Origin: an uncultured virus (IMG/VR IMGVR_UViG_3300008952_000017) | Taxonomy: Duplodnaviria; Heunggongvirae; Uroviricota; Caudoviricetes | Strand: one strand, 5' to 3' | IMG/VR virus record: IMGVR_UViG_3300008952_000017 | Length of the DNA: 64,000 nucleotides | Part shown: positions 1 through 64,000 of the stretch, piece by piece | How positions within the stretch are numbered: position 1 is the stretch's first letter | Layout: each line of letters begins with the position of its first letter | Notes under the pieces: generated by a model | Told to the model about the DNA's origin: nothing | The model's database searches: none | Seen by the model: the letters and a program-made list of their open reading frames with translations, nothing else | Position numbers and translations under genes: made by a program

Positions 1-3000
1 TTTGTAATTTGAATCAACAGTAACTGCACCAGCAGCAATATGTAATACCTCAGTTGCACCTACTGAGAATCCTAATTGGTCTGCTCCTTTTCTATACATT
101 CCTGTATTAGTATCAGAAGAGAATGAAAAGGTGGGTGCGCTTGCAGAACCATTAGCCCCACCAGCATTTGAATCACCACCACCTGCTGCTGCCCAAGCAG
201 TTGTTCCATCTGTTTGAGCCGTTAAGACATAATCATTTGTTCCTGTTACGGCTTGAGGCAAATAATACTGACTGTTTATTTGCACCTTACTTGTTGCATC
301 TCTGCCAAGACTTACTTTACTATTAGCATCATCACCAGGAACAATGTAAATATGCCCAGCATCACTGTCATTTAATTGCATATAAGGTTCTGTGAAACTT
401 GCATTAGTGTTGGTAGTTAGAACCAAATCATGAGAACCGCTTGAAGTTAATTTAGCATTAGCAGAACCTGTGCCAATAGTAGTTACTGCTCCAGTTAAGG
501 ATGCGGATTCAACCCAAGTGAAACCGCCTGAGGTACTATCGTAAGACAGAAGATAGTTGTCTGACGGTGAATTGGTCGATTTCAATTTGGCTTCTAACAG
601 AGAATTGTCAGCCATATGAGCGTTGTCGATAGAGCCATCGGCATAGTGCTGGCTGTCGATAGCGTCATTGGCGATGTAGCCACCCGCAATTGCAGTTCCC
701 TGCCATACTCCTGTCCCTATTGTTCCTACTGTGGCTATGCTTGCATGGCCTGCTACAGGGGACAATACCGAGGCGATTGCCGTCCCATCAATAGTAATGG
801 CATCGGCTTCTAATGTTCCATCAACATCGACATTCCCTGAGATATCAAGGCTCGCTGCCTCTATCTCACCTGATGCTTTGAACACTACATTGTTGCCAGC
901 ACTAACACGGAACGTGACTTGGTTATCTGTTGTGAAATCAATTAGATTATCAGCATCTCTACCAACCTTCCTTGCTGTATTGTAGTCTGTAGTGATGGCT
1001 GTCTGCGCCCCCGATACATTGAGCGTGACAGCACCACCAGTTCCTCCACCAGTTAATCCTGTCCCTGCTGTGACAGCGGTTATGTCACCACTCTCTGTTG
1101 TGTAACCATAAGCCTCAATCTTCTCTTTGATTGCGCCTGCAGTCATCAGTGAGGTGTCGTTATCTGCGAACCCACTCCCCGTATGAACGGTAGTAATACC
1201 AACTGTCCCTGAATCAGCATCATCGAAAGTCCAAGTCCCTGTTGTAGTAAATCCAGCAGCAGTAATTGTCCCTGTTGTAGTATCATTAGCATCATTCACA
1301 AGGAAGGCATCGGCAACATTGAGGGTTGCTGAGCCTGAAGTTGCTCCCCCTGTTAAATTAGTTCCAGCCACTACTGCAGTGATATCACCTGTGTGAGTAG
1401 TATAGCCGTAACCCTCTATCTTGTCAGCGATTGCAGCACTTGTCATCAGGCTAGTATCATTGTCAGCGAACGACTCCGAACTAACTTGTAGGCTGTTTGC
1501 GGCTAACTCATCTACAGTAAGACCACTAACATTGAGTGTGGCTGACCCACTGGTGGCTCCACCGGACAGACCTGTGCCTGCTACCACTGCAGTGATATCA
1601 CCTGTATTGGTAGTATAACCAAAGTCCGTAACGAATGTATGTATTTGGTCTGCTGTTGCTAACCCTGCTCCACCATCTGCTATTGCGGCTGTGTCTAATA
1701 CTGCGCCTGTTCCCAAGCCCAAGTTAGACCTTGCAGTTGAAGCACTAGCCAAGTCTGAAAGATTGCTTGCCTTAGCAAGTTTAGTGCCGATACTTGTAGT
1801 GATAGTTGTTGAGAAAGAGGCATCATCACCAAGAGCCGCCGCTAATTCATTTAGAGTATTAAGAGCAGAAGGAGAAGAATCAACTAATCCTGAAACTTCT
1901 GCATCAACATAAGCCTTAATTGATTGTTGTGAAGCAGCAGCAGTAGCACTATTGCTAGCCATGTTATCTTCATCTAACAAAGTTAGTTGGGTGTTGGTAT
2001 CTGTTGCGTTGATATTAGTGCCACTTGAAGTAATGTTGGTGTTAAGTGTGAACCACGCTAATGCTCCAGCGCTATCATCCCAACCTAGAACTCTATCCGC
2101 GTCAGGGTCAGCGAGTGACTCAAGACCTAAGTGGGAAAGGGCGACGGTCACACCACCACTTGAACCTCCACCGGACAAGCCCGTACCAGCAGTCACAGCG
2201 GTGATGTCACCGGTGGCTGTGGTGTACCCATAGGACAGTATCTTATCTTGGATAGCGGCAGAAGTCATTAGACTGGTATCATCATCAGCAAAGGACTCAG
2301 AACTAATTTGTAGACTACCTGCTGCTAACTCAGATACAGTAAGACCGCTAACATTGAGGGTAACACTACCACTTGACCCTCCACCGGACAAGCCCGTACC
2401 AGCAGTCACAGCGGTGATGTCCCCACCACCAGTTCCAAAACCATAGGCTTCTATCTTGTCAGCGATTGCTGCCGCAGTCATCAGAGAGGTGTCGTTGTCA
2501 TTGAAGGAAGTGCCTGAATCCTGAACGGTTGTGATGCCGACCGTTCCCGATGAGTATTCATCGAAAGTCCAAGTTCCTGTGGTAGTAAAACCTGCAGCAG
2601 TGATGGTGCCCGTGGTGGTATCATTAGCATCATTCACAAGGAAGGCATCATCTACGTTTAGAGTGACTGAACCTGAAGTTCCTCCCCCTGATAAATTAGT
2701 TCCAGCAGTAACTCCTGTTATGTCACCACTCTCTGTTGTGTAACCATAAGCCTCAATCTTCTCTTTGATTGCGCCTGCAGTCATCAGTGAGGTGTCGTTA
2801 TCTGCGAATGAAGTTCCTGAATCTTGAACAGTGGTTATTCCGATTGTCCCTGATGAGTGCTCATCAAATGTCCACGTTCCGGTGGTAGTGAAACCAGCAG
2901 CAGTAATTGTCCCTGTTGTAGTATCATTAGCATCATTCTTGAGGTAGACATCATCAACATTGAGGGTGACACTACCACTTGACCCTCCACCACTCAACCC

Positions 3001-6000
3001 TGTCCCAGCAGTAACTCCTGTTATGTCACCGGTAGTGGTTGAGTAGCCGTAGGATTCAATCTTCTCTTTGATTGCCCCTGCCGACATTAGGGTTGTGTCA
3101 TCATCGGTGAATGCAGACCCAACATCCACCTGTGTGATACCGGTGGTGTTACCAGCGGAGGTGTCGAAGGTCCACGTTCCATTGGTAGCGAACCCTCCTG
3201 CAGAGACATCACCTAGGAAGGAAGCCCTGTCACTCGTTTGGTTACCTATGATGAAGTTCCCACCTAAGTCTGAGTTCAATAGACCAATGATTTCCACCGC
3301 AGTTTGGTCTGCGGTAGCACTGGCTTCGATGTTATCCAACTTGTTGAAGAGAGTCACAGTGAAGTTCTTTTCAGTGAGGCCTCCGTCTCCAACTGAGTAT
3401 GTAGTGTTGGTATCAGTCGCATTGACGTTAGTCCCACTTATTGCTAAGTTACTGTTAGCCGAAGCAAACACTATTGCACCTGCACTGTCATCCCAAATTA
3501 GAAGTCTATCGCCATCAGGGTCTGAGAGTGATTCTATTCCTAGATGGCTTAAGTTTACAGTAGCACTACCTGAAGTAGCACCACCCGACAACCCCGTACC
3601 TGCTACTACTGCGGTGATATCACCTGAGCCTGAGCCGAAGTTCTGTGCGTCAATGTAATCATAGACTTGGTCACCAGTGACTAGGGCAGCACTACCATCA
3701 GCCACTGCCGATGTCTTAGCAGATATTGTTCTAGCAGCAGAGCCGTCGTAGGTAGTGTTACTGTTAAGTTGGAGAGTAGTGTTATCTACCGTGAGAGAAT
3801 TGGTGACAGAACCAGCAGAGCCAGTAGTATTTTGGTTGAGTGTGCCTACAGCGAGCACACCACTAGTAGCACTAAGACCGGAACCAGCAAGCAAAGTAGC
3901 CAGGGCATCTACGGTAGTACGTTGCTCAGTAGAACCATCGCTATCTAGAGTGAGGAATGAATCTCCTGACGCAGGCGTTACTGCGCTAAACTCTGATACA
4001 TCAACGGCTAGAGTGACCCCTCCACTAGACCCACCACCCGAGAGACCAACTCCAGCAGTAACTCCGGTAATATCGCCTGTATTAGCGGTAAAGCCGGAAT
4101 CGTTATTGAAAGCAGATAGTGGTATCTCTGAAATTAGTTTCCTTCTATCAGCACCATCGTCTAATAGAATTAACTCATCTTCTGAAGAGTTTATCGCTTG
4201 AGTCATGTCTGTGAGTTCTGACATATCAAGGGTGAGAGTGACACCACCACTGCTCCCACCACCTGACAGTCCAACCCCTGCAGTCACACCGGTGATGTCA
4301 CCGGCGTTCGTAGTGTAACTGTATGACTCTATCTTGTCTTGTATAGCAGCAGCAGTCATCAGTACTGTGTCACTGTCTGCGAAGGATTCACTACCTGTCT
4401 GCAGACTGGCTGCAGCCAATTCTGATGTTGTGAGCCCTGCGACGTTGAACGTAATTGTTTCATTACTGCTTTGGTTGGTAGTAAAGTCACCACCAGTAGA
4501 TAGACCTGTACCTGCAGCGAGTGTGATAGTGGCATTGTTGGCTGCGTCTGCAGTTGTCTGCGCCGTACCGTTGACCCTAAACGTGCCCGTGAGGTTAATG
4601 TCACCATCCACATCTAGTGTGTAACCAGGGGTCGCATCTGCTATACCTACTCGATTGTTGGTTGAGTCTACCTTGAGTGTGTTAGTATCGACAGTGAGGT
4701 CACCTGTGACTGCTAGACTACCCAGTGTACCAACACTAGTAATTTGTGTCTGAGCAGCGTCTACATTCAGAGTCGCAGAACCACTCGTAGCACCACCACT
4801 GAGCCCTGTTCCAGCCACTACTGCTGTAATGTCCCCCGAGCCCGAGCCAAATCCTTGAGCCTCTATGTAATCATATACTGCATTACCTGTAACTAATCCT
4901 GCTTCACTATCAGCAACACCACTTGAACCATCAGTAGCGACGGCCTTCACTGCTGCTGCACCTAAACCAAGATTAGAGCGTGCTCCACTAGCAGTAGTCG
5001 AACCAGTACCACCTAGCACTAGAGGGACTGTGCCTGCAGTAATTACCTGCCCTGACCCTGATATGCTTAGGTAGTTACTGGTGACTGAAGCCAATGTGAC
5101 ATTGGTAGAGTTGTCAGTGCCCGCCGCATCTACCCCTAGATTGGTACGAGCAGTGCCAGCATTAGCCAAGTCTGATAGGTTACTGGACTTAGCCAACTTG
5201 GTACCTATGGAGGTTGTGATAGTACTCGAGAATGAGGCATCATCATTGATTGCCGCAGCCAATTCGTTCAGAGTATTCAGTGTGCCTGGGGCAGAGTCTA
5301 TTAGGCCGGATACTTCTGCATCCACATAGGCCTTGATAGATTGTTGAGTTGCTAGGTGGCTAACAGAGTCACTAGCCATGTTATCTTCATCAAGAACAGG
5401 AACTACTAGGTCCACTGTGTCGTCTGATGTTTGGTATGTCGCAGTGATGAATGTCTCAGTGTTACCAGTAAACATAGCACCGGCATAGTCCTTGACTTGT
5501 GCACCACTCAGTTGAGTATTACTACTAGTAGAGGCTACAGTGAGTGTGCCTCCAGCGTCATCGTAAGTCAATGATATATCAGTACCTGCAGTAAGAAGGC
5601 CGTCCACATAGTCTTCTACCTGCTCTTGTGTGAGTTGAGTGTTAGTGTCAGTAGATGATATGCTAGTACCACTAATGCTCAAGTTACTGCCAGCCTCCAA
5701 CCATTTCAGCATTCCAGCACTATCGTCCCAAAACAACACCCTGTCAGCGTCAGGGTCTGCTAGACTCTCTATACCCAAGTGACTGAGAGCAAGGCTCACA
5801 CCACCACTGTTACCGCCACCACTTAGACCCGTACCGGCTGTTACTCCTGTGATATCACCAGTGTGAGTGGTATATCCGTATGATAGAATCTTATCCTGGA
5901 TGGAAGCACTGGTCATTAGGCTGGTATCATTATCAGCAAAAGATTCACTACTAATCTGCACCGCGTCTGCATGTAAGGCACTGAAAGGGATGTTAGCAAT

Positions 6001-7971
6001 AGATAGAGTATCACCTGTTAGAACAATAGGAGCCGACACAGCCAAGTTAGTGTTGGCGCTGATATCCACAGCAGATAGTGTCGAGAGAGACCCAAGACCA
6101 AGGTTGGTGCGAGCAGTACCTGCATCGGCTAAGTCAGACAAGTTACTGCTCTTGGCTAACTTTGTGCCTATCGAGGTGGTAATGGTACTAGAGAAGGAAG
6201 CATCATCCCCAAGAGCAGCAGCCAACTCGTTTAGTGTGTTGAGTGCTGCTGGTGCACTGTCTACTAAACCGGATACTTCTGCATCTACATATGCCTTGAT
6301 AGATTGTTGAGTGGCAAGGTATGTGGCCGAGTTGGAGGCCATGTCATCTTCATCTTTGACAGGGACGACGAAGTCCATGTTGTCGTTAGCATCATCGTGT
6401 GTGACAGTAATGAACGTCTTAGTGCCGCCAGTCCCGACCAAGGTACCAGCGAGGTCTCTTATTTCCTCATCTGTACGTTGGGTGTTGGTGTCAGCAGCGA
6501 CGAAGTCAATGGTACCATCACTATCCTCGTAAGTTACTGTGATGTTAGTCTCGGTATTCCCTGTCACCATAGCCCCTACAATATCTTGTATCTCCTCAGT
6601 GGTGTAACCGACATTGGAAGTGTACTCAAAAGCAGTACCTCCTGAGTTGACCTTGAGATACTGACCAGCATTCCCCATCGACGATGGTGTATCAGTGAGT
6701 GTGACGAAGGAGAGTGTACTAATTGCTGCTTGATAGTCACAACGAAGCCAAGTACTACCTTCGTAGATGAAGGTGGCTCTTTGGTCAGGAGTGAGTGTGG
6801 TGTTCAGTCCCGTAGAGTCAAAGACAATGTTACCACCACTGGCTGATGCATTGTTGCAGATTTCAACGACATGCCCTTCAGGGAATAGATAGACTGACCC
6901 ACTCTTCTCAGGGTTAAGTGTGACAGTGGCACCATTTGCTGGGCTGAAGATAAACCACTTGTCTCCGTGCGACTTGATGGTATATGAGCCAGTACTGACA
7001 GTCCCTGTAGGTGCAGCAACACCCTCAGTGAACAACCTCTTCGTAACGACTGCGGTCTCTGTGTTCTCTTGCCCTGCAAAGAAGAGGTCATCCATCATCT
7101 TCTTTGAGCCACGGTCTAAACCGTCGCCTGGCCCGTAACCTAGACTGGTACCCGTCTTACCTGTGGACATCCACAGTGCTCCAATATCAATACGGGTGCT
7201 ACCATTAGTGAGGCCGCCTAACGAACCCGCTTCATCACCCGAGAAAAGAGAATTGAGTTCAGCAGCACTATTCACGCCATGCAAGTTACCTCTCTCAATC
7301 TGAGACACCTCACTACCATCAGTAACAAGGGAACCCGCACTGAGTGGTGTCATGAAGATGGGGTTGGCTCGAGTGAATACCCTCTTGTCATTGATTTCTT
7401 GGACATCTACCTTGTGACTACCTCCTGACACGTCATAGGAGCAGCGTACAGTCGCTAAGACAATGACTTGGTCGTTGACAATGCTCCCAGTCGTGTCGTA
7501 GTCTATGAGATACTGACTAGGGAGTTGGGGGTATAATCCATCTCCGGTTTGAACAGGTGTCCCGCCATCAGCGTGAACCCTGGCTTGCCCCCCTTGAGAG
7601 GCCACATAGACACAGTACATGGACTGCTCTCCAGCAGCCGCCAAGGCTGTGCCAGTGCCATGGCTGCCAATAGTAAGAGTAACACTACCACCTGGACCCC
7701 CCGCAAACTCGTACACTTGGCCGTCTAAAATGACATAACCGCCTTGCACTAGAAGAGTGCTAACAGAGGCACGAGTGATTGCACCAGGTTGTGTATTCAC
7801 TGCATTACGTGTAGAACCATAAGCAGTATCCTGCAGCCTTAATATCCCATTACCTCGCAGACCTTGAAGAAGGTTTGATAGAGTAGTAGGGGATAGTGAA
7901 TCACCGTCCCTTAGTCCCTCAGCACCTAGGGTATTCTCTGCCGCTGTATGGCCTGCTAATGCGTCTACCAT
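1..7971 (-). CDS. Very long repetitive tail fibre/adhesin (>2657 aa, C-terminus runs off the window)
   Basis: Not in the ORF track because it lacks a stop. ATG at 7971 (MVDALAGHTAAENTLG...) reads open by my translation to position 1 (...VTVDSNYK). About 12 copies of GDIT.V.AG(T/V).L.GG, 3 copies of QQSIKAYVDAEVSGL.DS.P..LNTLNELAAA and A(R)xNLGL fibre motifs. Last gene of the tail module. Confidence 0.85.
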   Translation of the reverse strand, partial: MVDALAGHTAAENTLGAEGLRDGDSLSPTTLSNLLQGLRGNGILRLQDTAYGSTRNAVNTQPGAITRASVSTLLVQGGYVILDGQVYEFAGGPGGSVTLTIGSHGTGTALAAAGEQSMYCVYVASQGGQARVHADGGTPVQTGDGLYPQLPSQYLIDYDTTGSIVNDQVIVLATVRCSYDVSGGSHKVDVQEINDKRVFTRANPIFMTPLSAGSLVTDGSEVSQIERGNLHGVNSAAELNSLFSGDEAGSLGGLTNGSTRIDIGALWMSTGKTGTSLGYGPGDGLDRGSKKMMDDLFFAGQENTETAVVTKRLFTEGVAAPTGTVSTGSYTIKSHGDKWFIFSPANGATVTLNPEKSGSVYLFPEGHVVEICNNASASGGNIVFDSTGLNTTLTPDQRATFIYEGSTWLRCDYQAAISTLSFVTLTDTPSSMGNAGQYLKVNSGGTAFEYTSNVGYTTEEIQDIVGAMVTGNTETNITVTYEDSDGTIDFVAADTNTQRTDEEIRDLAGTLVGTGGTKTFITVTHDDANDNMDFVVPVKDEDDMASNSATYLATQQSIKAYVDAEVSGLVDSAPAALNTLNELAAALGDDASFSSTITTSIGTKLAKSSNLSDLADAGTARTNLGLGSLSTLSAVDISANTNLAVSAPIVLTGDTLSIANIPFSALHADAVQISSESFADNDTSLMTSASIQDKILSYGYTTHTGDITGVTAGTGLSGGGNSGGVSLALSHLGIESLADPDADRVLFWDDSAGMLKWLEAGSNLSISGTSISSTDTNTQLTQEQVEDYVDGLLTAGTDISLTYDDAGGTLTVASTSSNTQLSGAQVKDYAGAMFTGNTETFITATYQTSDDTVDLVVPVLDEDNMASDSVSHLATQQSIKAYVDAEVSGLIDSAPGTLNTLNELAAAINDDASFSSTITTSIGTKLAKSSNLSDLANAGTARTNLGVDAAGTDNSTNVTLASVTSNYLSISGSGQVITAGTVPLVLGGTGSTTASGARSNLGLGAAAVKAVATDGSSGVADSEAGLVTGNAVYDYIEAQGFGSGSGDITAVVAGTGLSGGATSGSATLNVDAAQTQITSVGTLGSLAVTGDLTVDTNTLKVDSTNNRVGIADATPGYTLDVDGDINLTGTFRVNGTAQTTADAANNATITLAAGTGLSTGGDFTTNQSSNETITFNVAGLTTSELAAASLQTGSESFADSDTVLMTAAAIQDKIESYSYTTNAGDITGVTAGVGLSGGGSSGGVTLTLDMSELTDMTQAINSSEDELILLDDGADRRKLISEIPLSAFNNDSGFTANTGDITGVTAGVGLSGGGSSGGVTLAVDVSEFSAVTPASGDSFLTLDSDGSTEQRTTVDALATLLAGSGLSATSGVLAVGTLNQNTTGSAGSVTNSLTVDNTTLQLNSNTTYDGSAARTISAKTSAVADGSAALVTGDQVYDYIDAQNFGSGSGDITAVVAGTGLSGGATSGSATVNLSHLGIESLSDPDGDRLLIWDDSAGAIVFASANSNLAISGTNVNATDTNTTYSVGDGGLTEKNFTVTLFNKLDNIEASATADQTAVEIIGLLNSDLGGNFIIGNQTSDRASFLGDVSAGGFATNGTWTFDTSAGNTTGITQVDVGSAFTDDDTTLMSAGAIKEKIESYGYSTTTGDITGVTAGTGLSGGGSSGSVTLNVDDVYLKNDANDTTTGTITAAGFTTTGTWTFDEHSSGTIGITTVQDSGTSFADNDTSLMTAGAIKEKIEAYGYTTESGDITGVTAGTNLSGGGTSGSVTLNVDDAFLVNDANDTTTGTITAAGFTTTGTWTFDEYSSGTVGITTVQDSGTSFNDNDTSLMTAAAIADKIEAYGFGTGGGDITAVTAGTGLSGGGSSGSVTLNVSGLTVSELAAGSLQISSESFADDDTSLMTSAAIQDKILSYGYTTATGDITAVTAGTGLSGGGSSGGVTVALSHLGLESLADPDADRVLGWDDSAGALAWFTLNTNITSSGTNINATDTNTQLTLLDEDNMASNSATAAASQQSIKAYVDAEVSGLVDSSPSALNTLNELAAALGDDASFSTTITTSIGTKLAKASNLSDLASASTARSNLGLGTGAVLDTAAIADGGAGLATADQIHTFVTDFGYTTNTGDITAVVAGTGLSGGATSGSATLNVSGLTVDELAANSLQVSSESFADNDTSLMTSAAIADKIEGYGYTTHTGDITAVVAGTNLTGGATSGSATLNVADAFLVNDANDTTTGTITAAGFTTTGTWTFDDADSGTVGITTVHTGSGFADNDTSLMTAGAIKEKIEAYGYTTESGDITAVTAGTGLTGGGTGGAVTLNVSGAQTAITTDYNTARKVGRDADNLIDFTTDNQVTFRVSAGNNVVFKASGEIEAASLDISGNVDVDGTLEADAITIDGTAIASVLSPVAGHASIATVGTIGTGVWQGTAIAGGYIANDAIDSQHYADGSIDNAHMADNSLLEAKLKSTNSPSDNYLLSYDSTSGGFTWVESASLTGAVTTIGTGSANAKLTSSGSHDLVLTTNTNASFTEPYMQLNDSDAGHIYIVPGDDANSKVSLGRDATSKVQINSQYYLPQAVTGTNDYVLTAQTDGTTAWAAAGGGDSNAGGANGSASAPTFSFSSDTNTGMYRKGADQLGFSVGATEVLHIAAGAVTVDSNYK

Positions 7972-7973
7972 AA

Positions 7974-8159
7974 TTACCTGCTCCTCGAGACCCTAGTCAA
8001 GCCAATCTGCCTACGCATCTTCGGACGCCTAACCCCAACTTTAGCATGTCGACGATACTTCCTCATTTTCTTGCGCTTTTGATTCTTACGGGACAAGCGC
8101 TGGACTCTAGCCTGGGCCATCTTAGCAGGTCTTTGTGAGATGTATGACTTAGCCATCAT
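7974..8159 (-). CDS. Small Arg/Lys-rich basic protein (possible DNA-condensing virion protein)
   Basis: 61-aa ORF, very R/K-rich, fills the gap between neighbours, GGGGGTAG SD-like sequence upstream. Confidence 0.6.
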   Translation of the reverse strand: MMAKSYISQRPAKMAQARVQRLSRKNQKRKKMRKYRRHAKVGVRRPKMRRQIGLTRVSRSR

Positions 8160-8610
8160 CTACCCCCTGTAACTCATTGAACCTTGAATTGATATAATCA
8201 AAAGTTTGTGTTTGTGTATCTGGGTGAGGGTGCCAAGCAAACCTATCAGGCTTGAATCTAGCATGACCAGTGCCCCACCCTGCCGAAGGAAGAACCAAAT
8301 GGGTATACCCTTCATTCATTGCTCGTTCATATGCCGCCTGAATATCTGCCTCAAACTTAGCAATGTTATCCTCATATGTATCATCAGTCCAATAGGCTCC
8401 CACACGAGTACTGGGCTGACCTTTAGTACGTATTCCATGTGAGTTTTCTGCATAACGAATTACCGCTTGGCCAGACCTAGGCCCTGTCCCTTTACGACGG
8501 TCATTGTCACCAAACAAGAAGAGTTTTCTAGGGTGGTTTTCACATACCTCATGACTGAACCGTGGCATAGTCATAATCTTGACGCCCTTCAATACAGACC
8601 ACCAGTGCAT
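8149..8610 (-). CDS. Conserved phage protein of the FGDN...GQA.IR...G.xTK family (DUF7831-like, possibly Macro-related)
   Basis: Motifs LFLFGDN, GQAVIR, GIRTK and LVLPSAGWGTG. ATG at 8610 overlaps the upstream stop (TGATG). Family name is from memory. Confidence 0.6.
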   Translation of the reverse strand: MHWWSVLKGVKIMTMPRFSHEVCENHPRKLFLFGDNDRRKGTGPRSGQAVIRYAENSHGIRTKGQPSTRVGAYWTDDTYEDNIAKFEADIQAAYERAMNEGYTHLVLPSAGWGTGHARFKPDRFAWHPHPDTQTQTFDYINSRFNELQGVDDG

Positions 8611-8957
8611 CAATCCAACTCCAATATGAATGAGAATGATATCTCACTGCCTGCGTTCTTCGTGAAAGGTTCTAGGGCAGCCCTGTATATGGGGACGAAC
8701 TCGTTAGTACTCGGGTCCTTGTATTGCAGATAGACTTCTTGGATGCTACTGTTGTAAATGTGAGTAGCATCGAAGGTCCCATCAATCTGTAGGCTATTGT
8801 CATCTATGATACGAACTGAAGGTATAATGGAGCCCATGCTCCTTACACCTCCATCGTTAGCAGTAGCCTCTGTACCATCACTCCCTATGTGCAGTTCATT
8901 GACCAAAGTAGCAAGGTGCTCAATGAGACGTCTCTTGATAGAATTGAGTACTGGCAC
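8610..8957 (-). CDS. Small tail-tip/baseplate structural protein
   Basis: 115 aa, beta-rich, IGSDGT and F.K..G.EI.F pattern seen in tail-fibre attachment proteins. Translationally coupled to neighbours. Confidence 0.5.
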   Translation of the reverse strand: MPVLNSIKRRLIEHLATLVNELHIGSDGTEATANDGGVRSMGSIIPSVRIIDDNSLQIDGTFDATHIYNSSIQEVYLQYKDPSTNEFVPIYRAALEPFTKNAGSEISFSFILELD

Positions 8958-10741
8958 TATAGATTCCTCCTAGTTAGTATACCCTTGACCGTACCAATCT
9001 CATGAGACTTAGGTCTCAGTAAATGAATATCGCAAGAGCCCGTAGGTATGCTACCACCACTTGGGGCACGGAGGGTGACACCTGTGAATGTTGTGCTAGT
9101 CTTGCCAGTATACACCACTTGCACACTCTCTGTAGTACTCTTTCTCATATTCAAATTACCACTACTAGGGAAGCCAGTAGTAGATGTGACAGTAAGCGTA
9201 CCGCCACTGTGACTGCCTGCGGTACGGGGGGTAAGACCCGTACCAATAGCACCACGGGCTGCACTATTCCCTGTATCATAGGCCCTATGTCCTAGTAAGA
9301 AACCAGCATGTCGCTCATTACCTGTATTAGTCATGGTGGTGACTCCCAAATAAGAGCGTGGTTTGTTCTTACTAATCCCACGCCGTTTGACTACACCTGA
9401 AATCTTGAAGGCGGAAGAACCTAAGTTGAATTGCTTGTTGGTATCAATCACTCCTCCTGATGTTGTATCACTCTCAGCATTAGTGGCGGCTCGACTCTCA
9501 CCTGCACTCAATACTCTCTCAATACCAGTAGCATAAGACATGAGGGAGAAGTCACTCCTAGCCTTTGTTAGCATGTGTTTCACTTCAATGATGGCTTGGT
9601 CTGATGGCTTACCATGAGGGTCCCTGTAACTCACTACGTCACCAGGAGATAGAGCGACACCTGATGCAATGTCTTCAACTTCAACTGAACCGGTGGCCTT
9701 CCTATTGAGTCGCATGATTTGATTAGCAGCCCTCTTGGTGGCGGCTATTGAAGTGGCTGTTGGTTCATAGTAAGTCTGAGATTTAATCACCCCTTCTTGT
9801 TTCTGCCTCTCAGTATCTTCAAGTATTATCTCGTTATCATCATTCAACGCCTTCGATACGCCCCGTACGACCACTCGATTCGGTGTGTCTGCTACACTGC
9901 TTGATTTGCTTTGTCCGGCAACGGCAGCAGAGATGCTAGCGTCCTTACGTCTAAACCCACCTGGAGTATAGATGAAATTACCATAACGGTCAGTTACCAT
10001 AGAGTAGTAGTCATTGCGTGCCACAGCCCTCACAGAATCAGGGATGGTGCTGCTGATAAAATTAGTAGATAGGAACTTCGTAGAGTGGGTGATGCTACTA
10101 TTGCCTTTGTAGGTAGTAGTTTCTGTCATGCTTGCACCCGAATGTGGGTGCCCCAAAGAAATAGAGTTAAGACCATGCTTCTTGCCATCGAAAAACCTCA
10201 TCACAATATCAGTTGTTCGTAGCCCTACATTGACAATTTGACCGGCTTTAACCGAGGGAACATCGGGGAAACCCAACTGTTCCAATGTCTTACCTTTGAG
10301 GTTCCTAAGATTCAATCTACTACCTTTAGGAGCCGTAGTAATATCATAAGGCCGGAGCATCTCTTCTCCGGCAAATAAGAAGATTGGCGGGGTTTTTCCG
10401 GTTTGCATCCGAACAGTATTGAAGAAGGCAGGCACGTTTTCTTTGACACCATCTGCAGTCATGTGAGCGAGTAAGAGTGATTCCTCCTCCTCGGTGAATT
10501 GATAGTCCCTCTCGTGTGTAGTTTGAAAGTCACTAGCGAGAGGTTTGGTCACACTATATTGACGCCCTGTAGAGTCCTTCTCCTTCTTGTAGATAGCGTG
10601 ATACAACACATTGTCTACCAAAGAAGGACTCGACACGCGGGAAGCCACAGCGTCCTTGACATCGTCATGCTTACCTGCAGCCACACTAGTAGTACTAGAG
10701 TTGGTGGTGAAGAGTGTGGGGAAGGCAGCAGCACCTGGCAT
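8957..10741 (-). CDS. Tail-tip hub (Tal/gpD-like) protein with C-terminal beta domain
   Basis: 594 aa. PNRVVVRG...QKQEG...AKR-like helix...LSPGDVV...IEVKH pattern of baseplate hub proteins. Located downstream of the TMP and Dit-like genes. Confidence 0.6.
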   Translation of the reverse strand: MPGAAAFPTLFTTNSSTTSVAAGKHDDVKDAVASRVSSPSLVDNVLYHAIYKKEKDSTGRQYSVTKPLASDFQTTHERDYQFTEEEESLLLAHMTADGVKENVPAFFNTVRMQTGKTPPIFLFAGEEMLRPYDITTAPKGSRLNLRNLKGKTLEQLGFPDVPSVKAGQIVNVGLRTTDIVMRFFDGKKHGLNSISLGHPHSGASMTETTTYKGNSSITHSTKFLSTNFISSTIPDSVRAVARNDYYSMVTDRYGNFIYTPGGFRRKDASISAAVAGQSKSSSVADTPNRVVVRGVSKALNDDNEIILEDTERQKQEGVIKSQTYYEPTATSIAATKRAANQIMRLNRKATGSVEVEDIASGVALSPGDVVSYRDPHGKPSDQAIIEVKHMLTKARSDFSLMSYATGIERVLSAGESRAATNAESDTTSGGVIDTNKQFNLGSSAFKISGVVKRRGISKNKPRSYLGVTTMTNTGNERHAGFLLGHRAYDTGNSAARGAIGTGLTPRTAGSHSGGTLTVTSTTGFPSSGNLNMRKSTTESVQVVYTGKTSTTFTGVTLRAPSGGSIPTGSCDIHLLRPKSHEIGTVKGILTRRNL

Positions 10742-13700
10742 CAGCCGTTCACCTCGTTATCAGACCTACTACTTTCACTGCCGTGTGCACTCTTGTTGAG
10801 GTTGTCGCCTGGATAGATACTCTGTGTATACCGAGGCTGTATACTGAAATCTCCTTCCCGAGCAGCGTCTGCCCTCATATGCTGTAGCGTATTGTTGGCC
10901 ACTACAATACGAGCAATGCTCTGCTTGAGACTGTTAGAGAAGGAACTACTCTCACTACCTTGAATCCTAGGCCCTGTGCTAGAAGGGACTGTGTAACTGT
11001 CAGAGGTGAAGAAGTAAGTAGGGGGATACGGGGCATTAGTAGCACTTGGGTTTGTCACTCTGAGGAACTTGGAACTAGTCACTGCTCTAGCATTAGGGGT
11101 ATCATAGGAGAATACCCCGTAACGGCCTGCCGCAGTACCAGACAAAGCATGACTTGTGTCTCTGAAGACCTCCACGTGTCGGTGGTCCAGTACCCTCACT
11201 GGTCTAATGAGGAAGCGCATGGTCCTATCTTTGTCGTTAGTCCGGTATGACTTGGAATTATGGTCTGCTGTTTGATACGGGTTACTGGTCTTATGCACTG
11301 GGTTACTGCCTGACACGTCAGAGTTACCCCAGCCTAAGTCAGATATGGGCTCCATGTAATTAGCGAGGTCCATGATGAGATTACCACCTAGTGGCCAAAG
11401 CCCGTGTGTGTGGTTGAGTCTCATTACCTGCTTGAAATTTGAGAAGTTGAGACTATCTAGCCTATAATCGTCCAATGCTCTAGTATCTGTCTTGACTCCA
11501 GCGGCTAGGATGTAACGCTTACCAGCCCCTCTATCAGTATGGAGGCTGTGGGCTTCAGTGGCTATGGCAACATAATCATGCTGGCTTGTATCATTAACTT
11601 CACCCACTGTAATGACATCTAATCCAATTCTAGGAGCGATACGTGATATTGGCTCTTGTAGAGTCTCTGAAGCAGGGAGTAAATCAGCAGTCGCTTTCTC
11701 CACATTTGCCCCTGCCATCGCCTCAGGTTTGAGTAATCCATCATCAGCAGCCACATCCAAACGACTACTAATGCCTCGCTTTACTTCAGTAATCTGCAAG
11801 GAGTCATTTCTAGGTCTCACATATCCTACTCCCTTTGGTGGTTCACTGGTCGCGTGAGAAAGCATCAAACCACTGGAGGCTATTTCTATATCGACATCTT
11901 GCAGGACATCCTCATTGAACACAGTAGGCCATCGTACACCACGCCCATCACCCCTGTCTCCTACTCGCTTCGCTGTCGCTGGGTCGAAGAGGTCTAGGTT
12001 CGCACGGGAAAGACCATTGTTAGCAGGTGCTGCGAAGGTCTGTGGTGTCTTTGTCCTGTCAGTGGCACGGTACGAATCCTCAGGGTCCCAAGCAGGGCGT
12101 ACACCGAAGCCTCGGATTGGGAATCTCCTCACCTCCTCTCCTGTGGTATTACCCCACCAATCAGTCATGTAGTGTGCAATAGCAGGAGCAAGGCCACGTC
12201 TAGGCGCTTTGCAGGCTGTAGGTAGTGCCGCCCCACCTATGGAACCCATGTTGCCTAACCAGTCCCCTTGGTGAGCACGCACTACAGGGTGGGGGCCACC
12301 AGCACTGGAGTCTACATCATGTGCAATGTAATTCCTAACAGCGCAACCGAAGGGGCGAGTCATCCTACGACCATGGCTATACTTGACTTGCTGGAGTTTG
12401 AGGTCAGAGCCTACTAACGCAGAAGCATTAGTAAGTCGCTCTAACATACCCACATGCCCACTAGCAATAGCACTTGTACCACTACCTAACGAACTAGTGT
12501 AACTGAATTGAGTGGTAGTGACTGCATCACTCTGCACATAGGCACCAAAGCGATAACCGGAATGGTTGTTGACATATTTATCATCGAAGGCTTGGGTAGA
12601 CCACAATGCCCACTTAGGACGATTTGGTGCTTGGCGCACGCAAAACCGATAGCCGAAAGAGGCGTGCCTAAGATGAGTAGTAGAGTCAATGCTATCAGTG
12701 ATGGCGTTACGTGCTCTCACTTCATACTGGCCAGCCGTACCGCTCTCTTGGTACACTACAGAGTTGTCCCAATAACGACCCCATCCAGGACCCGCTGTGC
12801 CCCACAAAGCGAGGTCGCTACCCTGTGCACCAAAACGAGAACCTCCAGGCCAAAAGGCCCCATAATGATGCTTTTTGTCACTACCCATGTGGGTGTCCGT
12901 CCTCGATTGGGGTGTAGATAATGTATCGGGGCTGGCTGAATTGTCCGTGGGTCCACTAGTTGTGCTCCTAGCAAACCCTCTGAAATCAAACGGCCCATCA
13001 CTCACAGCATATGTGAAGTTCTGATACCTGATAGTCTCGAAGTGTTCGGGTAAGTGATTGTAAGGCTTCTTATCCACCGCCGCGTCTCCAATGTTAGAGC
13101 GACTGTCAGAGTAGAACGTCATAGGTCTACCAAGGTTGTAATGCCACATCGAAAGGTAGGCATCAGGTAGGTGCCCAGTTTGAGTATCTTGTGTTCCATC
13201 TTGTAAGTCCGTAATTATCTGAGCCAGCACACTCGCAGTTTTGTCAGTGTAAACCTCACTAGGGAGATAGGTGCCGTGCTCTCCTGTTAATTTGATTTTA
13301 GCGCCTGCAGTGCAAGCGGCCCAAAACTGAGTAGCATCATCTGCGGTGACACCGTAGAAGACATTGGTCGTTTGACTGGCCGCACCACTAGATACACCAC
13401 GATGAGTGTAAGAAGCCAAGTATGATATCCCATCACTACCCTTAACCAACAAACGATGACCCATATAGCGAGAGCCAACTTCAGGGAATAGTGAGTTATT
13501 TTCCACAATCAATTGAGTGTTCCCTTGGTCTGTTGCTTTGACTGTCGTGATTGCCACATGGGACATGTAAGAGTGTGTGTAAGGATGAAGGAAGTGAGAT
13601 GGATAGCCCTTCATGACATTCTGTGAACCAATAGAACCATACCCACTGCGACTGAACAAGTAGTAATCTTCCGGCCTATGCCACTCAACCATGCGATATG

Positions 13701-16700
13701 CGTTAGAGGCGTCTAAAGAGTCGCTACTCTTGAGTGCAGGTGCCCACCAAGGCACAGTGATAGTGTATCCTGGTGAAGCCATACGGAACATCCCTGGTCT
13801 GTAAGGTAGGCTCTTCCTAGACCAAATCGGAGATGTGTTCTCGTTGATTCCGAGAGGGTTGTATAGTGCAAGTGGTGGTAGATTGGTGAATTGCTGGTTA
13901 GGTGAAGGGTCTATGTCCAGCATGACTTCATTAAGATACACCTCACAACCTCTGACATCGGCTTGTATGGCCTCTGCTAAGATGAAGTCATAGTCCGTAC
14001 CGTTCCACTGCAAGGCTACGACAGTGGCTACTTGCTGGTCTGTGAGCAAAGGATATTTGGTGCCACTGTCAGCACCAAAGTCATAATTCTCATTGAAGCC
14101 CATCAACTGTTGCGAGTAGAGATTGGGTTGGATAATGATTTGGTATGCCCCTGTCTCCATAGGGTCAGGGAAGTTCCAATGTGTCCGATAGTAAGTACCC
14201 GCTTCTAGACTCAGCCTATGCCCGCCCGTAGCATTCTCCGTGGCGGTGGAAAGAATACCATAACCGTCATACTTCATCTTAGTCTCTGTCATGAGAGTGA
14301 AACCACTACCATGTATATCCGAAGGTGGATGCGGTGACGATGTCGATGAGAACCACAATAGTGCGTTAGGCCCTACACCATCTTGCTCTACCAACAAACC
14401 ATCACTGTTACTACCACCAGTAAGACTGTGACTGACCAAGGTGTAACCCAATTCTTGCTCAATGCCCTTAAGAGAACTATTGTATGCTCGGTTCTGATTG
14501 TAGAGCCTTTGGTATAATGGGTGAGACAGATGGCCAGGCATCATAGCCATGGTAGGCGTTATGTAGTGATGCCCCATACGAGGTATGGGCATTGGGGTCA
14601 ACCTGTCACTTCTAATGGCAGATGCTGGGCTCGCATTGGTCGCAATGCCCATCCAATCAATTGGCTTCTTGTCAGGACTTTCACCACTGACCTCAGCATG
14701 GTCCCTAAGGCGGCGGGCCGCGAAGTGACGAGTAGTGCCAGCCGGTACGAAGAAGGAAGGTAAGAGAGTGTCACCCGCGGAAGCAGTGAATCCGGTGCTG
14801 TACTTACACCCAGTGAAGGTAGACCCACTAACACCGGTGAATGACACTATATGCCCGTTCACAGTAAAGAATGAACGACCGTCGGGCAATTGTTCTGCTC
14901 TCCATATATCTGCATTGACTGAGGTGTTCACAGTAACTGTAGTAGTATTGACTGAGACATATGTGAGCGGGTTATGAGTTAGAGTCCCACTGCTATACCC
15001 TAGTGGCTGTCTCTCCGTATATGAGAACCCCTTACGTGTGAGATGGAAGAACAGACCTCTGTCATGAGGTTCATATGAAGTCTCCAAGAAAGACTGGTCA
15101 CCAATCTCCCCTTCTCTACTGTAAGGATATTCAGCAGCCCTCGTATCGACCCTCTCGTAACCCTCATTCTCGAAGAAGGGAGCGGTGTCTGAAGTGGTGT
15201 TAGTACTATCGAAGTTGGACTTGATGATAGAATCAGGCAAATCAGGCCTTTGGAGGCCCCCTGTGCCCACGCTTTCATGTTGGTAGGCCTGCACCCTATC
15301 GAAGCCGCTACGCACAACGAGGTTACCTGGTATGGTATTGGGGTCAGGGAGCCTAATCTTAAGGTTGGGCTCATTACCAGAGCCTGCCAAGGCTGGACCT
15401 TTGATATCCCTGTCCGGCACTCTTTGAAAATCACGCACTATGGTACCAAATGGTGAGCCACCCTCCACCTTATGCTCTTGACCTGCATCATCAAGTACCG
15501 TTATTGCTTGGAACTGTATTTCCTCATTTGGTATAACGAGAGCATTCTTGACATCTATAGGGAACTGTTCAGCCAAGTGGGGCTGCATGAGTTCCTGTGC
15601 TTGAACTACTGGGAACATAGCACCATTGGTTGTCTCAAAAGAGAAGCGGTTGTTGCCATAGATAGTCTCACCGAACTTAACATATGATGAGTTCACCTTG
15701 CGCCATGACCAAGGGATAGCACCCAGCCCTCGAGCACTAGGTGCCGGCATGCATAGGTTGCCTCCATCCATCCTCTTCCATACAATATGCTGCGAGAGGA
15801 AGTTACGAACGGCTGAATTCTGACCCCAGTAAGTGAAGGGGGCGTCATAGATTTGCTCTAGAGTCCGAGTAGTGTCACTCGCTACATGTGGTAACGGTAC
15901 CTCGTCAGGATAGTGAGGCAAACCAGGGTTCTCCACCTTATCGAAGAATAGGTCACCAGTGGGGAAGATACATGTCTCCATTGGAACTAACTCAGCGGTT
16001 GTTGCTGCGTTGCCTGCCCACTCCCCATTACCGGAAGCAGGTATGGAGAAATCTCCCGCGAATTGTGCATCGACATGTGGACCACCATGAGCATAAGAAA
16101 CAAAGCGGTCATTGTTGTGGCGGGAAGAATGAGACACCTTAATTGTGCCACCTGGTCCATCGTTCCACTTCTTGTCAAGCATGTCACCTGCTAGGACTAG
16201 ACCATCTCTGTCAGCCCTCGCGATGATGGGGAGTTCGGCTTCGTTTGAAATGATAACGTAGTGTCTAGGGTGTACTCCAGTGGATGTGGAGTCGGCAGCA
16301 GGGGTGTAGGATGTGTCATTCGCCGTGACAAACGGGTAACCATTGAGAGAGTGACATGTCATCCCACCACCGTAAGGGTTGGTCCCTAATGCTGGATGCC
16401 ATGCACCCAAACCTGACGCTATCTTACTAGTGCCTGGGACCACCAAACTGTTGAGCATAGAGTATCGTTCGCCGTGCCACCCTACTGCCCCTATCGGTCT
16501 TGTTCGGTCAATGGCATCAACCATGCCCGAGAAATGGACCTGTGTCGCTGCTAATTGGTCATAAATGCTGTCGGTGTCACTAGTGGGAACACTGTTGTGC
16601 AACGTCTCGGGAGCACCGTTACTCCATCGCAGGTTACCCGCCTTTGTCCATACTAACACCTGATATGTATCAGACAGAGAGGTTGCATCTGAGGACGCAC

Positions 16701-19700
16701 CACTGGCGACCATGGGGTTCTCCACAGCAGCACTGTTACTGCGGGCATTCGCACCCAAAGTGAAGAAACCTGTCGCTACCAGTGTCACACCTATGACCCC
16801 ATTACTACCCCCTCCACCTATGCTGATGGTCGGTACTGAGGTGTAACCACTACCACCGTTACTCAGCGTGACACTGTGTATAGGGCCAGTATTAGCAAGC
16901 GTGGCAGTGACTGTGCCTCCTCCACCAACTCCAGTAGAAACAGTGGGGGCACTAGAATAACCACTTCCTCCATTCGTGAGTGATACACTAGAGAGACTAC
17001 GAGTAGTGGTACCCAAAACACCCGTCAGTGCGAGACTGCTACCCCCACTGGCTGTCACTGTAGGCACACTGGTGTAACCACTCCCGTTATTTGACAGAGT
17101 GACACCACTAACTGGACCAGTGGCTGCCAAGGTAGCAGTAACTGTGCCCCCGTCGGTAACACTGGTAGTAACAGACGGTGCGGAAGTGTAACCACTTCCT
17201 CCATTCGTGAGTGACACACTAGAGAGACTACGAACCTCAGCACCTAACACAGCAGATGCGTCAGCGCCATCCCCACCACCCCCACTAATACCCACTGTAG
17301 GTGCAGAGGTATACCCGCTACCAGCAGCAGTGATAGTAATGCTCTTGACTGCCCCACCCAAAACCGTAGCAGCAGCAGTTGCTTGTATGCCACCCCCTAT
17401 ATTAGGAGCACCAATGGTTACAGTGGGCGCGGATGTATAACCTGACCCTTGACTATCTACTGTGATACTGGACACCGGTCTCCCGTTTGTGGTGGTGGCA
17501 TAAGTACCGGCAGCACCTGACCCACCACCCCCACTGAAGGTGAGGTTGCCTGTGGACTGATTACCGTCATAGGCACCTGCCCCACCACTGCTAGAGAGAC
17601 TAGCGACAGCCTTCGCAGCAACTTGGATGGTCCCTGCGGCATTTGACCCACCACCGCCGGAGACAGTGATGGCAGCACCATCAGTATAACCAGTCCCTGC
17701 AGTGTCAACAGTGACACTCGCTAATGGGGCGCCGTCACTAGAGGTAGCCCATGTCCCAGCCGCACCGGAACCGCTGCCACCGGAGAAGGTTAAACTCCCG
17801 CTGGTCTGACTAGAGGAGTATGCACCGGAGCCACCACTAGAAGAGAGACTGACTACCGAGAACTTGACACCAATAGTTCCGGCTGCACTAGACCCTCCTC
17901 CGCCGGAAAAGGAAAGTGCAGAACCGTTAGTATAGCCGGTTCCAGCCGAATTAACCGACAAAGCCGAGATTGGAGTCCCGCCGGTGCTTCCGGTAAAAGA
18001 GGAGTAATAACCATAGAATGAGTTAGTGTTAGAACCATCCGCAGAACCGGACAATTTCTTCAGTCGGAGCCAACCATTAGCCGGAAGATTGGGAGGGGGA
18101 GTATTAACCGGTTTGAGTTGAGCACTCCCCTGAGTGTATGAATCCATATTGCCTAAATCTACCCACGAGTAACGGTCCTGTCTAACAGCATCTTGGAATG
18201 ATGGTAGGAACGTACCACCTATGGCCTTGAGGTTACCCTCACCAGGATAAGAATTGATAGCAGCAGACACCACTGCACCTAATTCCTCCGAGTTCTGCAC
18301 CCTTGTCGCATCCACTATGAAGACATCAGCAGGTGGTGCGGTCTCAGAGAGTGTGGCATCATACGTGGTGAGAGCCACATACCCAACACGAAACATACTC
18401 GCTTGTAAACCAAGAGTGATAGTCTGACTATCCAACGAGTGAGTCTGTGTATTCGGTAGGTGCTTGGTGCTCTCTGATGTAGTGGGGTGTGGTGGGTTCT
18501 TACGCACAGCGTAATCAAACCAATTACCACCAGCAGGGAAACCACCATCCATGTGCCAACGAGTGTGGTGAGTGGTGCCGTAACTGAAGGGGTGAGCGTA
18601 AGCGGTTGCCGCACTGTTGTTATCATCCCCGAAATGGTTAGTGATGAGATATGCGTCTTCAGCATCTCCTTGATTGACATGACTACTTGGGGAACCATAA
18701 GCAGGCTCCCAATTCCTCATTACACTATAGGGGTATGTGTGTGTCTTCTGATAAAGAAGAGTGGGGGGCATGTATCGACGGATACCCGTCCTAGCAGTGT
18801 TGCTCTTACCCATTTGATTAGGTAAGTAAAGCCCGTCTGGAGTGCCTGACGAGTAGTAGACGTTAGCAGTATCTCTTTGTATATGTGTCACTTTGTTCAC
18901 TACCGTCTGACTAGCGGCAGGCTCTACCGTACCAGCACCAGTGTACTGATTGAAGTGCTTAGGTACCGATTGACCTGGCCCAAAGACAACATACGCCACT
19001 TCATTGGTAGTATCAGTGTAACGCGCATATGGGTGCGCGAAACGAAGGACCACGGGTGTGGGGTGAGTAAGAGGGACTGCATCATCAGTGCTGCTGGAGT
19101 CTTGGTAGATAGCCTCCTTATCACTTGAGGAAATACCTAGTGTCTGAGCAGATGACCCCGCCTTTAGGTCCGGCGCTAGCACTGCATCCGAGTTCATGAA
19201 CGGGGGAGTGTTCTCCCCTCTATGTTGGTTCAATAGAGCAGTGCCTGGGAACATAGCCAACATCGCTGTAGTGTCCAATATCGCATGAGCCCCCATATTC
19301 TCCCCAACATTCTGTAGACCAGCACAGCCGGTAGGACCAGCAGCGTAAGGGTGTGAGTAAAACTCAGTGTAATCATTCTGTGTACCATCATTGATATCCA
19401 TCACCAGCCCACTGAAACCACCTCCGAAGTAAAGGGGTACACTATGGTCAGGACTCCTTTGTCCACCACGGAAGTAGGTCAGTGGTTCACCATACACATT
19501 GCCGGCTAAACGATAGCCCGCAAACTCGTCACTAAATTGACTGTAGAGGAAAGACGGGTCACTAGATACAGAGAAGGCTAAGGTACCATCCGAGTTAGTC
19601 GCCCCTGCATCGAATGTGAAGAGTACACCAAGAGTGGCGTCGTACTCGAAGAAGCCCAGTGCATAAGTGTCTTCGTCAATGTACATAGCCCTCTGTTCCA

Positions 19701-22700
19701 CGTATGAAGGGTAACTCGATTCTAAGACTCTGTGGCCAAGCAATGGCCCCCCAAGGAAATACTCAGCCAACCCTGTCCCACTATTATTGTGCTTCTGTAA
19801 TTTCATCTGTAATTTGTTACTGTGCTTCTTATTGGCGTAAGTTGTACCAACCACAGTACCATTTGTCCTAACAGTATGCGTCTCAATACATGGTAGGATA
19901 TGGTCACCTGGCCACGACATGTACTTGTCACCTTTTAGGTGACGCTTCCACTCACTTACGTCAACTGCTTGGTTAGCACTGTTAACGAGTAAGGGAGTAG
20001 CGGTATTCGTATTGGGCCCTCTAGCGCTAGTGCTAATATCCAATATATTGAATGGGAGATAACCAACAGCGTCTTGTTTACCAGCCTCCAATTGAGCCAA
20101 TGTCAATTGGGAAGTACCAGTAGTGGTATGCTCTAAGCAGGACGCTAGCAGGCCTAAGTCTCTCCTCCTCTCGACACGGAACAGGTCCCTCAGGGGGGTA
20201 ACATACTGCTTGTCATTCAAGGTGGTGACACATATTGCAGTCTTAGCGTTGTCACCCATCCACTCCTTGAAGGTCTTACCATCAGTAGCGTACATATCAC
20301 TGATATCAAGATACGCCCTATCATTAGGGTCTACAGAAAGAGCATGCTCTACTGCCGCTGCGATGACCTCATCAGTCAATATGGTGGTCCAATTTAGACT
20401 AGGGCTGATAATAGCAGGGTCTGTGCTAGTCCCCTCTATTCCTGTATTGCTACTGGTAGCCCACTGTGTAACCGAAGCACTACTGAAATTAGGGCCTGTC
20501 ACTCCGTAGAACTTGTGAGGACCACTGTCATCGTTATGAGTTCGAGAAGTGTAGTGAACTACAGTGGTCGTGCTACCAACATCTGTATAGACTAGCATGC
20601 CACTATCAGGGAAGCCCAAGAAGCCCAGCGTGTCTATGGCACCTCCACCAGCACTGGAATCCACATAGGAAGGAACTGGAGTGACAATGGTGTGTAAGGT
20701 CAAGACAGAGCCAGCCTTCTGTGTCCGTACAGCATAACCATTCGCCGGAGCCTTAACACCCTTCCACTCATTACCTCTCCATGACTGAGCAGGAAAGTCA
20801 GCACGGTCAGGGTGATTACTACCCATCATGTTCTTGCCTATTGTGAAACCACCTTGTGAAACATCCCTGTCATCAAAATAGATGAGCACCTCATTCTCTA
20901 TCGTGCTAGGGAGCCGTGTCGCCTTACTGCTGAAGGGCTTACCCTCTTGACGATACACTAACCTCACTGTGTGGTCTACATTCCTGTGGTCAGTGAATCT
21001 GAACCCATACATATCACGGTCCCCAACATTGCTCTTCTCATCATTAGGGACATGTGCAGAGTAAGAGGTTGGACCATTAGCATAGATGTTATCAAAACGC
21101 CCACTCTGTCCATCCTCACCACAACCCCACTTACCAGCATCAGGTGCCCAACCTGGAACTCCACTGGCTACCAAACCACCGAAATTGATACGGGCTCTTG
21201 CCCTAGTGCCTGTTCTTAGTCCTTCTACTAGTGTTCTAGATTCTCCTTGTGGTTCGAATGATTCACCATAGACGGTGTTAGCAGCCCTACCTGTTGTCAT
21301 CTCATCGTTACCATCCCTGTCTGTGCTCTCTACTGCACTGTCATAACCGAAGTGTAGATTACTAACAAGGATAGACTCATCCTCATCGGTAGGCACCAAC
21401 TGACGTAAAGTAGTAATTGGGGCAAAGGGCCTCCCGTGTTTGTTGATAGGCATAGGTGCAGGGTGCATGTTCTCATCTTCCCCTTCAGGAGGAAGACACC
21501 AAGAGTTACGGAATCTACCACCATGCCCAATAAGGAACTCGGGTCTGTATGGGACTTGCCCTGTGCTGTTATCCAACCAAGCACAGAAGTTACGACCTGA
21601 AGCACCAGGAATGGTAGAGTGAATGATGACAGTGTAACCTTCCCTACCATCTAGGTCCTTAACTGGGCGTCCTATGTGGGCCCTCACATACCCCATGTGT
21701 GTGCCCCTGTCATTGCTAGCAGAGGATTGTGTATCCCAAAACGCAGCGGGGTCATGAGCAGAACCACCAGCACTAGTGGCTTGTAAAGCAGCAGATTGGT
21801 TCACCTGCCTAACAACCTCAGCAGCAGCAGACTCAATATCTGATACACCATCTGCTATTGCTACTTCTCCAAAGTCAATGGTGTGTCTCCTCACGAAATC
21901 CATGTCAGTCCAATGAGGTAGGTTGTCGAGAGCACTTTCCGCATGACTACTCAAATCGTGAGCAGTAGCCCGCACCCCCTTCAAACAAAGAAAGGCAGGT
22001 ATTGCTCGCGTGCCATCAGGTGTATCAAAGAAGGTAGTATTGTAATTGTAATTACCACTGTTCTCAGTAGTAGTCTCTTGGTGTCTCGCCTCGGCTTGAG
22101 CCACTGATACCGTGTCTTCAGCAGTCCTACCTGTAGAACCATCTATTGTAGAAGCACCAAAATCAACATAATGGTCGTGCACGAAATCCCTATCATGTGT
22201 GGATACAGACGGATTCATTAGATAGTTAGAGCGGTGAGCGTAAGCACTCTCCATGAAATCCGAGCGATTACTTGTGTTGATTTGACTCTTGAAACCAGCA
22301 GCGACATCTAGACCATTAACAGTAGGGGTGGCTTGTGATGTTTGGACTTGCATAAACAGGTCATGGAAGGCGATAAACTCCCTATCATGGGCGACATCAT
22401 AGAGAAGAACCCTTGCATGGTCATCAGTATCTAGGTAAGGGTCAACATAGGCCACCACAGGAACACTAGCCTCAGTGTATCCCAATTGTTGCCAATTGAG
22501 TGATATACTCTTATTGACATGCTGGGCGAAATTGGCCGCTGTCTCTCTACATGTGTTACCTATTAGGAAGTTCTCAAGTGGTAGTGTACTATTCGCTTCT
22601 GTAGTCAATGACCCCCTCCCTTCAGTAAAGCCATCCCACACCTCATATTGGTTAAACACACCACGAGACTTACAGAACATACCATCAATAGCGTGAGGGT

Positions 22701-25700
22701 TGGTGTAATGCATATTCATCCATACAGTATCACCCTGCCTCAAACCACCAGGGGCGTAAGGGAAATTCCAAGTCCTACTGAGTTGATTATCAGGATTAGT
22801 TACATTAGTGACGATGGAGAGAGTATCCCCTGCAGAGACACTACCATTAGTAACAGTAATGGTATCACCAGCCACACTATTGTGAGTGAAAGTGATGGTA
22901 CTACCCGTTCTCGTATTCTTCGCTGTATAGGTGGTGTCGCCTTTGGATATTGGTGAAGTATCACTCACTACATTCCAATTCGCTCCACCTGCTGAACTCC
23001 TAATCAAGAACTCTCCAGTGTGGGTCTTAATCTTCCTCGTATGTGGGTTAGCCTCAGGGCCAGCCTTGAACTCAATAGCACTAACATATTGACGGAGGCC
23101 GTAGTCAATGTTACCACCTTGAGTTTGTACATTCGCTCTGTCATAGTAGAAAGATTGGCGGAACTCGTTGGCGGAACTAAGCCCCCTACTATCATCCCTA
23201 ATAGGAGTACCAGTGAAATCCAAATATGGCAGCAAGGATATGGTACTACCAGGTTTAATGCTGTCAAGGAAGCCCTTGCTAGTCTCTTGAACATCGAGGT
23301 AGTCAATCGCAGCATCCGTCACGCTCTGAATCAGCCCCCATTCACCGTTAGGAGTGAAGACCCTACGATACATGGGGGCACTCCTCAACCCCTTGACCTT
23401 CCTCTCCGTACCCGATACATCAAGAGTGGTGCCAGCATCTATCCTGTCAACTAGACCATCAACATAGATACGAACATAGCCGGAGCGTGTCACCTGCGTA
23501 ATGGTAGGGGCATTGGTAGTGTCCCAATCAGCCGAGGTGATAGTCCCATCATCGCTCTTGTTACCATAAACTGTCTCCCTCAGTCTCAATACTGTCCCAC
23601 TAGTGAAATCCTCTACTACAATAGACCCATTGTGTCCATTAGCGTGCTCTATTGCAGACTTGAAGTTCTTGTTGAAATTAGTGTACCACGAACTCTGCGC
23701 CACGAAAGCACCTTGTGTCTCACCAATGATTACATTGCCATTACCATCTACATCACCAGTGGTGCCACCTTGAGAGACGATGTATTTCTTAACAGTCCCT
23801 CTAGCATCAGTGATTGTATAACTCGGTGTAGAAGTATCAGCAGAGTCACCCCAAGTACCACTATGCGATGTAATTGAGCCAGTGCCTGCTATTGGTGCCA
23901 CCACCTTGTTGATGCGGGCAGCCACCGCATTCTGCCCGTCCTTCAATCTCTTATGATACGGACCTTCGATATCCCTGTCAGGGGGGTAGAAATCTGCGGG
24001 TCTCCTACCAACTGGGTTAGGAGCCCAAGTATGTGCGGTCATGGTCGTATCAACATGAAGTTTCATGCTGTTGCCAGGAGAAGGGAAAGAACCCGCTGAA
24101 GGGTCATTGAAGAATTGGTTAGAGAATATCGGTATCTCAACCATGGCTCTAGTGCTAGCATACTGTGTTCCCAATTGGTAATCATGCGAGACACTACCCA
24201 TTGCTTGGAATAGTCTGTCATTGATAGTCGTACCATCCAGCACTATACTGTCATCACTGAACTTGTCATCTACCACGACTGTGCTACCAACGGCTAACCC
24301 AGTGGATGACTGCCAAGCAGCAAAACTGTCTAACTCAATCCCTTCAGCGTCCTTGAAACGACCAGTCCCAACATGGCCAGTACTTGAATGGAAGTAGAAC
24401 TTACCGACACTGAGTTTGAAGTACTCGAAATTAGCACCACTCTCAACATACAACCTCCCCCTCGGTGCGAAATGACCACCTGCATCCAATGAATCAGAAT
24501 TGTTACCGAGCCCTGCATTGTTATTGAGATTGGTAACTTCGACATAATGATTGCTTGAGTTATCAATGGTTCGAACCATAGCACCACCATCCCTCCTGCT
24601 ATTCCAACCCAATCTACTGAGTGTGCTCTTATCCCATGTGGGTTGAGTGAGCACAGCACCTTGCCCTGCACCCCCTAAGGTGACGCTCACCACAGGGGAG
24701 TCCGGTGACACTTCTTTAACAACCACCGAATCAGGAGCACCCTCCCCACTGAAATTGGCCTCCATGGAAGCGACATCATCCATTAGGCCACGACCGACCA
24801 TGTCAAGAGTACTACCAGCACTACCCTTACCTTCTCGGAATGAGGCTATGCGCCCTCTAGAAATGAGGAACTCCGTAGACATAACCATTGGGTCATCTAA
24901 GGTGTCAATGGTCTTATTGAACACTAATGACCTAGTGCGGTCAGAAGGTTGGACAATGACAATCACATCCGAGCCTGATTGATAATTGGTAATGACATCA
25001 AATACCTCGAACAATCGGTTAACGAGATTACCTGCACCCTCATTACCCGAGGTAGCAGAGAGAGCAAACTCATCATCTGTAGAGATTAGAGTCTTGGCTA
25101 TTGTAGTGTTTGGTCGCATTATCATCTTATGATAAACAGAAGGGTGGGTACTATCACTAGTATGAGCAGAGGCGATACCCAAAGGAGGGAACTGAGGGTC
25201 GTCTGTGGCGACACGAGGAGTATAATTAGAGGGTATCATGCTCTTATCTAATTCTACTTCATAGAGGGTCCCTCCTGTGTTATCACCTGTCAATAAGTAA
25301 TTGCTCATCTCTGCAGGTAGACTCCTCAGTGCAGTCAATGAAAAGTTGAGAAGTCCGCCTGGGGAATTGAGTGTCTTACCAGCAGAGATAGCACCTGCTA
25401 TCGTCGCTGCTACTCTCTTCCCGTTAATGACAGAGCCACCAGCAGGTACTGTCTTCTGCACTAGTAAACAAGGACCTGAAGTGCCCATCGTATCACCAGT
25501 CAAGTCGACTGCATTGTAGTGTACCTCTACTAATGGAAAGTCTGCATCACCAGTCTCCAGCACAGCGATACGGGATGTCTCCTCAGGAGTAAGATGTAGG
25601 TTGTAGACATCGTCATTCTGAGTGACACCATCTATAGGGTAACCCTTGAGTAAGAAAGGACGTGCATCAAACCCTGACCCACCTATGGCTATGATTCCGT

Positions 25701-27390
25701 CTCTATCAGGGTCTAAGGTAGAGAGCCCGTTCCTTATCACTTGCTTAGCAGTAGAGGAAGTAATCATACTACGTGGACTGGTGTGAGCACCGGACTTGTA
25801 GACAGAGATAGGGGTGTTCACTGGGACTTGCCCCTTCAGTCCAATGTTGTTACCATCGAATACCACCTCGATTATATCGGCTAATCCGTCCATTGTTTGA
25901 GTGACAGTCTCTCGGCCCTCAGGGAACACCCTAAGAAAATCATGACCTGTCACATAATTGAGGCAGTGTCTTGCTGTGTGCCCTACTTGAAAACGGTCCT
26001 TGGTAGTGCCCCAATTAGCACTAGAGACACTATATGGATTGTTGGTGGTATTGTTGATACTCATACTACGATTGAAGAGATAGCCATGGAACCCATGGGG
26101 GCCATCATCCTTAACCACCACACCGGTAGTGTCAATGCCTTGGCTACCCATGCCATGCATCTGAGTGAAATCATCTGTACCTGTATCGACAAGAATATCT
26201 GACTTAATCAACACACAAGTACTATCATGAGATAAATTGTTAGTAGAGTTAAACGCTGTGCGGGCATGTAATACCCCCCGAGTCCCTGTATCTGTAGATG
26301 TCTCAAAGTCTAAGTGCACGCTATTCACAGTGATTCTATTCGTACTAGCGTCAAGTTGGGTTATTCTCACTCTCTCTGGTGCACTGTTGTTAGGCTTGCC
26401 CGTCTTAACATCTGTCCCTGTCGCGTTGATAATTAGGTTCCATGGGGTATGGTCTACATCTATGACTTGAGCACCACCACTGTGTGTATTAGTCGCTACC
26501 TTGTATTTCCCAAGAGAAGGGACATTGTATACCCCCGACAAGGTATCACTCTTACCACTAATGGTTTGATACATCGTCTGTATCTGAACACTATCGAATG
26601 TGAGTGTAGTATCACCTACACTTGCATTAGACTTGATGTAATAGATATCACCATCTACTTCTATGTCCTCCTCGAAGCGCCACAGGCCTATGGTAGTGTT
26701 ATCCTTAACTGACGGAGTAAGTTGTATTGATGACGTGTCTACATCTCTTCTCCAATGAACACTCTCTATGTAACCACGGAACTGCCCTCCCTTCCCCCCA
26801 ATAAGGAAATCTGAGGCAGTGACATTACAAGTCACCTTATTGTGGATTTTAGTAGAGGCTACAGTAACACCATTGATGACTAGATAGATGCGCTCACGGG
26901 TGAAAACACCAGCCACGTGAATGAGAGGAGCACTGGTCCTACTAAGGTCGTCATTACCTAGAGTGCCATGGGACTTGATAGGGAAGAATACACCATTGTA
27001 ACCTCCTGTTATCTTCTCTGCACTATCGACCCTGTAGACCTTCCTTTCCCCTTCACTATCTTGAGCAGTGACAGTGAAAGAGGCACTACTAGGCTCCTTG
27101 ATACTCCCTAGTGTGAGAGTGAAGAGATTGTCCTTACTAGCAACTACCCCACCATAATCAGGTCTGACCCAAGCCTCCACAGAGAAGTTACCTAGATTAT
27201 CGAAAGCAGGGGAAGAGGAGAGACGACCATCCTCATGTCTCTTACCAAGTAAAGGTCTGGAGGAGCGACCCTCTCCCGCTCCAGCCTTGGTTGTTATCCC
27301 TGTCGCGGAAAAGTCTGACACTGAACAGGTGATTGAATCTGATACACCATTAAAGTAGAACGCACTACTGGTCTTGCCTATTACTGTCAT
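10741..27390 (-). CDS. Giant virion/tail protein (5549 aa) with N-terminal LamG/concanavalin-A domain and internal GSGYTSAPTV repeats
   Basis: FSVEAWVRP, HVAGVF, LVING, IGG..FRGYI and GLWRFEE LamG motifs at the N-terminus. G/S/T-rich repeat block at about 16780-17980. Located in the tail-tip region. Confidence 0.75.
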   Translation of the reverse strand: MTVIGKTSSAFYFNGVSDSITCSVSDFSATGITTKAGAGEGRSSRPLLGKRHEDGRLSSSPAFDNLGNFSVEAWVRPDYGGVVASKDNLFTLTLGSIKEPSSASFTVTAQDSEGERKVYRVDSAEKITGGYNGVFFPIKSHGTLGNDDLSRTSAPLIHVAGVFTRERIYLVINGVTVASTKIHNKVTCNVTASDFLIGGKGGQFRGYIESVHWRRDVDTSSIQLTPSVKDNTTIGLWRFEEDIEVDGDIYYIKSNASVGDTTLTFDSVQIQTMYQTISGKSDTLSGVYNVPSLGKYKVATNTHSGGAQVIDVDHTPWNLIINATGTDVKTGKPNNSAPERVRITQLDASTNRITVNSVHLDFETSTDTGTRGVLHARTAFNSTNNLSHDSTCVLIKSDILVDTGTDDFTQMHGMGSQGIDTTGVVVKDDGPHGFHGYLFNRSMSINNTTNNPYSVSSANWGTTKDRFQVGHTARHCLNYVTGHDFLRVFPEGRETVTQTMDGLADIIEVVFDGNNIGLKGQVPVNTPISVYKSGAHTSPRSMITSSTAKQVIRNGLSTLDPDRDGIIAIGGSGFDARPFLLKGYPIDGVTQNDDVYNLHLTPEETSRIAVLETGDADFPLVEVHYNAVDLTGDTMGTSGPCLLVQKTVPAGGSVINGKRVAATIAGAISAGKTLNSPGGLLNFSLTALRSLPAEMSNYLLTGDNTGGTLYEVELDKSMIPSNYTPRVATDDPQFPPLGIASAHTSDSTHPSVYHKMIMRPNTTIAKTLISTDDEFALSATSGNEGAGNLVNRLFEVFDVITNYQSGSDVIVIVQPSDRTRSLVFNKTIDTLDDPMVMSTEFLISRGRIASFREGKGSAGSTLDMVGRGLMDDVASMEANFSGEGAPDSVVVKEVSPDSPVVSVTLGGAGQGAVLTQPTWDKSTLSRLGWNSRRDGGAMVRTIDNSSNHYVEVTNLNNNAGLGNNSDSLDAGGHFAPRGRLYVESGANFEYFKLSVGKFYFHSSTGHVGTGRFKDAEGIELDSFAAWQSSTGLAVGSTVVVDDKFSDDSIVLDGTTINDRLFQAMGSVSHDYQLGTQYASTRAMVEIPIFSNQFFNDPSAGSFPSPGNSMKLHVDTTMTAHTWAPNPVGRRPADFYPPDRDIEGPYHKRLKDGQNAVAARINKVVAPIAGTGSITSHSGTWGDSADTSTPSYTITDARGTVKKYIVSQGGTTGDVDGNGNVIIGETQGAFVAQSSWYTNFNKNFKSAIEHANGHNGSIVVEDFTSGTVLRLRETVYGNKSDDGTITSADWDTTNAPTITQVTRSGYVRIYVDGLVDRIDAGTTLDVSGTERKVKGLRSAPMYRRVFTPNGEWGLIQSVTDAAIDYLDVQETSKGFLDSIKPGSTISLLPYLDFTGTPIRDDSRGLSSANEFRQSFYYDRANVQTQGGNIDYGLRQYVSAIEFKAGPEANPHTRKIKTHTGEFLIRSSAGGANWNVVSDTSPISKGDTTYTAKNTRTGSTITFTHNSVAGDTITVTNGSVSAGDTLSIVTNVTNPDNQLSRTWNFPYAPGGLRQGDTVWMNMHYTNPHAIDGMFCKSRGVFNQYEVWDGFTEGRGSLTTEANSTLPLENFLIGNTCRETAANFAQHVNKSISLNWQQLGYTEASVPVVAYVDPYLDTDDHARVLLYDVAHDREFIAFHDLFMQVQTSQATPTVNGLDVAAGFKSQINTSNRSDFMESAYAHRSNYLMNPSVSTHDRDFVHDHYVDFGASTIDGSTGRTAEDTVSVAQAEARHQETTTENSGNYNYNTTFFDTPDGTRAIPAFLCLKGVRATAHDLSSHAESALDNLPHWTDMDFVRRHTIDFGEVAIADGVSDIESAAAEVVRQVNQSAALQATSAGGSAHDPAAFWDTQSSASNDRGTHMGYVRAHIGRPVKDLDGREGYTVIIHSTIPGASGRNFCAWLDNSTGQVPYRPEFLIGHGGRFRNSWCLPPEGEDENMHPAPMPINKHGRPFAPITTLRQLVPTDEDESILVSNLHFGYDSAVESTDRDGNDEMTTGRAANTVYGESFEPQGESRTLVEGLRTGTRARARINFGGLVASGVPGWAPDAGKWGCGEDGQSGRFDNIYANGPTSYSAHVPNDEKSNVGDRDMYGFRFTDHRNVDHTVRLVYRQEGKPFSSKATRLPSTIENEVLIYFDDRDVSQGGFTIGKNMMGSNHPDRADFPAQSWRGNEWKGVKAPANGYAVRTQKAGSVLTLHTIVTPVPSYVDSSAGGGAIDTLGFLGFPDSGMLVYTDVGSTTTVVHYTSRTHNDDSGPHKFYGVTGPNFSSASVTQWATSSNTGIEGTSTDPAIISPSLNWTTILTDEVIAAAVEHALSVDPNDRAYLDISDMYATDGKTFKEWMGDNAKTAICVTTLNDKQYVTPLRDLFRVERRRDLGLLASCLEHTTTGTSQLTLAQLEAGKQDAVGYLPFNILDISTSARGPNTNTATPLLVNSANQAVDVSEWKRHLKGDKYMSWPGDHILPCIETHTVRTNGTVVGTTYANKKHSNKLQMKLQKHNNSGTGLAEYFLGGPLLGHRVLESSYPSYVEQRAMYIDEDTYALGFFEYDATLGVLFTFDAGATNSDGTLAFSVSSDPSFLYSQFSDEFAGYRLAGNVYGEPLTYFRGGQRSPDHSVPLYFGGGFSGLVMDINDGTQNDYTEFYSHPYAAGPTGCAGLQNVGENMGAHAILDTTAMLAMFPGTALLNQHRGENTPPFMNSDAVLAPDLKAGSSAQTLGISSSDKEAIYQDSSSTDDAVPLTHPTPVVLRFAHPYARYTDTTNEVAYVVFGPGQSVPKHFNQYTGAGTVEPAASQTVVNKVTHIQRDTANVYYSSGTPDGLYLPNQMGKSNTARTGIRRYMPPTLLYQKTHTYPYSVMRNWEPAYGSPSSHVNQGDAEDAYLITNHFGDDNNSAATAYAHPFSYGTTHHTRWHMDGGFPAGGNWFDYAVRKNPPHPTTSESTKHLPNTQTHSLDSQTITLGLQASMFRVGYVALTTYDATLSETAPPADVFIVDATRVQNSEELGAVVSAAINSYPGEGNLKAIGGTFLPSFQDAVRQDRYSWVDLGNMDSYTQGSAQLKPVNTPPPNLPANGWLRLKKLSGSADGSNTNSFYGYYSSFTGSTGGTPISALSVNSAGTGYTNGSALSFSGGGGSSAAGTIGVKFSVVSLSSSGGSGAYSSSQTSGSLTFSGGSGSGAAGTWATSSDGAPLASVTVDTAGTGYTDGAAITVSGGGGSNAAGTIQVAAKAVASLSSSGGAGAYDGNQSTGNLTFSGGGGSGAAGTYATTTNGRPVSSITVDSQGSGYTSAPTVTIGAPNIGGGIQATAAATVLGGAVKSITITAAGSGYTSAPTVGISGGGGDGADASAVLGAEVRSLSSVSLTNGGSGYTSAPSVTTSVTDGGTVTATLAATGPVSGVTLSNNGSGYTSVPTVTASGGSSLALTGVLGTTTRSLSSVSLTNGGSGYSSAPTVSTGVGGGGTVTATLANTGPIHSVTLSNGGSGYTSVPTISIGGGGSNGVIGVTLVATGFFTLGANARSNSAAVENPMVASGASSDATSLSDTYQVLVWTKAGNLRWSNGAPETLHNSVPTSDTDSIYDQLAATQVHFSGMVDAIDRTRPIGAVGWHGERYSMLNSLVVPGTSKIASGLGAWHPALGTNPYGGGMTCHSLNGYPFVTANDTSYTPAADSTSTGVHPRHYVIISNEAELPIIARADRDGLVLAGDMLDKKWNDGPGGTIKVSHSSRHNNDRFVSYAHGGPHVDAQFAGDFSIPASGNGEWAGNAATTAELVPMETCIFPTGDLFFDKVENPGLPHYPDEVPLPHVASDTTRTLEQIYDAPFTYWGQNSAVRNFLSQHIVWKRMDGGNLCMPAPSARGLGAIPWSWRKVNSSYVKFGETIYGNNRFSFETTNGAMFPVVQAQELMQPHLAEQFPIDVKNALVIPNEEIQFQAITVLDDAGQEHKVEGGSPFGTIVRDFQRVPDRDIKGPALAGSGNEPNLKIRLPDPNTIPGNLVVRSGFDRVQAYQHESVGTGGLQRPDLPDSIIKSNFDSTNTTSDTAPFFENEGYERVDTRAAEYPYSREGEIGDQSFLETSYEPHDRGLFFHLTRKGFSYTERQPLGYSSGTLTHNPLTYVSVNTTTVTVNTSVNADIWRAEQLPDGRSFFTVNGHIVSFTGVSGSTFTGCKYSTGFTASAGDTLLPSFFVPAGTTRHFAARRLRDHAEVSGESPDKKPIDWMGIATNASPASAIRSDRLTPMPIPRMGHHYITPTMAMMPGHLSHPLYQRLYNQNRAYNSSLKGIEQELGYTLVSHSLTGGSNSDGLLVEQDGVGPNALLWFSSTSSPHPPSDIHGSGFTLMTETKMKYDGYGILSTATENATGGHRLSLEAGTYYRTHWNFPDPMETGAYQIIIQPNLYSQQLMGFNENYDFGADSGTKYPLLTDQQVATVVALQWNGTDYDFILAEAIQADVRGCEVYLNEVMLDIDPSPNQQFTNLPPLALYNPLGINENTSPIWSRKSLPYRPGMFRMASPGYTITVPWWAPALKSSDSLDASNAYRMVEWHRPEDYYLFSRSGYGSIGSQNVMKGYPSHFLHPYTHSYMSHVAITTVKATDQGNTQLIVENNSLFPEVGSRYMGHRLLVKGSDGISYLASYTHRGVSSGAASQTTNVFYGVTADDATQFWAACTAGAKIKLTGEHGTYLPSEVYTDKTASVLAQIITDLQDGTQDTQTGHLPDAYLSMWHYNLGRPMTFYSDSRSNIGDAAVDKKPYNHLPEHFETIRYQNFTYAVSDGPFDFRGFARSTTSGPTDNSASPDTLSTPQSRTDTHMGSDKKHHYGAFWPGGSRFGAQGSDLALWGTAGPGWGRYWDNSVVYQESGTAGQYEVRARNAITDSIDSTTHLRHASFGYRFCVRQAPNRPKWALWSTQAFDDKYVNNHSGYRFGAYVQSDAVTTTQFSYTSSLGSGTSAIASGHVGMLERLTNASALVGSDLKLQQVKYSHGRRMTRPFGCAVRNYIAHDVDSSAGGPHPVVRAHQGDWLGNMGSIGGAALPTACKAPRRGLAPAIAHYMTDWWGNTTGEEVRRFPIRGFGVRPAWDPEDSYRATDRTKTPQTFAAPANNGLSRANLDLFDPATAKRVGDRGDGRGVRWPTVFNEDVLQDVDIEIASSGLMLSHATSEPPKGVGYVRPRNDSLQITEVKRGISSRLDVAADDGLLKPEAMAGANVEKATADLLPASETLQEPISRIAPRIGLDVITVGEVNDTSQHDYVAIATEAHSLHTDRGAGKRYILAAGVKTDTRALDDYRLDSLNFSNFKQVMRLNHTHGLWPLGGNLIMDLANYMEPISDLGWGNSDVSGSNPVHKTSNPYQTADHNSKSYRTNDKDRTMRFLIRPVRVLDHRHVEVFRDTSHALSGTAAGRYGVFSYDTPNARAVTSSKFLRVTNPSATNAPYPPTYFFTSDSYTVPSSTGPRIQGSESSSFSNSLKQSIARIVVANNTLQHMRADAAREGDFSIQPRYTQSIYPGDNLNKSAHGSESSRSDNEVNG
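16780..17980 (-). repeat. Intragenic nested repeat block (GxGYTSAPTV-type units)
   Basis: About ten related units. Near-identical 45-bp copies at about 16959-17003 and 17189-17233. Confidence 0.85.
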
Positions 27391-28575
27391 TCACACACCC
27401 ATAATCAAGTCTAACGGTTGGAACGTGATTGAAGCGTCATAGGTAGTGTTACCTGCATTATATTTGAACTCCAATGACGTGACCGTCCCCCTAACACCAG
27501 TATATTTGCTCGAAACATCGAATTCAATGGATGAGTCTTGTGTATTACTAGCAGCACCCTTACTCTTATTCCCGAAACCAGTAGCATAGATGAAGTTCTT
27601 ACCGGTGTATGATTGAGGAGTAGTAACAGATGTGGTCCCAGCCACAGCACCGGAGAAGGAGTTGTAAGGTAGTTGCAAACCAATGATGTAGTCATTGACG
27701 TAGCCAGGGTCTGCGGTGTTACCAAGGATATCGAGGTTCATTGTGGCACTATCGAACAACAGACCACCCACCCCACCAAGAACAGTGTTGTTAGCGACAG
27801 AGCCCAACAGGTTCTGCACTTTGTCCCCTGCCGAGAAGCAATCCTGTGCAGAGCCGCCGAAAAAATAGGAAATGCTAGGCTGGCTAGAGGTCCCTGCAGG
27901 GGACCATATAGGAGAGGCTGTGATGGCACCCATGCCACCTTTATTGACCATAGTGAGTTTCACTCGACTCTTCTCTGAACCAGTGTCTCTCAATGTGGCC
28001 TCCAATGTGGCAGTGACTAAGGCGTCCCAAGTACTATTGGCTGCTATGAGGGTCCTGACACGGCCCGCTAGAGTACTACCTTTGTCGTCCGAAAGGTTGT
28101 CTATGCGAATACCCATATCAGCACTATCAGTACCTGAGTCTGCAGTGCTGTTGAAGGTTATAGTGAGAGGAACTTCCTCTCCGTCGGCGTTGCGAGCGTT
28201 CACTGTCAAAGTAGAGCCACTGAGACTTGTTCGGGATTCCGGTCCACCATCACCTGTCATCAAACGGGTCTTGAGTACAGGTGTGATTTGACCATAGTCA
28301 TCTGTAGTCTCCATACCTGATATAGTCTGACTGAAGTCAATCGAGCCGAGAGCACTAGTTACACTCGCCGTTATGTCAGGACAGTTATCATCCTTAATGA
28401 TGCAATTCAAGCGTATAGAAGTAGCAACCATGTTAAGGTCACCACCAAAACGTTCTGCAGTGAATGGTACCGGTACAGTTGTGACGTTACGGTTAATCTG
28501 AATCATGTAGTCAGTGCAATCAAGGTTGATGAGCACCCCATCCCTTCTGACCAAACGCACTCCTAAACCAGCCAT
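27391..28575 (-). CDS. Distal tail (Dit-like) protein with inserted domain
   Basis: 394 aa directly after the TMP. N-terminal (GGDLNMVATSIRLNCII) and C-terminal (GTVTSLEFKYNAG..YDASITF) strands typical of tube-fold hub proteins, flanking an insert. Confidence 0.55.
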   Translation of the reverse strand: MAGLGVRLVRRDGVLINLDCTDYMIQINRNVTTVPVPFTAERFGGDLNMVATSIRLNCIIKDDNCPDITASVTSALGSIDFSQTISGMETTDDYGQITPVLKTRLMTGDGGPESRTSLSGSTLTVNARNADGEEVPLTITFNSTADSGTDSADMGIRIDNLSDDKGSTLAGRVRTLIAANSTWDALVTATLEATLRDTGSEKSRVKLTMVNKGGMGAITASPIWSPAGTSSQPSISYFFGGSAQDCFSAGDKVQNLLGSVANNTVLGGVGGLLFDSATMNLDILGNTADPGYVNDYIIGLQLPYNSFSGAVAGTTSVTTPQSYTGKNFIYATGFGNKSKGAASNTQDSSIEFDVSSKYTGVRGTVTSLEFKYNAGNTTYDASITFQPLDLIMGV

Positions 28576-30125
28576 CAGAATCTACCTCTCGTCGGAGAAC
28601 CGCCCTGCCTACGTAGTTCTTGGGTGAGCATGTCACCTATCTCACGAGCAAGAGCACGCTTATCGCTACGGTCTGTAACTCCACTCACATTGATGTTCAT
28701 AGTAATGGCTTGCCCGCCCATTTCGTGATTTGGTGTGATATTACCTGATGAGCCTGGAGTGAATAACTCAGGCCCCCTCTCTCCTACTATGTAGGGCTGA
28801 CCACCAGTAACCGGTCCTCCTTCAGCCCTACCAAGGAGCCCACCAACACCACTTACTAGTCTTGTGTGAACGCCACCTAGGATAGGAATACCGCTTATGG
28901 TATCATCAATATCTTGCGCAAACTCGAGGACTAAGCCCTTGATGTCAGCAAGTCCCTGCTCGAAGTTCTGATAGAGAGAACTCATGAAAGTTATTGGCCA
29001 CATGACGACCACCGCCGCAAGACGCACAATCGAAGAAACGAAATTGAGAAACAGACCAGTTATTTCGGATAAGATAGCCGCTATACCATCTTTCAACCAA
29101 ACTAAGCCATTCCAAATCTCATCCCTTTTGCGGATGATTAACGCAATAAGCCCTAAAACAGCAGCAATTGCTAGTGCCACGCCAAAGCCGACAGCCGCCG
29201 GTAAGAGGAGGAATAAACCAATCGCTATGAGTATAACAGCAATCACCGTACGGATAACAGCCCATAGGTCACTACCAGCACCACTTGCGACTGAGACAAG
29301 GAGTGCTAACCCGCCTACAACAGCCATGACACCACCAACTACAACCCCGAAACTTGCGGCGATATATCCTGTCTTAGCGACTAGAATGCCAGCAAAAGCA
29401 CCGAAAGTATACCCAGCGTAAACAAGAGCACCTGTCACTCCCAAAATGCTATCTTCTAGGTAATGATAGACCGCACCGGCTGCTATCAAACCCGCAACAA
29501 GGAAACCAATAGTTGCAGAAAAGACTACAGCCACGACTGTCCCAACTACTAAAGCAGCAAGGAACCCATCTAACAACGAGCCCCCACCTTCGCCGGTCAA
29601 AGACAGCACAAGACCCTCCACTACATCATGTAACGCTCCCATATTCTCTGTCATTTCAAGTAAGGGAGTATTAGCCCCTTGGAAGGCGATAGATAGTAAA
29701 GACAAGGCTAGAATGAGAGTCATTGCCACACTGAAAATAGTCATGATTGAACCAATAAGACTGGTGAGGCCCATAAGGAGTCTCTGTGTGTGCTTGTGAG
29801 CGGCCATCTTCTCAGTGTTGAGCATCCTGTATACACCTGTGGCGATACGGTTACTACGAGTGTGCTTGAGGAGGGTGTTATGCAGGAGTTTACCTGCGAT
29901 AGTCATAGATTTGAATTGCTCATTCTGCTCTTTGCCCGTCTTGAAGAGACCCTGAGAAGCCTTGGTAGTCTTGTGAAAGCCAGTAGCCAATACTACAAGG
30001 CCACCGAGGTGAGTAGATAGTGCCGCGTTCTTGAGGCGCGACATTCCGATGGCTATTTGGTCTACTTGTCTACCTAGACCCTTGAGCAGGCCAGTCTGTT
30101 GAACAATATCACTCACTTTCACCAA
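28575..30125 (-). CDS. Tape measure protein (short, with several hydrophobic helices)
   Basis: Follows the frameshifted chaperone pair. C-terminal GRAEGGPVTGGQPYIVGERGPELFTP motif typical of TMP ends. Long hydrophobic central region. Confidence 0.8.
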   Translation of the reverse strand: MVKVSDIVQQTGLLKGLGRQVDQIAIGMSRLKNAALSTHLGGLVVLATGFHKTTKASQGLFKTGKEQNEQFKSMTIAGKLLHNTLLKHTRSNRIATGVYRMLNTEKMAAHKHTQRLLMGLTSLIGSIMTIFSVAMTLILALSLLSIAFQGANTPLLEMTENMGALHDVVEGLVLSLTGEGGGSLLDGFLAALVVGTVVAVVFSATIGFLVAGLIAAGAVYHYLEDSILGVTGALVYAGYTFGAFAGILVAKTGYIAASFGVVVGGVMAVVGGLALLVSVASGAGSDLWAVIRTVIAVILIAIGLFLLLPAAVGFGVALAIAAVLGLIALIIRKRDEIWNGLVWLKDGIAAILSEITGLFLNFVSSIVRLAAVVVMWPITFMSSLYQNFEQGLADIKGLVLEFAQDIDDTISGIPILGGVHTRLVSGVGGLLGRAEGGPVTGGQPYIVGERGPELFTPGSSGNITPNHEMGGQAITMNINVSGVTDRSDKRALAREIGDMLTQELRRQGGSPTRGRF

Positions 30126-30421
30126 CTCTCCTTACTGAATGGCATAGGTGTACCCACAGCCGTACCGGCGACGGGCATCTTTGAATTAGAGGATTCGGTC
30201 TGTTTTTTGGTCTCTTCCGCTTGGTGAGCATCCGCTGCTGCAGCCCATGTGAACATCTGAGAAAACTCAGAGGGGCTGAGAGAATCTATGTCACGCAGGC
30301 TGAGAGAGTAATGCTTCATGACATAGTAAGTGGCTGAATCGACTGCCATCCCCACATCACTGACCTTCCCCTTCAGAAACTCACGTATCTCTTCTATCCT
30401 TCCAGCCCATCCGCCAAAGGG
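30119..30421 (-). CDS. Tail assembly chaperone, -1 frameshift extension (lambda gpT-like part)
   Basis: The -1 frame is open from the slippery site CCCTTTG (30421-30415) through PFGGWAGRIEEIREFLKGKVSDVGMAVDSATYY... to the stop at 30119. Ends overlapping the TMP start. Confidence 0.75.
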   Translation of the reverse strand, partial: PFGGWAGRIEEIREFLKGKVSDVGMAVDSATYYVMKHYSLSLRDIDSLSPSEFSQMFTWAAAADAHQAEETKKQTESSNSKMPVAGTAVGTPMPFSKESW

Positions 30422-30765
30422 CCTGTCACCAAGTCCTGTGGTTGAGGTAACATTGCTGTAATTTGACTTGCTATACTTGGCTTCAAGGCCAAGATTTGGG
30501 CTCTAGATAATTCCGGCTCGGTACGCTCAATACACCGATTAAGCATGTATTTCCAGTAACCGGACAGGTCTATCTCGACTGCACCGTTTTGGTCTACACT
30601 AACCACCTCTCCGATGGCCTTCTGCGTATCCAAAAATGAGAGTTCTCTGACCCATACTTTCAAGATGCTATCCTCGTCAACTATGACGTGGCGTTCTTCG
30701 CTGGCTCCACTCACCAGCAGGCTATTTACATTTTCAACTAATTTCTTGCTGTTCTCCTGACTCAC
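30394..30765 (-). CDS. Tail assembly chaperone (lambda gpG-like)
   Basis: 123 aa between tail tube and TMP. VRELSF motif, slippery heptamer near the 3' end. Confidence 0.75.
   Translation of the reverse strand: MSQENSKKLVENVNSLLVSGASEERHVIVDEDSILKVWVRELSFLDTQKAIGEVVSVDQNGAVEIDLSGYWKYMLNRCIERTEPELSRAQILALKPSIASQITAMLPQPQDLVTGPLADGLEG
30415..30421 (-). other. Programmed -1 ribosomal frameshift slippery site C CCT TTG
   Basis: X XXY YYZ heptamer in the correct phase (GGC CCT TTG = G-P-L). The shift joins the 30119-ending ORF. Confidence 0.75.
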
Positions 30766-31156
30766 TTACGTCGCCCTCCTGGGCATCCTCTTCGCTTGAG
30801 ACTGCCTCTTCCGAGGGGGCCTCCACAGACTCGTCAGGAGCCTCTTCCAAGGGGCCTGCATCATCTGCATTTAGACGGGCGATGAGTTCCGCCTTAGTAC
30901 CTCTGACTGTCAGACCACGCTCTTGCAATATAGCACGCAGTTGTTTAACTGTCATCGACTCGTAATTAGGGGTCTCTTCAACGACCTCCTCCTCTGCTTC
31001 TTCAACAGGCTCTTCGACCATTAACTCCTCAGGGAATGGGTTGCCATCAACGGCGGCAGCCTCAGGGTTGAATACATCAACTTCCTCTTCCTCTGAAGAT
31101 ACTAGTTTCTTCACGACATTCCAGCCAGGGTGCAAACTCCATCTTCCCATCTTCAT
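30734..31156 (-). CDS. Acidic SAP-domain protein
   Basis: YESMTVKQLRAILQERGLTVRGTKAELIARL matches the SAP motif, flanked by Glu-rich disordered arms. Confidence 0.8.
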   Translation of the reverse strand: MKMGRWSLHPGWNVVKKLVSSEEEEVDVFNPEAAAVDGNPFPEELMVEEPVEEAEEEVVEETPNYESMTVKQLRAILQERGLTVRGTKAELIARLNADDAGPLEEAPDESVEAPSEEAVSSEEDAQEGDVSESGEQQEIS

Positions 31157-31159
31157 CCC

Positions 31160-33502
31160 TCAGCAGTGTAGTAGTGTATCATGAGATACAACCTTGACGT
31201 GTCTTGGCCTAATCTTCAGGTCGCTCCTGATGACTGACTTATCATCCGGTATCGGAAGTGGTGCCTCAGCGATGATGTAGTCGTCAATGATGATTCGTAC
31301 CTCCTCCCTGTTTGCTCCCGCTCCTCCTTTGACTAGGTGTAGTGTGATAGGCTCTGAGTAACCCTTAGCCCTATTGGTTCTGAACTCGTGCCACAATAGA
31401 GGGTCAGTCACGAGTATCTCCATGTCACACTCGTACTCAACAGCGCCCTCCACACTAATGCTGGGGTTCCTACTACCTGCGAACGGCACCTGTTCTAGTG
31501 AGTTACCGTCAGTATTCCTCGGTTCCATGTTCGGGTTGGCTCCAATAACTCTGTGAGTGGTGATATTATTGTTACCTGACACCTTGAACTTAGTCACCTG
31601 CGCTAGGGCCGTACCGAAGGCTGTGATAGTTCCATTGTAGAAGAAGAACGGCTTTTCAGTGTTAGGGGCAATACCAGCAATCTTCCTCTCCTTAGGGCCA
31701 TTAGCGATGTTCTCGAACATCCTGTGAGCAGTGTATCTATCGCCTGGCTCACCCCCACCAGTGAAATTGGTCTTACTCATACCAGCAGTGCCACTATCTG
31801 TGAGAGTGACAGTTGTATTCCCACCAACACCAGTAGTAGCCTGAGTTACAGTCACTACTGCTCCAGATACTGTGGCAGTGAATCTCGTTCCCGATGGGCC
31901 CGATGAAGTGTTGATGACATTCATTAGATTAGTCGCAGTTGCATCGTTTGAAGTGGTAGACTCCCATGTTCCATTGACTGAAGATTGGTCACCACAAGTA
32001 AAGTCATAGTTATTCCCATCAGTAGCAACTAGGTTCACCTTATCACCGGCATTCAATTCAGTGAAGGTGGTGATGGTGATTGTTGCTGTGGCAGCACTAC
32101 TATCCTCTAAACGGCCAGTGTCAGTATAGCACATGAGAGCATCGAAGTCGACCTTCATTTTGACTTCAGCATCTGCATCTGCATTGAGTTCCCATGACTT
32201 GACCTTACATCCCTTGTAAAGCCTAGTAAGTTGTTTGGAGTCAGTAGCAGAACCTGGCGAGCCAGCATTGTTAGTACCATCTAACTCATCAGCGTTAGAT
32301 GAGCCAATGTTTCTAGTACGCATGCTGGTCTCTATCGAGAACGATGGTTGATGCCACATACTCCACATGGCTCTTGATTGTCTATTAGTGATATCACCAA
32401 AGGTAGCAGCAGTAGTATCGAAGTTAGGACTACCATTGGAAGAAGCGTCATCACATGCTAGATACTTGATTGTCTTGCCAGCGGCGTGCTCAAAGCAGAA
32501 TGGGTCATCAATATATATCCGCTTGAAGCCAGTAGTGTTGTCTACAGCAATGACTCTCCTCATTTCATTCTTCTCACTGCTGTGGAATTGAGTCTGTGTA
32601 CCAGTCCATTTCGTACGTGTAGCAGGCTCATCAGCATAGGGTGTCAAAACCTCGTCAGTATCTACTACTAGGACATAGTCGCCCACTACTACATTCGCGA
32701 TATCACTTATGCTATCAGCGAAACCAATGTATGATGCACCCATACCGATTGCATTGGCAGTAGTACCAAGAGTGCCCTCTACAGTAGCAGGTGCTTTGAT
32801 TGCTTCATTCCCTAGAGCATAGTAGAACCATCGCGCACTGTGCATCATCGTCTCAAGAGAGCCACCTTCATTACTCATGCTTTGAGGTTCTTGGACAACT
32901 ACCTGCCTTCCGATACCCACTACATGCGAGCGTAGTATCTCGGTCTTGGTCTCAGGGAGTGAGATAGTGGCCGCCAGTCCAACGAATTGGTCTGCTAGCA
33001 CCCTCTCATCACTACTCGCTGCTACAGTGCTTGCATCAGAGTCAGGGTCCCAAGTAGGAGTATTCAAAGCGTCTATGAAAATCTCATCTCCAGCCTCTGC
33101 AGCCAAGGCACTCGCACTTGGGAGAGCGGGAGTGATGATTATCTCTTTCAGGGAAGCAGCAGTAACCGTACCAGTAGGTGATAGACCGTTTGATATGATG
33201 GTATAGACTGCCCCCTTCTCGTTATCGTATGCCTTGTAGTTGTCATTGGACGATTTGAACTTGAGTATAGAGCCAGCCAAGGCACCCACAGGGTACTTGA
33301 GATAACCATTAGCATCGAAGAAACCAGCAGTAGAGCCGCTGAAAGATAAACGAGTAGAATCCGTACTATCATTGCTGGCCCCTCCAGCCCCTGTAGTGGC
33401 AGTCCAATGTAGACCTCCAAACGCTCCCTTGCTAAGCACTATTCCTGTCTCATGGCCGAGGGTTACCTCAGCCAAATCACCTTTATACACTGTCGATGGC
33501 AT
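31160..33502 (-). CDS. Major tail tube protein with inserted accessory domains (780 aa)
   Basis: Sits between terminator and chaperones. Tube-like motifs: GGSLETM..SARWFYYALG, PSFSIE, LYKGCKVKSWEL, PFFFYNGTIT, NNITT. Confidence 0.7.
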   Translation of the reverse strand: MPSTVYKGDLAEVTLGHETGIVLSKGAFGGLHWTATTGAGGASNDSTDSTRLSFSGSTAGFFDANGYLKYPVGALAGSILKFKSSNDNYKAYDNEKGAVYTIISNGLSPTGTVTAASLKEIIITPALPSASALAAEAGDEIFIDALNTPTWDPDSDASTVAASSDERVLADQFVGLAATISLPETKTEILRSHVVGIGRQVVVQEPQSMSNEGGSLETMMHSARWFYYALGNEAIKAPATVEGTLGTTANAIGMGASYIGFADSISDIANVVVGDYVLVVDTDEVLTPYADEPATRTKWTGTQTQFHSSEKNEMRRVIAVDNTTGFKRIYIDDPFCFEHAAGKTIKYLACDDASSNGSPNFDTTAATFGDITNRQSRAMWSMWHQPSFSIETSMRTRNIGSSNADELDGTNNAGSPGSATDSKQLTRLYKGCKVKSWELNADADAEVKMKVDFDALMCYTDTGRLEDSSAATATITITTFTELNAGDKVNLVATDGNNYDFTCGDQSSVNGTWESTTSNDATATNLMNVINTSSGPSGTRFTATVSGAVVTVTQATTGVGGNTTVTLTDSGTAGMSKTNFTGGGEPGDRYTAHRMFENIANGPKERKIAGIAPNTEKPFFFYNGTITAFGTALAQVTKFKVSGNNNITTHRVIGANPNMEPRNTDGNSLEQVPFAGSRNPSISVEGAVEYECDMEILVTDPLLWHEFRTNRAKGYSEPITLHLVKGGAGANREEVRIIIDDYIIAEAPLPIPDDKSVIRSDLKIRPRHVKVVSHDTLLHC

Positions 33503-33513
33503 ACCGTCTCACC

Positions 33514-33963
33514 CTACGCGATTAGTTCACTAAAGATAACTATTTCGACCTGGAAGGTCATTCTATGAAGATGTTTAGTCCTATCTGACAAATCGGTCCT
33601 CGTTTTGTAAAGGAGCCTATCGAAATTGATGGCATCACCTTTACGCTTGGAATGTATGATACGTCGTACCTCATCTTCCATCTTCATGAGTTGGTCACGC
33701 CCTCTCACGGTACGGACATCTACTGTGATATTGATACGGGTGTGTACGAAGTCGTAGAAAACTTCAGGTTGCTCCTCATTGTGAGCAGTCTCGTATAGGA
33801 ATACACCATCACTCCTATTGAGGTCAAAGCGCTTACCACGGCCAGGGTCTAATGTGGTAATGTCCGTGATTACAGGCTTCCTTTGATTGGTATTAGCCCT
33901 ATTCCATCCATCACTTAGGACAGATTGCATAATAGCCACAGACTCTTTCGCCATTTCAATCAC
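33514..33963 (-). CDS. Putative tail terminator/completion protein
   Basis: 149 aa just upstream of the tube gene. ITVDVRT...EVRRII...RMTFQVEI pattern. Confidence 0.55.
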   Translation of the reverse strand: MIEMAKESVAIMQSVLSDGWNRANTNQRKPVITDITTLDPGRGKRFDLNRSDGVFLYETAHNEEQPEVFYDFVHTRINITVDVRTVRGRDQLMKMEDEVRRIIHSKRKGDAINFDRLLYKTRTDLSDRTKHLHRMTFQVEIVIFSELIA

Positions 33964-34231
33964 CTAACTGATGCCGCTTATAAGGCCCATTCTCTGCTGC
34001 TTGCTTACCGAGACGCACGATACGGTCGTATCTCTCATCACCAGCCTCTATCACTTTCTTGTCTTTACGAGATATTATCTCATTGCTATCATTGATATCA
34101 CAACCATCTAAATCTGACTGTTCTATCATGAGTTTTCTAGATTCTGATGAAGGGTCCCATATGCTATACCCTCGTATCGCCTTAACCAGTTCGGGGCCAA
34201 ACAACTTAGCCAGTGAAGGGAACTTAATCAA
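33956..34231 (-). CDS. Hypothetical protein (neck region)
   Basis: 91-aa ORF overlapping both neighbours, GGAGGTCA SD upstream. Confidence 0.55.
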   Translation of the reverse strand: MIKFPSLAKLFGPELVKAIRGYSIWDPSSESRKLMIEQSDLDGCDINDSNEIISRKDKKVIEAGDERYDRIVRLGKQAAENGPYKRHQLGD

Positions 34232-35837
34232 TGTTCATGACCTCCATGTATCGAGGCAGCGTCTCAGCGACTTGAGTCTTGAACAGTTGATATTTGGCAC
34301 CTAAGTCAATGTTAGTAGTACCCTCCGGCATCAACACGCTCCTGTCATCGGAGAGTAGCAGGTCCATGGCTACCATCTTAGTGCAGATGTCCTCTATTGC
34401 CTTCTCGACATAGCGCTCGCCATACACGTAAGAACACTTGACAGAGTTCCATGTGAAGTAAGGATAGGTGTTGTTGAAGTAGATGATACCTAAATCGTAG
34501 TCAGCCCACCAATCACGAAGTCTCGCTTCGTCACCTGTAGTGCTACCAAAGTAGTCTATTTTGAACTTGTATTGATTGATATCGACCCCATTAGATAAGG
34601 CCGCAAAACAACCACTGCTAGCAAGGTCTGTCACACCTGTGAGTGTGGTATCTGTCTTGGCTGTGTAATATGCACACTTCACAGAAGCCCCACTACCTGT
34701 GCATATGATACCATAAGGAGAGAGTGCTGTAGTGTCGGGTAGTGTTATCACACCACTCCCTGAGGAACCTGACGTACTAGATACCGCCTTAGTGGTGGTT
34801 GTTAGGTTAGTAGCAGACATTCCATTGAGGTTAGTGAGCCCTAGAGTAGAGTTCTCTCCACCCTCTCCACGATTCATACTAGTGAGTTTCAACTTGGAGT
34901 TTCCGTAATCAGCATTAGCAGAAGCCATAAACTCATGATGCACATTAGCAACAATGCTACCACTACTCTCAGCAGCAGTTTCAAGAGAAAACGAAGGAGA
35001 AAAGACAACACTAGATTTCCTCCTTCTAAGGTCTTTGTTAATGAGGTCGGCCAGTTGTTGAGCAGCATTAACACCATCGAAATCGGGACTCCATGTTGAT
35101 GCCGTTGACCCTACTTGAAGACTGGCTACTCCACCCCCTCCTGGGCATAAGAACAGATAATCATTAGTAGTCAAAGCACTGTGGTCTATGATTTCTAACC
35201 TTGCTTCTGCTGAACCCACCTCTCTATACTCTTGGCCTTGCCATATCTCTAATCTCAAAATCTGTTGGACGTTACGGAACAATAACGGCACAGTGCCGAC
35301 ATAATCAGTATAGTACCTGCGCCTGTAAGGCTTGTAGGTATCGAAATTGAGGTACTCTGCTGTCTGTAACATGGGCCTCCATGAATTATTGCAGAGGTTG
35401 TCTATCTTATCTTGCATGCGTAGAATCATCGTCTCTACAGCATTGCGTGTCACACCACGCCTCTTCCCGTTCGTGAAAGATTGTAAGTTCTGAACAGTGG
35501 CGTTGTCTGCGGTATCATAATCTCCTACGGTGCCACCACTCCAAGAGAGGACTACGTTTGTACCGTCCCGTGCCAAACCAGTGAGTGTGACAGTCTCCCC
35601 TAACTCAGTATCACTAGCCAACTCCACCTCATCACCCACCTCGAAACCTACTATTCGTTGGTCAGCGGGACTAATAGAACATGAGGTCGCGCTGGTATTG
35701 GAGTCAGCGACTAGATAGACAGGGTCAGGGTAAGGTATCTGCAGTATATCCGCAATCTTCTGAGCAGTTGTGTAAATGACTTGGTCAGGGAACAGTGGTC
35801 TTGGCTCACGTTCACCTGTTTGGAATACTACCGGCAT
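34224..35837 (-). CDS. Head-tail adaptor with inserted domains (537 aa)
   Basis: N-terminal IYTTAQKIADIL, middle QDKIDNLCNNSWR, C-terminal VKCSYVYG...AIEDICTKMVAMDLL. These are the hallmarks of gp6/gp15-type adaptors, split by inserts. Confidence 0.7.
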   Translation of the reverse strand: MPVVFQTGEREPRPLFPDQVIYTTAQKIADILQIPYPDPVYLVADSNTSATSCSISPADQRIVGFEVGDEVELASDTELGETVTLTGLARDGTNVVLSWSGGTVGDYDTADNATVQNLQSFTNGKRRGVTRNAVETMILRMQDKIDNLCNNSWRPMLQTAEYLNFDTYKPYRRRYYTDYVGTVPLLFRNVQQILRLEIWQGQEYREVGSAEARLEIIDHSALTTNDYLFLCPGGGGVASLQVGSTASTWSPDFDGVNAAQQLADLINKDLRRRKSSVVFSPSFSLETAAESSGSIVANVHHEFMASANADYGNSKLKLTSMNRGEGGENSTLGLTNLNGMSATNLTTTTKAVSSTSGSSGSGVITLPDTTALSPYGIICTGSGASVKCAYYTAKTDTTLTGVTDLASSGCFAALSNGVDINQYKFKIDYFGSTTGDEARLRDWWADYDLGIIYFNNTYPYFTWNSVKCSYVYGERYVEKAIEDICTKMVAMDLLLSDDRSVLMPEGTTNIDLGAKYQLFKTQVAETLPRYMEVMNID

Positions 35838-35839
35838 TA

Positions 35840-35926
35840 CTACTCACTCCTACATTCACATTGGGCAGTAAAAGGTATCATTTCACCACACGATGTACAT
35901 GGTTGAATAAACATGTACGCGCTCAT
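35840..35926 (-). CDS. Possible 28-aa Cys-rich micro-protein (MSAYMFIQPCTSCGEMIPFTAQCECRSE)
   Basis: ATG overlaps the upstream stop (ATGA), ends 2 nt before the adaptor start, CxxC...CxC. Confidence 0.4.
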   Translation of the reverse strand: MSAYMFIQPCTSCGEMIPFTAQCECRSE

Positions 35927-36195
35927 ACTTTCATATCCACCTTGCCTAAGTTGTACTCCATTGGTTTGGAGCACGCGCCGCAGCGCTCTAGATAGCAGAA
36001 GTGAAGCATACCGCAGTGTTTGCAACGTGTCCCGCTACCTATGTCCAGCACATCACGCACGTTACGTGAACGTGTATTCTGCGCTGATATTTGGCCGGCG
36101 AGCCGCTCGCGTGGACTTGCATCCTTGCGAACAGACTCACCGGTTGCGTATTCCCAGCCTTGTTTGGTAAAGCGTCGGAGGTCTTCAGCATCCAT
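35923..36195 (-). CDS. Zn-ribbon protein (90 aa)
   Basis: CKHC-x10-CGAC. GAGGTGA SD 5 nt upstream of ATG 36195 favours this start over 36228. Confidence 0.7.
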   Translation of the reverse strand: MDAEDLRRFTKQGWEYATGESVRKDASPRERLAGQISAQNTRSRNVRDVLDIGSGTRCKHCGMLHFCYLERCGACSKPMEYNLGKVDMKV

Positions 36196-36205
36196 AGTCG
36201 TCACC

Positions 36206-36379
36206 TCAAGCGGTGACAACCACGACATATAGGTTTCCCAGCATTAAGTAACTGGTTACACCTTCTACTGTTTTACCGTTAGTATAATCATCCAATACCT
36301 TCTGTATGCCACCGGCCACAGAAGCGCCAAGTTCTATTGCCTCGGAAGGCTTGAACTCAAATATCTTCGTATCAGTCAA
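36206..36379 (-). CDS. Small hypothetical protein (57 aa, TTG start, MTDTKIFEFKP...VVVVTA)
   Basis: Below the ORF-track cutoff. Fills the gap between neighbours, GGGGGT SD-like sequence upstream. Confidence 0.6.
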   Translation of the reverse strand: MTDTKIFEFKPSEAIELGASVAGGIQKVLDDYTNGKTVEGVTSYLMLGNLYVVVVTA

Positions 36380-36395
36380 GGGGTTTTACCCCCAA

Positions 36396-36638
36396 TCATC
36401 GACGGCCCAGTATAATGAACCTGCCACCAACAGACGCGTTCTCCGTAAAGTGGCACGTGGTTGTCACGTAGCCAGTCGGGTTCGCCTGTTCAGTAGCACT
36501 GTTGGCGGTCACATCAAAGTGTAGTATCTCAGACAGGTAGTCTGAGGCATCTATAGATGTATCGCCATTAGCCCATGTTCCGGTCAGTAGTAGTATGCTG
36601 CCTATTGTAATAGGTCTGTCATCAAAATTGATTGCCAT
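36396..36638 (-). CDS. Small beta-rich virion protein (80 aa, possible capsid decoration)
   Basis: MAINFDDRPITIG... start after GAGGAGGA SD. Located downstream of the MCP. Confidence 0.55.
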   Translation of the reverse strand: MAINFDDRPITIGSILLLTGTWANGDTSIDASDYLSEILHFDVTANSATEQANPTGYVTTTCHFTENASVGGRFIILGRR

Positions 36639-36642
36639 TAAA

Positions 36643-36981
36643 TCATTCCTCCTCGGTTGCGACCTCTGCCGCGAGTACTTCATCGACTCTCTCTAGCATC
36701 TTCGCCTTAGTGGCGCGGACACCAGACATCTGAACTCCATGGTCAGCCAACCAAACTTGGATGTCTGCCTTGAGCCAGTTCATGTCTGGTAGCCCATCAC
36801 CATCGTCTTGCGTAAATAGGACTCCTTGGTAGTCGTCCGTTATCTGCCAGTGAGTGTCTAAAAAGGCACCTCGACGCTCATCCAACCATTCTTGAGAAAC
36901 CTCTACAGACGTGTGTCTGTCATAGTGCCCGTGCTTGGTACGCACGGTTCTTGTTGGTCCTCTCCAAAGTATAGTCGGCAT
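36643..36981 (-). CDS. Hypothetical protein (C-terminal HeH/SAP-like helix pair)
   Basis: 112 aa, GGAGTGA SD. WLKADIQVWLADHGVQMSGVRATKAKMLERV resembles HeH/SAP. Confidence 0.6.
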   Translation of the reverse strand: MPTILWRGPTRTVRTKHGHYDRHTSVEVSQEWLDERRGAFLDTHWQITDDYQGVLFTQDDGDGLPDMNWLKADIQVWLADHGVQMSGVRATKAKMLERVDEVLAAEVATEEE

Positions 36982-36998
36982 ATGAGGTCACTCCTTAA

Positions 36999-37424
36999 TC
37001 AGACCACCATCAGCCAAAGTTCCATTGCAGTTAGGTCGTCAGTAGTACCATCAGCAGTGGCTTCCATGTCAAAAGTTAGGACCAAATCACTGGTCTTCAC
37101 TATCGCCACGTTAGCCGTTGCATCAGCACGCTGAGCGACACAAGATACAATCTTGCTGCACTCTCCTGTTAGAGTGAGTGTAGCACCTTCGGTTACATCT
37201 GCTGCTAGACTTAGCATAATCATCCTTGGGTTGTGTCTTGCTGCTACTTGGGTGTTAGTGGCTTGGAAGCCACTGAGATTCCCAGGGTAGCCGTCAGTGC
37301 TTTGGCCGTCAAGCCATAGGGTTTCGTCTTGGTCCACCCCACCTTGCAGTTGCAAGTCAAGATTCATTGTCGGTGTCCCCGCGCTCAGTGTGTAGGTTAT
37401 TCCTCTGTGTGTTATTGCTGCCAT
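36999..37424 (-). CDS. Putative capsid decoration/minor head protein
   Basis: 141 aa, beta-rich, immediately after the MCP, strong GGAGGCGA SD. Confidence 0.55.
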   Translation of the reverse strand: MAAITHRGITYTLSAGTPTMNLDLQLQGGVDQDETLWLDGQSTDGYPGNLSGFQATNTQVAARHNPRMIMLSLAADVTEGATLTLTGECSKIVSCVAQRADATANVAIVKTSDLVLTFDMEATADGTTDDLTAMELWLMVV

Positions 37425-37457
37425 TATTCATCGCCTCCTGTTATCTCTCCAAAAACC

Positions 37458-38603
37458 TCATGCAAGGTCACGGATAGAGCCTCCTGCACCAAAGAAAGAA
37501 TCCCAAACCTCACCCATGGTGCGGTAAAGACCTTCTTGGCCTAGTCTGTTGATGGCGAACGGGTCGCCAGTTTCAATACCCGACTCGAAATACTGTGTCG
37601 GTATAGCGGTTTGGAACCACAAGTAGTCTGTATCAAAGTAGTAAATCCTTGAGATACCTGATGTGTCCTGCACTACGTCCTTGGACGGAATGAGGGGCAC
37701 ACCGTTGTAGGTAGCCACAATGAACCCAGCCTCAATACCAGGCACACCCTTTACACCGTTGTAGGTGGGGGTGACCCTCTTGGACTCCATGAATCTCTGC
37801 TGGCTCTGCAATAGTTGTTGCACGCGCATTAGAGTGTCGTAGCCCGTCAGCATGACCTTGGGGTTACCACCACGGGTCCAAATCTTCTGGAATAGTCCGT
37901 CCAGTTGATTTAGGCTTAGGTTCCTGTTTGTGTTCGCTGCTGTGGACACATCGACCTCAGCACTATGGAAGTCTGCACTACCATCACGGGTGATAGAATA
38001 CAGGTCGTGGTCTGTGGTTGCGCTCACGTGACCAGTGCTGGTCGTCATCGAGTCGGGGTCTGTTGTTAGACGGTCCAATGACTCGAGGTCGTTACCTGCT
38101 GGGGTCTCCACATCTTCTAGGAGCATCCTGTTGATGTGGTCTGCGTGGTGCTTACCCATCTCTTCCTTGAGTACTTGGCGCACGTCGCCTAGACCGTCAT
38201 CCTTGTCAGAAAGGAACATGGACACTTCGCTCAAGTCGAACGAGTGACCGATGGTCTTGGGCTTTGCGGCCACGTGTAGGAAGTCAGGCTTGGTCGTGTC
38301 AGGGAGAGTAGCATTCTCAGCCAGTCCACCGCCAACCGCGAATGACGGCTTAGCGGTGATGATTCTCCATCCACTGCGTTCCCAAGGCTTCTTTGGTAGA
38401 ATACTGAACGCATTGAACTCTTGGTTCAATTGCGACCAAACCTTCCGGCCATAGATTGCCTGATAAGTACCAGCCGTGGTGCTCATTAGCGGGGCATCCG
38501 CCTTGAGTATATCTCCACTACTGTATGTGTACCCAGTCGTTGCGGTACCACCGTAGTAGTACCTCTCCATATCTTGTATTGTCCTTACGTAATTACGTGC
38601 CAT
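37458..38603 (-). CDS. Major capsid protein (HK97 fold)
   Basis: 381 aa directly after the protease. YGRKVWSQLNQE, LPKKPW, ATYNGVPLIPSKD and IYYFDTDYL are typical of archaeal tailed-virus MCPs. GGAGGTAA SD. Confidence 0.88.
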   Translation of the reverse strand: MARNYVRTIQDMERYYYGGTATTGYTYSSGDILKADAPLMSTTAGTYQAIYGRKVWSQLNQEFNAFSILPKKPWERSGWRIITAKPSFAVGGGLAENATLPDTTKPDFLHVAAKPKTIGHSFDLSEVSMFLSDKDDGLGDVRQVLKEEMGKHHADHINRMLLEDVETPAGNDLESLDRLTTDPDSMTTSTGHVSATTDHDLYSITRDGSADFHSAEVDVSTAANTNRNLSLNQLDGLFQKIWTRGGNPKVMLTGYDTLMRVQQLLQSQQRFMESKRVTPTYNGVKGVPGIEAGFIVATYNGVPLIPSKDVVQDTSGISRIYYFDTDYLWFQTAIPTQYFESGIETGDPFAINRLGQEGLYRTMGEVWDSFFGAGGSIRDLA

Positions 38604-38605
38604 AT

Positions 38606-40003
38606 TCAGTTACCTCCCTGTAGAGCCTTTCCAGCCATTCGGTGGACATCATCCCATGACATCTCTGCCATGTCCTTGGTCTCAGGAACTGTCATCATCG
38701 GCACACTTGCCGACTTCTGTATGTCTTCGCCCTCTGAAATCGAGATGTTCTCGATTCTCTCACCTAGTGCGATGACAGCCTTCTGCAAGTCTACCAGTGG
38801 GCCGCGTGCATCGAACTCTGCTCGTGCTTTCTCAGACTCGTCAGAGTTAATCTCCTTCGTTAGTCGTATAGAGAACTCATTACCTAGTTCGGTCTTGAAC
38901 TTCTGCTCTAGAGCAGCCGCTTTGTAAACTTGGTAAGCCTCCTCAATCTGTGAGGAACTTACTGACTCGGGTGAAATGTAATCCTCAGCCTTAATGACGT
39001 TCTTGTTCCCGCTTGGGGCAGACCCGAAGTTCATCTTGGGTCTCTTACTTGAATCATCCTCACCAGCACCTTCGATGCTGCCTTGACCTCGGTGGTCGTA
39101 GCCGTGTGCACCTTCCTGTAGGTAAGCCTTCTCGACTCCCTCTAGGTTTTCTATGGACTCACGAGCAGCAGCAGGGTCGTAACCTGCTGACTTCACTGTG
39201 GTCTCTAGCCAGTTGAGATAATCCGTGGTAATCACGTCATCGAGGTCTTCGGACTTGTCCACTTTCTCGGACTTCTCCTTTGCCTCTTTATCTGTATCTT
39301 CTTTATCTGCATCCTCTGCCTTCTCCTTTGCCTCTTTGTCTTCGGATTTCTCCGCGTCAGTGGCTGCCTTAATAGCGGCCTCTGCGTCATCAGCATCGTC
39401 GAGTCTCTTAGAGAGTCTCTCCAGCACATTCTGCAACTCATTCATTGTTTCGCTTTCATCACTCATGTTTTCACCTTTCTTGGTTGTTGTATCCTCCTTA
39501 AGGATTCTAAATTGGGCCTCAGGGTTGATGCCCTTCTCGCAAATGGTCACCTCATGCAACTCCATACGGCGTATTTCACGATAGTCACCACGGGTGCTAT
39601 CGTTCTTGTTGACACGCTCGAAAGCCTGTCCACCGATGGAGAACGACTTAAGGTTCCCCTTGCGAATTTCTGCTGCGACCTCTCGGGCCTTCTCTATGTC
39701 ACTCCGTAGTTTGATGACTACGAACATGCCGGTGTCATCGACCTCCGACTTCCATATCCTACCTCCTGTGTCTGTATAATTAGGGATGACCTCCCCGACC
39801 TGTATATTGGAGTGTGCCAGTTGAACGTTCCTAAAACCTGGAGACTTCATGAACTTCCCGAATGCATCCTTAAGAGCATCCTTGGTGATGAGGTCTCCTT
39901 GCTTGTCTACCATCTCGACAGATGCATACCCTGCTACGATTAAGTCAGATGACCTAGATTTCACTAATATAGGATGCTCTATGGGAGCCTCCATCATAAG
40001 CAT
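38606..40003 (-). CDS. Prohead protease (HK97/caudovirus type) fused to acidic scaffold
   Basis: GYASVEMVDKQGD, LAHS, SFSIGG and LHEVTICEKGINPEA motifs. Charged coiled-coil C-terminal half. Confidence 0.9.
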   Translation of the reverse strand: MLMMEAPIEHPILVKSRSSDLIVAGYASVEMVDKQGDLITKDALKDAFGKFMKSPGFRNVQLAHSNIQVGEVIPNYTDTGGRIWKSEVDDTGMFVVIKLRSDIEKAREVAAEIRKGNLKSFSIGGQAFERVNKNDSTRGDYREIRRMELHEVTICEKGINPEAQFRILKEDTTTKKGENMSDESETMNELQNVLERLSKRLDDADDAEAAIKAATDAEKSEDKEAKEKAEDADKEDTDKEAKEKSEKVDKSEDLDDVITTDYLNWLETTVKSAGYDPAAARESIENLEGVEKAYLQEGAHGYDHRGQGSIEGAGEDDSSKRPKMNFGSAPSGNKNVIKAEDYISPESVSSSQIEEAYQVYKAAALEQKFKTELGNEFSIRLTKEINSDESEKARAEFDARGPLVDLQKAVIALGERIENISISEGEDIQKSASVPMMTVPETKDMAEMSWDDVHRMAGKALQGGN

Positions 40004-40026
40004 GTCTCGATATTCTCAAGTTATGC

Positions 40027-40034
40027 TACTTAAA
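40027..40034 (-). promoter_or_regulatory. Archaeal TATA box (TTTAAGTA) for a probably leaderless protease-capsid transcript
   Basis: TTTAAGTA lies at -31 to -24 from ATG 40003 and no SD is evident, which fits archaeal spacing. Confidence 0.55.
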
Positions 40035-40040
40035 TCCCCA

Positions 40041-43000
40041 TCATGAAACGGGGATTTTAATGTGTTTCTTGTCTTCTTCTTTACCTGGAAGTGAAAACTC
40101 GGGGCAATCTTGAGCCTTGTGCCCCATACCTTGCTTACAGTCCTCTCCCTTCTTTGCTCCACACCAGCAATCCCCGCCCTTTTCTTGTCTATGGCCAGGG
40201 TCATGGTCAGGTAAATTGTAACCCTCTGTATTCTCAGTAGGCCCACTAGGTGACTCAACAGGTGTCGCGAAGTCTATCCCTAGCCCTTTCGGGCCAGTCC
40301 ATGTTATCTTCTCCTTGAGTAAACCCTCAATACTCTCCAACGCTGTCGTTAGTTGCTTGGCTAATTCAGGGTCTTTGAGTAATCGCTCTGATGGCTTCAA
40401 TACTTTCTTAGGTTTCTTGTCATGATTTGCAGGGGGCTCAGGCACAACATTAGCCTTCTTAGCCTTCTTTGTCTCAATCTCTGCTCTTAGTAACACAGCA
40501 GCGACTGGTTCCCAATAATCTCTTTGGGACTCGGCGAGAGTTTCTAGATAGAGATTTGGTGAATCTATTGCCTTCACAATGAATGAGTGACCATACGGTT
40601 CAGTGTCATACACGACATGGCCTGAGGGTAGGTCTATGTGTATACTACCTTTACTTACACGCACATTATGTGGTACATCTACATTCTTCTCCCCACTCAA
40701 AAGAGATAAGGTCTGAAGACTATCAGTGGAGTTAGTCTCTGCATCTTTGAGATACTTCGGTCCACGCACAGTAAAGACCTTGAGATTATCACGACCCTTG
40801 GCAGTAACATTCGATGTCTTGATTGTTACACACTGTCCAACCTCCAGGCCAGGCTTGGTAATAGTCCCTACATCCATGTAGTAATCACCCTCATGCTTCA
40901 CGGCCCTATTCCCTAGTCTCTTCGCATCATCTGCTAAGAGAGGACCTACACCCAAAAGACAGGCCCCTCCAACATCCAAGACTATGACATCCAATTGATG
41001 CTCCTTAGTCATTAGAAGCCACTTGGGGTGCCTACTCTCCCCACGCATGTAAGTAGAGTCAGCGTCACGGAGCATGACTTGCTTAACGCCCTTCTCCTTG
41101 AATAGGTCTTTGACGGCCCTGCTCAAACCCTCTGTATCTACCCTCTTTGTATTGATAGGTGCTGGTATGAGCACTTCCTCAGTGGCAGAGAAGTTAGCCC
41201 TAAGATGGCGAACACGGTCTTTGGTTGCATTATTACCTAGGTCCTCTTCCCCTGCTTTGATGATATCCAATAAATGTAATATCTCACCATCCCACAAACA
41301 ATCCACTATGAAATTAGCCTTGTGTGCTGCCCTTACCCCTTCACGAACCACACTAGGAAGTGAAATGGAATCCTTCTCCGAATTATAGGCAGAGACACGC
41401 TTGCCCTTCTTAGAGACCATGACACGCTCACCCTTTGGCCATGAGGAAAGTACCCAATCACCGGACAGTCCCTTGAAAGTGTCTAAGTCCTCCAAGGAGA
41501 AAATCCTATGCATGGCCTTGACGGGAATAGGCCTCCCCTCTTCCTTGTCTTCCTTGTAGATTAGGTCCATGTCGGTGAGCACATCGAAGGACTGCAAGAT
41601 TTCGCTCACGTTTGGGTCACCAGCCGGCACACTTTCAAATCTTCCCCATGGAGGCCATTGGCTCTCCGGTACATCCATAGGTGTACTGTCGAGAGAAGAG
41701 CCTGCAATTAAGTTCGCTATCAGGGGGTGATGCTGAAGACTCTCCCCATCACCGAAATGAGCAAGAATGTTATAATTGAATGGATGACATGGTAACTTAG
41801 AGCGGCTAATGTCGTACATACCGTCATCGCTAACATTATCACCAATAGGCACAGGCTTGACTGGGGTTCGGATAACCTCCTTCTTGTCTACCACATTTGC
41901 AAACTTCCCTCTACTATGGAAAAAATCGGCTAACATATCGAACTTCTCACTATTAGACAACCTATCATTCCATGCCCTCAAGGTATTAGCGTGCTCAGGG
42001 AAAGCGAGGTTGCCATTTGCATCCTTAGCGGTGGCCAAGTCTCGAGCGATGATATTCATGATACTCCCCCCTGCTCTACCAGCAACAGGTTTCTTGAATA
42101 GAGGACCATAACTACTGAATAACTCAGACTGCCCCTCGGGGGTCGCCTGCTTAATTCTAAAGTAAGATTTCAGAGCCGCACTTAGGCGTGCATACCTCCC
42201 CCTCTCACGAAACTTCATTTCTTTATGCGTAGCCCCAGTGCTGGTCTTATTCTTATCTTGCTCTTTGTGCCAGTGCAAGGGTTCTTGCCTCTCAACGTGA
42301 TGACCTACATCCTTGATATACTCCATGTTTTTATCAACACTCGTCTCTTCTGGCAAGTCCTTAGGGAGACCATGCCGTTTCTTCAGCAACTCAATACTCT
42401 TATTCAAGGATTCCAACATCTCCCCATCTATCCCTATACCCTCCAAGACTTGAGAAATATGACGGTGGGGTGAAGCAGGGTCCAAGTAATTGCTCAAAAT
42501 ATCATGACCAGTAACATCCTTGGTCATAGTCTCCTCTGAGACTCTACGCAACGGGTGGCTATACTCCTTCCCCTCAGAATCCTTCCCCCGCTGGGTGAAT
42601 GTAGAAGTACTCCTAATACGATAGTCATGGTAATTTGAGGCACTCTTGTAATCAAAGTATGCTGCACCATCTTTGATAGTGATACCTGCATCTCCCAATA
42701 TAGACTTCCACTTATCTTCTGCATCTGTCCCTCGGATTCGAGAGTAGATGTTCAATAATATGTTTTTACGGTGCCCCATATCAAGAGTATCACCTTGCAT
42801 GAAATGGTAACCCTCCTCACGCAGCCCATGAGCAATAGCACGCCTGCGGGAGGTCTCTTCCATCATCCCATGGTCGTCCCCTTTCACAACATTGGGGTAA
42901 TCCGGCCCTATCTTGAGATGCTCATCCTCAAACTTAGATATCATCTCATCCAAACTGAGTTCCGAACCTTTGTACTCATTGATTGCAGCATTGGCAACAA

Positions 43001-46000
43001 CTAATGGCCAAGAATGCTGCAAAGCAGTGAATAAATTGACCTCGTCTCGTATCATTAGATGTAAATCCCCTTTGTTAACACCAGCGCGATATAGAATATC
43101 ATTATCTGGTCCAATGCCGCCGGCCCTACTCGTCACATCTTGGTCGACTCGCTCCTTAGCAGCACCAATAAGTTCGTCTCGAGCCTCTCTCATTGATGAC
43201 GCCAAACCTGGTTTCTTAGGGTGAGCGAGAAGATGGTCGCTCCACAGACCAGCGAATGCGGCAGGGTGGGGGCCAATAGCAGCAAAAGTACCATCAGGTC
43301 TCTTCACAATACAACTAGGGAGGATTGCTACCGTATCACTTTCTGTTAACTCTTTATGTTTCTTCTCCCACTCCCTTGCACCCAAATGCTCAGGTAAATC
43401 TACCATTGCTTCTGTATCATCGTCTCCAAGGAATAATGCAGTATCTAACAAAGTGGGTGACTTACCATCTACTACATTCTTGGCAGTATCCCAATGCTCC
43501 TTCATTGGGGTAGTAGCACCCTCATGTAGAAAGTTTTTCGGGGTGAATATATGACCTTCACCTTTCACGGTAGTGGGTTCTAATTCCAAATAAAATTGAC
43601 CACCCGAACGTATCACAGGATAGTAGTAATGTTCGGGTAAACTAATTTCCTTGTTGTCCTCGTCGACAAAAGAACCCGACGTAACAGCCTCTCTCCAACC
43701 TGGCATTATACCATAATCTTGCTTTGCACCCTTACCCCTCTTACCAGCCAATGAAGCGAAGAAATTGTTTAGGCTTCCTTCTTCAAAGAACTTACTCCCA
43801 TGCTCTAAGAAATGCTGTGGTATGCCGTGCTTATCTATATCTTGTAGCATCTCCAAGAAGGGTCCTGGGTGCTCTAGTACAGTTACTCCATTCTCATAAT
43901 GCAAGGGGACGGTGCCACCCATCCCCCAAAGACTGGCTCTAAACTTATGGTCGAGAGTCTTGCGTAAGGCTAGATTCTGCTCCTCCTTCCCCAAGCCTTC
44001 TCTACGATGAGTGAAAGAGGCGCCTACTCCTCCTGTCCAACTAGTAGCATGACCATCCCCACCTTGAAACGGTCTATCCACTCCATCGTTCTGTAAAAAA
44101 TTGAGTCTCATACGACCGGATTGGTCTGGGTGGTTTGCAGAAGTGTTCCGATTGAATCTCCCTCCCGCAGAAAATAACTTAGCGTGGGCATTAACACGGG
44201 CTTGATGGTTGGTATTCCTATGCTTGACGAACTTACCTGTCTCTTTACCAACGCTTACTTGGCTTGTGACATCTCTCGGGACTTTGTATTCTTTTCTGGT
44301 CAATAATCTCTTCTCAACATTCTTCTGCCAAGCCTTGAATTGCTCTAGTTCCTCTTTGCTCATCTTATCTATTTGTGTTTGATTTGGAGGAATGATTCTG
44401 CTGATATTCATCACATCTTGCAACTTCACTATGAAAATAGCAGACTCATGAGGCGTCACAGTAAGTGAGTTAGACCAACTAGCCCTGTTAGATGGTATGT
44501 AGCCTAATGACCCTTTGGCTACCTCCTTAGGTAATTGGAAGAATCTTATACCACGCAAGGAACCACTCAATTTCTCGTGCCCATAGGGCACTTTGATTCG
44601 CTCATCGGTTAACATGCCAGTGTGTCTTATCAACGCGAGACTTAGGAGTCCTTCTAAGTCAAGTTTCTGCCACGGAGTATCCTCATCTGACGAAGTGTCA
44701 TCACCGCCTACTGTGTCATGAGAAGACTGTAATTGACCCTCCGATACACTGCTCTCGGGCCAAATCTCTTCCAAGTAACGCGACAAAATAGGGTACTTAG
44801 GATTGTGTCTCATATCAGAGATATTCAGGAGGGGCTTTTCATTATGTTGGTCACGTAGTACTTGGTCAAACTCAGGGCCGATTTCCTCACCAAGACCTTC
44901 AATGAAGGCCTCGTAATCCTTATCAGTAGGTTTAGGCATCTCACGGATATCTGATAACTCGGTATGTTTAGGTTCCAACGCTATGTACTCGTGGGGGTAT
45001 CTTTGTCCCATAATGCATATTGGGTCTTGTCGTTCCTTACCTAAACCACCAGTAGTTGTATGACGCACTCTATGGTGGTAGAATGGGCCCATTTTCTTCT
45101 TACTAGGTAGAGATTTTTCCTCCCCTGTAGTAGAATCATGTTCGTTCACGTCAACGCCATCCAAAGCATCAATCCATGGCGATAGAATACGTAAATAGGC
45201 AGCCCTTCTGTTCTGAAATGGCTTTGTCTCTGCCCCTACCCCGTAGTATTCTCTGTCTACAAACCTCTCCATTTTATTGACCAGTGACGCGCTCAAATCC
45301 AACTCCCGTAAGTTGTCTATAGCAATATGTACGTCACTCATTGAGTTAAGGGGAATATCAGGCACATCGAAGATATCATCCCATTGACCTGCGTAATAAT
45401 TCTTCACAAACTTGTAGATGGGAACCCTCCCCGCATCCCGACCTCCCCCAGCACGAGAAGAACCTACCTCCCTTGAGTAACCATGGGCTTCACGCAACAT
45501 ACGAGCAAAGAGTCTCTTATGGTAATCAGCCTCCGGTGCTCGAATGATATGTCGCCTCTCATTATGTTGAACATCTTGAGGGCTAGTCCAATAATTATAC
45601 TGGCTATCTTTATTGACTACCCTCATCTGCTTACCAAACCTGTATATGTCAGTGGGACTAAAAGGTACTAAAGATACTCCTGGGCCACCATCCCCGAAAT
45701 ATGATATCACCTCACCCCCATCATCGTAATGTACCCCCAACTTCATTTCATCACGCCTGCCCACTTTAGTTTGGTACTCCGGCAGCACAGGCAAAAGGTA
45801 AGAGACACCGTTCTCTTCGTCGATACTCATGAAATCCTTAGCATGGTCCCTAGCAGCCATCTGATGGAAGATATGCATGAACTCCACCATGTCATCGAAT
45901 GGTAGCATGACCAACTCATGCTCCAGTGCATAATTACCTATTTGTTTGGATTTATCCCTCATCTCATCATAGCCTTCACTATTGGCGATGCTAAGATATC

Positions 46001-47081
46001 CCCCTTTGAGCACCTCACCCTTCCCACTATACAATACATTCCAAACAGTATCCTCAGGAACGCCATCCAACTCGAGTGCTAAATGCTCTAGGAACCTTTC
46101 TCGTTTCTGCGAATCCCTAAGTGTCGATTCGGGGAACTTCTCATCATAACCATGTAGCCATTTCTGATATCGGCGCTCATACAACCTAAAACGCATCTCC
46201 TTGGCTTGTTGCCCGATAACATTAGGGCTCAAGTGCCCGATGTCTTCCATAAACGAGTACAGTTTCGCTTCATCCCTTTGGGTCCCCTCTTTTCTAGAAT
46301 CTATCTCTCCAAAATGGACAACACCTTTAGGGGCACTATACCCTGTTGGTAAATGAGTCTTCAAAACCTCTTCAGCGTGTTCATCTAGTTCCTTGTCCCT
46401 TTTCCCACAAAAGAAGGGGGATTTTGGATTGTAATACTGCTGTAAGTGGTCATAGAGTATTGGCTTACTACTATTCTCAATAAAGAGATTGAGGAGCGCA
46501 AACTCATCAGGCAATGTGGCATCATCATTGTGGCTCGCCCTATCACTCATAAGTTCCCTCAATGCAGGTAGGTTCTTCTCATGTGCCAAAGGGTACCTAC
46601 TAGACTTCAACTGGTCATGGTAGTCTTCCATCAGTTTGTTGTAAGGGGAACTAGAACCATTCCCATGACAAGCCTGTTTGGTCCCGAATTGACCACTAGG
46701 TGTACTATCCGGTATGAAAGAACGATGTGGCGTTTTACTAGTAGGTGAAGAACTCCCTCTCCTGTAAGGGTCCGTGCCCATCCCCTCTGACTCTTTACGA
46801 GGGGTAGGCGGTGGTTTCATGTCAGCATAGATAGGAGGAACATGCACTGGTGCAGATATGGCCTTTTCCCTAGGCCCATCCTTCAATCTATGGTCTACCT
46901 CTACTTCTTGCTCCTTGAGGAGGTCTTCCATCTTCTGAAGGGTACTATCCCAATCAAAGTCAAGACCATTATTGATAAGATTGTGACAAGCGAAATAAAG
47001 GGCTGCTGCGTCCTCGATATCGGACGATATTTGAAATCTAGCCTTGTTGTTTAGGAAGAAGTCTTGAGGGGATTCACGCAC
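40041..47081 (-). CDS. 2346-aa protein with C-terminal degenerate ATP-dependent DNA ligase-like domain
   Basis: About 40700-41500: WVLSSWPKGERV (motif I position), FIVDC, LLDII, VMLRDADSTYMRGESRHPKWL, LDVIVL. The order matches ligase NTase+OB, but catalytic residues are altered. Confidence 0.7.
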   Translation of the reverse strand: MRESPQDFFLNNKARFQISSDIEDAAALYFACHNLINNGLDFDWDSTLQKMEDLLKEQEVEVDHRLKDGPREKAISAPVHVPPIYADMKPPPTPRKESEGMGTDPYRRGSSSPTSKTPHRSFIPDSTPSGQFGTKQACHGNGSSSPYNKLMEDYHDQLKSSRYPLAHEKNLPALRELMSDRASHNDDATLPDEFALLNLFIENSSKPILYDHLQQYYNPKSPFFCGKRDKELDEHAEEVLKTHLPTGYSAPKGVVHFGEIDSRKEGTQRDEAKLYSFMEDIGHLSPNVIGQQAKEMRFRLYERRYQKWLHGYDEKFPESTLRDSQKRERFLEHLALELDGVPEDTVWNVLYSGKGEVLKGGYLSIANSEGYDEMRDKSKQIGNYALEHELVMLPFDDMVEFMHIFHQMAARDHAKDFMSIDEENGVSYLLPVLPEYQTKVGRRDEMKLGVHYDDGGEVISYFGDGGPGVSLVPFSPTDIYRFGKQMRVVNKDSQYNYWTSPQDVQHNERRHIIRAPEADYHKRLFARMLREAHGYSREVGSSRAGGGRDAGRVPIYKFVKNYYAGQWDDIFDVPDIPLNSMSDVHIAIDNLRELDLSASLVNKMERFVDREYYGVGAETKPFQNRRAAYLRILSPWIDALDGVDVNEHDSTTGEEKSLPSKKKMGPFYHHRVRHTTTGGLGKERQDPICIMGQRYPHEYIALEPKHTELSDIREMPKPTDKDYEAFIEGLGEEIGPEFDQVLRDQHNEKPLLNISDMRHNPKYPILSRYLEEIWPESSVSEGQLQSSHDTVGGDDTSSDEDTPWQKLDLEGLLSLALIRHTGMLTDERIKVPYGHEKLSGSLRGIRFFQLPKEVAKGSLGYIPSNRASWSNSLTVTPHESAIFIVKLQDVMNISRIIPPNQTQIDKMSKEELEQFKAWQKNVEKRLLTRKEYKVPRDVTSQVSVGKETGKFVKHRNTNHQARVNAHAKLFSAGGRFNRNTSANHPDQSGRMRLNFLQNDGVDRPFQGGDGHATSWTGGVGASFTHRREGLGKEEQNLALRKTLDHKFRASLWGMGGTVPLHYENGVTVLEHPGPFLEMLQDIDKHGIPQHFLEHGSKFFEEGSLNNFFASLAGKRGKGAKQDYGIMPGWREAVTSGSFVDEDNKEISLPEHYYYPVIRSGGQFYLELEPTTVKGEGHIFTPKNFLHEGATTPMKEHWDTAKNVVDGKSPTLLDTALFLGDDDTEAMVDLPEHLGAREWEKKHKELTESDTVAILPSCIVKRPDGTFAAIGPHPAAFAGLWSDHLLAHPKKPGLASSMREARDELIGAAKERVDQDVTSRAGGIGPDNDILYRAGVNKGDLHLMIRDEVNLFTALQHSWPLVVANAAINEYKGSELSLDEMISKFEDEHLKIGPDYPNVVKGDDHGMMEETSRRRAIAHGLREEGYHFMQGDTLDMGHRKNILLNIYSRIRGTDAEDKWKSILGDAGITIKDGAAYFDYKSASNYHDYRIRSTSTFTQRGKDSEGKEYSHPLRRVSEETMTKDVTGHDILSNYLDPASPHRHISQVLEGIGIDGEMLESLNKSIELLKKRHGLPKDLPEETSVDKNMEYIKDVGHHVERQEPLHWHKEQDKNKTSTGATHKEMKFRERGRYARLSAALKSYFRIKQATPEGQSELFSSYGPLFKKPVAGRAGGSIMNIIARDLATAKDANGNLAFPEHANTLRAWNDRLSNSEKFDMLADFFHSRGKFANVVDKKEVIRTPVKPVPIGDNVSDDGMYDISRSKLPCHPFNYNILAHFGDGESLQHHPLIANLIAGSSLDSTPMDVPESQWPPWGRFESVPAGDPNVSEILQSFDVLTDMDLIYKEDKEEGRPIPVKAMHRIFSLEDLDTFKGLSGDWVLSSWPKGERVMVSKKGKRVSAYNSEKDSISLPSVVREGVRAAHKANFIVDCLWDGEILHLLDIIKAGEEDLGNNATKDRVRHLRANFSATEEVLIPAPINTKRVDTEGLSRAVKDLFKEKGVKQVMLRDADSTYMRGESRHPKWLLMTKEHQLDVIVLDVGGACLLGVGPLLADDAKRLGNRAVKHEGDYYMDVGTITKPGLEVGQCVTIKTSNVTAKGRDNLKVFTVRGPKYLKDAETNSTDSLQTLSLLSGEKNVDVPHNVRVSKGSIHIDLPSGHVVYDTEPYGHSFIVKAIDSPNLYLETLAESQRDYWEPVAAVLLRAEIETKKAKKANVVPEPPANHDKKPKKVLKPSERLLKDPELAKQLTTALESIEGLLKEKITWTGPKGLGIDFATPVESPSGPTENTEGYNLPDHDPGHRQEKGGDCWCGAKKGEDCKQGMGHKAQDCPEFSLPGKEEDKKHIKIPVS

Positions 47082-47096
47082 ACGACCACCACCACC

Positions 47097-47735
47097 TCAA
47101 ACCTGAGGTAGAGTAGGTGGTCCTGCTCCTCCTTCATCATCGCCCATAGGCATGTCGGGAGGTGGCATTTCAGCATCTTCTCCACCGCCACCAAGAGCCT
47201 TCACTTTCTTCCCTAGTCCCATAAGCATCTCACCAATCGCTGATGGGTCCTCAGGGAGGTCTGAGCCGTCCTCTTCACCACCTGCACCACCGAGTAATGC
47301 CGCTAAAGCAGCAGCGTCATCGCCACCGCCTCCCATGTCACCACCGCCTCCAGGGGGTCCTCCAGGTGGTCCAGGTGGTGGCATAGGCATCCCTGCCTTG
47401 CTTACACCTATGGACTTCTTGAGGGCACCGCCAGCGGTATTCTCATGCACCGATAGTGTAGAACCCGTTTGATGTGGGTTCGCATTACTATCAAATGAAA
47501 TGGTCTCGCTGCTTGCACCCCTATTCTGTACATTCTCTATGCCTTCCTCGAGTTTATCTTGATTAGTCCAATAATGGCTCATAGGAGCCTCTTCGACACC
47601 TGTGATATTACGTATCTGTGAATCATCCCTAAGTTCTGCTACCTTCTGTAACATCTCGTCCATGTTGTTCGCTTTCTCTATCAATTCATCTAAGTCAGGC
47701 GCTTTCTCGCCCTCTATTACTCTCATTGGTTTCAT
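47097..47735 (-). CDS. Hypothetical acidic, Pro/Gly-rich head-region protein
   Basis: 212 aa, ATGA overlap with the upstream gene, low-complexity C-terminus. Confidence 0.7.
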   Translation of the reverse strand: MKPMRVIEGEKAPDLDELIEKANNMDEMLQKVAELRDDSQIRNITGVEEAPMSHYWTNQDKLEEGIENVQNRGASSETISFDSNANPHQTGSTLSVHENTAGGALKKSIGVSKAGMPMPPPGPPGGPPGGGGDMGGGGDDAAALAALLGGAGGEEDGSDLPEDPSAIGEMLMGLGKKVKALGGGGEDAEMPPPDMPMGDDEGGAGPPTLPQV

Positions 47736-48088
47736 TGGTCCACCGGCCTTCCTTCTGTCATGGCTGCTTCATTAGCCATTGCATGGATTTGGTCCCAGTT
47801 CATTTCATGCCAATCAGCATTCGAGGCTGGCATCATTACCCCATCTATGGCAATGGCTGCCTTTTCAATGACATCATTCCTGTCACCTCTTAATGGGTCA
47901 CCCCAAACATCCTCTGTTGAGGGAGTATCAAATCTGACAAAGCCGGCTTTCTGTAATAGATGGCCTGGATTAGAAACCATCTTACGCAATTCTATATTCT
48001 GGTCCTTAAGAGCACCAATGTCACCATCCATACGCTCCATCTTGGTAATGAGAGCGTCCACTAAGGCAGAGACCTCTTCTGACATCAA
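47732..48088 (-). CDS. Putative accessory scaffold protein
   Basis: 118 aa with N-terminal coiled coil. C-terminal EMNWDQIHAMA matches the protease/scaffold end EMSWDDVHRMA. Confidence 0.6.
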   Translation of the reverse strand: MMSEEVSALVDALITKMERMDGDIGALKDQNIELRKMVSNPGHLLQKAGFVRFDTPSTEDVWGDPLRGDRNDVIEKAAIAIDGVMMPASNADWHEMNWDQIHAMANEAAMTEGRPVDQ

Positions 48089-48450
48089 TCAACCCTCTGA
48101 CCAAATCCTTGTTGTGGACGCCAGTTGGATTGAATACCATCAGGGCCTATGTAGCCAAAAGGTCTGTCACCCTTCATGAGGGACCCTTGGTCCTTGAACT
48201 CCATTACTGGAACGCCACCGGCGAATATATCATTCACACCGAGAGTAGTATTTTGCTCAGTCTCTGACTTGTAGATAGATGTCACGTCTTCAGCCAAGTA
48301 ATCACTGGTCTGAGAGATAGACCTAAGGAACTGCTGAGCAGCAACCAAATCGTTGTTTTCTAGCGCATTCTTGAACTCAAAAACAGTCGTTTCGAGTTTC
48401 CTAACCATGGGGTCTAACTTGACTATCGTATCCGACATCGTGCTTGGCAC
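48085..48450 (-). CDS. Hypothetical head-region protein
   Basis: 121-aa ORF after the portal, coupled to the next gene. Confidence 0.65.
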   Translation of the reverse strand: MPSTMSDTIVKLDPMVRKLETTVFEFKNALENNDLVAAQQFLRSISQTSDYLAEDVTSIYKSETEQNTTLGVNDIFAGGVPVMEFKDQGSLMKGDRPFGYIGPDGIQSNWRPQQGFGQRVD

Positions 48451-48473
48451 CCCCTATCTCCTCATTAACGTTC

Positions 48474-50435
48474 TCATCCTGGAAGGTTTGAGTCCTTCTT
48501 ATTGTTGAGGGGGTCTGCGGCCGTCTCTTGGGCATCCCGAACAGCATCTAAGGCTTGCTCGGTTATTGTCTTCTTAGGGCCACGTTGGTTTTTCTTACTC
48601 TTGGGTGAACCGGATAATTGGGTCTCTGAACTGACTGGTGCTGGCCCTCTATCTCGCGTGCCTGTACCCTCACCCAAACCAACCGCTCCTGATTTCTCCA
48701 TTGTCATAATCTCATTACCACGTGACCTCATCCTAGGAGGTTGTCCGGCAACAGTCTGTGCTCTCATTGCCCTATCAGCACCTGGAATCATTGGGGGTGG
48801 ACCACCTGCAGCGGCTTGGTTTTGATGAGGCATGGAACTAGGAGGTATGGCTGGAGCGCCCCCTCTACGTGGCGGCATAGCGCCTGGCATTCCACTAGCA
48901 GGTGGCATCATAGGAGGAGGTGCCGCAGTTGGTGGTGGGCCGGCTCCTTCAGGGGGAGCGCTAGGAGGAGCACTACCTTGTCCCTGTGGAGCCGCGCCCA
49001 TCTGCTGCTGTGGCTCAGGTTGCTTGTAGAAGAAACGGATATCTCTACCTGCATCCTCTGTGAGTTCGGGTTGGAAGCCGAGTTGAGCCATACGTTGTGC
49101 GATATTGACCTCCATCTCATCACGGCGTAAGCGAGTGACTTCATCTTCCTCCTCATTGGGGTGAAGGGTCATCTCCCAATCATTGACCCCCATTTCCTCG
49201 AAAATACGAGGGAAAATATCTCGACTATACAACTTCTGACCGAACTCAACTGCACGATTGGTGACAAGAATCTGCATGCCTTCATTGTTGAGGCCACCAC
49301 CCTTACCACTATCCATCATAAATATGTTTGACACACCGTAAAAGGCTGCTATTCGCATACGCAATTCATCACGAACTGGACCATACTGCATCTCATCTAA
49401 AGTGTCCATGAAACGCACGAACTCCACACGCCCCCTTCCGGTCGCTGATTCAATACCAACTTTGGGAATGTAGTTCGGGTCACGTTCCATCTTCTCTTCA
49501 GCGCCCTTCCAAAAAGAGGCTGTAGACTGGATATTGTCAGTAGTGATAGCGAGGACACCACGTGGAATCCTACGCTTCTGATATGCTAGATACATGTAAT
49601 TGTCCATAGCAGACAATGTCATGGCTTGTCGCCACATTGTAGCGACTGGACTCCTACCATAGAGTTTGGAAGGTTGATACTTAGAAATATGCACTACTTC
49701 TCCTTCAATGTAGTATTGGGTCTTACCTGAGCCAGCAGTGTTGATGAAATGAACATCTTGAAGTTCTAAGTTGCAAACCTCACACTTCTTCTCATCTCCT
49801 ATGAAGGGTTGAGTCTTATCCCTATGCACAGGGCAAATGAGATACCTACCTCCTCTCACTCCTCTCTTGTCGGCAACTATACGCATGAAGGTCGGGTCAC
49901 CACGAACTAACTCCTTTACCCGAAATAACTCAATTTCATTACTCTCCTTATTGATGTAGTACTCCTTCAAAAGGACAATGAATCCATCATCGACTATGTC
50001 CATATCCCATTCTACCTCTCTTAGGACATCAGTGAAAGATTGGTCCATGCCATTACGTTGTTTGATGAACCAGCGCGGGTATAGGATTTCATCAGCATTG
50101 GGGGTGTCGAAGTCAGTACCCCCACACATATGGCATTCCTTCACCTCGTGTTGATACTCCTCTTCACATTGCGAACATTTGAACTGAAACTTCTTCTTCC
50201 AATAATGACCTCTACGGAATATCTCCTGGCAAAGGGTATTGATGGTGGTCCTGAGAATAATACTCTCCTGCACTGTGGCATACAAAGCAGGTATGCTAAC
50301 ACCTTGTACTAAGACAGGTTCCTGTATGCCAGCCTTCCATAGAGGCATTATTGGCTCGGGAGTACTCTTGCGTCTGAAGGGGCTAGTTAACCTCTCAATG
50401 AATCGGGCTACTGGGCCAGTATCTTCTGCCATCAA
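48474..50435 (-). CDS. Portal protein with two Zn-ribbon inserts and Pro-rich tail
   Basis: EVVHI, LYGRSP, IPRGVL and RIAAFYGVSNIFM portal motifs, downstream of the terminase. CSQC..CHMC and CPVH..CEVC inserts. Confidence 0.85.
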   Translation of the reverse strand: MMAEDTGPVARFIERLTSPFRRKSTPEPIMPLWKAGIQEPVLVQGVSIPALYATVQESIILRTTINTLCQEIFRRGHYWKKKFQFKCSQCEEEYQHEVKECHMCGGTDFDTPNADEILYPRWFIKQRNGMDQSFTDVLREVEWDMDIVDDGFIVLLKEYYINKESNEIELFRVKELVRGDPTFMRIVADKRGVRGGRYLICPVHRDKTQPFIGDEKKCEVCNLELQDVHFINTAGSGKTQYYIEGEVVHISKYQPSKLYGRSPVATMWRQAMTLSAMDNYMYLAYQKRRIPRGVLAITTDNIQSTASFWKGAEEKMERDPNYIPKVGIESATGRGRVEFVRFMDTLDEMQYGPVRDELRMRIAAFYGVSNIFMMDSGKGGGLNNEGMQILVTNRAVEFGQKLYSRDIFPRIFEEMGVNDWEMTLHPNEEEDEVTRLRRDEMEVNIAQRMAQLGFQPELTEDAGRDIRFFYKQPEPQQQMGAAPQGQGSAPPSAPPEGAGPPPTAAPPPMMPPASGMPGAMPPRRGGAPAIPPSSMPHQNQAAAGGPPPMIPGADRAMRAQTVAGQPPRMRSRGNEIMTMEKSGAVGLGEGTGTRDRGPAPVSSETQLSGSPKSKKNQRGPKKTITEQALDAVRDAQETAADPLNNKKDSNLPG

Positions 50436-51859
50436 ATCACCTCAGACCCTATCGCGTCGGGGTCCTTTGAATCCCACGAGAGGACCTCTTGTTCATCAAC
50501 GTTCCACTCATTAAGGAGTTCTTCTGCTTTAGCATCCTTCCAATTCTCCCACTTGACCAAGCGGTATAACTCATCACGGCGCTTGACAATCGAGTCGCCG
50601 TTCTGTCCTCTCAAAGAAAGCAATTCCAACACGTGGCGTGCTTGGTCCTTCTTCAATCTTAGATGGGGGTAGGTCCCTTTGAGGAGTTTAGTGATATCAG
50701 CCTTGCTGTAAAACTGCAGTCTATGCTGACTCCTCTTACTACTCTTGTGAACCTTTAGGTCAAGTGCGAGGACACCACACCCCACCATATCATACAGATT
50801 CTCACAATGCACTCTACCCCTATCACCAGTAGCCACGAAACCAGCACGAGGTTCCCCTGTCTTACTGATAGTGATATAACCATCAGCATCAAGGAATCCG
50901 GCGGCATAAGCCCATGGGTCTTTAACCATCAATAGATTAGTGTCACCCTGCTTCTCCCAAGAACCGGCGTGTTTGTAGATATCGAAATCGGGACCGTACG
51001 TCTTCAGTAATGCACCCAATTGTTGCACAGAAGGAAGGCCAGTACTACGACCATCCCTCTCAGTCATGTGAGTGTGCATAGTCCGACTGTCCATAGGACC
51101 ATTGTAATCCAATAAGGCTTGAGCCATTATTAGGGACTCACTCTCTGCCTTTGTTAACTTAGCAGACTGATGGAGGGTGTGAGACCACATATCACGTGCG
51201 TCTTTCTTCATCTTAGAGGCGTCTGCCCATAATCGCAATTGCTCCTCATTGAAATCCCCATCTATCTGTGATAACTTAGTGAGAATACCGTTAGAATCCT
51301 CCCATTGGTTACACGCTTGAATGAGAGATACTTTCCTACGTTTAGAATGTTTGAGTAATGCTCTCAAATCCCTGTCATTAAGATTCATGCCTTTAATAGC
51401 AGATAGGTGGTCTTCTGCCCAAGGAATACTGGCTAAACCATTCTCTACCTCTTCAGTCTTCGCAATACGAATAGCCATAATTGCATCGTCAATATCATCC
51501 CTGTATTGCTTGTGGACTCTCCTCTTGAGACGTAAGTCCTTGACCACAGCAGAGGCTGATTTACCAAAAGACTCCTCGAACCAGCCAGCCAGTTTGATAC
51601 TATCTTCCTGCTCCTTGAGTTTTCTCCTCCTCTCCTCCTCCTTGGGAGTTTCCTGCTCAGAGGCTGCAGAGGTACCTTCTCCCAATACACCAGCCCCTGA
51701 GTTAGGAGTAGGCGCGTTGTCTCCAAATACTACTCCCCCAACACTTGTTTTGAGGAGAGGGTGCTGTTTCAGTTGCCTAATGACCCACGCCCTTTCAGGG
51801 TCTAACTCATTAGTCTCAGCATCGAAATCATCACCAATTAGAGTACTAGCCCAAGTCAA
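50432..51859 (-). CDS. Protein with C-terminal LAGLIDADG endonuclease-like domain
   Basis: YAAGFLDADGYITI...YPHLRLKKDQA motif, preceded by about 310 aa of helical N-terminus. Confidence 0.8.
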   Translation of the reverse strand: MTWASTLIGDDFDAETNELDPERAWVIRQLKQHPLLKTSVGGVVFGDNAPTPNSGAGVLGEGTSAASEQETPKEEERRRKLKEQEDSIKLAGWFEESFGKSASAVVKDLRLKRRVHKQYRDDIDDAIMAIRIAKTEEVENGLASIPWAEDHLSAIKGMNLNDRDLRALLKHSKRRKVSLIQACNQWEDSNGILTKLSQIDGDFNEEQLRLWADASKMKKDARDMWSHTLHQSAKLTKAESESLIMAQALLDYNGPMDSRTMHTHMTERDGRSTGLPSVQQLGALLKTYGPDFDIYKHAGSWEKQGDTNLLMVKDPWAYAAGFLDADGYITISKTGEPRAGFVATGDRGRVHCENLYDMVGCGVLALDLKVHKSSKRSQHRLQFYSKADITKLLKGTYPHLRLKKDQARHVLELLSLRGQNGDSIVKRRDELYRLVKWENWKDAKAEELLNEWNVDEQEVLSWDSKDPDAIGSEVI

Positions 51860-53289
51860 TCTATCAACCCCGCCATTAAAGTGTCCAAGTCAATGATTCT
51901 CTCACGGAACTCAGTAGTAGACCAATTAGCCAGTGCTAATGCTATTGCGAAATCGTCATGGCGGGCAATACTGTCTAGTTTACCAGTCTTGCTCATACCG
52001 AACATTATGAGTTCATGCTCTAATTGACTAATCACCTCACGAGACCTCTCATCTCCCCATGGTAAACGCATCTGCTCTCGCTCAAAACGCAATACCAAGC
52101 CCATAAGGAGACTCTCTCTCCTCTGCTTAGTGCTGATAAATGTCTTAATAGGTAGGTCTGTGTCTGCTCTCAATTCTGTAGCAAATACACGCTGGAAATG
52201 GTTGGCCTCAAGTTCTATTACATCTGGACGGAACTTGTTATTCAATCGCTGTATCTCAATAATCTGTGTACGAAAATCCATACCCTTACGACGAACCACA
52301 TGCACCAATTCTAGTAACTCAGGGCTGTCTGAAGGGCGACGCAACACAAGCATTACCGTGTAATCGGCTTGACGGTCGGATGATATCGCTGGGTCCCAAC
52401 CTATGAAATACTGACTATCATCATCCTCATGCCTTCTTTCTATGAGAGTAAGATATGGGTCTTTACAGGCATTTAGAACAGTGGAAGGGAAAAGGCTGGA
52501 CATATCATCCATAGGCTCACAGAGATATTCACGAGTGAAGGCTATGGCTGGCATATCCATCCTTCGAGCGTCCAGTGCCTCTAATGACCATCGCCATGGC
52601 CAAAGAGGTTCACCATTCTCCTTAATTGCAGGGTATGTCTCTACCTTGTATCCATCCCTCCTCTCCAACTCTGTATACAAATCAGTAGGAGTAAACGGTG
52701 TCCCCACAATGCACAGTTGAGATGTATGGTGCACAGTAGGAACTAGAACTTCATAGAACCAAGAGGCTACACGCTGCAATTCAGTGTCGGTAGTCCCCCA
52801 AAGAATATCATCGAGAAGAACAAGGTCAGGGTGAGCACCACGAACACCACCACCTACAGACTTAGCATTGATACGAGAACCATTTGTGAAACCAAAGAAA
52901 GTCTTGGACCAAGCATCCTTATCTTTCATCTTGGATAGCATAGGACTACCATCTATCAAATCATTGAGATTTCTCATGTGACGTATAGATTGGTCTAGAC
53001 TGTGACTGAAAATCATAGTATCAAGTTTAGGAGTGAATATGACCTTCCAAAGAACATAGCCAAGAAACAAGGTAGATTTCCCATGGTCGCGAGCCGCTTT
53101 GACACAATAGCGATTATGAGTGGAAAGGTTGTGATACCATTTGGCGTGGTGGTCGGCCAATTGCCATCCTAGAATCTCCTCGAAGAAGAACTTGAAGTCT
53201 TTTTTTGACATCTCCCAGTCGATGTCCTCAATGACCTCAGCGGAAACTGCTGGAGTGGCCATTCTCAAACCCCCTTGAGGATACCCCAC
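51856..53289 (-). CDS. terL: Terminase large subunit (start may be ATG 53262)
   Basis: Walker A ARDHGKST, Walker B RGAHPDLVLLDD, VGTP, FTREYLCE, nuclease GWDPA...DYT and HDDFAIALALA. Confidence 0.95.
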   Translation of the reverse strand: MGYPQGGLRMATPAVSAEVIEDIDWEMSKKDFKFFFEEILGWQLADHHAKWYHNLSTHNRYCVKAARDHGKSTLFLGYVLWKVIFTPKLDTMIFSHSLDQSIRHMRNLNDLIDGSPMLSKMKDKDAWSKTFFGFTNGSRINAKSVGGGVRGAHPDLVLLDDILWGTTDTELQRVASWFYEVLVPTVHHTSQLCIVGTPFTPTDLYTELERRDGYKVETYPAIKENGEPLWPWRWSLEALDARRMDMPAIAFTREYLCEPMDDMSSLFPSTVLNACKDPYLTLIERRHEDDDSQYFIGWDPAISSDRQADYTVMLVLRRPSDSPELLELVHVVRRKGMDFRTQIIEIQRLNNKFRPDVIELEANHFQRVFATELRADTDLPIKTFISTKQRRESLLMGLVLRFEREQMRLPWGDERSREVISQLEHELIMFGMSKTGKLDSIARHDDFAIALALANWSTTEFRERIIDLDTLMAGLID

Positions 53290-54926
53290 GCCAAGTCGAT
53301 GGGTGTGTCGTAAGACGATTTAACCTCGTCGTCACTGACTAAGTTGATGCCTGCTGTCCCCGCGGGGGCTGCAGTAATATCAGCATCAGGTGGATGGAAA
53401 AAGGTGCTAGGGCTCTCAGGATTATAGTTGGGGATTCTATCACCACTAACCTGTTGGTAGTGCAAGATGTGGTCTTCATTACCTAATAGGTAACCAAGCG
53501 CCCCGTCGAGTGATTGAGGGCCTTGTTCTTGCAATCCTTCAAGAGCACTCTTAACCTGGTTTCTCACTCCCTTTTGTTGTTTTGACATTGACTGCATGAA
53601 ACCATTATTTGGGTCCGTGAGCCATTCGTAGGGGTCTTGTTCTTCATGAATAGGGATTACGCCTGGAGTGTGATTTTTAGCATCACCATGAGCCTCACGC
53701 TTGTGTGCAATAAGGGCCTCCCTTACCGCCCTCATTGCTGCCGGCCTTAGATGAGTCTGACTACCATCATCACGTGTGTAATACAGTGGACCACCAAAGA
53801 CCTCCTTAGCAAACCCACAATTATCCTTGTCATACCTCCCCTTACCTGAATAGTCCACCTCAGGTAAGTTGTAATTTGCTGGGTAAGTACCATCTCCCTC
53901 ATCTTCTACAGGGGGGAACTCACTCCCGTAGTCTACACCCTCAGTACGTATAGACTCCCCCCGCTTCTTGCTATAGGTCTTCACAGCCTCTTTCACACCA
54001 TCCTGTGACATCGTGCCTGAGAGGGCATCCTCAGGGTCTGTTCCCTCACGAATCTTCTCCATCATGTGGTCGGAAAGAGCCACTTCTAAATTAGCAAGAT
54101 TGGCATCGGCCATATTAGAAACTCCCTGAGCATGTAGGTTTGCCTTCGTTTTGCTCATCCCGTGATGTTGTTGATAGTAATCTGATATGAAGGACTCCAC
54201 AACTCCTCGGTCTTCAGAGGCCATTCTAGCACCAGGATTCACTATTTGGTTCATGTTATGGTTGTGGAGAATATGCATAGCATCTGCGTATTTCTGCACC
54301 TTCCTCTTAGCATGTATACGTGCTGACGGGTCTCTGAGTCCAGGGATGAAGGAAAGCCAGTGATTGAGAGTCATCGCCAATCGTGTCATAAGAGGTCCTT
54401 TCTGCCCTAACTCACCTAGGTTGTGATGCCCTTTATCAGTATAGAGTTTGAACTGGTCATGGCGTTTACCACCCATAAAACCTTCAGATGAGCCAGTCCT
54501 CCAGATATAATCACTTGGCTTACCAGGATTTTTCTTACCCGCGAAGCCAGGTGGTAGAGGGAGTTTCTTTGCATGTCTCTCTCTTAGGTCTGCTTGCTGG
54601 TCTCGCCACATTCGAGCCATGCGGGCGTGGTCAAAGCGATTCTGCTTCCATTCAACAAGTGCCCCCCAATCATCCTTGAGATTTTCGCGAACTTTTTGTC
54701 CTTCTTGGTTCCAGGGGGTCCTCCAGGTGGCATTCGTAGGGTCTAGCACCTTGATATCATGAGGATATTCGTAACTGTCCGCCCTATCCCTATCTAGTTT
54801 TTCCCCCATTGGTGCTTGACCAAAGAATCGACTAACAGGCCCTCCCAATCTAGGGGGTTTGGTGAGACCTGCTACACGCACCTTCTTCTTGGCAATCAAA
54901 TCATCCCAGTCGTGTGTGAACCCCAT
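53265..54926 (-). CDS. Hypothetical protein (possible internal virion protein)
   Basis: 553-aa ORF tightly packed with neighbours, ends in DLAWGILKGV. Confidence 0.7.
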   Translation of the reverse strand: MGFTHDWDDLIAKKKVRVAGLTKPPRLGGPVSRFFGQAPMGEKLDRDRADSYEYPHDIKVLDPTNATWRTPWNQEGQKVRENLKDDWGALVEWKQNRFDHARMARMWRDQQADLRERHAKKLPLPPGFAGKKNPGKPSDYIWRTGSSEGFMGGKRHDQFKLYTDKGHHNLGELGQKGPLMTRLAMTLNHWLSFIPGLRDPSARIHAKRKVQKYADAMHILHNHNMNQIVNPGARMASEDRGVVESFISDYYQQHHGMSKTKANLHAQGVSNMADANLANLEVALSDHMMEKIREGTDPEDALSGTMSQDGVKEAVKTYSKKRGESIRTEGVDYGSEFPPVEDEGDGTYPANYNLPEVDYSGKGRYDKDNCGFAKEVFGGPLYYTRDDGSQTHLRPAAMRAVREALIAHKREAHGDAKNHTPGVIPIHEEQDPYEWLTDPNNGFMQSMSKQQKGVRNQVKSALEGLQEQGPQSLDGALGYLLGNEDHILHYQQVSGDRIPNYNPESPSTFFHPPDADITAAPAGTAGINLVSDDEVKSSYDTPIDLAWGILKGV

Positions 54927-54927
54927 A

Positions 54928-56817
54928 TTACCACCTCAAGGCTACCTTGACCGCTTTCACCACATATGGCTCCACTTTCAAGCGTTGCGCTACAACATCC
55001 CAATCACCTACACTTTGCTGGATTAGATGCAAATCCCTATTCTCTAAGGAGAAAGACTCGCATAATATATCACAGTCGATTGGGTCCTCTAAGTGATAGC
55101 GCCTCTTAGTAGGCAAAGACTTAATCACCATCATATCCATCCTAGCGTCTGCTGATTGTAGATGCTCCATCAAATCAACCAATGTATCACGAGAGGTACG
55201 CACATCTAAATTAGTGCCTGGGTCCCAGTCAGGGTCCCTAGGTGGCAAGGCTTGAGAGCCTGAATAGCCCAGCACCCCTGTCCTTCTCTGCCCACGACCA
55301 CTAGGACCAGCCGTTGGTCCATCAATCATCCAATTCCCAGTTGGGATTCTTGGAGAGTTTATTCTTCTCCCATCAGAGAGACGTGCATCAGGGTCATCCG
55401 ACACTACAGGTTGAACCATTCTACTTGGCGCCACTGGTGTAATATCACTAGAATCAATATAATTTGTATTACCCGAATGAGCAGTCATGAACTTGGTCTT
55501 AACTGCTCTTCCCGCCGACCATCCATCATCAGCCCCTCTCAATCTTCCAAATCGTCGACCTAAATCGGGGTTCTCTAACAAGGTAGTAAGGTACAAAGCG
55601 TCTTGAAGAGCACCTCTAGCAGCCGAATGATTCTTTGTTTTCAAATTAGAAAGATAGTGGGTGACATCAATGTTACCCGCATTGTACTGAAAATGCTGCT
55701 CTAGGTCATGCTGCTCATTGGTAGAGAGGGAAGGGTCATCCGTTCTACGCAGGCCCAAAACTTGCCTCATATCATTGAGGAGTTTATTCGCCTTACTGTG
55801 GCTCCTAGTAGCAGACCGCCCCACTGAAGACTCGTGTAAGACCTGCATTAGTGGGCTCCTTGCGAAATTGGCGATTTCTGCTTCAGATGCAGGTGTTCTA
55901 CCCCCATTGGTGAGTATAACCTTAGCGTAGGCCATCCTATTCCTCATTGTAGCATTACTCTCACCAGTACTCCCATCAAACATCTTACCGCCAGTGGGAT
56001 GGAACCAAGCAGGATGCAAACTACCCATAACTGAACGCAGTTCATGAGTTCCATGCAACTTATCCTTCCCACGACTTGAAAATGGATTCTGATTAGAATA
56101 ATGTGATTTCCACACTCTGGAGCCATTCCCGTGTGCATCTCTGTGTATCACCATACCATCCGGTTTGATATGATTACCACTAGCCAAAGTATGGTATGGT
56201 TCAGCGCCAAACTCCTGCTTGAATAATCCGAGCATGATAGGGAGTGCTCCGAAGAAACCCGACTCTGTCATATGCCCATGCTGGGCATGGTCTGCTTGAC
56301 TGGGGTTGTACATGACCAACTTCCCTTGCTTGTTACGAATGCGAATCTGCTCAGGTTTCCTCTGACTGATTTTCTCTTGGTACTCAGGGGCGTAAGCATG
56401 TCCTTGTAACTCAGGGTGTAGGGTCTTCTCATCACTAGGGTCCAAATACACTCCTTCTTTAGGATACATATTCCTCTTGTCTCTCTGACTAGAATTGAAT
56501 ATCCTAGTTGCCTCATTGAGCATTTTACGTAGGGTCCTACGCAACTCTTTGGGATTAGTAGCATTGGGGTGCCCGTCTTTCTCAAGACCACGGGCTAGTT
56601 CCTCTACTATGGTCTTCATGAGGTCTCTTGTCTCATACCCATCCTCTTCTGAAAATGGCTGTTTAGTAATTGGATGGATGTGGAACGGGTTTTCTCCATC
56701 AGGGAAGTATTGCGTCATTTCCAAAGGGGAAAGCACCCGATGCATGCCCCCAGCATCCTTAGCGTGAATACCATCAAGGAGAACACCCCCTCCCTTGAGA
56801 ATGAGAATACCCTTCAC
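54928..56817 (-). CDS. Hypothetical protein (possible internal virion protein, C-terminal HTH-like region)
   Basis: Long ORF. GTG 56817 (GTGA overlap, GGAGGGGA SD) is preferred over ATG 56865. Confidence 0.7.
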   Translation of the reverse strand: MKGILILKGGGVLLDGIHAKDAGGMHRVLSPLEMTQYFPDGENPFHIHPITKQPFSEEDGYETRDLMKTIVEELARGLEKDGHPNATNPKELRRTLRKMLNEATRIFNSSQRDKRNMYPKEGVYLDPSDEKTLHPELQGHAYAPEYQEKISQRKPEQIRIRNKQGKLVMYNPSQADHAQHGHMTESGFFGALPIMLGLFKQEFGAEPYHTLASGNHIKPDGMVIHRDAHGNGSRVWKSHYSNQNPFSSRGKDKLHGTHELRSVMGSLHPAWFHPTGGKMFDGSTGESNATMRNRMAYAKVILTNGGRTPASEAEIANFARSPLMQVLHESSVGRSATRSHSKANKLLNDMRQVLGLRRTDDPSLSTNEQHDLEQHFQYNAGNIDVTHYLSNLKTKNHSAARGALQDALYLTTLLENPDLGRRFGRLRGADDGWSAGRAVKTKFMTAHSGNTNYIDSSDITPVAPSRMVQPVVSDDPDARLSDGRRINSPRIPTGNWMIDGPTAGPSGRGQRRTGVLGYSGSQALPPRDPDWDPGTNLDVRTSRDTLVDLMEHLQSADARMDMMVIKSLPTKRRYHLEDPIDCDILCESFSLENRDLHLIQQSVGDWDVVAQRLKVEPYVVKAVKVALRW

Positions 56818-58151
56818 TGGTGTCCCCTCCGAGGCAACAATAGACCGATGGGATGAGCGCCCCAATATCGGGGGTCATCATCGGGGTCAACTTCTGTGGC
56901 TCCGGTGGGATGGCTCGTCGTCTGTCTGTGTGCGTTAGGGGTAGGCCTCTCATCATCATGCTCGGAATCTTCCAAACCTGATTTAGTAAGAGCACCCGAA
57001 CGCAACAGTCTCCTCATTTCTCGGACGAGCCATTTGAACTCAGTTAGGTCAGCGTCACTCAATTTGGCTTTCTTGAGTAGGTATTCGTATTCCTCTAATC
57101 TATCAAAAGATGCTAAAACGGAGGCTGATTGGAAGCCCGTCATACCATCAGTTGGCCCCCCTCCACCTCCTGATATATCGTGTCCACCAAGGGTTCTTGC
57201 TACTCCAGGGCGATTGATTTGCCTCCCAGTCGCGGGTGTCAAATCACTAGCGGTCTGATGGGGGTGTTCTATTCTAGGCCCCTTTGGTGGAGGTCTCATT
57301 ACATTCTCATAACCTTGCATACTAGAGAGATTGTAGGGACTAGTGTGAGTAGGGACATCCCTAGCGGCTTGGCTAGTCTCAACACCTGCCGAGACACTCC
57401 TCGGGTCAGGTGTTTGCTCCCTCTTTGTTTTACCACCTGCTTTCTGCCTCCATCCCTTAGTACGACCACCGTGACCTCGCCTCATTGCACCTTTTCTTCC
57501 TGCTGTGGTTCTCTCTGAAATGGTCTTCCTAGTCTCAGTGTAACCTTTCGGGTTCCTAGTACCCCTCACCATATTCTTGTCACCATAGATGCGAGAGAGA
57601 GATGTCTGCCCCATCTTACCCCTTCTCTTTGCAGTCTCCTTTCTCCTACTTCTAGTCCTCAAAGAGTGGATGTCTTCTGACTTACCATGCCTGCCCTTCA
57701 CCCCTTTGTGAGAACTACTCTTCTTCTTGCGAATAATATCAAGGCTCTCTTCCATAGAATGACCAGTCATGATGTTTACAGGATTACCACCCATCACAGA
57801 ACCACCACCGGTTTTAGCACCACTCGCAATATCCAAGGGATATCCAGTACTACTAGCGGGTCCTGTCATCTCGGAGAGTTTCTCATCATTCCTTTGATTG
57901 TCTCCTCGGGGCTTCTTCTTGTTAACCACTTTCACAGAGAGGTGCTGCAAACCAGCGATTTTCTTGTCGCGGTCTTCTTTCTCTTTGAGTTTCTTCTCTT
58001 CGAGTTTCTGCTTACTATCAGCATCATCCCTACCCAAATTACGGTCTTCTTCCATGAACTCAGGTGCTTCACGAGGGTTGAACCTCAAGCCTGCAGTACT
58101 GCCTTTATTGCCTTCACCGGCTTTATGCAAATCTTCACCAGCCATGCTCAC
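56814..58151 (-). CDS. Highly basic, disordered protein (possible DNA-binding core protein)
   Basis: 445 aa with a central K/R/G/S-rich tract, GGAGGGTGA SD near the start. Confidence 0.7.
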   Translation of the reverse strand: MSMAGEDLHKAGEGNKGSTAGLRFNPREAPEFMEEDRNLGRDDADSKQKLEEKKLKEKEDRDKKIAGLQHLSVKVVNKKKPRGDNQRNDEKLSEMTGPASSTGYPLDIASGAKTGGGSVMGGNPVNIMTGHSMEESLDIIRKKKSSSHKGVKGRHGKSEDIHSLRTRSRRKETAKRRGKMGQTSLSRIYGDKNMVRGTRNPKGYTETRKTISERTTAGRKGAMRRGHGGRTKGWRQKAGGKTKREQTPDPRSVSAGVETSQAARDVPTHTSPYNLSSMQGYENVMRPPPKGPRIEHPHQTASDLTPATGRQINRPGVARTLGGHDISGGGGGPTDGMTGFQSASVLASFDRLEEYEYLLKKAKLSDADLTEFKWLVREMRRLLRSGALTKSGLEDSEHDDERPTPNAHRQTTSHPTGATEVDPDDDPRYWGAHPIGLLLPRRGHQ

Positions 58152-58575
58152 CCTCCGGTATGATGTGAATTGTCTTCTCTAATCTCCTAAGGATTAAAGA
58201 ATAGAATCGGATAAGTTCGGTGGGTCCAGAGAATACACTGGAGAATGACACCAACATATCCGCCACTGAGTCAAAAGCAATCGCAAAACTCCTCCTCTCA
58301 TCAAAGACATCTTCTGTATCATTGTCCATCAATGATAGGAAGAAGGACTCTAACTCATGGACTAATTCAGTGTGATACCCTCGTAATGCGGCTATATCAG
58401 GATTGAGTGGGGCTACAGCAGAATACCATCTATCAACCACTTCATGCAGGAGAGAAAGAAATACCTTCATCTCCTTGCGATGGATAGGTCTGTCTTCTGT
58501 GAGCATGCTGGATAAACGGACATCCTTGCACATCAGGCGATGTACTGGCACTGGCCAAAACTCAGGTCTATGCAT
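58135..58575 (-). CDS. Hypothetical helical protein
   Basis: 146-aa ORF overlapping both neighbours. Confidence 0.6.
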   Translation of the reverse strand: MHRPEFWPVPVHRLMCKDVRLSSMLTEDRPIHRKEMKVFLSLLHEVVDRWYSAVAPLNPDIAALRGYHTELVHELESFFLSLMDNDTEDVFDERRSFAIAFDSVADMLVSFSSVFSGPTELIRFYSLILRRLEKTIHIIPEGEHGW

Positions 58576-59254
58576 CCACTATCTCCTCCTCTTCCTCCTC
58601 TAATAGTTTGGAGCGGATACGCTTCCAAACTTCAGGAGACTCCTTAGCGAGTTCTACTTTGAGGATATTGACTGTGTCTGCTTGGATATTCTGACTAATC
58701 TCACCCACGCTATCTTGCTGGAACTTAACCATGGTGGTGAGGGTATCACGAACTTCCTTGTGTAGGCTAACGATATTCTTAACATACGCAGGGTCATTCC
58801 TATCTGCGTCCTCCAAGAAAAGGTCTAACTCACCATTGAGACGTTCAAGATTCCCTCTCATGACATCAATTTCCTTACCAGTTTGAATTGAGATGAGATT
58901 AGCCGCACTCTTCTGTACGAGAGGTTTCAAGTGATGCTTCAAGTGATGGTAGATAGTAGACTCACTGCATTGGATAATATCGGCTATTGTCTCACTGGTC
59001 ATACCGCCAGTGAAATAGGCTTGTTCAACTTCAGCACGCTCAGGGTGAGTACACACTATACAGTCACTATTCGAGCCCATGTGGAACTCTCCCATGTGAT
59101 TGCGGAAGTGGCGGTCTGTTGTACCCTCACGCCACCCTAAATCTTTGTCTAGTTGCTTGGGTATGACGCTCCCCGAAAGTAATCCTTCCTCTAAATCATC
59201 CCTATCCCCGTGCTGGCAGAAAGCACAAGATTGACGTGTAACGCGCCCGCTCAC
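58568..59254 (-). CDS. Tandem Zn-HTH protein with coiled coil, putative terminase small subunit
   Basis: Two CxxCxH...HTH...HxxxH units (CAFCQH...RHFRNH and CIVCTH...HHLKHH) followed by helices. First gene of the operon leading to terL. Confidence 0.55.
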   Translation of the reverse strand: MSGRVTRQSCAFCQHGDRDDLEEGLLSGSVIPKQLDKDLGWREGTTDRHFRNHMGEFHMGSNSDCIVCTHPERAEVEQAYFTGGMTSETIADIIQCSESTIYHHLKHHLKPLVQKSAANLISIQTGKEIDVMRGNLERLNGELDLFLEDADRNDPAYVKNIVSLHKEVRDTLTTMVKFQQDSVGEISQNIQADTVNILKVELAKESPEVWKRIRSKLLEEEEEEIVDA

Positions 59255-59259
59255 GTATT

Positions 59260-59589
59260 ATGAGGAGGGGCATACACTCTAAGCCCTTTCGTTTGGGGCG
59301 GGCGAAAAAAGTCATGGGTGTACCCATCACGAGAGACACCGCAAATGGCATAAACAAGGCAATACAAGACGTTCTCACCATGAGCCATGTGACAAAAGAG
59401 GAACAAGTAAGGAGATTAACCACCTGTGAGACTTGTGAGCACAAGAGGGGGGCGAGATGCAACCTCTGTGGTTGCTTCATCAACTACAAATCTAAACTCA
59501 AAAACAGTGAGTGTCCATTAGGAAAGTGGTCAACCGTTCTCAGCGAGACGGCGATAGACAGTTCCAGTGACGAGGGTGGCACTGAATAA
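59260..59589 (+). CDS. Cys-rich protein (DUF6171-like; true start may be ATG about 59314)
   Basis: RRLTTCETCEH....CNLCGCF...K......CPLGKW is a recurring viral Cys motif. The only credible plus-strand gene in the window. Confidence 0.7.
   Translation: MRRGIHSKPFRLGRAKKVMGVPITRDTANGINKAIQDVLTMSHVTKEEQVRRLTTCETCEHKRGARCNLCGCFINYKSKLKNSECPLGKWSTVLSETAIDSSSDEGGTE
59277..59291 (-). promoter_or_regulatory. Possible archaeal BRE/TATA (CGAAAGGGCTTAGAG) for the packaging operon
   Basis: TTAGAG at about -28 to -23 from GTG 59254 with a purine-rich BRE-like element upstream and no SD. The TATA is imperfect. Confidence 0.35.
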
Positions 59590-59775
59590 GAATGCCATCG
59601 AATACATGAGTTCGTTTTGGTCCATATCATAAGCAGCGAAGGCGATAAGCAGGAAAGCGCCTAAAGCGAGACTTATCACCTGCACCATTATCATGTCCAC
59701 TAAGGAGGATTTCTTGATTTGAGTCATATCATACATTCCGAACATTGCACTGTTAATCATATCACTTGGTGGCAT
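59530..59775 (-). CDS. Small two-TM membrane protein
   Basis: 81 aa with two hydrophobic stretches and a basic C-terminus (YRR). Last gene of the GTPase operon. Confidence 0.7.
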   Translation of the reverse strand: MPPSDMINSAMFGMYDMTQIKKSSLVDMIMVQVISLALGAFLLIAFAAYDMDQNELMYSMAFLFSATLVTGTVYRRLAENG

Positions 59776-59779
59776 TATA

Positions 59780-60409
59780 TCACGTCCTTATTCCCAAAGC
59801 GCCTCTGAAGAGACTACCAAACCCAGTACCCACGCTCTCCATCATTCCTGGATTGGCCATTGCTGCACTGAGTGCACCCGACATTAGGTTCTGTTGAACT
59901 GTGTTTAGAATTGCTTGTTGTTGCTGCATTGCTTGGTCTCTAGTCATAGTTGCAGCATTCTTGAGACTATTAGACTCCATTGTGACACTATCTGCTGTGG
60001 GGGCATTCTCAAAATTACTGAAATCAAATGCTAAATTGCCGTCCTCAGTCTCTGCTATAGCGACATTCTTGAGAACATCAACAGTTGCAAGAGCACTGAC
60101 TTTGTAAAGTAAAGATACTAACATCTCCATATTTGGGCCAGCAAGCCATCTATCTACTGGCACGCTCGTCTGTATGAGAGCAGCCATCACTTCCAAATCG
60201 CTAGGTGGTGCTAACTCAGTAGCAGGATTCAAACCCATCGCTCCCATCATACCTGCCCCCAATTGTTGATAGGGGTCACCATAGCCAGCATGCCCGAAAG
60301 TATTTTGAGCGTATCCATTGACTGCGGGGAGCATCTGCTGATTGTTGGGTAAACCCAAAGACAGCGCCCCTGTTTGTGGTTGAGGTGCACTATTAAATCC
60401 GAGTGTCAC
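59780..60409 (-). CDS. Hypothetical protein, Q/G/M-rich, with C-terminal amphipathic helix
   Basis: 209 aa coupled to neighbours, ends in VGTGFGSLFRGALG. Confidence 0.7.
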   Translation of the reverse strand: MTLGFNSAPQPQTGALSLGLPNNQQMLPAVNGYAQNTFGHAGYGDPYQQLGAGMMGAMGLNPATELAPPSDLEVMAALIQTSVPVDRWLAGPNMEMLVSLLYKVSALATVDVLKNVAIAETEDGNLAFDFSNFENAPTADSVTMESNSLKNAATMTRDQAMQQQQAILNTVQQNLMSGALSAAMANPGMMESVGTGFGSLFRGALGIRT

Positions 60410-61389
60410 TCTACCACCTCCTCCAATACCTGTTCTAAAGGCGGAGGGGCCGTTTGGCTTAACAGTTCCGAGAGACCCATAGTTGCGGATGGGGTTGGCA
60501 AATCCATATTTATTGGCGGGGCACTGATTCTCGCATCTGTAATCATTCGAGCATTACCACCCGTTTGGAACTGTCTCATATCAAATATCACTATTGTTTG
60601 CTCATTCTCACCCAGTGCATTCTTCAAACGAACTACTGGGATATTGTCCTTCTTTAGCATCTCGAAGAAGGGCTGGTAAACAGAGAGTAGAGGTGGTGTA
60701 TTATCCCTACCAGCCAATCCGGCCACAGGAACAGTAACCATGGACACCCCTTTGTTCAACCTACTCTTGAGACTACTAGTACTACCCCCTTCCTCTTCTT
60801 GTTCCGCTCTCTCCCACTTAGTTAGAAGATGATAAAGATGAAGATGCTCAGGACAATAAGTGGCTCTTAGAATACGACCACCAGTTACTCTCTCACGTGC
60901 TTGAAAGGCTTGAGGGTTACCTGTGACTGGGTCCTTGAAATACAACTCCCACAAGGATTTGCCACTTTCCTCATCCTTAATCATCTCATACACATTGCCG
61001 GCTGCTTGAATTAACTCATCCACATCGCACCCCTCAATACAACAGCGGGTGGCATCTCCCACAAACTGATACTTACCACCGAACCAATACCTTCGTGGTG
61101 AGAATATGCTTCTCCTAGTAGGACTCAGTAATTTGTAGGCTTGACGAATATCGGACCTTCTAGCCTTCTTGGGATTCCCATGGTTAGACGGATAGAAATT
61201 AACCTTAGGTATCTCGATGCTTCGTTGCAAAGCAGCGTCTTGCATGTAGGTCTGCGCTTGAGCGAGACTTTGCAACTGCGCTAAAGGCACCTGTGAGTTC
61301 GCTGCTAGATGCCTCATTTCTTGACTTGTCTGAGTAGACAAGGGCTGTGCTTGCGTTTGTACAAAGGGGTTCACCTGATTCATTACCAT
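60406..61389 (-). CDS. Hypothetical protein with split Zn-binding motif
   Basis: 327 aa starting 4 nt after the GTPase stop. CCIEGC ... YCPEH motifs and a Q-rich N-terminus. Confidence 0.7.
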   Translation of the reverse strand: MVMNQVNPFVQTQAQPLSTQTSQEMRHLAANSQVPLAQLQSLAQAQTYMQDAALQRSIEIPKVNFYPSNHGNPKKARRSDIRQAYKLLSPTRRSIFSPRRYWFGGKYQFVGDATRCCIEGCDVDELIQAAGNVYEMIKDEESGKSLWELYFKDPVTGNPQAFQARERVTGGRILRATYCPEHLHLYHLLTKWERAEQEEEGGSTSSLKSRLNKGVSMVTVPVAGLAGRDNTPPLLSVYQPFFEMLKKDNIPVVRLKNALGENEQTIVIFDMRQFQTGGNARMITDARISAPPINMDLPTPSATMGLSELLSQTAPPPLEQVLEEVVE

Positions 61390-61393
61390 TATA

Positions 61394-62113
61394 TCACCAA
61401 CTGAGCATCTCCAGTAAGGTCTGCTCGACGTTCCAGCCTATCTTCGTAGCCATCATGTTGACTCGGCAGGGGATGCCTGCTTTTTGGAGTTTCACCATAG
61501 AAGGTCGATAAGGGTCGAATATATCGTGTTCCCGCAATCTCTTCGACTGCCAAAGTATGTTGGCCTTGTTGTCCCACCAAAGGTCTGCCTTGTTGGCTAT
61601 AACCCACACTTGTGAGGGAGCATAATTCCGGCCTTTCCACCATGTCTTAAAACTCCTATATCTCCATTTCCTGTCGATTAAGGAATCGACGAGAAAGTCC
61701 AAACCGCCCACTGCGTCGATTATATCGCCGTTGCTCCCAGCCTTCCCTCTGTGGTCCACCATGAACACGACTATCTCTACCTGTCTTTCGACCATGTCGT
61801 CTATCCAAAGATTCCAAAATCTCTGCTCTCCGCCTATGTCCGCTGAATGAACTACCCTCTTTTCCCCGTGCCATCTCACTCGCTTCCTTGTGGCCTTGGG
61901 GAGTACGTGACCCCCTCCTATCAATCGAGCATCGTGAACGGTCCTCTCTTCCACGTCTGCCATCTCGCCTGGCGTTGTCATGAACTGGTCTAGAGTAGTC
62001 TTCCCAACCATCGTGGGGCCGTATATACCAATCCTTCTCGGTTTTAGGAAGTTGTATAATTCCTTGCCATACACTACAGCCCCCATTAGGATTGAGCCAC
62101 TTAATCCTACCAT
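61394..62113 (-). CDS. Arf/Arl-like small GTPase
   Basis: G1 GPTMVGKTT, G2 ERT, G3 DIGGEQRFWNLW, VVFMVD, G4 ANKAD, G5 MATKIG.NV, N-terminal hydrophobic/amphipathic helix. Confidence 0.85.
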   Translation of the reverse strand: MVGLSGSILMGAVVYGKELYNFLKPRRIGIYGPTMVGKTTLDQFMTTPGEMADVEERTVHDARLIGGGHVLPKATRKRVRWHGEKRVVHSADIGGEQRFWNLWIDDMVERQVEIVVFMVDHRGKAGSNGDIIDAVGGLDFLVDSLIDRKWRYRSFKTWWKGRNYAPSQVWVIANKADLWWDNKANILWQSKRLREHDIFDPYRPSMVKLQKAGIPCRVNMMATKIGWNVEQTLLEMLSW

Positions 62114-62121
62114 TCACACCA

Positions 62122-62376
62122 TCACCCTCTTATGGAATCTATCCTTGCTTGACACCAGTCAATGAACCAATCCACCGTCCTGTCCCAAACACTCACCTCA
62201 AATTCCATCTCAACCCAAGATGTGATGAATACAGCAGCGCCAGTAAATAGTAAGGTGCGGGCCCAACCCCAACCACGTTCGTAGTAGTTATCTAGAGTAT
62301 TCTGCCAATGCAAAGCCTTCAATGTCGCTTCAGTTGCATCGTCACTTGGAGTATGAAATAGCCACCCCATAGTCAA
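62122..62376 (-). CDS. Small Trp-rich single-TM membrane protein
   Basis: 84 aa with hydrophobic segment TLLFTGAAVFITSWV and an amphipathic C-terminal helix. Confidence 0.7.
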   Translation of the reverse strand: MTMGWLFHTPSDDATEATLKALHWQNTLDNYYERGWGWARTLLFTGAAVFITSWVEMEFEVSVWDRTVDWFIDWCQARIDSIRG

Positions 62377-62963
62377 CCCTTCTTGGCGAACTTACCGGTC
62401 TTGTCACGAGCATCGTGCTTATTACTCTGACTCACCGCCGTCGTTACACCTAAGTCAATACCGCCACCGGTTTGAGCCCCATGGCTAGGGGGTGAGTTTG
62501 ATAGGTCCATGCCCTGCACCAAATAATCAGCGGCTCCATGAATGTCTCCCTGTAACAACTCACTCTCCTTCTGATATTCCAACAATTGGAGTTGTCTCAT
62601 GAATTGGGCCTCTTGGAGTCTCATCTCTACCTCCATTTGTTTGTTAGCCATCTGTTGTTGCATTCCCTGCATGCGCCGTGACCTCTCCCTATCCATGCGA
62701 GCGAATGAAGCCTTGTGGTCTAAAGATTGCTGCATGAGTAATTTGTAGAGGACGAAAGACATCCCCTGTAAAGTAAAAGCGGCCATTGCGTAAGTGAAAG
62801 CATTAGTTTGCACATCACCTGCGGACTTCAACCAAAGACCGGCATCAAATACGGCAATAGTCGCCCCCACTAGTATTGAAACAAAGGTAATGAGGCCTAA
62901 GACTCTAATCTCATCGGCGTTTGTATCACTCGGCTGCATAGGGGGCATGTTAGACATAGACAT
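62373..62963 (-). CDS. Two-TM membrane protein with Gln-rich coiled coil
   Basis: 196 aa with two hydrophobic helices then RMDRERSRRMQGMQQQM... coiled coil. First gene after the AT-rich gap. Confidence 0.75.
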   Translation of the reverse strand: MSMSNMPPMQPSDTNADEIRVLGLITFVSILVGATIAVFDAGLWLKSAGDVQTNAFTYAMAAFTLQGMSFVLYKLLMQQSLDHKASFARMDRERSRRMQGMQQQMANKQMEVEMRLQEAQFMRQLQLLEYQKESELLQGDIHGAADYLVQGMDLSNSPPSHGAQTGGGIDLGVTTAVSQSNKHDARDKTGKFAKKG

Positions 62964-63097
62964 GTTATCTTCCTAAGCATCGCACGTATACCATACACAT
63001 ATACCTACTGCTCTCAGACTGACCGTGTTCTTGATTTTCTTCTCTTTTTCTTTATTGAGAACTAAAGTAATTATTGTTAGTGAATAGAATAAGAATA
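62964..63097. promoter_or_regulatory. AT-rich intergenic region, likely promoter/terminator zone for the GTPase operon
   Basis: Largest non-coding gap in the window. T-tracts on the plus strand and TATATG about 40 nt upstream of ATG 62963 on the minus strand. Confidence 0.45.
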
Positions 63098-64000
63098 TCA
63101 AGAATCATCAGCAGTTGGGTCCTCACCTAGTACGTTTGCGAGAAGATTACCGCCCTCGGGTATAGGTGACGGTTTAGGTGCTGACATGAATGCCGATAGA
63201 CTGTCTTCATCTATTGAGGCTTCCTGGGCTGCACCATGATAGTGATGGTCACGTTGCCATGATGACAACTTGCTACGCGCATCTTCCGCATGCTGGTCAC
63301 GGAGAGTGTGATAGAGGTCGGGTCTTATACCACAAGTTTGTCTTACTTGTGCATTAGGATTATCAGGGTGGGGCCAGTGAGTGATATCATTGCTGTCATC
63401 CCCTTCTGTAAATCTAGGCAATAGTGGTATTCTCACGTGAAGATGCCCCGACTGTAACCCACTCAACATATCCTGTGCAAATTGCTCACCGATAGTGGTA
63501 TTCTTATCAGGGTGATTGGCAGTTTGTGGAGGGATACCATTGACAGTCAAATCTCGGTCCGTCAACAACCCCTGCTTACCATAATTATCTCCCCCAGGCG
63601 TCTCAATCTCATGATTCCTGGCTGCTGATAGTCTACGCACATAGTCATGTAAAGACCTAATATGCATGTTAGTGACTTTCTCAGGGTCTTCCCAATGGGT
63701 GGTTAATTCGACTATATACTTGGCGCTTTTTCTCATCTCTTCACTGTGTTGCTCAGGATTCGCATTTATCTTCCTAGCCAAGTGTGCCACCCGCCTTCCC
63801 TTTGTAGATAGAGTCCATTTCGACTCCCCATCCACCAGCCTAAGGCCACCCAACTCCCCTGCATCATCAAGACTCGGGTCTAATCTCAACATGGAGTTTT
63901 GGAACCTTTCCCATTGGTGTGTGACTTCAGACTTCTCCTTTAACGCCTTGTTAATATCTCTGATAACATAGGCTACTTGGGATGCAGTGGTAAGGGAGGC
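63098..64000 (-). CDS. Hypothetical protein, N-terminus beyond the window
   Basis: The frame stays open upstream of ATG 63892 to the window end (ASLTTASQVAYVIRDINKALKEK...). Confidence 0.7.
   Translation of the reverse strand, partial: ASLTTASQVAYVIRDINKALKEKSEVTHQWERFQNSMLRLDPSLDDAGELGGLRLVDGESKWTLSTKGRRVAHLARKINANPEQHSEEMRKSAKYIVELTTHWEDPEKVTNMHIRSLHDYVRRLSAARNHEIETPGGDNYGKQGLLTDRDLTVNGIPPQTANHPDKNTTIGEQFAQDMLSGLQSGHLHVRIPLLPRFTEGDDSNDITHWPHPDNPNAQVRQTCGIRPDLYHTLRDQHAEDARSKLSSWQRDHHYHGAAQEASIDEDSLSAFMSAPKPSPIPEGGNLLANVLGEDPTADDS

Follow-up and report, generated by a model that had tools for sequence, protein, structure and literature searches.

We were able to show that a tailed, magrovirus-like virus of marine archaea with a genome of roughly 100 kb carries, in the 64,000-nt stretch of DNA analysed here (the window), a conserved, virus-specific block of six genes. 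The central gene encodes a very divergent small GTPase whose structural neighbours are Arf, Arl and SRbeta proteins. The capsid protein of this virus resembles that of haloarchaeal viruses, and a complete relative (G001) encodes PolB, a thermosome and an RFC-like gene. The six genes, g1 to g6 in order of reading, are tightly packed on the minus strand at positions 59530-62963, and their successive junctions are a 4-nt overlap, an 8-nt gap, a 4-nt gap, a 4-nt overlap and a 4-nt gap; the six co-oriented genes with gaps of at most 8 nt that a sequence-only reading of this DNA had described are thus borne out by the ORF coordinates. That reading had interpreted the genes as a GTPase-switched membrane machine, with four functions proposed side by side (lysis or egress, vesicle formation, a membrane compartment, superinfection exclusion). 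Its observation of a cassette is confirmed as a whole, and its interpretation is partly supported, namely by the Arf-like GTPase, the membrane partners, the synteny and the absence of lysis families. No published description of the cassette was found in a literature search. Beyond the encoding of an Arf-like GTPase together with membrane proteins, we can only infer its function; the cassette is a candidate for the means by which tailed viruses of marine archaea affect or breach the membrane of the host.

Synteny, on which the idea of a cassette could have foundered, was found across many related viruses. In the 80 IMG/VR loci that were kept, of 161 relatives found, the order of the genes was always identical and the median junctions were 1-9 nt; g3, g4 and g5 were present in all 80 loci, g2 in 78, g6 in 77 (by tblastn) and g1 in 76. 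Each of the four loci without g1 has a contig end less than 400 nt before the GTPase, and one of the three in which g6 was missed (L061) has an 85-aa ORF at the expected place that shares the VDMVMVQL motif. The order g1-g5 is retained even in a lineage whose GTPase is just 31-34% identical. In the distant loci L081-L084, g4 adjoins the GTPase, and L084 also has counterparts of g1 (hhalign probability 97.6%), of g5 (81.7%, with the same C-terminal motif) and, weakly, of g2 (42%, E 2.6e-4). Since six intact ORFs are conserved in order across dozens of viral contigs, the cassette is more than a product of chance.

The GTPase g3 (61394-62113, minus strand, 239 aa) bears the motifs G1 GPTMVGKT (GxxxxGKT), G3 DIGGEQ (DxxG) and G4 NKAD (NKxD), which are conserved in its family, and a conserved Trp lies 11 residues past the G3 Asp, a spacing that we take to be a signature of Arf, Sar and G-alpha proteins. 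Its Arf-like character, already proposed by the sequence-only reading, was upheld by profile, fold and language-model features. The family profile found as its best match in the PDB the Asgard protein GerdArfR1 (8oun_A, E 4.5e-6), in an alignment that includes the N-terminal helix of the latter, and the Atlas neighbours of g3 by language-model features bear Pfam Arf. The AF2 model (pLDDT 86.3, pTM 0.84) was nearest to Arl8b (Z 17.7), Arl1 (17.4), Arf6 (17.2), GerdArfR1 (16.7) and SRbeta (16.5). On re-ranking of 1000 chains, the top eight were Arf-family members (Z 16.7-17.7, rmsd 2.4-2.9 over 159-164 residues), as were 13 of the first 14 (SRbeta took rank 9), and the Rab and Rag rows scored 15.7 or below; Arf6, SRbeta and Sar1 (Z 16.5-16.9) led an independent structure search of 48,161 chains. 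A hydrophobic or amphipathic helix is predicted at residues 5-23, and all 16 P-loop-bearing family members have a hydrophobic N-terminal extension of 28-33 residues (muH 0.27-0.54).

The closest known proteins are therefore those of the Arf family (Arl8, Arl1, Arf6, Arf1, Arl6, Arl3, Arl2, the Asgard GerdArfR1, 8OUN/8OUM, and HodArfR1, 8OUK), together with Sar1 and SRbeta. With the Arf family, g3 shares the G-domain fold (best Z 16.4-17.7, rmsd 2.4-2.9 Å over about 160 residues), the helix ahead of strand 1 and the G1, G3 and G4 motifs. In contrast to it, g3 shows only 15-21% identity, is a tailed-virus gene with orphan partners and carries inserts, about 60 extra residues relative to the aligned Arf chains of ~160-170 residues. 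Moreover, it did not match Pfam Arf at E<=0.1; such matches were weak and confined to 8 of 17 family members (best 0.0048), and a six-frame Arf search matched none of four related viral records. The position of the Arf catalytic Gln is occupied by E in the g3 of the window and by Q, E, A, H or D across the family, and a P replaces a G in one member; because this position is variable, GTP hydrolysis may be slow, partner-dependent or, in some members, lost. The giant-virus small GTPases, such as the mimivirus Rab (PDB 5XC5, Z 15.2 with g3), are likewise virus-borne switches of the Ras superfamily. They are recognisable Rab homologues from eukaryotic hosts, whereas for g3 no cellular source was detectable among 73 matches in 1.84 billion representatives. 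On an overall view these matches were mostly short or full-length family-like proteins, and five longer ones aligned solely to a repeated stretch at residues 160-199.

That SRbeta ranks level with Arf and Sar1 in the structural comparison of g3 (Z 16.5) would also suit a role in membrane-protein targeting or chaperoning, in which an SRbeta-like g3 and a Met/Gln-rich client-binding g5 hold viral membrane proteins (g1, g2, g6 or others) and deliver them to the host membrane. We consider this improbable: the hydrophobic run at the g3 N-terminus, only ~13 consecutive residues, is too short for a transmembrane anchor of the SRbeta type, and no SRX or longin-like partner appeared among the folds searched. 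The single PDB hint for g5, which links its C-terminal region rich in Met and Gln to the STI1 DP domain (E 0.27), points the same way as the SRbeta tie, but is far from significant.

The proteins g4 and g5 are soluble orphans of no known family or fold. In g4 (60406-61389, minus strand, 327 aa), C116 and the cluster C179-P-E-H182-L-H184-L-Y-H187 are invariant (alignment A2), so that the claim of a Zn-motif protein holds for the Cys/His cluster but not for the CxxxxC first noticed, the second Cys of which varies; we infer that g4 may bind zinc at this putative metal site. The AF2 model has a pLDDT of 63.5 (70-87 in the core) with a disordered, Q/P-rich C-terminus. Neither a fold search (best Z 5.0, best Foldseek E 0.69) nor searches of Pfam and of PDB sequences gave a match. 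In g5 (59780-60409, minus strand, 209 aa), alignment A5 showed a low-complexity Q/G/M-rich N-terminus, which agrees with its earlier description as Q/M-rich, then a conserved central domain (PPSExE...DRW), a Q-rich helix and a conserved Gly-rich C-terminus (GxGxGSxxRGxxGxR); no family or PDB sequence matched it, the STI1 domain being the best hit. No GAP, GEF or coat fold was recognisable in g4 or g5.

The nearest functional analogue of the cassette, with ArvA compared by its published description, appears to be the ArvA/ArvB/ArvC system (OapA/B/C) of Haloferax volcanii and other Euryarchaeota. In Haloferax, vesicles are reported to form through the joint action of ArvB, the Zn-ribbon protein ArvC and ArvA, the last being an Arf-like GTPase whose N-terminal helix is amphipathic; ArvA is a cellular protein for which vertical inheritance is claimed (PMC10927574). 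Both systems would combine an Arf-like GTPase bearing an N-terminal helix with a Cys/His protein; the cassette differs in being viral and in adding three membrane proteins and a Q/M-rich protein. As the closest precedent in Euryarchaeota, the ArvA vesicles invite the view that the cassette acts without lysis, budding vesicles or building a membrane platform for assembly or replication in the manner of ArvA or of Sar1/Arf coats. The helix of g3, the Cys/His cluster of g4 and the long low-complexity or helical regions of g5 and g1, which could scaffold, are all consistent with such remodelling. We nevertheless hold it to be somewhat unlikely. The models of ArvB (PF09846) and ArvC (PF09845) found nothing in four of four related viral records, which also means that no known host operon was matched, and g4 has no coat-like or SepF-like fold. 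Furthermore, it is not evident why tailed viruses, being without an envelope, would need vesicles.

The three remaining products are predicted to be small membrane proteins. In g1 (62373-62963, minus strand, 196 aa; alignment A3 and hydropathy), one strong transmembrane segment (17-47) is followed by a weaker hydrophobic stretch (about 57-76) below threshold, so that the two segments first claimed are only partly supported; the rest of the protein comprises a helical region rich in Q, M, E and R, a conserved LxLG motif and a C-terminal tail that is basic. It had no match in Pfam, PHROG or PDB. As had been proposed, g2 (62122-62376, minus strand, 84 aa) is rich in Trp (9.5%) and has a single transmembrane segment (35-58), between a conserved acidic N-terminal domain (FxTPxDDxxExTL) and a Trp-rich tail; it had no match in the PDB. 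Hydropathy likewise supported the description of g6 (59530-59775, minus strand, 81 aa) as a small protein with two transmembrane segments (21-52 and 54-75), which are followed by a short charged C-terminus. By size and topology only, g6 may be called holin-like: it matched no holin family of Pfam or PHROG, and its family matches were sub-threshold (DUF6320, E 0.0036; phrog_26275, E 0.003).

The likeliest reading, which we favour tentatively, is that of a GTP-switched module that acts on the membrane of the host, the leading role being egress or a late disruption of this membrane. In its GTP-bound state, g3 would embed its N-terminal helix in the cytoplasmic membrane of the host, as Arf, Sar1 and ArvA do, and g1 and g2 would localise or activate it, while g4 with its putative Cys/His metal site and g5 might be the effector or a GAP- or GEF-like regulator. 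This would bring about a timed change in the host membrane, for which late disruption that frees the virions is the leading candidate; g6, of holin size, would be the component that breaches the membrane. That expression is 'late' is an assumption, given the nine same-strand ORFs ahead of the cassette in G001.

The lysis context is in line with this favoured role in egress. The statement that the window has no recognisable holin-endolysin pair was borne out: none of the 38 ORFs scanned fell into a lysis-category PHROG family, no holin or endolysin was found in the 25 also scanned against Pfam, and the 56 ORFs of G001 contained no such Pfam family at E<=1e-5. Marine Group II hosts are not known to possess a wall polymer for which an endolysin would be needed. 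With holin-based phage lysis cassettes, the block shares compactness, a position upstream of packaging genes and a small two-TM protein with a charged C-terminus (g6), whereas it has no holin or endolysin family match, and we know of no lysis cassette with a small GTPase. Lambdoid phages have their lysis cassettes immediately upstream of the terminase genes. The machinery by which archaeal tailed viruses leave the cell is termed 'completely uncharacterized' (PMC10791045). It counts against a role in egress that the haloarchaeal tailed viruses with the most similar capsid protein lyse their hosts (PMC10791045) but are without the GTPase (no match in 50,697 phage records); we therefore rejected the idea that archaeal tailed viruses in general use such a cassette for egress.

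The cassette lies upstream of the packaging and structural genes, in one same-strand block with a candidate small terminase (an HTH protein, 58568-59254), TerL (51856-53289), portal and capsid genes. Its description as next to the packaging genes was loose: TerL is on the same strand but ~6 kb downstream, with five more ORFs and one convergent ORF between. The latter, a Cys-rich ORF of 109 aa on the plus strand (59260-59589; DUF6171, Pfam E 1.5e-6; phrog_13558, PHROG E 7.6e-14), runs into the 3' end of g6, bounds the cassette on its downstream side and is found on the opposite strand in 67/80 loci. The shared block would suit internal or ejection proteins, or packaging accessories that act with the terminase, and the ejection proteins of some phages are membrane-active. 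Such a role in the virion or its assembly is nonetheless improbable, since none of the six proteins matched a PHROG structural or packaging family and no tailed-virus particle is known to us to contain a small GTPase whose N-terminal helix is of the Arf type.

The region directly upstream of the cassette is highly variable among relatives, the ORF upstream of it here occurring in 2 of the 80 loci. Such variability is common near host-interaction genes, and a switch protein whose gene accompanies those of small membrane proteins is generally in keeping with exclusion systems. The cassette might thus alter or block the host surface or transport, stop secondary infection or re-route host signalling, a superinfection exclusion or takeover of the host envelope that we judge unlikely: the cassette forms a core that is strongly conserved, as accessory exclusion genes typically are not; it had no PADLOC match and shares its strand with the packaging and structural genes downstream.

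Contigs from four RNA-labelled libraries, one of them assigned to RNA by a guess, span portions of the cassette and cross 4/5 junctions, in runs that were selected for holding this stretch and with DNA carry-over possible. Before g1, an intergenic region of 134 nt (62964-63097, minus strand; 67% A+T) contains the most AT-rich 100-nt stretch of the window (0.71). The claim that this is the only large AT-rich gap holds only if read as 'most AT-rich', because five other intergenic gaps of 177-414 nt exist (50-56% A+T). Within it, a TATA-like element, GGTATATGTG, lies at roughly 62996-63005, about 40-45 nt upstream of the g1 start, and its conservation suggests that it is probably the cassette's own promoter. 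The TATA-like pattern occurred in 48 of 64 unique upstream 80-nt sequences from related loci (38 occurrences fell between -50 and -41), compared with 43/320 coding windows and 312/1280 shuffles.

The six minus-strand genes at 59530-62963 constitute a real, deeply conserved viral block around a divergent Arf-like GTPase. The genes g1 (62373-62963; 196 aa), g2 (62122-62376; 84 aa), g3, which encodes the GTPase (61394-62113; 239 aa), g4 (60406-61389; 327 aa), g5 (59780-60409; 209 aa) and g6 (59530-59775; 81 aa) are as tightly packed as the sequence-only reading had described them, with neighbours that overlap by at most 4 nt or lie at most 8 nt apart. When IMG/VR was scanned with g3, 161 relatives came up, and the best 80 loci (55-87% identity) were kept and searched with the six proteins by tblastn. 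Matches to g3, g4 and g5 were found in all 80 loci, to g2 in 78, to g6 in 77 and to g1 in 76, and gene order and strand were identical throughout these best 80 of 161 loci, with median junctions of 1-9 nt. The loci lacking g1 (four) or g2 (two) begin at a contig end just ahead of the GTPase gene, and one of the three loci without a g6 match (L061) contains an 85-aa ORF with the g6 motif. Moreover, in a distant lineage (L081-L084) g3 still adjoins g4 at 31-34% and 29-34% identity, respectively, and profile comparison with L084 recovered counterparts of g1 (97.6% probability), g5 (81.7%) and, weakly, g2 (42%) in the same order. The synteny across related viruses on which the earlier proposal depended is thus found both in the best 80 of 161 loci and in the distant lineage. 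The ORF that follows g5 in L084 was rejected as a g6 relative by profile comparison; other small membrane or secreted ORFs occupy the place of g6 in this lineage.

The ORF upstream of g1 was matched in only 2 of the 80 loci, and between it and the cassette lies an intergenic gap of 134 nt with 67% A+T (62964-63097). This gap had been described as the only large AT-rich one; it does hold the most AT-rich 100 nt of the window, but larger, less AT-rich gaps occur elsewhere. Of 64 distinct 80-nt sequences taken from upstream of g1, 48 contain a TATA-like element, which clusters at -50 to -41 (38 occurrences); the controls gave 43 of 320 for coding windows and 312 of 1280 for shuffles. The copy in this virus, GGTATATGTG, lies about 40-45 nt ahead of the g1 start codon, and we read it as a putative promoter of the cassette's own. 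Parts of g1-g6 are represented in contigs of four libraries labelled as RNA (for one of them the label is a guess), and these contigs span the g6/g5, g4/g3, g3/g2 and g2/g1 junctions, which is weak evidence, as their strand and ends are not shown, DNA carry-over is possible and the runs were picked for holding a stretch of the cassette. Since the words used for picking these runs came from 59200-63200, the absence of such contigs from 58000-59400 and 62623-64000 is silent on transcript ends and was set aside.

A Cys-rich ORF of the plus strand, convergent with the cassette (59260-59589; 109 aa; DUF6171; phrog_13558, E 7.6e-14), closes it on the downstream side and overlaps the 3' end of g6. 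This ORF is kept in 67 of the 80 loci and is missing from one sublineage. Directly after the cassette, in 80 of 80 loci, follows a gene for an HTH protein (58568-59254, minus strand; 228 aa; HTH_20, E 6.9e-5) whose N-terminal part has a Cys/His motif and whose tail is acidic and helical. Either a small subunit of the terminase or a regulator is conceivable, the PHROG small-terminase match reaching just E 0.021.

By its P-loop, its DxxG and NKxD motifs and its G-domain fold, g3 is a Ras-superfamily (TRAFAC) small GTPase. In the g3 family alignment (A1), G32, G37 and K38 of the G1 P-loop (GPTMVGKT) are at least 90% conserved, D92 and G95 of the G3 motif (DxxG) are invariant, and N174 and K175 of G4, which reads NKAD in the window, are again at least 90% conserved. 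The AF2 model (pLDDT 86.3, pTM 0.84) has a helix at residues 5-23 ahead of strand 1, and Foldseek returned at least 500 matches at E<=0.001, the matches listed being small GTPases, with Rab, Rho and Ras first. When Foldseek's best 1000 chains were re-aligned, rows 1-8 and all but one of the first 14 belonged to the Arf family (Z 15.8-17.7 for the 14 rows; rmsd 2.4-2.9 Å for those of the Arf family), the scores being 17.7 for Arl8b, 17.4 for Arl1, 17.2 for Arf6, 16.8 for Arf1, 16.7 for GerdArfR1 and 16.4 for HodArfR1. Rab and Rag rows stayed at Z 15.7 or below, a margin for Arf of just 1-2 Z units. SRbeta came ninth in this ranking, and an independent structure search against 48,161 chains was led by Arf6 (Z 16.9), SRbeta (16.5) and Sar1 (16.5). 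An SRbeta-like function of the cassette, in the targeting or chaperoning of membrane proteins, would draw on this closeness; we regard it as improbable.

The g3 family profile, searched against the PDB, gave 8oun_A as its best match (E 4.5e-6), followed by Arl8A/B, Arl10 and Rab33B, and its alignment takes in the N-terminal helix of 8OUN, which is described as GerdArfR1, an Asgard Arf-family GTPase (bioRxiv 10.1101/2024.02.28.582541). The single g3 sequence had 0 matches in the PDB by phmmer at E<=10. In Arf proteins an interswitch toggle couples the nucleotide state to release of the N-terminal helix; the AF2 model of g3, a single one, fits GTP-bound Arf structures best. The neighbours of g3 in the ESM Atlas are viral clusters and then bacterial clusters, the latter most often with Pfam Arf. 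In the Arf family the DxGGQ motif carries the catalytic Gln; g3 has DIGGEQ, with E at this position, and across its family GG is followed by Q, E, A, H or D, with P in place of a G in one member. Pfam Arf (PF00025) matched 8 of 17 family members weakly (best E 0.0048), the window g3 not at E<=0.1 and none of four related records in a six-frame search. The nearest family of g3 is therefore Arf/Arl/ArfR, with Sar1 and SRbeta close behind, and membership in the Arf family is unproven because of the Pfam result and the varying residue at the position of the catalytic Gln.

In length, g3 exceeds the Arf chains aligned to it by about 60 residues. In all 16 members with a P-loop, the N-terminus is extended by 28-33 residues of hydrophobic and aromatic character whose hydrophobic moment is moderate (muH 0.27-0.54). 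When the window helix was shuffled, its moment was attained in 4.8% of cases. A transmembrane anchor was rejected, as no 19-residue window attains a hydropathy of 1.6 and the segment is too short to span the membrane. Several public gene calls start g3 at Met10, which gives 230 aa. The longer form of 239 aa, which completes the N-terminal helix, is more likely, judging from the protein-level conservation of residues 1-9 across relatives.

Around this GTPase the cassette supplies five protein families without known relatives. At E<=0.1, g1-g5 had no match in Pfam or PHROG save two insignificant rows for g1 (E 0.088-0.098), g6 had sub-threshold matches alone, and the profiles of g1, g2, g5 and g6 found nothing better than E 0.22 in the PDB. 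Family-averaged hydropathy bore out the predicted single transmembrane segment of the Trp-rich g2, whose tail is rich in Trp and whose N-terminal domain is acidic and conserved, and the two segments of the small protein g6. In g1, which had been proposed to span the membrane twice, one segment is strong and the second weaker; downstream of the transmembrane part follow a Q/M/E/R-rich helical region, a conserved LxLG motif and a basic tail. In relatives g6 has 74-85 aa, and its charged C-terminus ends in YRRLAENG. It thus has the size, the one to three transmembrane segments and the charged C-terminus of a holin, a topology that by itself does not define one. DUF6320 was the sole family matched by more than one of the 17 g6 homologues in the scan of that set (2 of 17, best E 0.0036).

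The two remaining proteins, g4 and g5, are soluble orphans. The g4 alignment has 67 invariant positions, including C116 and C179-PEH182-L-H184-LY-H187, and the AF2 model (pLDDT 63.5, core 70-87) has no counterpart among the folds searched (best Z 5.0; Foldseek E>=0.69). A connexin-like assignment, at that Z of 5.0, was rejected as within the range of chance helical arrangement, the first ESM Atlas match (score 0.84) was under the trust level, and CxC6 matches in 6 of 18 members (best E 0.0092) were taken as noise from the Cys pattern. In g5 a low-complexity Q/G/M-rich N-terminus precedes a conserved core and a Gly-rich C-terminus, and the sole hint from the PDB is the STI1 DP domain (E 0.27).

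The virus that carries the cassette resembles magroviruses. Its capsid protein matched archaeal tailed viruses in 11 of 11 records, the best being the Haloarcula viruses HVTV-1, HCTV-1 and HCTV-5 at 33-34% identity, which is the pattern given for magroviruses by Philosof et al. (PMC5434244), where they are described as having a halovirus-like capsid of about 33% identity, a linear genome of roughly 100 kb, archaeal-type replication genes and a thermosome. PolB is encoded in all four related records (108-118 kb), and the complete relative G001 (118,155 bp) encodes a thermosome-type chaperonin (E 6.8e-105), PolB, an RFC-like clamp loader, and ERCC4 and PD-(D/E)XK nucleases. Pfam MCM, however, matched none of these four records, which underlie loci L006, L053, L077 and L084, whereas all 26 magroviruses are said in that source to encode MCM (PMC5434244). 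A helicase so divergent that it fails the first-pass filter would account for this, as would a distinct lineage of viruses, and we call the virus magrovirus-like because Pfam MCM went unmatched in the four relatives despite capsid and replication genes of the magrovirus type. Near-identical cassette DNA occurs in marine and seawater runs of at least 15 studies. Viruses of the magrovirus type are described as infecting Marine Group II archaea, which rank with the most abundant surface-ocean microbes (PMC5434244).

The analysis shows a conserved viral cassette with an Arf-like GTPase whose N-terminal hydrophobic helix is predicted, three small membrane proteins and two soluble orphans. As to its function, g3 in the GTP state might bind the host membrane, by analogy with Arf, Sar1 and ArvA; g1 and g2 would place or activate it, g4 and g5 would regulate it or serve as effectors, and the output would be a timed change of the host membrane. 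We rank late membrane disruption or egress first among the possible outputs, as a tentative choice that falls somewhat short of even chances. The ranking rests in part on position, since the cassette, preceded by a TATA-like element of its own, shares a same-strand block with packaging and structural genes: TerL (51856-53289), the portal (48474-50435), the prohead protease (38606-40003) and the HK97-type capsid protein (37458-38603), all on the minus strand. Two further ORFs of this strand are a 475-aa one with an HNH-endonuclease-like domain between TerL and portal (50432-51859; phrog_5046, E 1.4e-8) and a small endonuclease VII-like one in the tail region (30734-31156). The ranking rests also on the holin-sized two-transmembrane protein g6 at the end of the cassette and on the lack of any known lysis gene: as had been stated, no holin-endolysin pair is recognisable, with none of 38 window ORFs in the PHROG lysis category, no holin or endolysin in Pfam for 25 of them, and no known lysis gene among the 56 ORFs of G001 scanned against Pfam. 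Finally, the players in the egress of archaeal tailed viruses are called 'completely uncharacterized' in a 2024 review (PMC10791045).

Several observations stand against egress. The catalytic position of g3 is variable, and the partners are not homologous to holins, GAPs, GEFs or coats; g3 is missing from the haloviruses whose capsid is nearest, having matched nothing in 50,697 phage records; and in G001 the cassette comes after nine ORFs on the same strand. A more specific form of the egress reading would be a GTP-timed lysis system of tailed archaeal viruses, in which the virus-encoded Arf-like switch would dock on membrane proteins of the virus and set off the holin-sized protein together with the two orphan effectors, so that a wall-less, S-layer-bounded cell is ruptured. 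This form is doubtful; if true, GTP-timed lysis would replace the holin-endolysin logic of phages in a virus-host pair that is among the most abundant in the ocean. The conserved six-gene cassette with its recognisable switch is a concrete, clonable candidate for the egress of archaeal tailed viruses.

Also encoded on the strand of the cassette are a tape-measure-like protein and very large proteins of the tail fibre or virion. Two giant ORFs, of 5549 aa (10741-27390) and at least 2657 aa (1-7971, running off the window), both on the minus strand, have repeated domains that match tail-fibre, baseplate or virion-structural PHROG families, and a third of 2346 aa (40041-47081, minus strand), between the portal-side genes and the prohead protease, had no match. 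A role of the cassette proteins themselves in the virion or in ejection seems improbable. The counterparts of the giant ORFs in G001 have 5100 and 2395 aa, and an extra ORF of 3038 aa lies directly upstream of the cassette there.

The nearest system to the viral cassette is the ArvA/ArvB/ArvC operon, which is described as driving the formation of extracellular vesicles in Haloferax (PMC10927574). Both pair the same type of switch with a metal-binding protein, although metal binding in the cassette is putative (g4). Non-lytic formation of vesicles or of a membrane platform, as with ArvA/B/C, would fit this likeness, whereas ArvB (OapB, PF09846) and the Zn-ribbon protein ArvC (OapC, PF09845), parts of the Haloferax operon, matched 0 of 4 related viral records at E<=1, a control search for ArvB finding its match in Haloferax volcanii; we consider such an output unlikely. 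Superinfection exclusion or host takeover, for which membrane proteins would also serve and PADLOC gave no meaningful match on the cassette, is somewhat less likely again. The cassette extends small-GTPase membrane systems as a divergent form, and with it Arf-type GTPases, otherwise tied to membrane traffic in eukaryotes and Asgard archaea and to vesiculation by ArvA, reach the euryarchaeal virosphere. In the literature on archaeal viruses and Poseidoniales, searched by title and abstract, we found no virus-encoded small GTPase, and the word 'GTPase' is absent from the main text of PMC5434244 and PMC11706807, whose supplementary tables may annotate cassette genes. Within the literature searched, the cassette thus appears to be so far undescribed, and its function is a proposal.

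A sensitive search with g3 against 1.84 billion representatives returned just 73 proteins, most of which look like family members or fragments, as judged by their length and matched range. A word-indexed search gave 443 clusters at 90% identity, and the 120 clusters listed of these 443 had no Pfam domain and either no name or the name 'hypothetical protein'. The protein P0006, used as a query against IMG/VR, gave no pattern match. The sole match among GTDB species representatives (51% identity) lies on an 8.7-kb contig (NZMJ01000140.1) of a MAG titled Maricaulis sp.; this MAG is alphaproteobacterial, and the short contig, probably viral sequence that was binned there in error, was set aside as a clue to the host. 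Five proteins of 281-573 aa (P0054, P0066, P0067, P0068 and P0073) match just residues 160-199 of g3, where NKAD stands in a Trp-rich context, and do so over 5-7 repeats apiece; they look like an unrelated Trp-rich repeat family.

Follow-up and report, generated by a model that had tools for sequence, protein, structure and literature searches.

Does a tailed virus of archaea encode an Arf-type GTPase, and what would such a protein do for the virus? The question is raised by an open reading frame in a 64,000-nucleotide stretch of DNA of an uncultured virus (IMG/VR record IMGVR_UViG_3300008952_000017), which was analysed as a whole and is called here the window. A sequence-only reading had ascribed to its product an Arf-type signature with a Gln-to-Glu change in switch II and an N-terminal helix that is not myristoylated. 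The best explanation of the whole, to which we give a probability of about one half, is that the protein belongs to a divergent Arf-like lineage of its own and acts as a GTP-switched membrane-binding device.

A core gene of magrovirus-type viruses

The gene is located on the minus strand, the codon of residue n beginning at position 62113-3(n-1).

61394..62113, minus strand: GTPase gene, 239 aa; open reading frame with 443 relatives, purifying selection and a predicted Ras-superfamily fold

The 443 relatives were retrieved at E <= 0.01, and the family is present at 257 viral loci. The 120 relatives listed are 209-254 aa long (search window 131-419 aa). Comparison of the gene with those of four close relatives gave 83-93 synonymous versus 31-36 non-synonymous codon differences, and the gene is under purifying selection. 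It is a genuine gene, and one that belongs to the strongly conserved core of ~100-kb magrovirus-type tailed viruses of marine archaea. No family was found for the GTPase alone in Pfam, NCBIfam, PHROGs, PADLOC, the PDB sequences or by tblastn against 'phages'. Cellular homologues were searched in 185,579 species genomes, and the single match was a MAG of 4.8 Mb, titled Parvibaculum, in which the gene occurs twice. A cellular origin of these copies was considered and set aside; they were read as binned virus contigs, and none of 300 other genomes of the same phylum contained a homologue. Contigs from RNA-labelled libraries of three studies cover parts of the open reading frame, which does not by itself prove its transcription; they map on 60575-62855 and none on 58500-60460, but such gaps are uninformative and DNA may be present.

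The window also carries the terminase, portal, protease and MCP genes. The MCP matched archaeal tailed viruses only (11 of 11 records), with 33-34% identity to HVTV-1 and HCTV-1/5, and the earlier assumption that the GTPase is carried by an archaeal virus was upheld. The complete relatives of the window virus are 105-109 kb long, one of them with direct terminal repeats, and PolB and chaperonin genes were found in all three. According to the available text of PMC5434244, magroviruses, which are associated with Marine Group II archaea, have a terminally redundant genome of ~100 kb with archaeal replication genes and a chaperonin, and their head module is halovirus-like, with an MCP ~33% identical to that of haloarchaeal siphoviruses. 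The same paper lists MCM, although no MCM match exceeded the Pfam cut-off in the three complete relatives. By its gene content, the window belongs to an archaeal tailed virus of the magrovirus type. The TerL matches among 'phages' (only ~26% identity, to Bacteroides phages) were of no use for host assignment.

G motifs and predicted fold

The G motifs of the protein are located as follows.

61994..62020, minus strand: G1 (P-loop) GPTMVGKTT, residues 32-40; G32, G37, K38, T39 and T40 invariant
61961..61975, minus strand: TPGEM, residues 47-51, in the stretch from alpha1 to switch I; invariant in 45 sequences, model pLDDT < 50
61940..61942, minus strand: Thr58 (ERT.H), the likely G2 threonine, 20 residues past Lys38
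61805..61840, minus strand: G3 and switch II DIGGEQRFWNLW, residues 92-103; D92, G95, F99, W100 and W103 invariant
61583..61594, minus strand: G4 NKAD, residues 174-177; N174, K175 and D177 invariant
61427..61450, minus strand: G5 ATKIGWNV, residues 222-229; I225, G226, W227 and V229 invariant, A222 and T223 nearly so

All motifs noted by the sequence-only reading, including VFMVD (residues 116-120), could be read off the sequence where it had placed them. G32, G37, K38, T39, T40, T58, D92, G95, N174, K175 and D177 are invariant across the 45 GTPase sequences aligned. Thr75 (LPKAT) was also considered as the G2 residue and was dropped because the wide alignment shows no conservation at this residue, whereas the Thr58 column is invariant in the 45-sequence alignment and nearly so in the wide one.

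The AlphaFold2 model (pLDDT 75, pTM 0.75) shows the strands and helices of a Ras-superfamily G domain; switch I is modelled with little confidence (pLDDT 47-57 at residues 41-60). Membership of the Ras superfamily was defined by G1 GxxxxGK[ST], G3 DxxG and G4 NKxD in this order on a fold of six strands and five helices. The GTPase has these motifs in invariant form together with the modelled strands and helices, and its model is matched by small GTPases in both Foldseek and VIA. The protein is a G domain of the Ras superfamily that stands alone and has all five motifs intact, namely G1 (GxxxxGKT), G2 (Thr58), G3 (DxGG), G4 (NKxD) and G5.

Relationship to the Arf family

Among known families, the sequence profiles and the modelled fold lean towards the Arf family (Asgard ArfR1 and Arl8) as the nearest, with small margins over Rab and Ras. 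A profile built from the virus sequences only matched in the PDB 8OUN (GerdArfR1) with an E value of 1.4e-6, Arl8 with ~4e-4 and Rab33B with 2e-3, and a separate profile of divergent virus groups only matched 8OUN, Arl8A and KRas with 2.5e-5, 9e-4 and 3e-3, respectively. The Arf family was ranked first in all four profile searches. When 1000 chains were re-ranked by VIA, Arf-family chains occupied 15 of the 17 top rows (Z 15.7-14.4, 15-21% identity), among them Arl8b (Z 15.7, rmsd 2.6 over 162 residues, 20% identity), and the first Rab appeared at rank 18. Arf led Rab and Ras by ~3-10 bits in the profile searches and by about 1 Z unit in the fold ranking. The Arf-type designation proposed earlier stands with respect to these rankings, but not as family membership: the window GTPase matched no Pfam family at E <= 10, and the best PF00025 E value among 45 relatives (0.0063) failed the Pfam Arf gathering cut-off of 22.3 bits.

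With margins of this size, the protein might instead be a Ras-superfamily GTPase of a generic, deep-branching type that is not specially related to Arf. The Gly-Gly, the Trp and the N-terminal helix would then be either retained or convergent, and the protein would act in solution, as a switch for assembling the virion or packaging the genome. The Foldseek search of the model gave E values of about 5e-7 to small GTPases, with Rho, Rab and Rheb rather than Arf in the top rows, and in the wide VIA search (Z 14-15) Arf6, SRbeta, Sar1, a Rag-like protein and mimivirus Rab were tied within 1 Z. Similarly, weak Pfam matches to Roc were nearly as frequent as those to Arf among 45 family members (9 versus 13, with 2 to Ras), and hhalign of the virus-only alignment against a control of bacterial Ras-family (PF00071) GTPases still gave 97.1% (E 6e-11). 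Against this stand the first rank of Arf in the profile searches, the predominance of Arf-family chains in the re-ranking and the nearest relatives, which pass Pfam Arf and not Ras. We consider a generic GTPase doubtful, though worth keeping in mind, and prefer the Arf-like lineage.

Two prokaryotic families were considered in addition. In MglA proteins, which pair with MglB, the G3 Asp is absent, whereas D92 is invariant in the virus family. In Roco proteins, Roc is followed by COR within a large multidomain protein, whereas the GTPase stands alone with 239 aa and its Roc matches (9 of 45) are weak, with a best E value of 0.003. In three of the profile searches, no MglA or Roc chain was among the 60 best PDB rows, which indicates lower scores and nothing further.

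The nearest relatives were found outside the reference families. The family profile, run against 1.84 billion representatives, retrieved 87 proteins at E <= 0.001, and the 15 that were scanned were of the virus type or the PF00025 type. Among the proteins it reached are P0205 and P0206, whose Pfam Arf scores (36.2 and 25.5 bits, respectively) exceed the cut-off. By hhalign, the virus-only alignment matched the uncultured PF00025-positive set (the P0205 group) with 99.6% (E 8e-24) and the nearest bacterial family with 98.1% (E 8e-14, 186 columns). This bacterial family (PF00025), from Chloroflexota/Anaerolineae MAGs, is named 'ADP-ribosylation factor-like protein', and it leads the Ras-like control, a mixed set, by about 16-22 hhalign score units. 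As judged from these comparisons, the uncultured and bacterial proteins that pass Pfam Arf are nearer to the virus GTPase than is the Arf family proper. Both groups resemble it in length (~230 aa in the P0205 group), N-terminal extension and DxGGE..W, but they pass Pfam Arf, which the virus GTPase fails, and lack its basic-aromatic patch and part of its post-G4 insert. In a tree that included no reference Arf, ArfR, ArvA, MglA or Roc, 27 virus rows were split from 25 rows of the P0205 group and the bacterial family with support of 99/96. A search for P0249 in viral contigs gave no confirmed relative. The suggestion that the gene bears on the origin of Arf was not borne out: its closest relatives are uncultured PF00025-positive and bacterial proteins, it fails Pfam Arf, and Rab and Ras are a few bits behind. 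The GTPase by itself does not bear on the origin of eukaryotic Arf.

The catalytic position of switch II

The switch II of the Arf family reads DxGGQ with a Trp 11 residues past the Asp, and the Gly-Gly with a Trp at +11 is a spacing common to Arf, Sar1 and G-alpha. The GTPase keeps the Gly-Gly and the terminal Trp (W103, +11 from the Asp), and has Glu96 at the place of the catalytic Gln, followed by Gln97, as initially read. The Gln-to-Glu change is thus present in the window, but it is a polymorphism of the family and not a fixed trait, as 118 of the 120 best relatives have Glu (62), Gln (40), Asp (13) or His (3) at residue 96. Gln97 is not conserved, and 70 of these 118 relatives have no Gln at either position. 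In a tree of the virus family and its kin, the window protein (Glu) is sister to P0005 (Gln). Glu occupies the catalytic place in all 25 sequences of the nearest bacterial family and in 19 of 24 control bacterial PF00071 GTPases. Because the residue flips between Glu, Gln, Asp and His within the family and Glu is common in bacterial kin and controls, Glu96 looks like an ordinary prokaryotic state among the sequences compared, and its interpretation as a sign of altered hydrolysis was abandoned. The GAP dependence and the lipid binding that had been proposed with it are conjectural.

The variation of this residue, which extends to Ala or Phe in distant relatives, together with the lack of a conserved Gln next to it, would also suit a nucleotide-binding scaffold that hydrolyses GTP slightly or not at all (a pseudo-GTPase or a GTP-locked form), whose on-state is set by expression alone. 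However, all 118 pattern-matching core relatives have at this place a polar residue capable of holding a water, Glu is usual there in the bacterial small GTPases sampled, and G1 to G5 are otherwise intact and invariant. A scaffold of this kind is the least probable of the explanations considered. In the preferred reading of an Arf-like switch, hydrolysis would probably proceed via the polar residue past the Gly-Gly (Glu, Gln, Asp or His) or via a partner acting in trans.

N-terminal helix and inserts

Four segments outside the G motifs, the N-terminal helix and three inserts, are located as follows.

62045..62107, minus strand: N-terminal hydrophobic helix, residues 3-23, no Gly2; helix in the AlphaFold2 model
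61892..61939, minus strand: insert between G2 and beta2, residues 59-74; gaps needed versus GerdArfR1, model confidence low
61628..61669, minus strand: basic-aromatic insert KWRYRSFKTWWKGR, residues 149-162, between alpha3 and beta5; helix 155-162 in the model
61526..61582, minus strand: helical insert past G4, residues 178-196; helices 176-179 and 182-189 before alpha4 in the model

A non-myristoyl N-terminal helix had been predicted, and this was confirmed at the level of sequence and model, as residue 2 is Val, Gly2 occurs in 1 of 45 aligned relatives and residues 3-23 are modelled as a helix. In the profile searches this segment aligns with the N-terminal helix of GerdArfR1; 8OUN is the full-length GerdArfR1 including that helix, and an N-terminal amphipathic helix that binds membranes in the GTP form is a hallmark of the Arf family (bioRxiv 10.1101/2024.02.28.582541, available text). 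The helix of the virus protein has a mean hydrophobicity of 0.6-0.7, a hydrophobic moment of 0.2-0.36 and a KD-19 maximum of 1.17. With such a moment, the modelled helix is weakly amphipathic and could instead be buried or bind a partner.

The inserts past G2 and before G4 that had been noted earlier are real. To align the family with GerdArfR1 by HMMER, three gaps (10, 2 and 5 residues) have to be opened between G2 and G3, the basic-aromatic patch is unmatched in hhalign against the nearest bacterial family, and the AlphaFold2 model has helices around G4. Over the 22 residues 146-167, the 45 relatives have on average 8.9 Lys and Arg, 4.4 Phe, Trp or Tyr and 0.4 Asp and Glu. The post-G4 insert, which requires a 10-column gap in the nearest bacterial family by hhalign, is presumably at the place of the insert of Rho GTPases.

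The N-terminus also allows for a permanently anchored GTPase similar to SRbeta, in which the Gly-rich hydrophobic N-terminus would be a short anchor rather than a switchable helix and the GTP form would hold a viral partner, in the way that SRbeta holds SRalpha. Its high mean hydrophobicity and low moment are consistent with this, as are the Z scores of SRbeta in the wide VIA search (14.6 for 2fh5_B, and 13.9), the label 'signal recognition particle receptor subunit beta' given to relatives in one source, the PF09439 scores on P0205 and the His at the catalytic place of some relatives, which we take to be the residue of SRbeta there. SRbeta thus shares with the virus protein an Arf-related G domain and a hydrophobic N-terminal segment, but the segment of this archaeal virus protein is too short (a hydrophobic run of ~15 residues) and too weakly hydrophobic for a clear span, its KD-19 maximum being below the 1.6 usual for a membrane span. 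Furthermore, the best profile match spans the amphipathic helix of GerdArfR1, and no SRX/longin fold was found in the one neighbour tested, the 327-aa protein described below. We regard an SRbeta-like anchor as distinctly unlikely and retain the Arf-like mode of binding.

Compared with the Arf family as represented by ArfR1 (GerdArfR1 8OUN/8OUM, HodArfR1 8OUK) and Arl8, the virus GTPase shares the G-domain fold and the DxGG with Trp at +11, and its N-terminal helix is without the myristoylation Gly, as in ArfR1 and Arl8 (bioRxiv 10.1101/2024.02.28.582541, available text). It differs from Arf (~180 aa) by its length of 239 aa, by an insert behind G2 and one on either side of G4, by the absence of a Trp ahead of the G3 Asp, by the Glu/Gln/Asp/His mix at the catalytic place, by the weak amphipathicity of its helix and by its origin in a virus of non-Asgard archaea. 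In Arf proteins the interswitch changes register by two residues between the GDP and the GTP form; for the virus protein, one static model was examined.

The conserved gene block

The GTPase gene is part of a block of fixed gene order, the genes of which are each present in 69-80 of 80 related viral loci.

62373..62963, minus strand: upstream block gene, 196 aa, membrane helix and Gln/Met-rich helical part; 77 of 80 loci, same order
62122..62376, minus strand: upstream block gene, 84 aa; 79 of 80 loci, KD-19 maximum 1.22, ends 8 bases before the GTPase start
60406..61389, minus strand: downstream block gene, 327-aa Cys/His protein; 80 of 80 loci, starts 4 bases past the GTPase stop
59780..60409, minus strand: block gene, 209 aa, Gln/Asn/Gly-rich N-terminal half; 80 of 80 loci
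59530..59775, minus strand: block gene, 81 aa, small membrane protein; 69 of 80 loci, KD-19 peak 2.48 at residue 28
58568..59254, minus strand: helix-turn-helix protein, 228 aa, downstream edge of the block; 80 of 80 loci

As predicted from these sequences, the block consists of the GTPase, at least two clear small membrane proteins, a weakly hydrophobic third small gene, a Cys/His protein and a Gln-rich protein. The 196-aa protein has a KD-19 peak of 2.52 at residue 21, and neither it nor the 209-aa protein matched a Pfam or PHROG family. C116, C179, H182, H184 and H187 of the 327-aa protein are invariant. Its model (pLDDT 63) gave no Foldseek match at E <= 0.001, no VIA match at Z >= 5 and nothing above 0.84 in the ESM Atlas, and its predicted complex with the GTPase scored 0.03 (mark 0.32), a value that is uninformative either way. 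The 228-aa protein showed weak matches to HTH_20 and GerE, below the Pfam cut-offs.

The GTPase gene is upstream of the TerL, portal, protease and MCP genes on the same strand, and because of this position the generic GTPase considered above might function in virion assembly or packaging; however, the constant membrane-protein neighbours are better suited to a role at the membrane.

The block also recalls ArvABC, which, according to the available text of PMC10927574, drives the formation of extracellular vesicles in Euryarchaeota (Haloferax volcanii), with ArvA acting on the membrane and sharing its operon with the genes of ArvB (DUF2073) and of ArvC, a DUF2072 Zn ribbon. ArvA is described there as Arf-like with an N-terminal amphipathic helix, its operon holding a downstream partner and a Zn-ribbon protein, and here too a Cys/His protein gene starts 4 bases past the GTPase. 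The virus might therefore have captured a host ArvA-type vesiculating GTPase, since diverged, and use it to bud or to shed membrane. However, ArvA is a host gene, whereas this one is viral and has different neighbours, with no DUF2073 or DUF2072 match among them and no Pfam family (E <= 0.01) in the two downstream genes; no sequence tie was detected in the Pfam and profile searches, in which the ArvA sequence itself was not compared. Moreover, the 87 proteins retrieved from the 1.84 billion representatives, as far as scanned, were all of the virus or PF00025 type, the one match in the species genomes is apparently a binned virus contig, and the main holders of ArvA given in the available text of PMC10927574 are Halobacteriota, Methanobacteriota and DPANN. 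A captured ArvA is in our view very improbable.

A possible membrane switch

In the reading that we prefer, the virus family would be a divergent Arf-like lineage of its own, outside the Arf family in the strict sense. The GTPase would bind GTP and Mg2+ and act as a nucleotide switch, kept at the cytoplasmic membrane of the host, on its inner side, by the N-terminal helix, the KPRR behind this helix and the basic-aromatic patch. When loaded with GTP, it may gather or regulate the block proteins there in the late phase, and the switch might serve a step that involves the membrane, for instance virus exit, membrane-associated assembly or a remodelling of the membrane itself.

A more far-reaching proposal, which we consider unlikely as a whole, is that the block is a virus-encoded GTP-switched membrane machine that bends, breaches or organises the host membrane for magrovirus release or assembly, and that the GTPase and its bacterial DVGGE kin represent an old prokaryotic Arf-like lineage outside Asgard ArfR. 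If true, the block would be the working counterpart, in viruses of non-Asgard archaea, of Arf with its coat or of ArvABC.

Magroviruses rank with the most abundant of the viruses of ocean archaea, and we know of no account of the way in which tailed viruses of archaea cope with the membrane of their host. A core, virus-only GTPase tied to membrane-protein genes provides a concrete and testable gene set as a candidate for viral action on that membrane. The known range of Arf-like GTPases beyond eukaryotes and Asgard archaea is extended by a branch carried in viruses and by its bacterial sister family, in which the Glu is fixed. A full-text literature search found no paper on this GTPase family, and the word 'GTPase' is absent from the main texts of PMC5434244, PMC10160649, PMC11706807 and PMC8651126; the supplements of such papers may list the gene. 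A precedent for a virus with its own Ras-superfamily switch is the mimivirus Rab (PDB 5xc5, VIA Z 14.0), but this is a clear Rab of a eukaryotic virus, whereas the GTPase described here belongs to an orphan Arf-like family of archaeal tailed viruses.

The GTPase gene and its motifs

The Arf-like small GTPase has an intact G domain, and all of the motifs that the sequence-only reading had claimed for its ORF were found in place when the sequence was re-read (residue n begins at 62113-3(n-1)):

61394-62113, minus: GTPase ORF, 239 residues
62020-61994, minus: GPTMVGKTT, residues 32-40
from 61840, minus: DIGGEQRFWNLW, residues 92-103
minus: VFMVD, residues 116-120
61669-61628, minus: KWRYRSFKTWWKGR, residues 149-162
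61594-61583, minus: NKAD, residues 174-177
minus: ATKIGWNV, residues 222-229

The ORF is a real gene, since its product has 443 protein matches at E <= 0.01 (mostly of 236-241 aa; marine metagenomes, with contigs reaching about 117 kb), an alignment of 45 close relatives (A1) shows no change in the G-motif residues, synonymous codon differences from four close relatives are in excess (83-93, against 31-36 non-synonymous), and parts of the ORF are covered at 95-100% identity by contigs from RNA-labelled libraries of three studies, which does not prove transcription. Also invariant in A1 are T47-P-G-E-M51, T58, H60, K77, R78, F99, W100 and W103. As a single query, the protein found no match in Pfam, NCBIfam, PHROGs or the PDB sequences, even at E <= 10.

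Predicted fold and profile affinity

The AlphaFold2 model built on A1 (pLDDT 75, pTM 0.75; confidence poor at residues 41-60) contains a helix at 3-23, strands at 26-32, 75-81, 84-94, 114-119, 168-173 and 216-220, the usual helices and extra helices at 155-162, 176-179 and 182-189. Foldseek against the PDB returned small GTPases (E about 5e-7), led by Rho, Rab and Rheb. In a VIA comparison with 48,161 representatives the top matches were tied within 1 Z: an Asgard Rag-like protein (Z 14.9), Arf6 (14.7 and 14.5, 19-21% identity), SRbeta (14.6), Sar1 (14.0) and a mimivirus Rab (14.0). When VIA was applied to the best 1000 Foldseek chains, named Arf-family chains took 15 of the top 17 rows (Arl8b, Z 15.7; Arl8/Arl10B, 15.4; Arf1, Arf6, Arl1-3, HodArfR1 and GerdArfR1), the other two being the Rag-like protein and a chain from an entry on the COPI coat, and the first Rab came at rank 18 (Z 14.4). 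Because the VIA scores are so narrowly spread, the modelled fold by itself merely tends towards Arf.

Kinship leaning towards Arf was also found with sequence profiles, in which the leading PDB entry was 8OUN. According to its report (bioRxiv 10.1101/2024.02.28.582541), this is the full-length crystal structure of GerdArfR1, an Asgard Arf-related GTPase, including its N-terminal amphipathic helix. The truncated form (8OUM) ranked below it, and the best stretch of the A4 match spans the helix at the N-terminus together with the P-loop. RecA chains matched the virus profiles through the P-loop only.

Matches of the virus-side profiles in the PDB (E-values)
A1 (45 close relatives): 8OUN 0.29, not significant
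A4 (28 virus sequences including divergent groups): 8OUN 1.4e-6; Arl8A/B about 4e-4 to 9e-4; Rab33B 2e-3
A7 (12 sequences, divergent groups only): 8OUN 2.5e-5; Arl8A 9e-4; KRas 3e-3; EF-Tu 5e-3
A3 (A4 plus three bridging sequences): 8OUN 1.3e-9; Arl8 about 1e-6; Rab33B 1.4e-5; Arl3, Arl1 and Arl5 about 1e-4; KRas 4e-4

Nearest relatives and class assignment

Among 1.84 billion representative proteins, the A1 profile retrieved just 87 at E <= 0.001, many of them fragments. The distant full-length matches P0205 (1.4e-4) and P0206 (7.9e-4) pass Pfam Arf (36.2 and 25.5 bits), and their relatives, all PF00025-positive and of about 225-243 aa, include a large family named by its source as Anaerolineae/Chloroflexota MAG proteins (contigs to 640 kb), one member of which is labelled 'ADP-ribosylation factor-like protein'. 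In the ESM Atlas, viral clusters were likewise followed by bacterial Arf-labelled clusters. The Anaerolineae/Chloroflexota family (proteins P0268-P0372, about 234 aa; alignment A9, 25 sequences) scores above the Pfam Arf cut-off and, in the PDB, best with G-alpha and Arf1. Its DVGGE and PTAxGG are invariant, and its N-terminal extension is long.

hhalign comparisons with bacterial alignments
A4 vs A9 (186 columns): 98.1%, E 8e-14, score 95
A4 vs A8 (P0205 group plus bacterial samples): 99.6%, E 8e-24, score 159
A4 vs PF00071 control: 97.1%, E 6e-11, score 76
A7 vs A9: 98.5%, E 1.9e-15, score 105
A7 vs control: 97.9%, E 4.4e-13, score 89
A1 vs A9: 97.3%, E 2.7e-11, score 79
A1 vs control: 94.9%, E 4.7e-08, score 57

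By these scores the virus family lies closer, by a moderate margin, to the groups labelled Arf than to the bacterial GTPases labelled Ras, which are represented by a mixed control of 24 ORFs from the 30 best PF00071 loci (the ORF filter gave none in 6), whose first row resembles a eukaryote-type Rho. Among the PF00071 matches from the Pseudomonadota genomes sampled, the best (169.5 bits) reads as a eukaryote-type Rho with DTAGQ and may, on its contig of ~3 kb, be contamination of that assembly. A maximum-likelihood tree of 52 sequences, unrooted and with long branches, separated 27 virus rows from 25 others with support of 99/96. In 185,579 species genomes the family occurred in a single MAG (titled Parvibaculum, 4.8 Mb), as two copies on two contigs, and was absent from 300 further genomes in the phylum of this MAG; probably, contigs of an archaeal virus were binned with a bacterial MAG here.

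Weak Pfam matches in the 45 members, all under the cut-offs, were to Arf (13), Roc (9), Ras (2), MMR_HSR1 (2), Gtr1_RagA (1) and SRPRB (1). The Arf-type identity proposed earlier is supported as a leaning, Arf coming first in the profile searches and in the VIA ranking of the best 1000 chains, but the protein, which scores below the Pfam Arf cut-off and does not keep the switch II Gln, should not be filed as an Arf family member. It is not an MglA, because the G3 Asp is kept, and not a Roc, because the protein stands alone. No paper on this virus GTPase family was found in a literature look-up, outside which lay the supplements of the magrovirus papers; some relatives already bear the automatic label 'GTPase SAR1 family protein'.

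The residue at position 96

The Gln-to-Glu change in switch II had been read as a sign of altered or GAP-dependent hydrolysis. Of the 120 best relatives, 118 match the G3 pattern; in these, GG is followed by E (62), Q (40), D (13) or H (3), and positions 96-97 read EE (42), QQ (37), DE (12), ED (7), EQ (5), ER (5) or otherwise. The Gln that follows Glu in the window (GGEQ) is not conserved. The window protein and its sister in the tree, P0005 (GGQQ), differ here, and the window codon GAG is one base away from the Gln codon CAG. In the farther virus groups the site holds Q, H or A. Glu stands there in all 25 A9 sequences (DVGGE) and, after the G3 Gly, in 19 of the 24 controls. Given this variation and the bacterial Glu, Glu96 appears to be an ordinary prokaryotic state and no marker of a special mechanism. 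A non-hydrolysing scaffold, for which one might cite this variation and the absence of Gln from both positions in 70/118 relatives, is very improbable. The observations of the sequence-only reading were confirmed, and of its interpretation the Arf leaning was supported but not the weight placed on Glu.

G2, inserts and the N-terminal helix

Thr58 (ERT.H), 20 residues past Lys38, was taken as the putative G2, since the wide alignment is all but invariant at this column. Thr58 and Asp92 are 34 residues apart, and the HMMER fit to GerdArfR1 requires gaps of 10, 2 and 5. The basic-aromatic patch at 149-162 keeps its character in the 45 relatives (means over residues 146-167: 8.9 K+R, 4.4 aromatic, 0.4 acidic) and is absent from the A9 family by hhalign. 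The inserts described after G2 and before G4 are thus borne out, and the model adds a helical insert after G4.

Residue 2 is Val and Gly occupies this position in 1/45 relatives, in agreement with the non-myristoyl N-terminus noted before. The helix at the N-terminus has a hydrophobic and no more than weakly amphipathic character (mean hydrophobicity 0.6-0.7; hydrophobic moment 0.2-0.36). An SRbeta-like fixed membrane anchor, to which the VIA match to SRbeta might point, is improbable for a helix whose KD-19 maximum (1.17) lies under the membrane-span level. In its predicted action the GTPase most resembles an Arf-family member without myristoylation, for example Arl8 or ArfR1.

The conserved gene block and its possible role

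Gene order around the GTPase is kept across 80 related viral loci (counts in brackets):

62373-62963, minus: membrane helix and Gln/Met-rich part (77/80)
62122-62376, minus: 84-aa gene (79/80)
61394-62113, minus: GTPase, 239 aa (80/80)
60406-61389, minus: 327-aa gene (80/80)
59780-60409, minus: Gln/Asn-rich protein (80/80)
59530-59775, minus: small membrane protein (69/80)
58568-59254, minus: helix-turn-helix protein (80/80)

The GTPase, spaced by 8 and 4 bases from the adjoining genes, is the best-conserved member (57-87% identity in ten loci, neighbours falling to 30-45% in distant ones). The 327-aa protein directly after it has invariant C116, C179, H182, H184 and H187 (YC179-PEH-LH-L.H187), probably a metal site, and no fold or family was recognised by Pfam, a predicted model, Foldseek, VIA or the ESM Atlas. 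This fixed block, with its membrane proteins, lies upstream of the genes for packaging and for the head (Pfam, several matches being weak):

51856-53289, minus: terminase large subunit
48474-50435, minus: portal
38606-40003, minus: prohead protease
37458-38603, minus: major capsid protein

We propose, with a probability of about one half, that the GTPase would be a GTP switch seated on the host membrane, where it would gather or regulate the block proteins to serve a membrane step in late infection. A generic soluble GTPase switch for assembly, which the packaging and head genes would also suit, is conceivable if on the unlikely side, the hydrophobic N-terminus and the membrane proteins pointing to the membrane-seated switch. 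A captured vesiculating GTPase of ArvA type (PMC10927574) is very improbable.

The virus and its other ORFs

The archaeal-virus origin assumed earlier was upheld by the capsid protein, whose matches in the phage collection were archaeal tailed viruses in 11/11 records (33-34% identity with HVTV-1, HCTV-1 and HCTV-5). The three complete relatives (105-109 kb, one with direct terminal repeats) each carry genes for a DNA polymerase of family B and for a chaperonin, and none has an MCM above the Pfam cut-off. From their sequences, the window and its relatives seem to fit the magrovirus description in PMC5434244.

All long ORFs of the window lie on the minus strand. Three, in a virus whose genome is about 100 kb, are giants with no Pfam family at E <= 0.001-0.01:

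10741-27390, minus: 5549 aa, about 16.6 kb, the largest
1-7971, minus: at least 2657 aa, running off the window edge
40041-47081, minus: 2346 aa

An ORF of 445 aa with a very high content of Lys, Arg and Gly (56814-58151, minus; 61/80 related loci), without a Pfam family, overlaps the adjoining ORF 54928-56865 by 52 bases. Between portal and terminase, a 475-aa ORF (50432-51859, minus) matches an HNH-endonuclease PHROG (residues 313-419, E 1.4e-8). Among the tail genes lies a 140-aa protein (30734-31156, minus) with a SAP domain (E 4.4e-13), a DNA-binding motif best known in eukaryotes.
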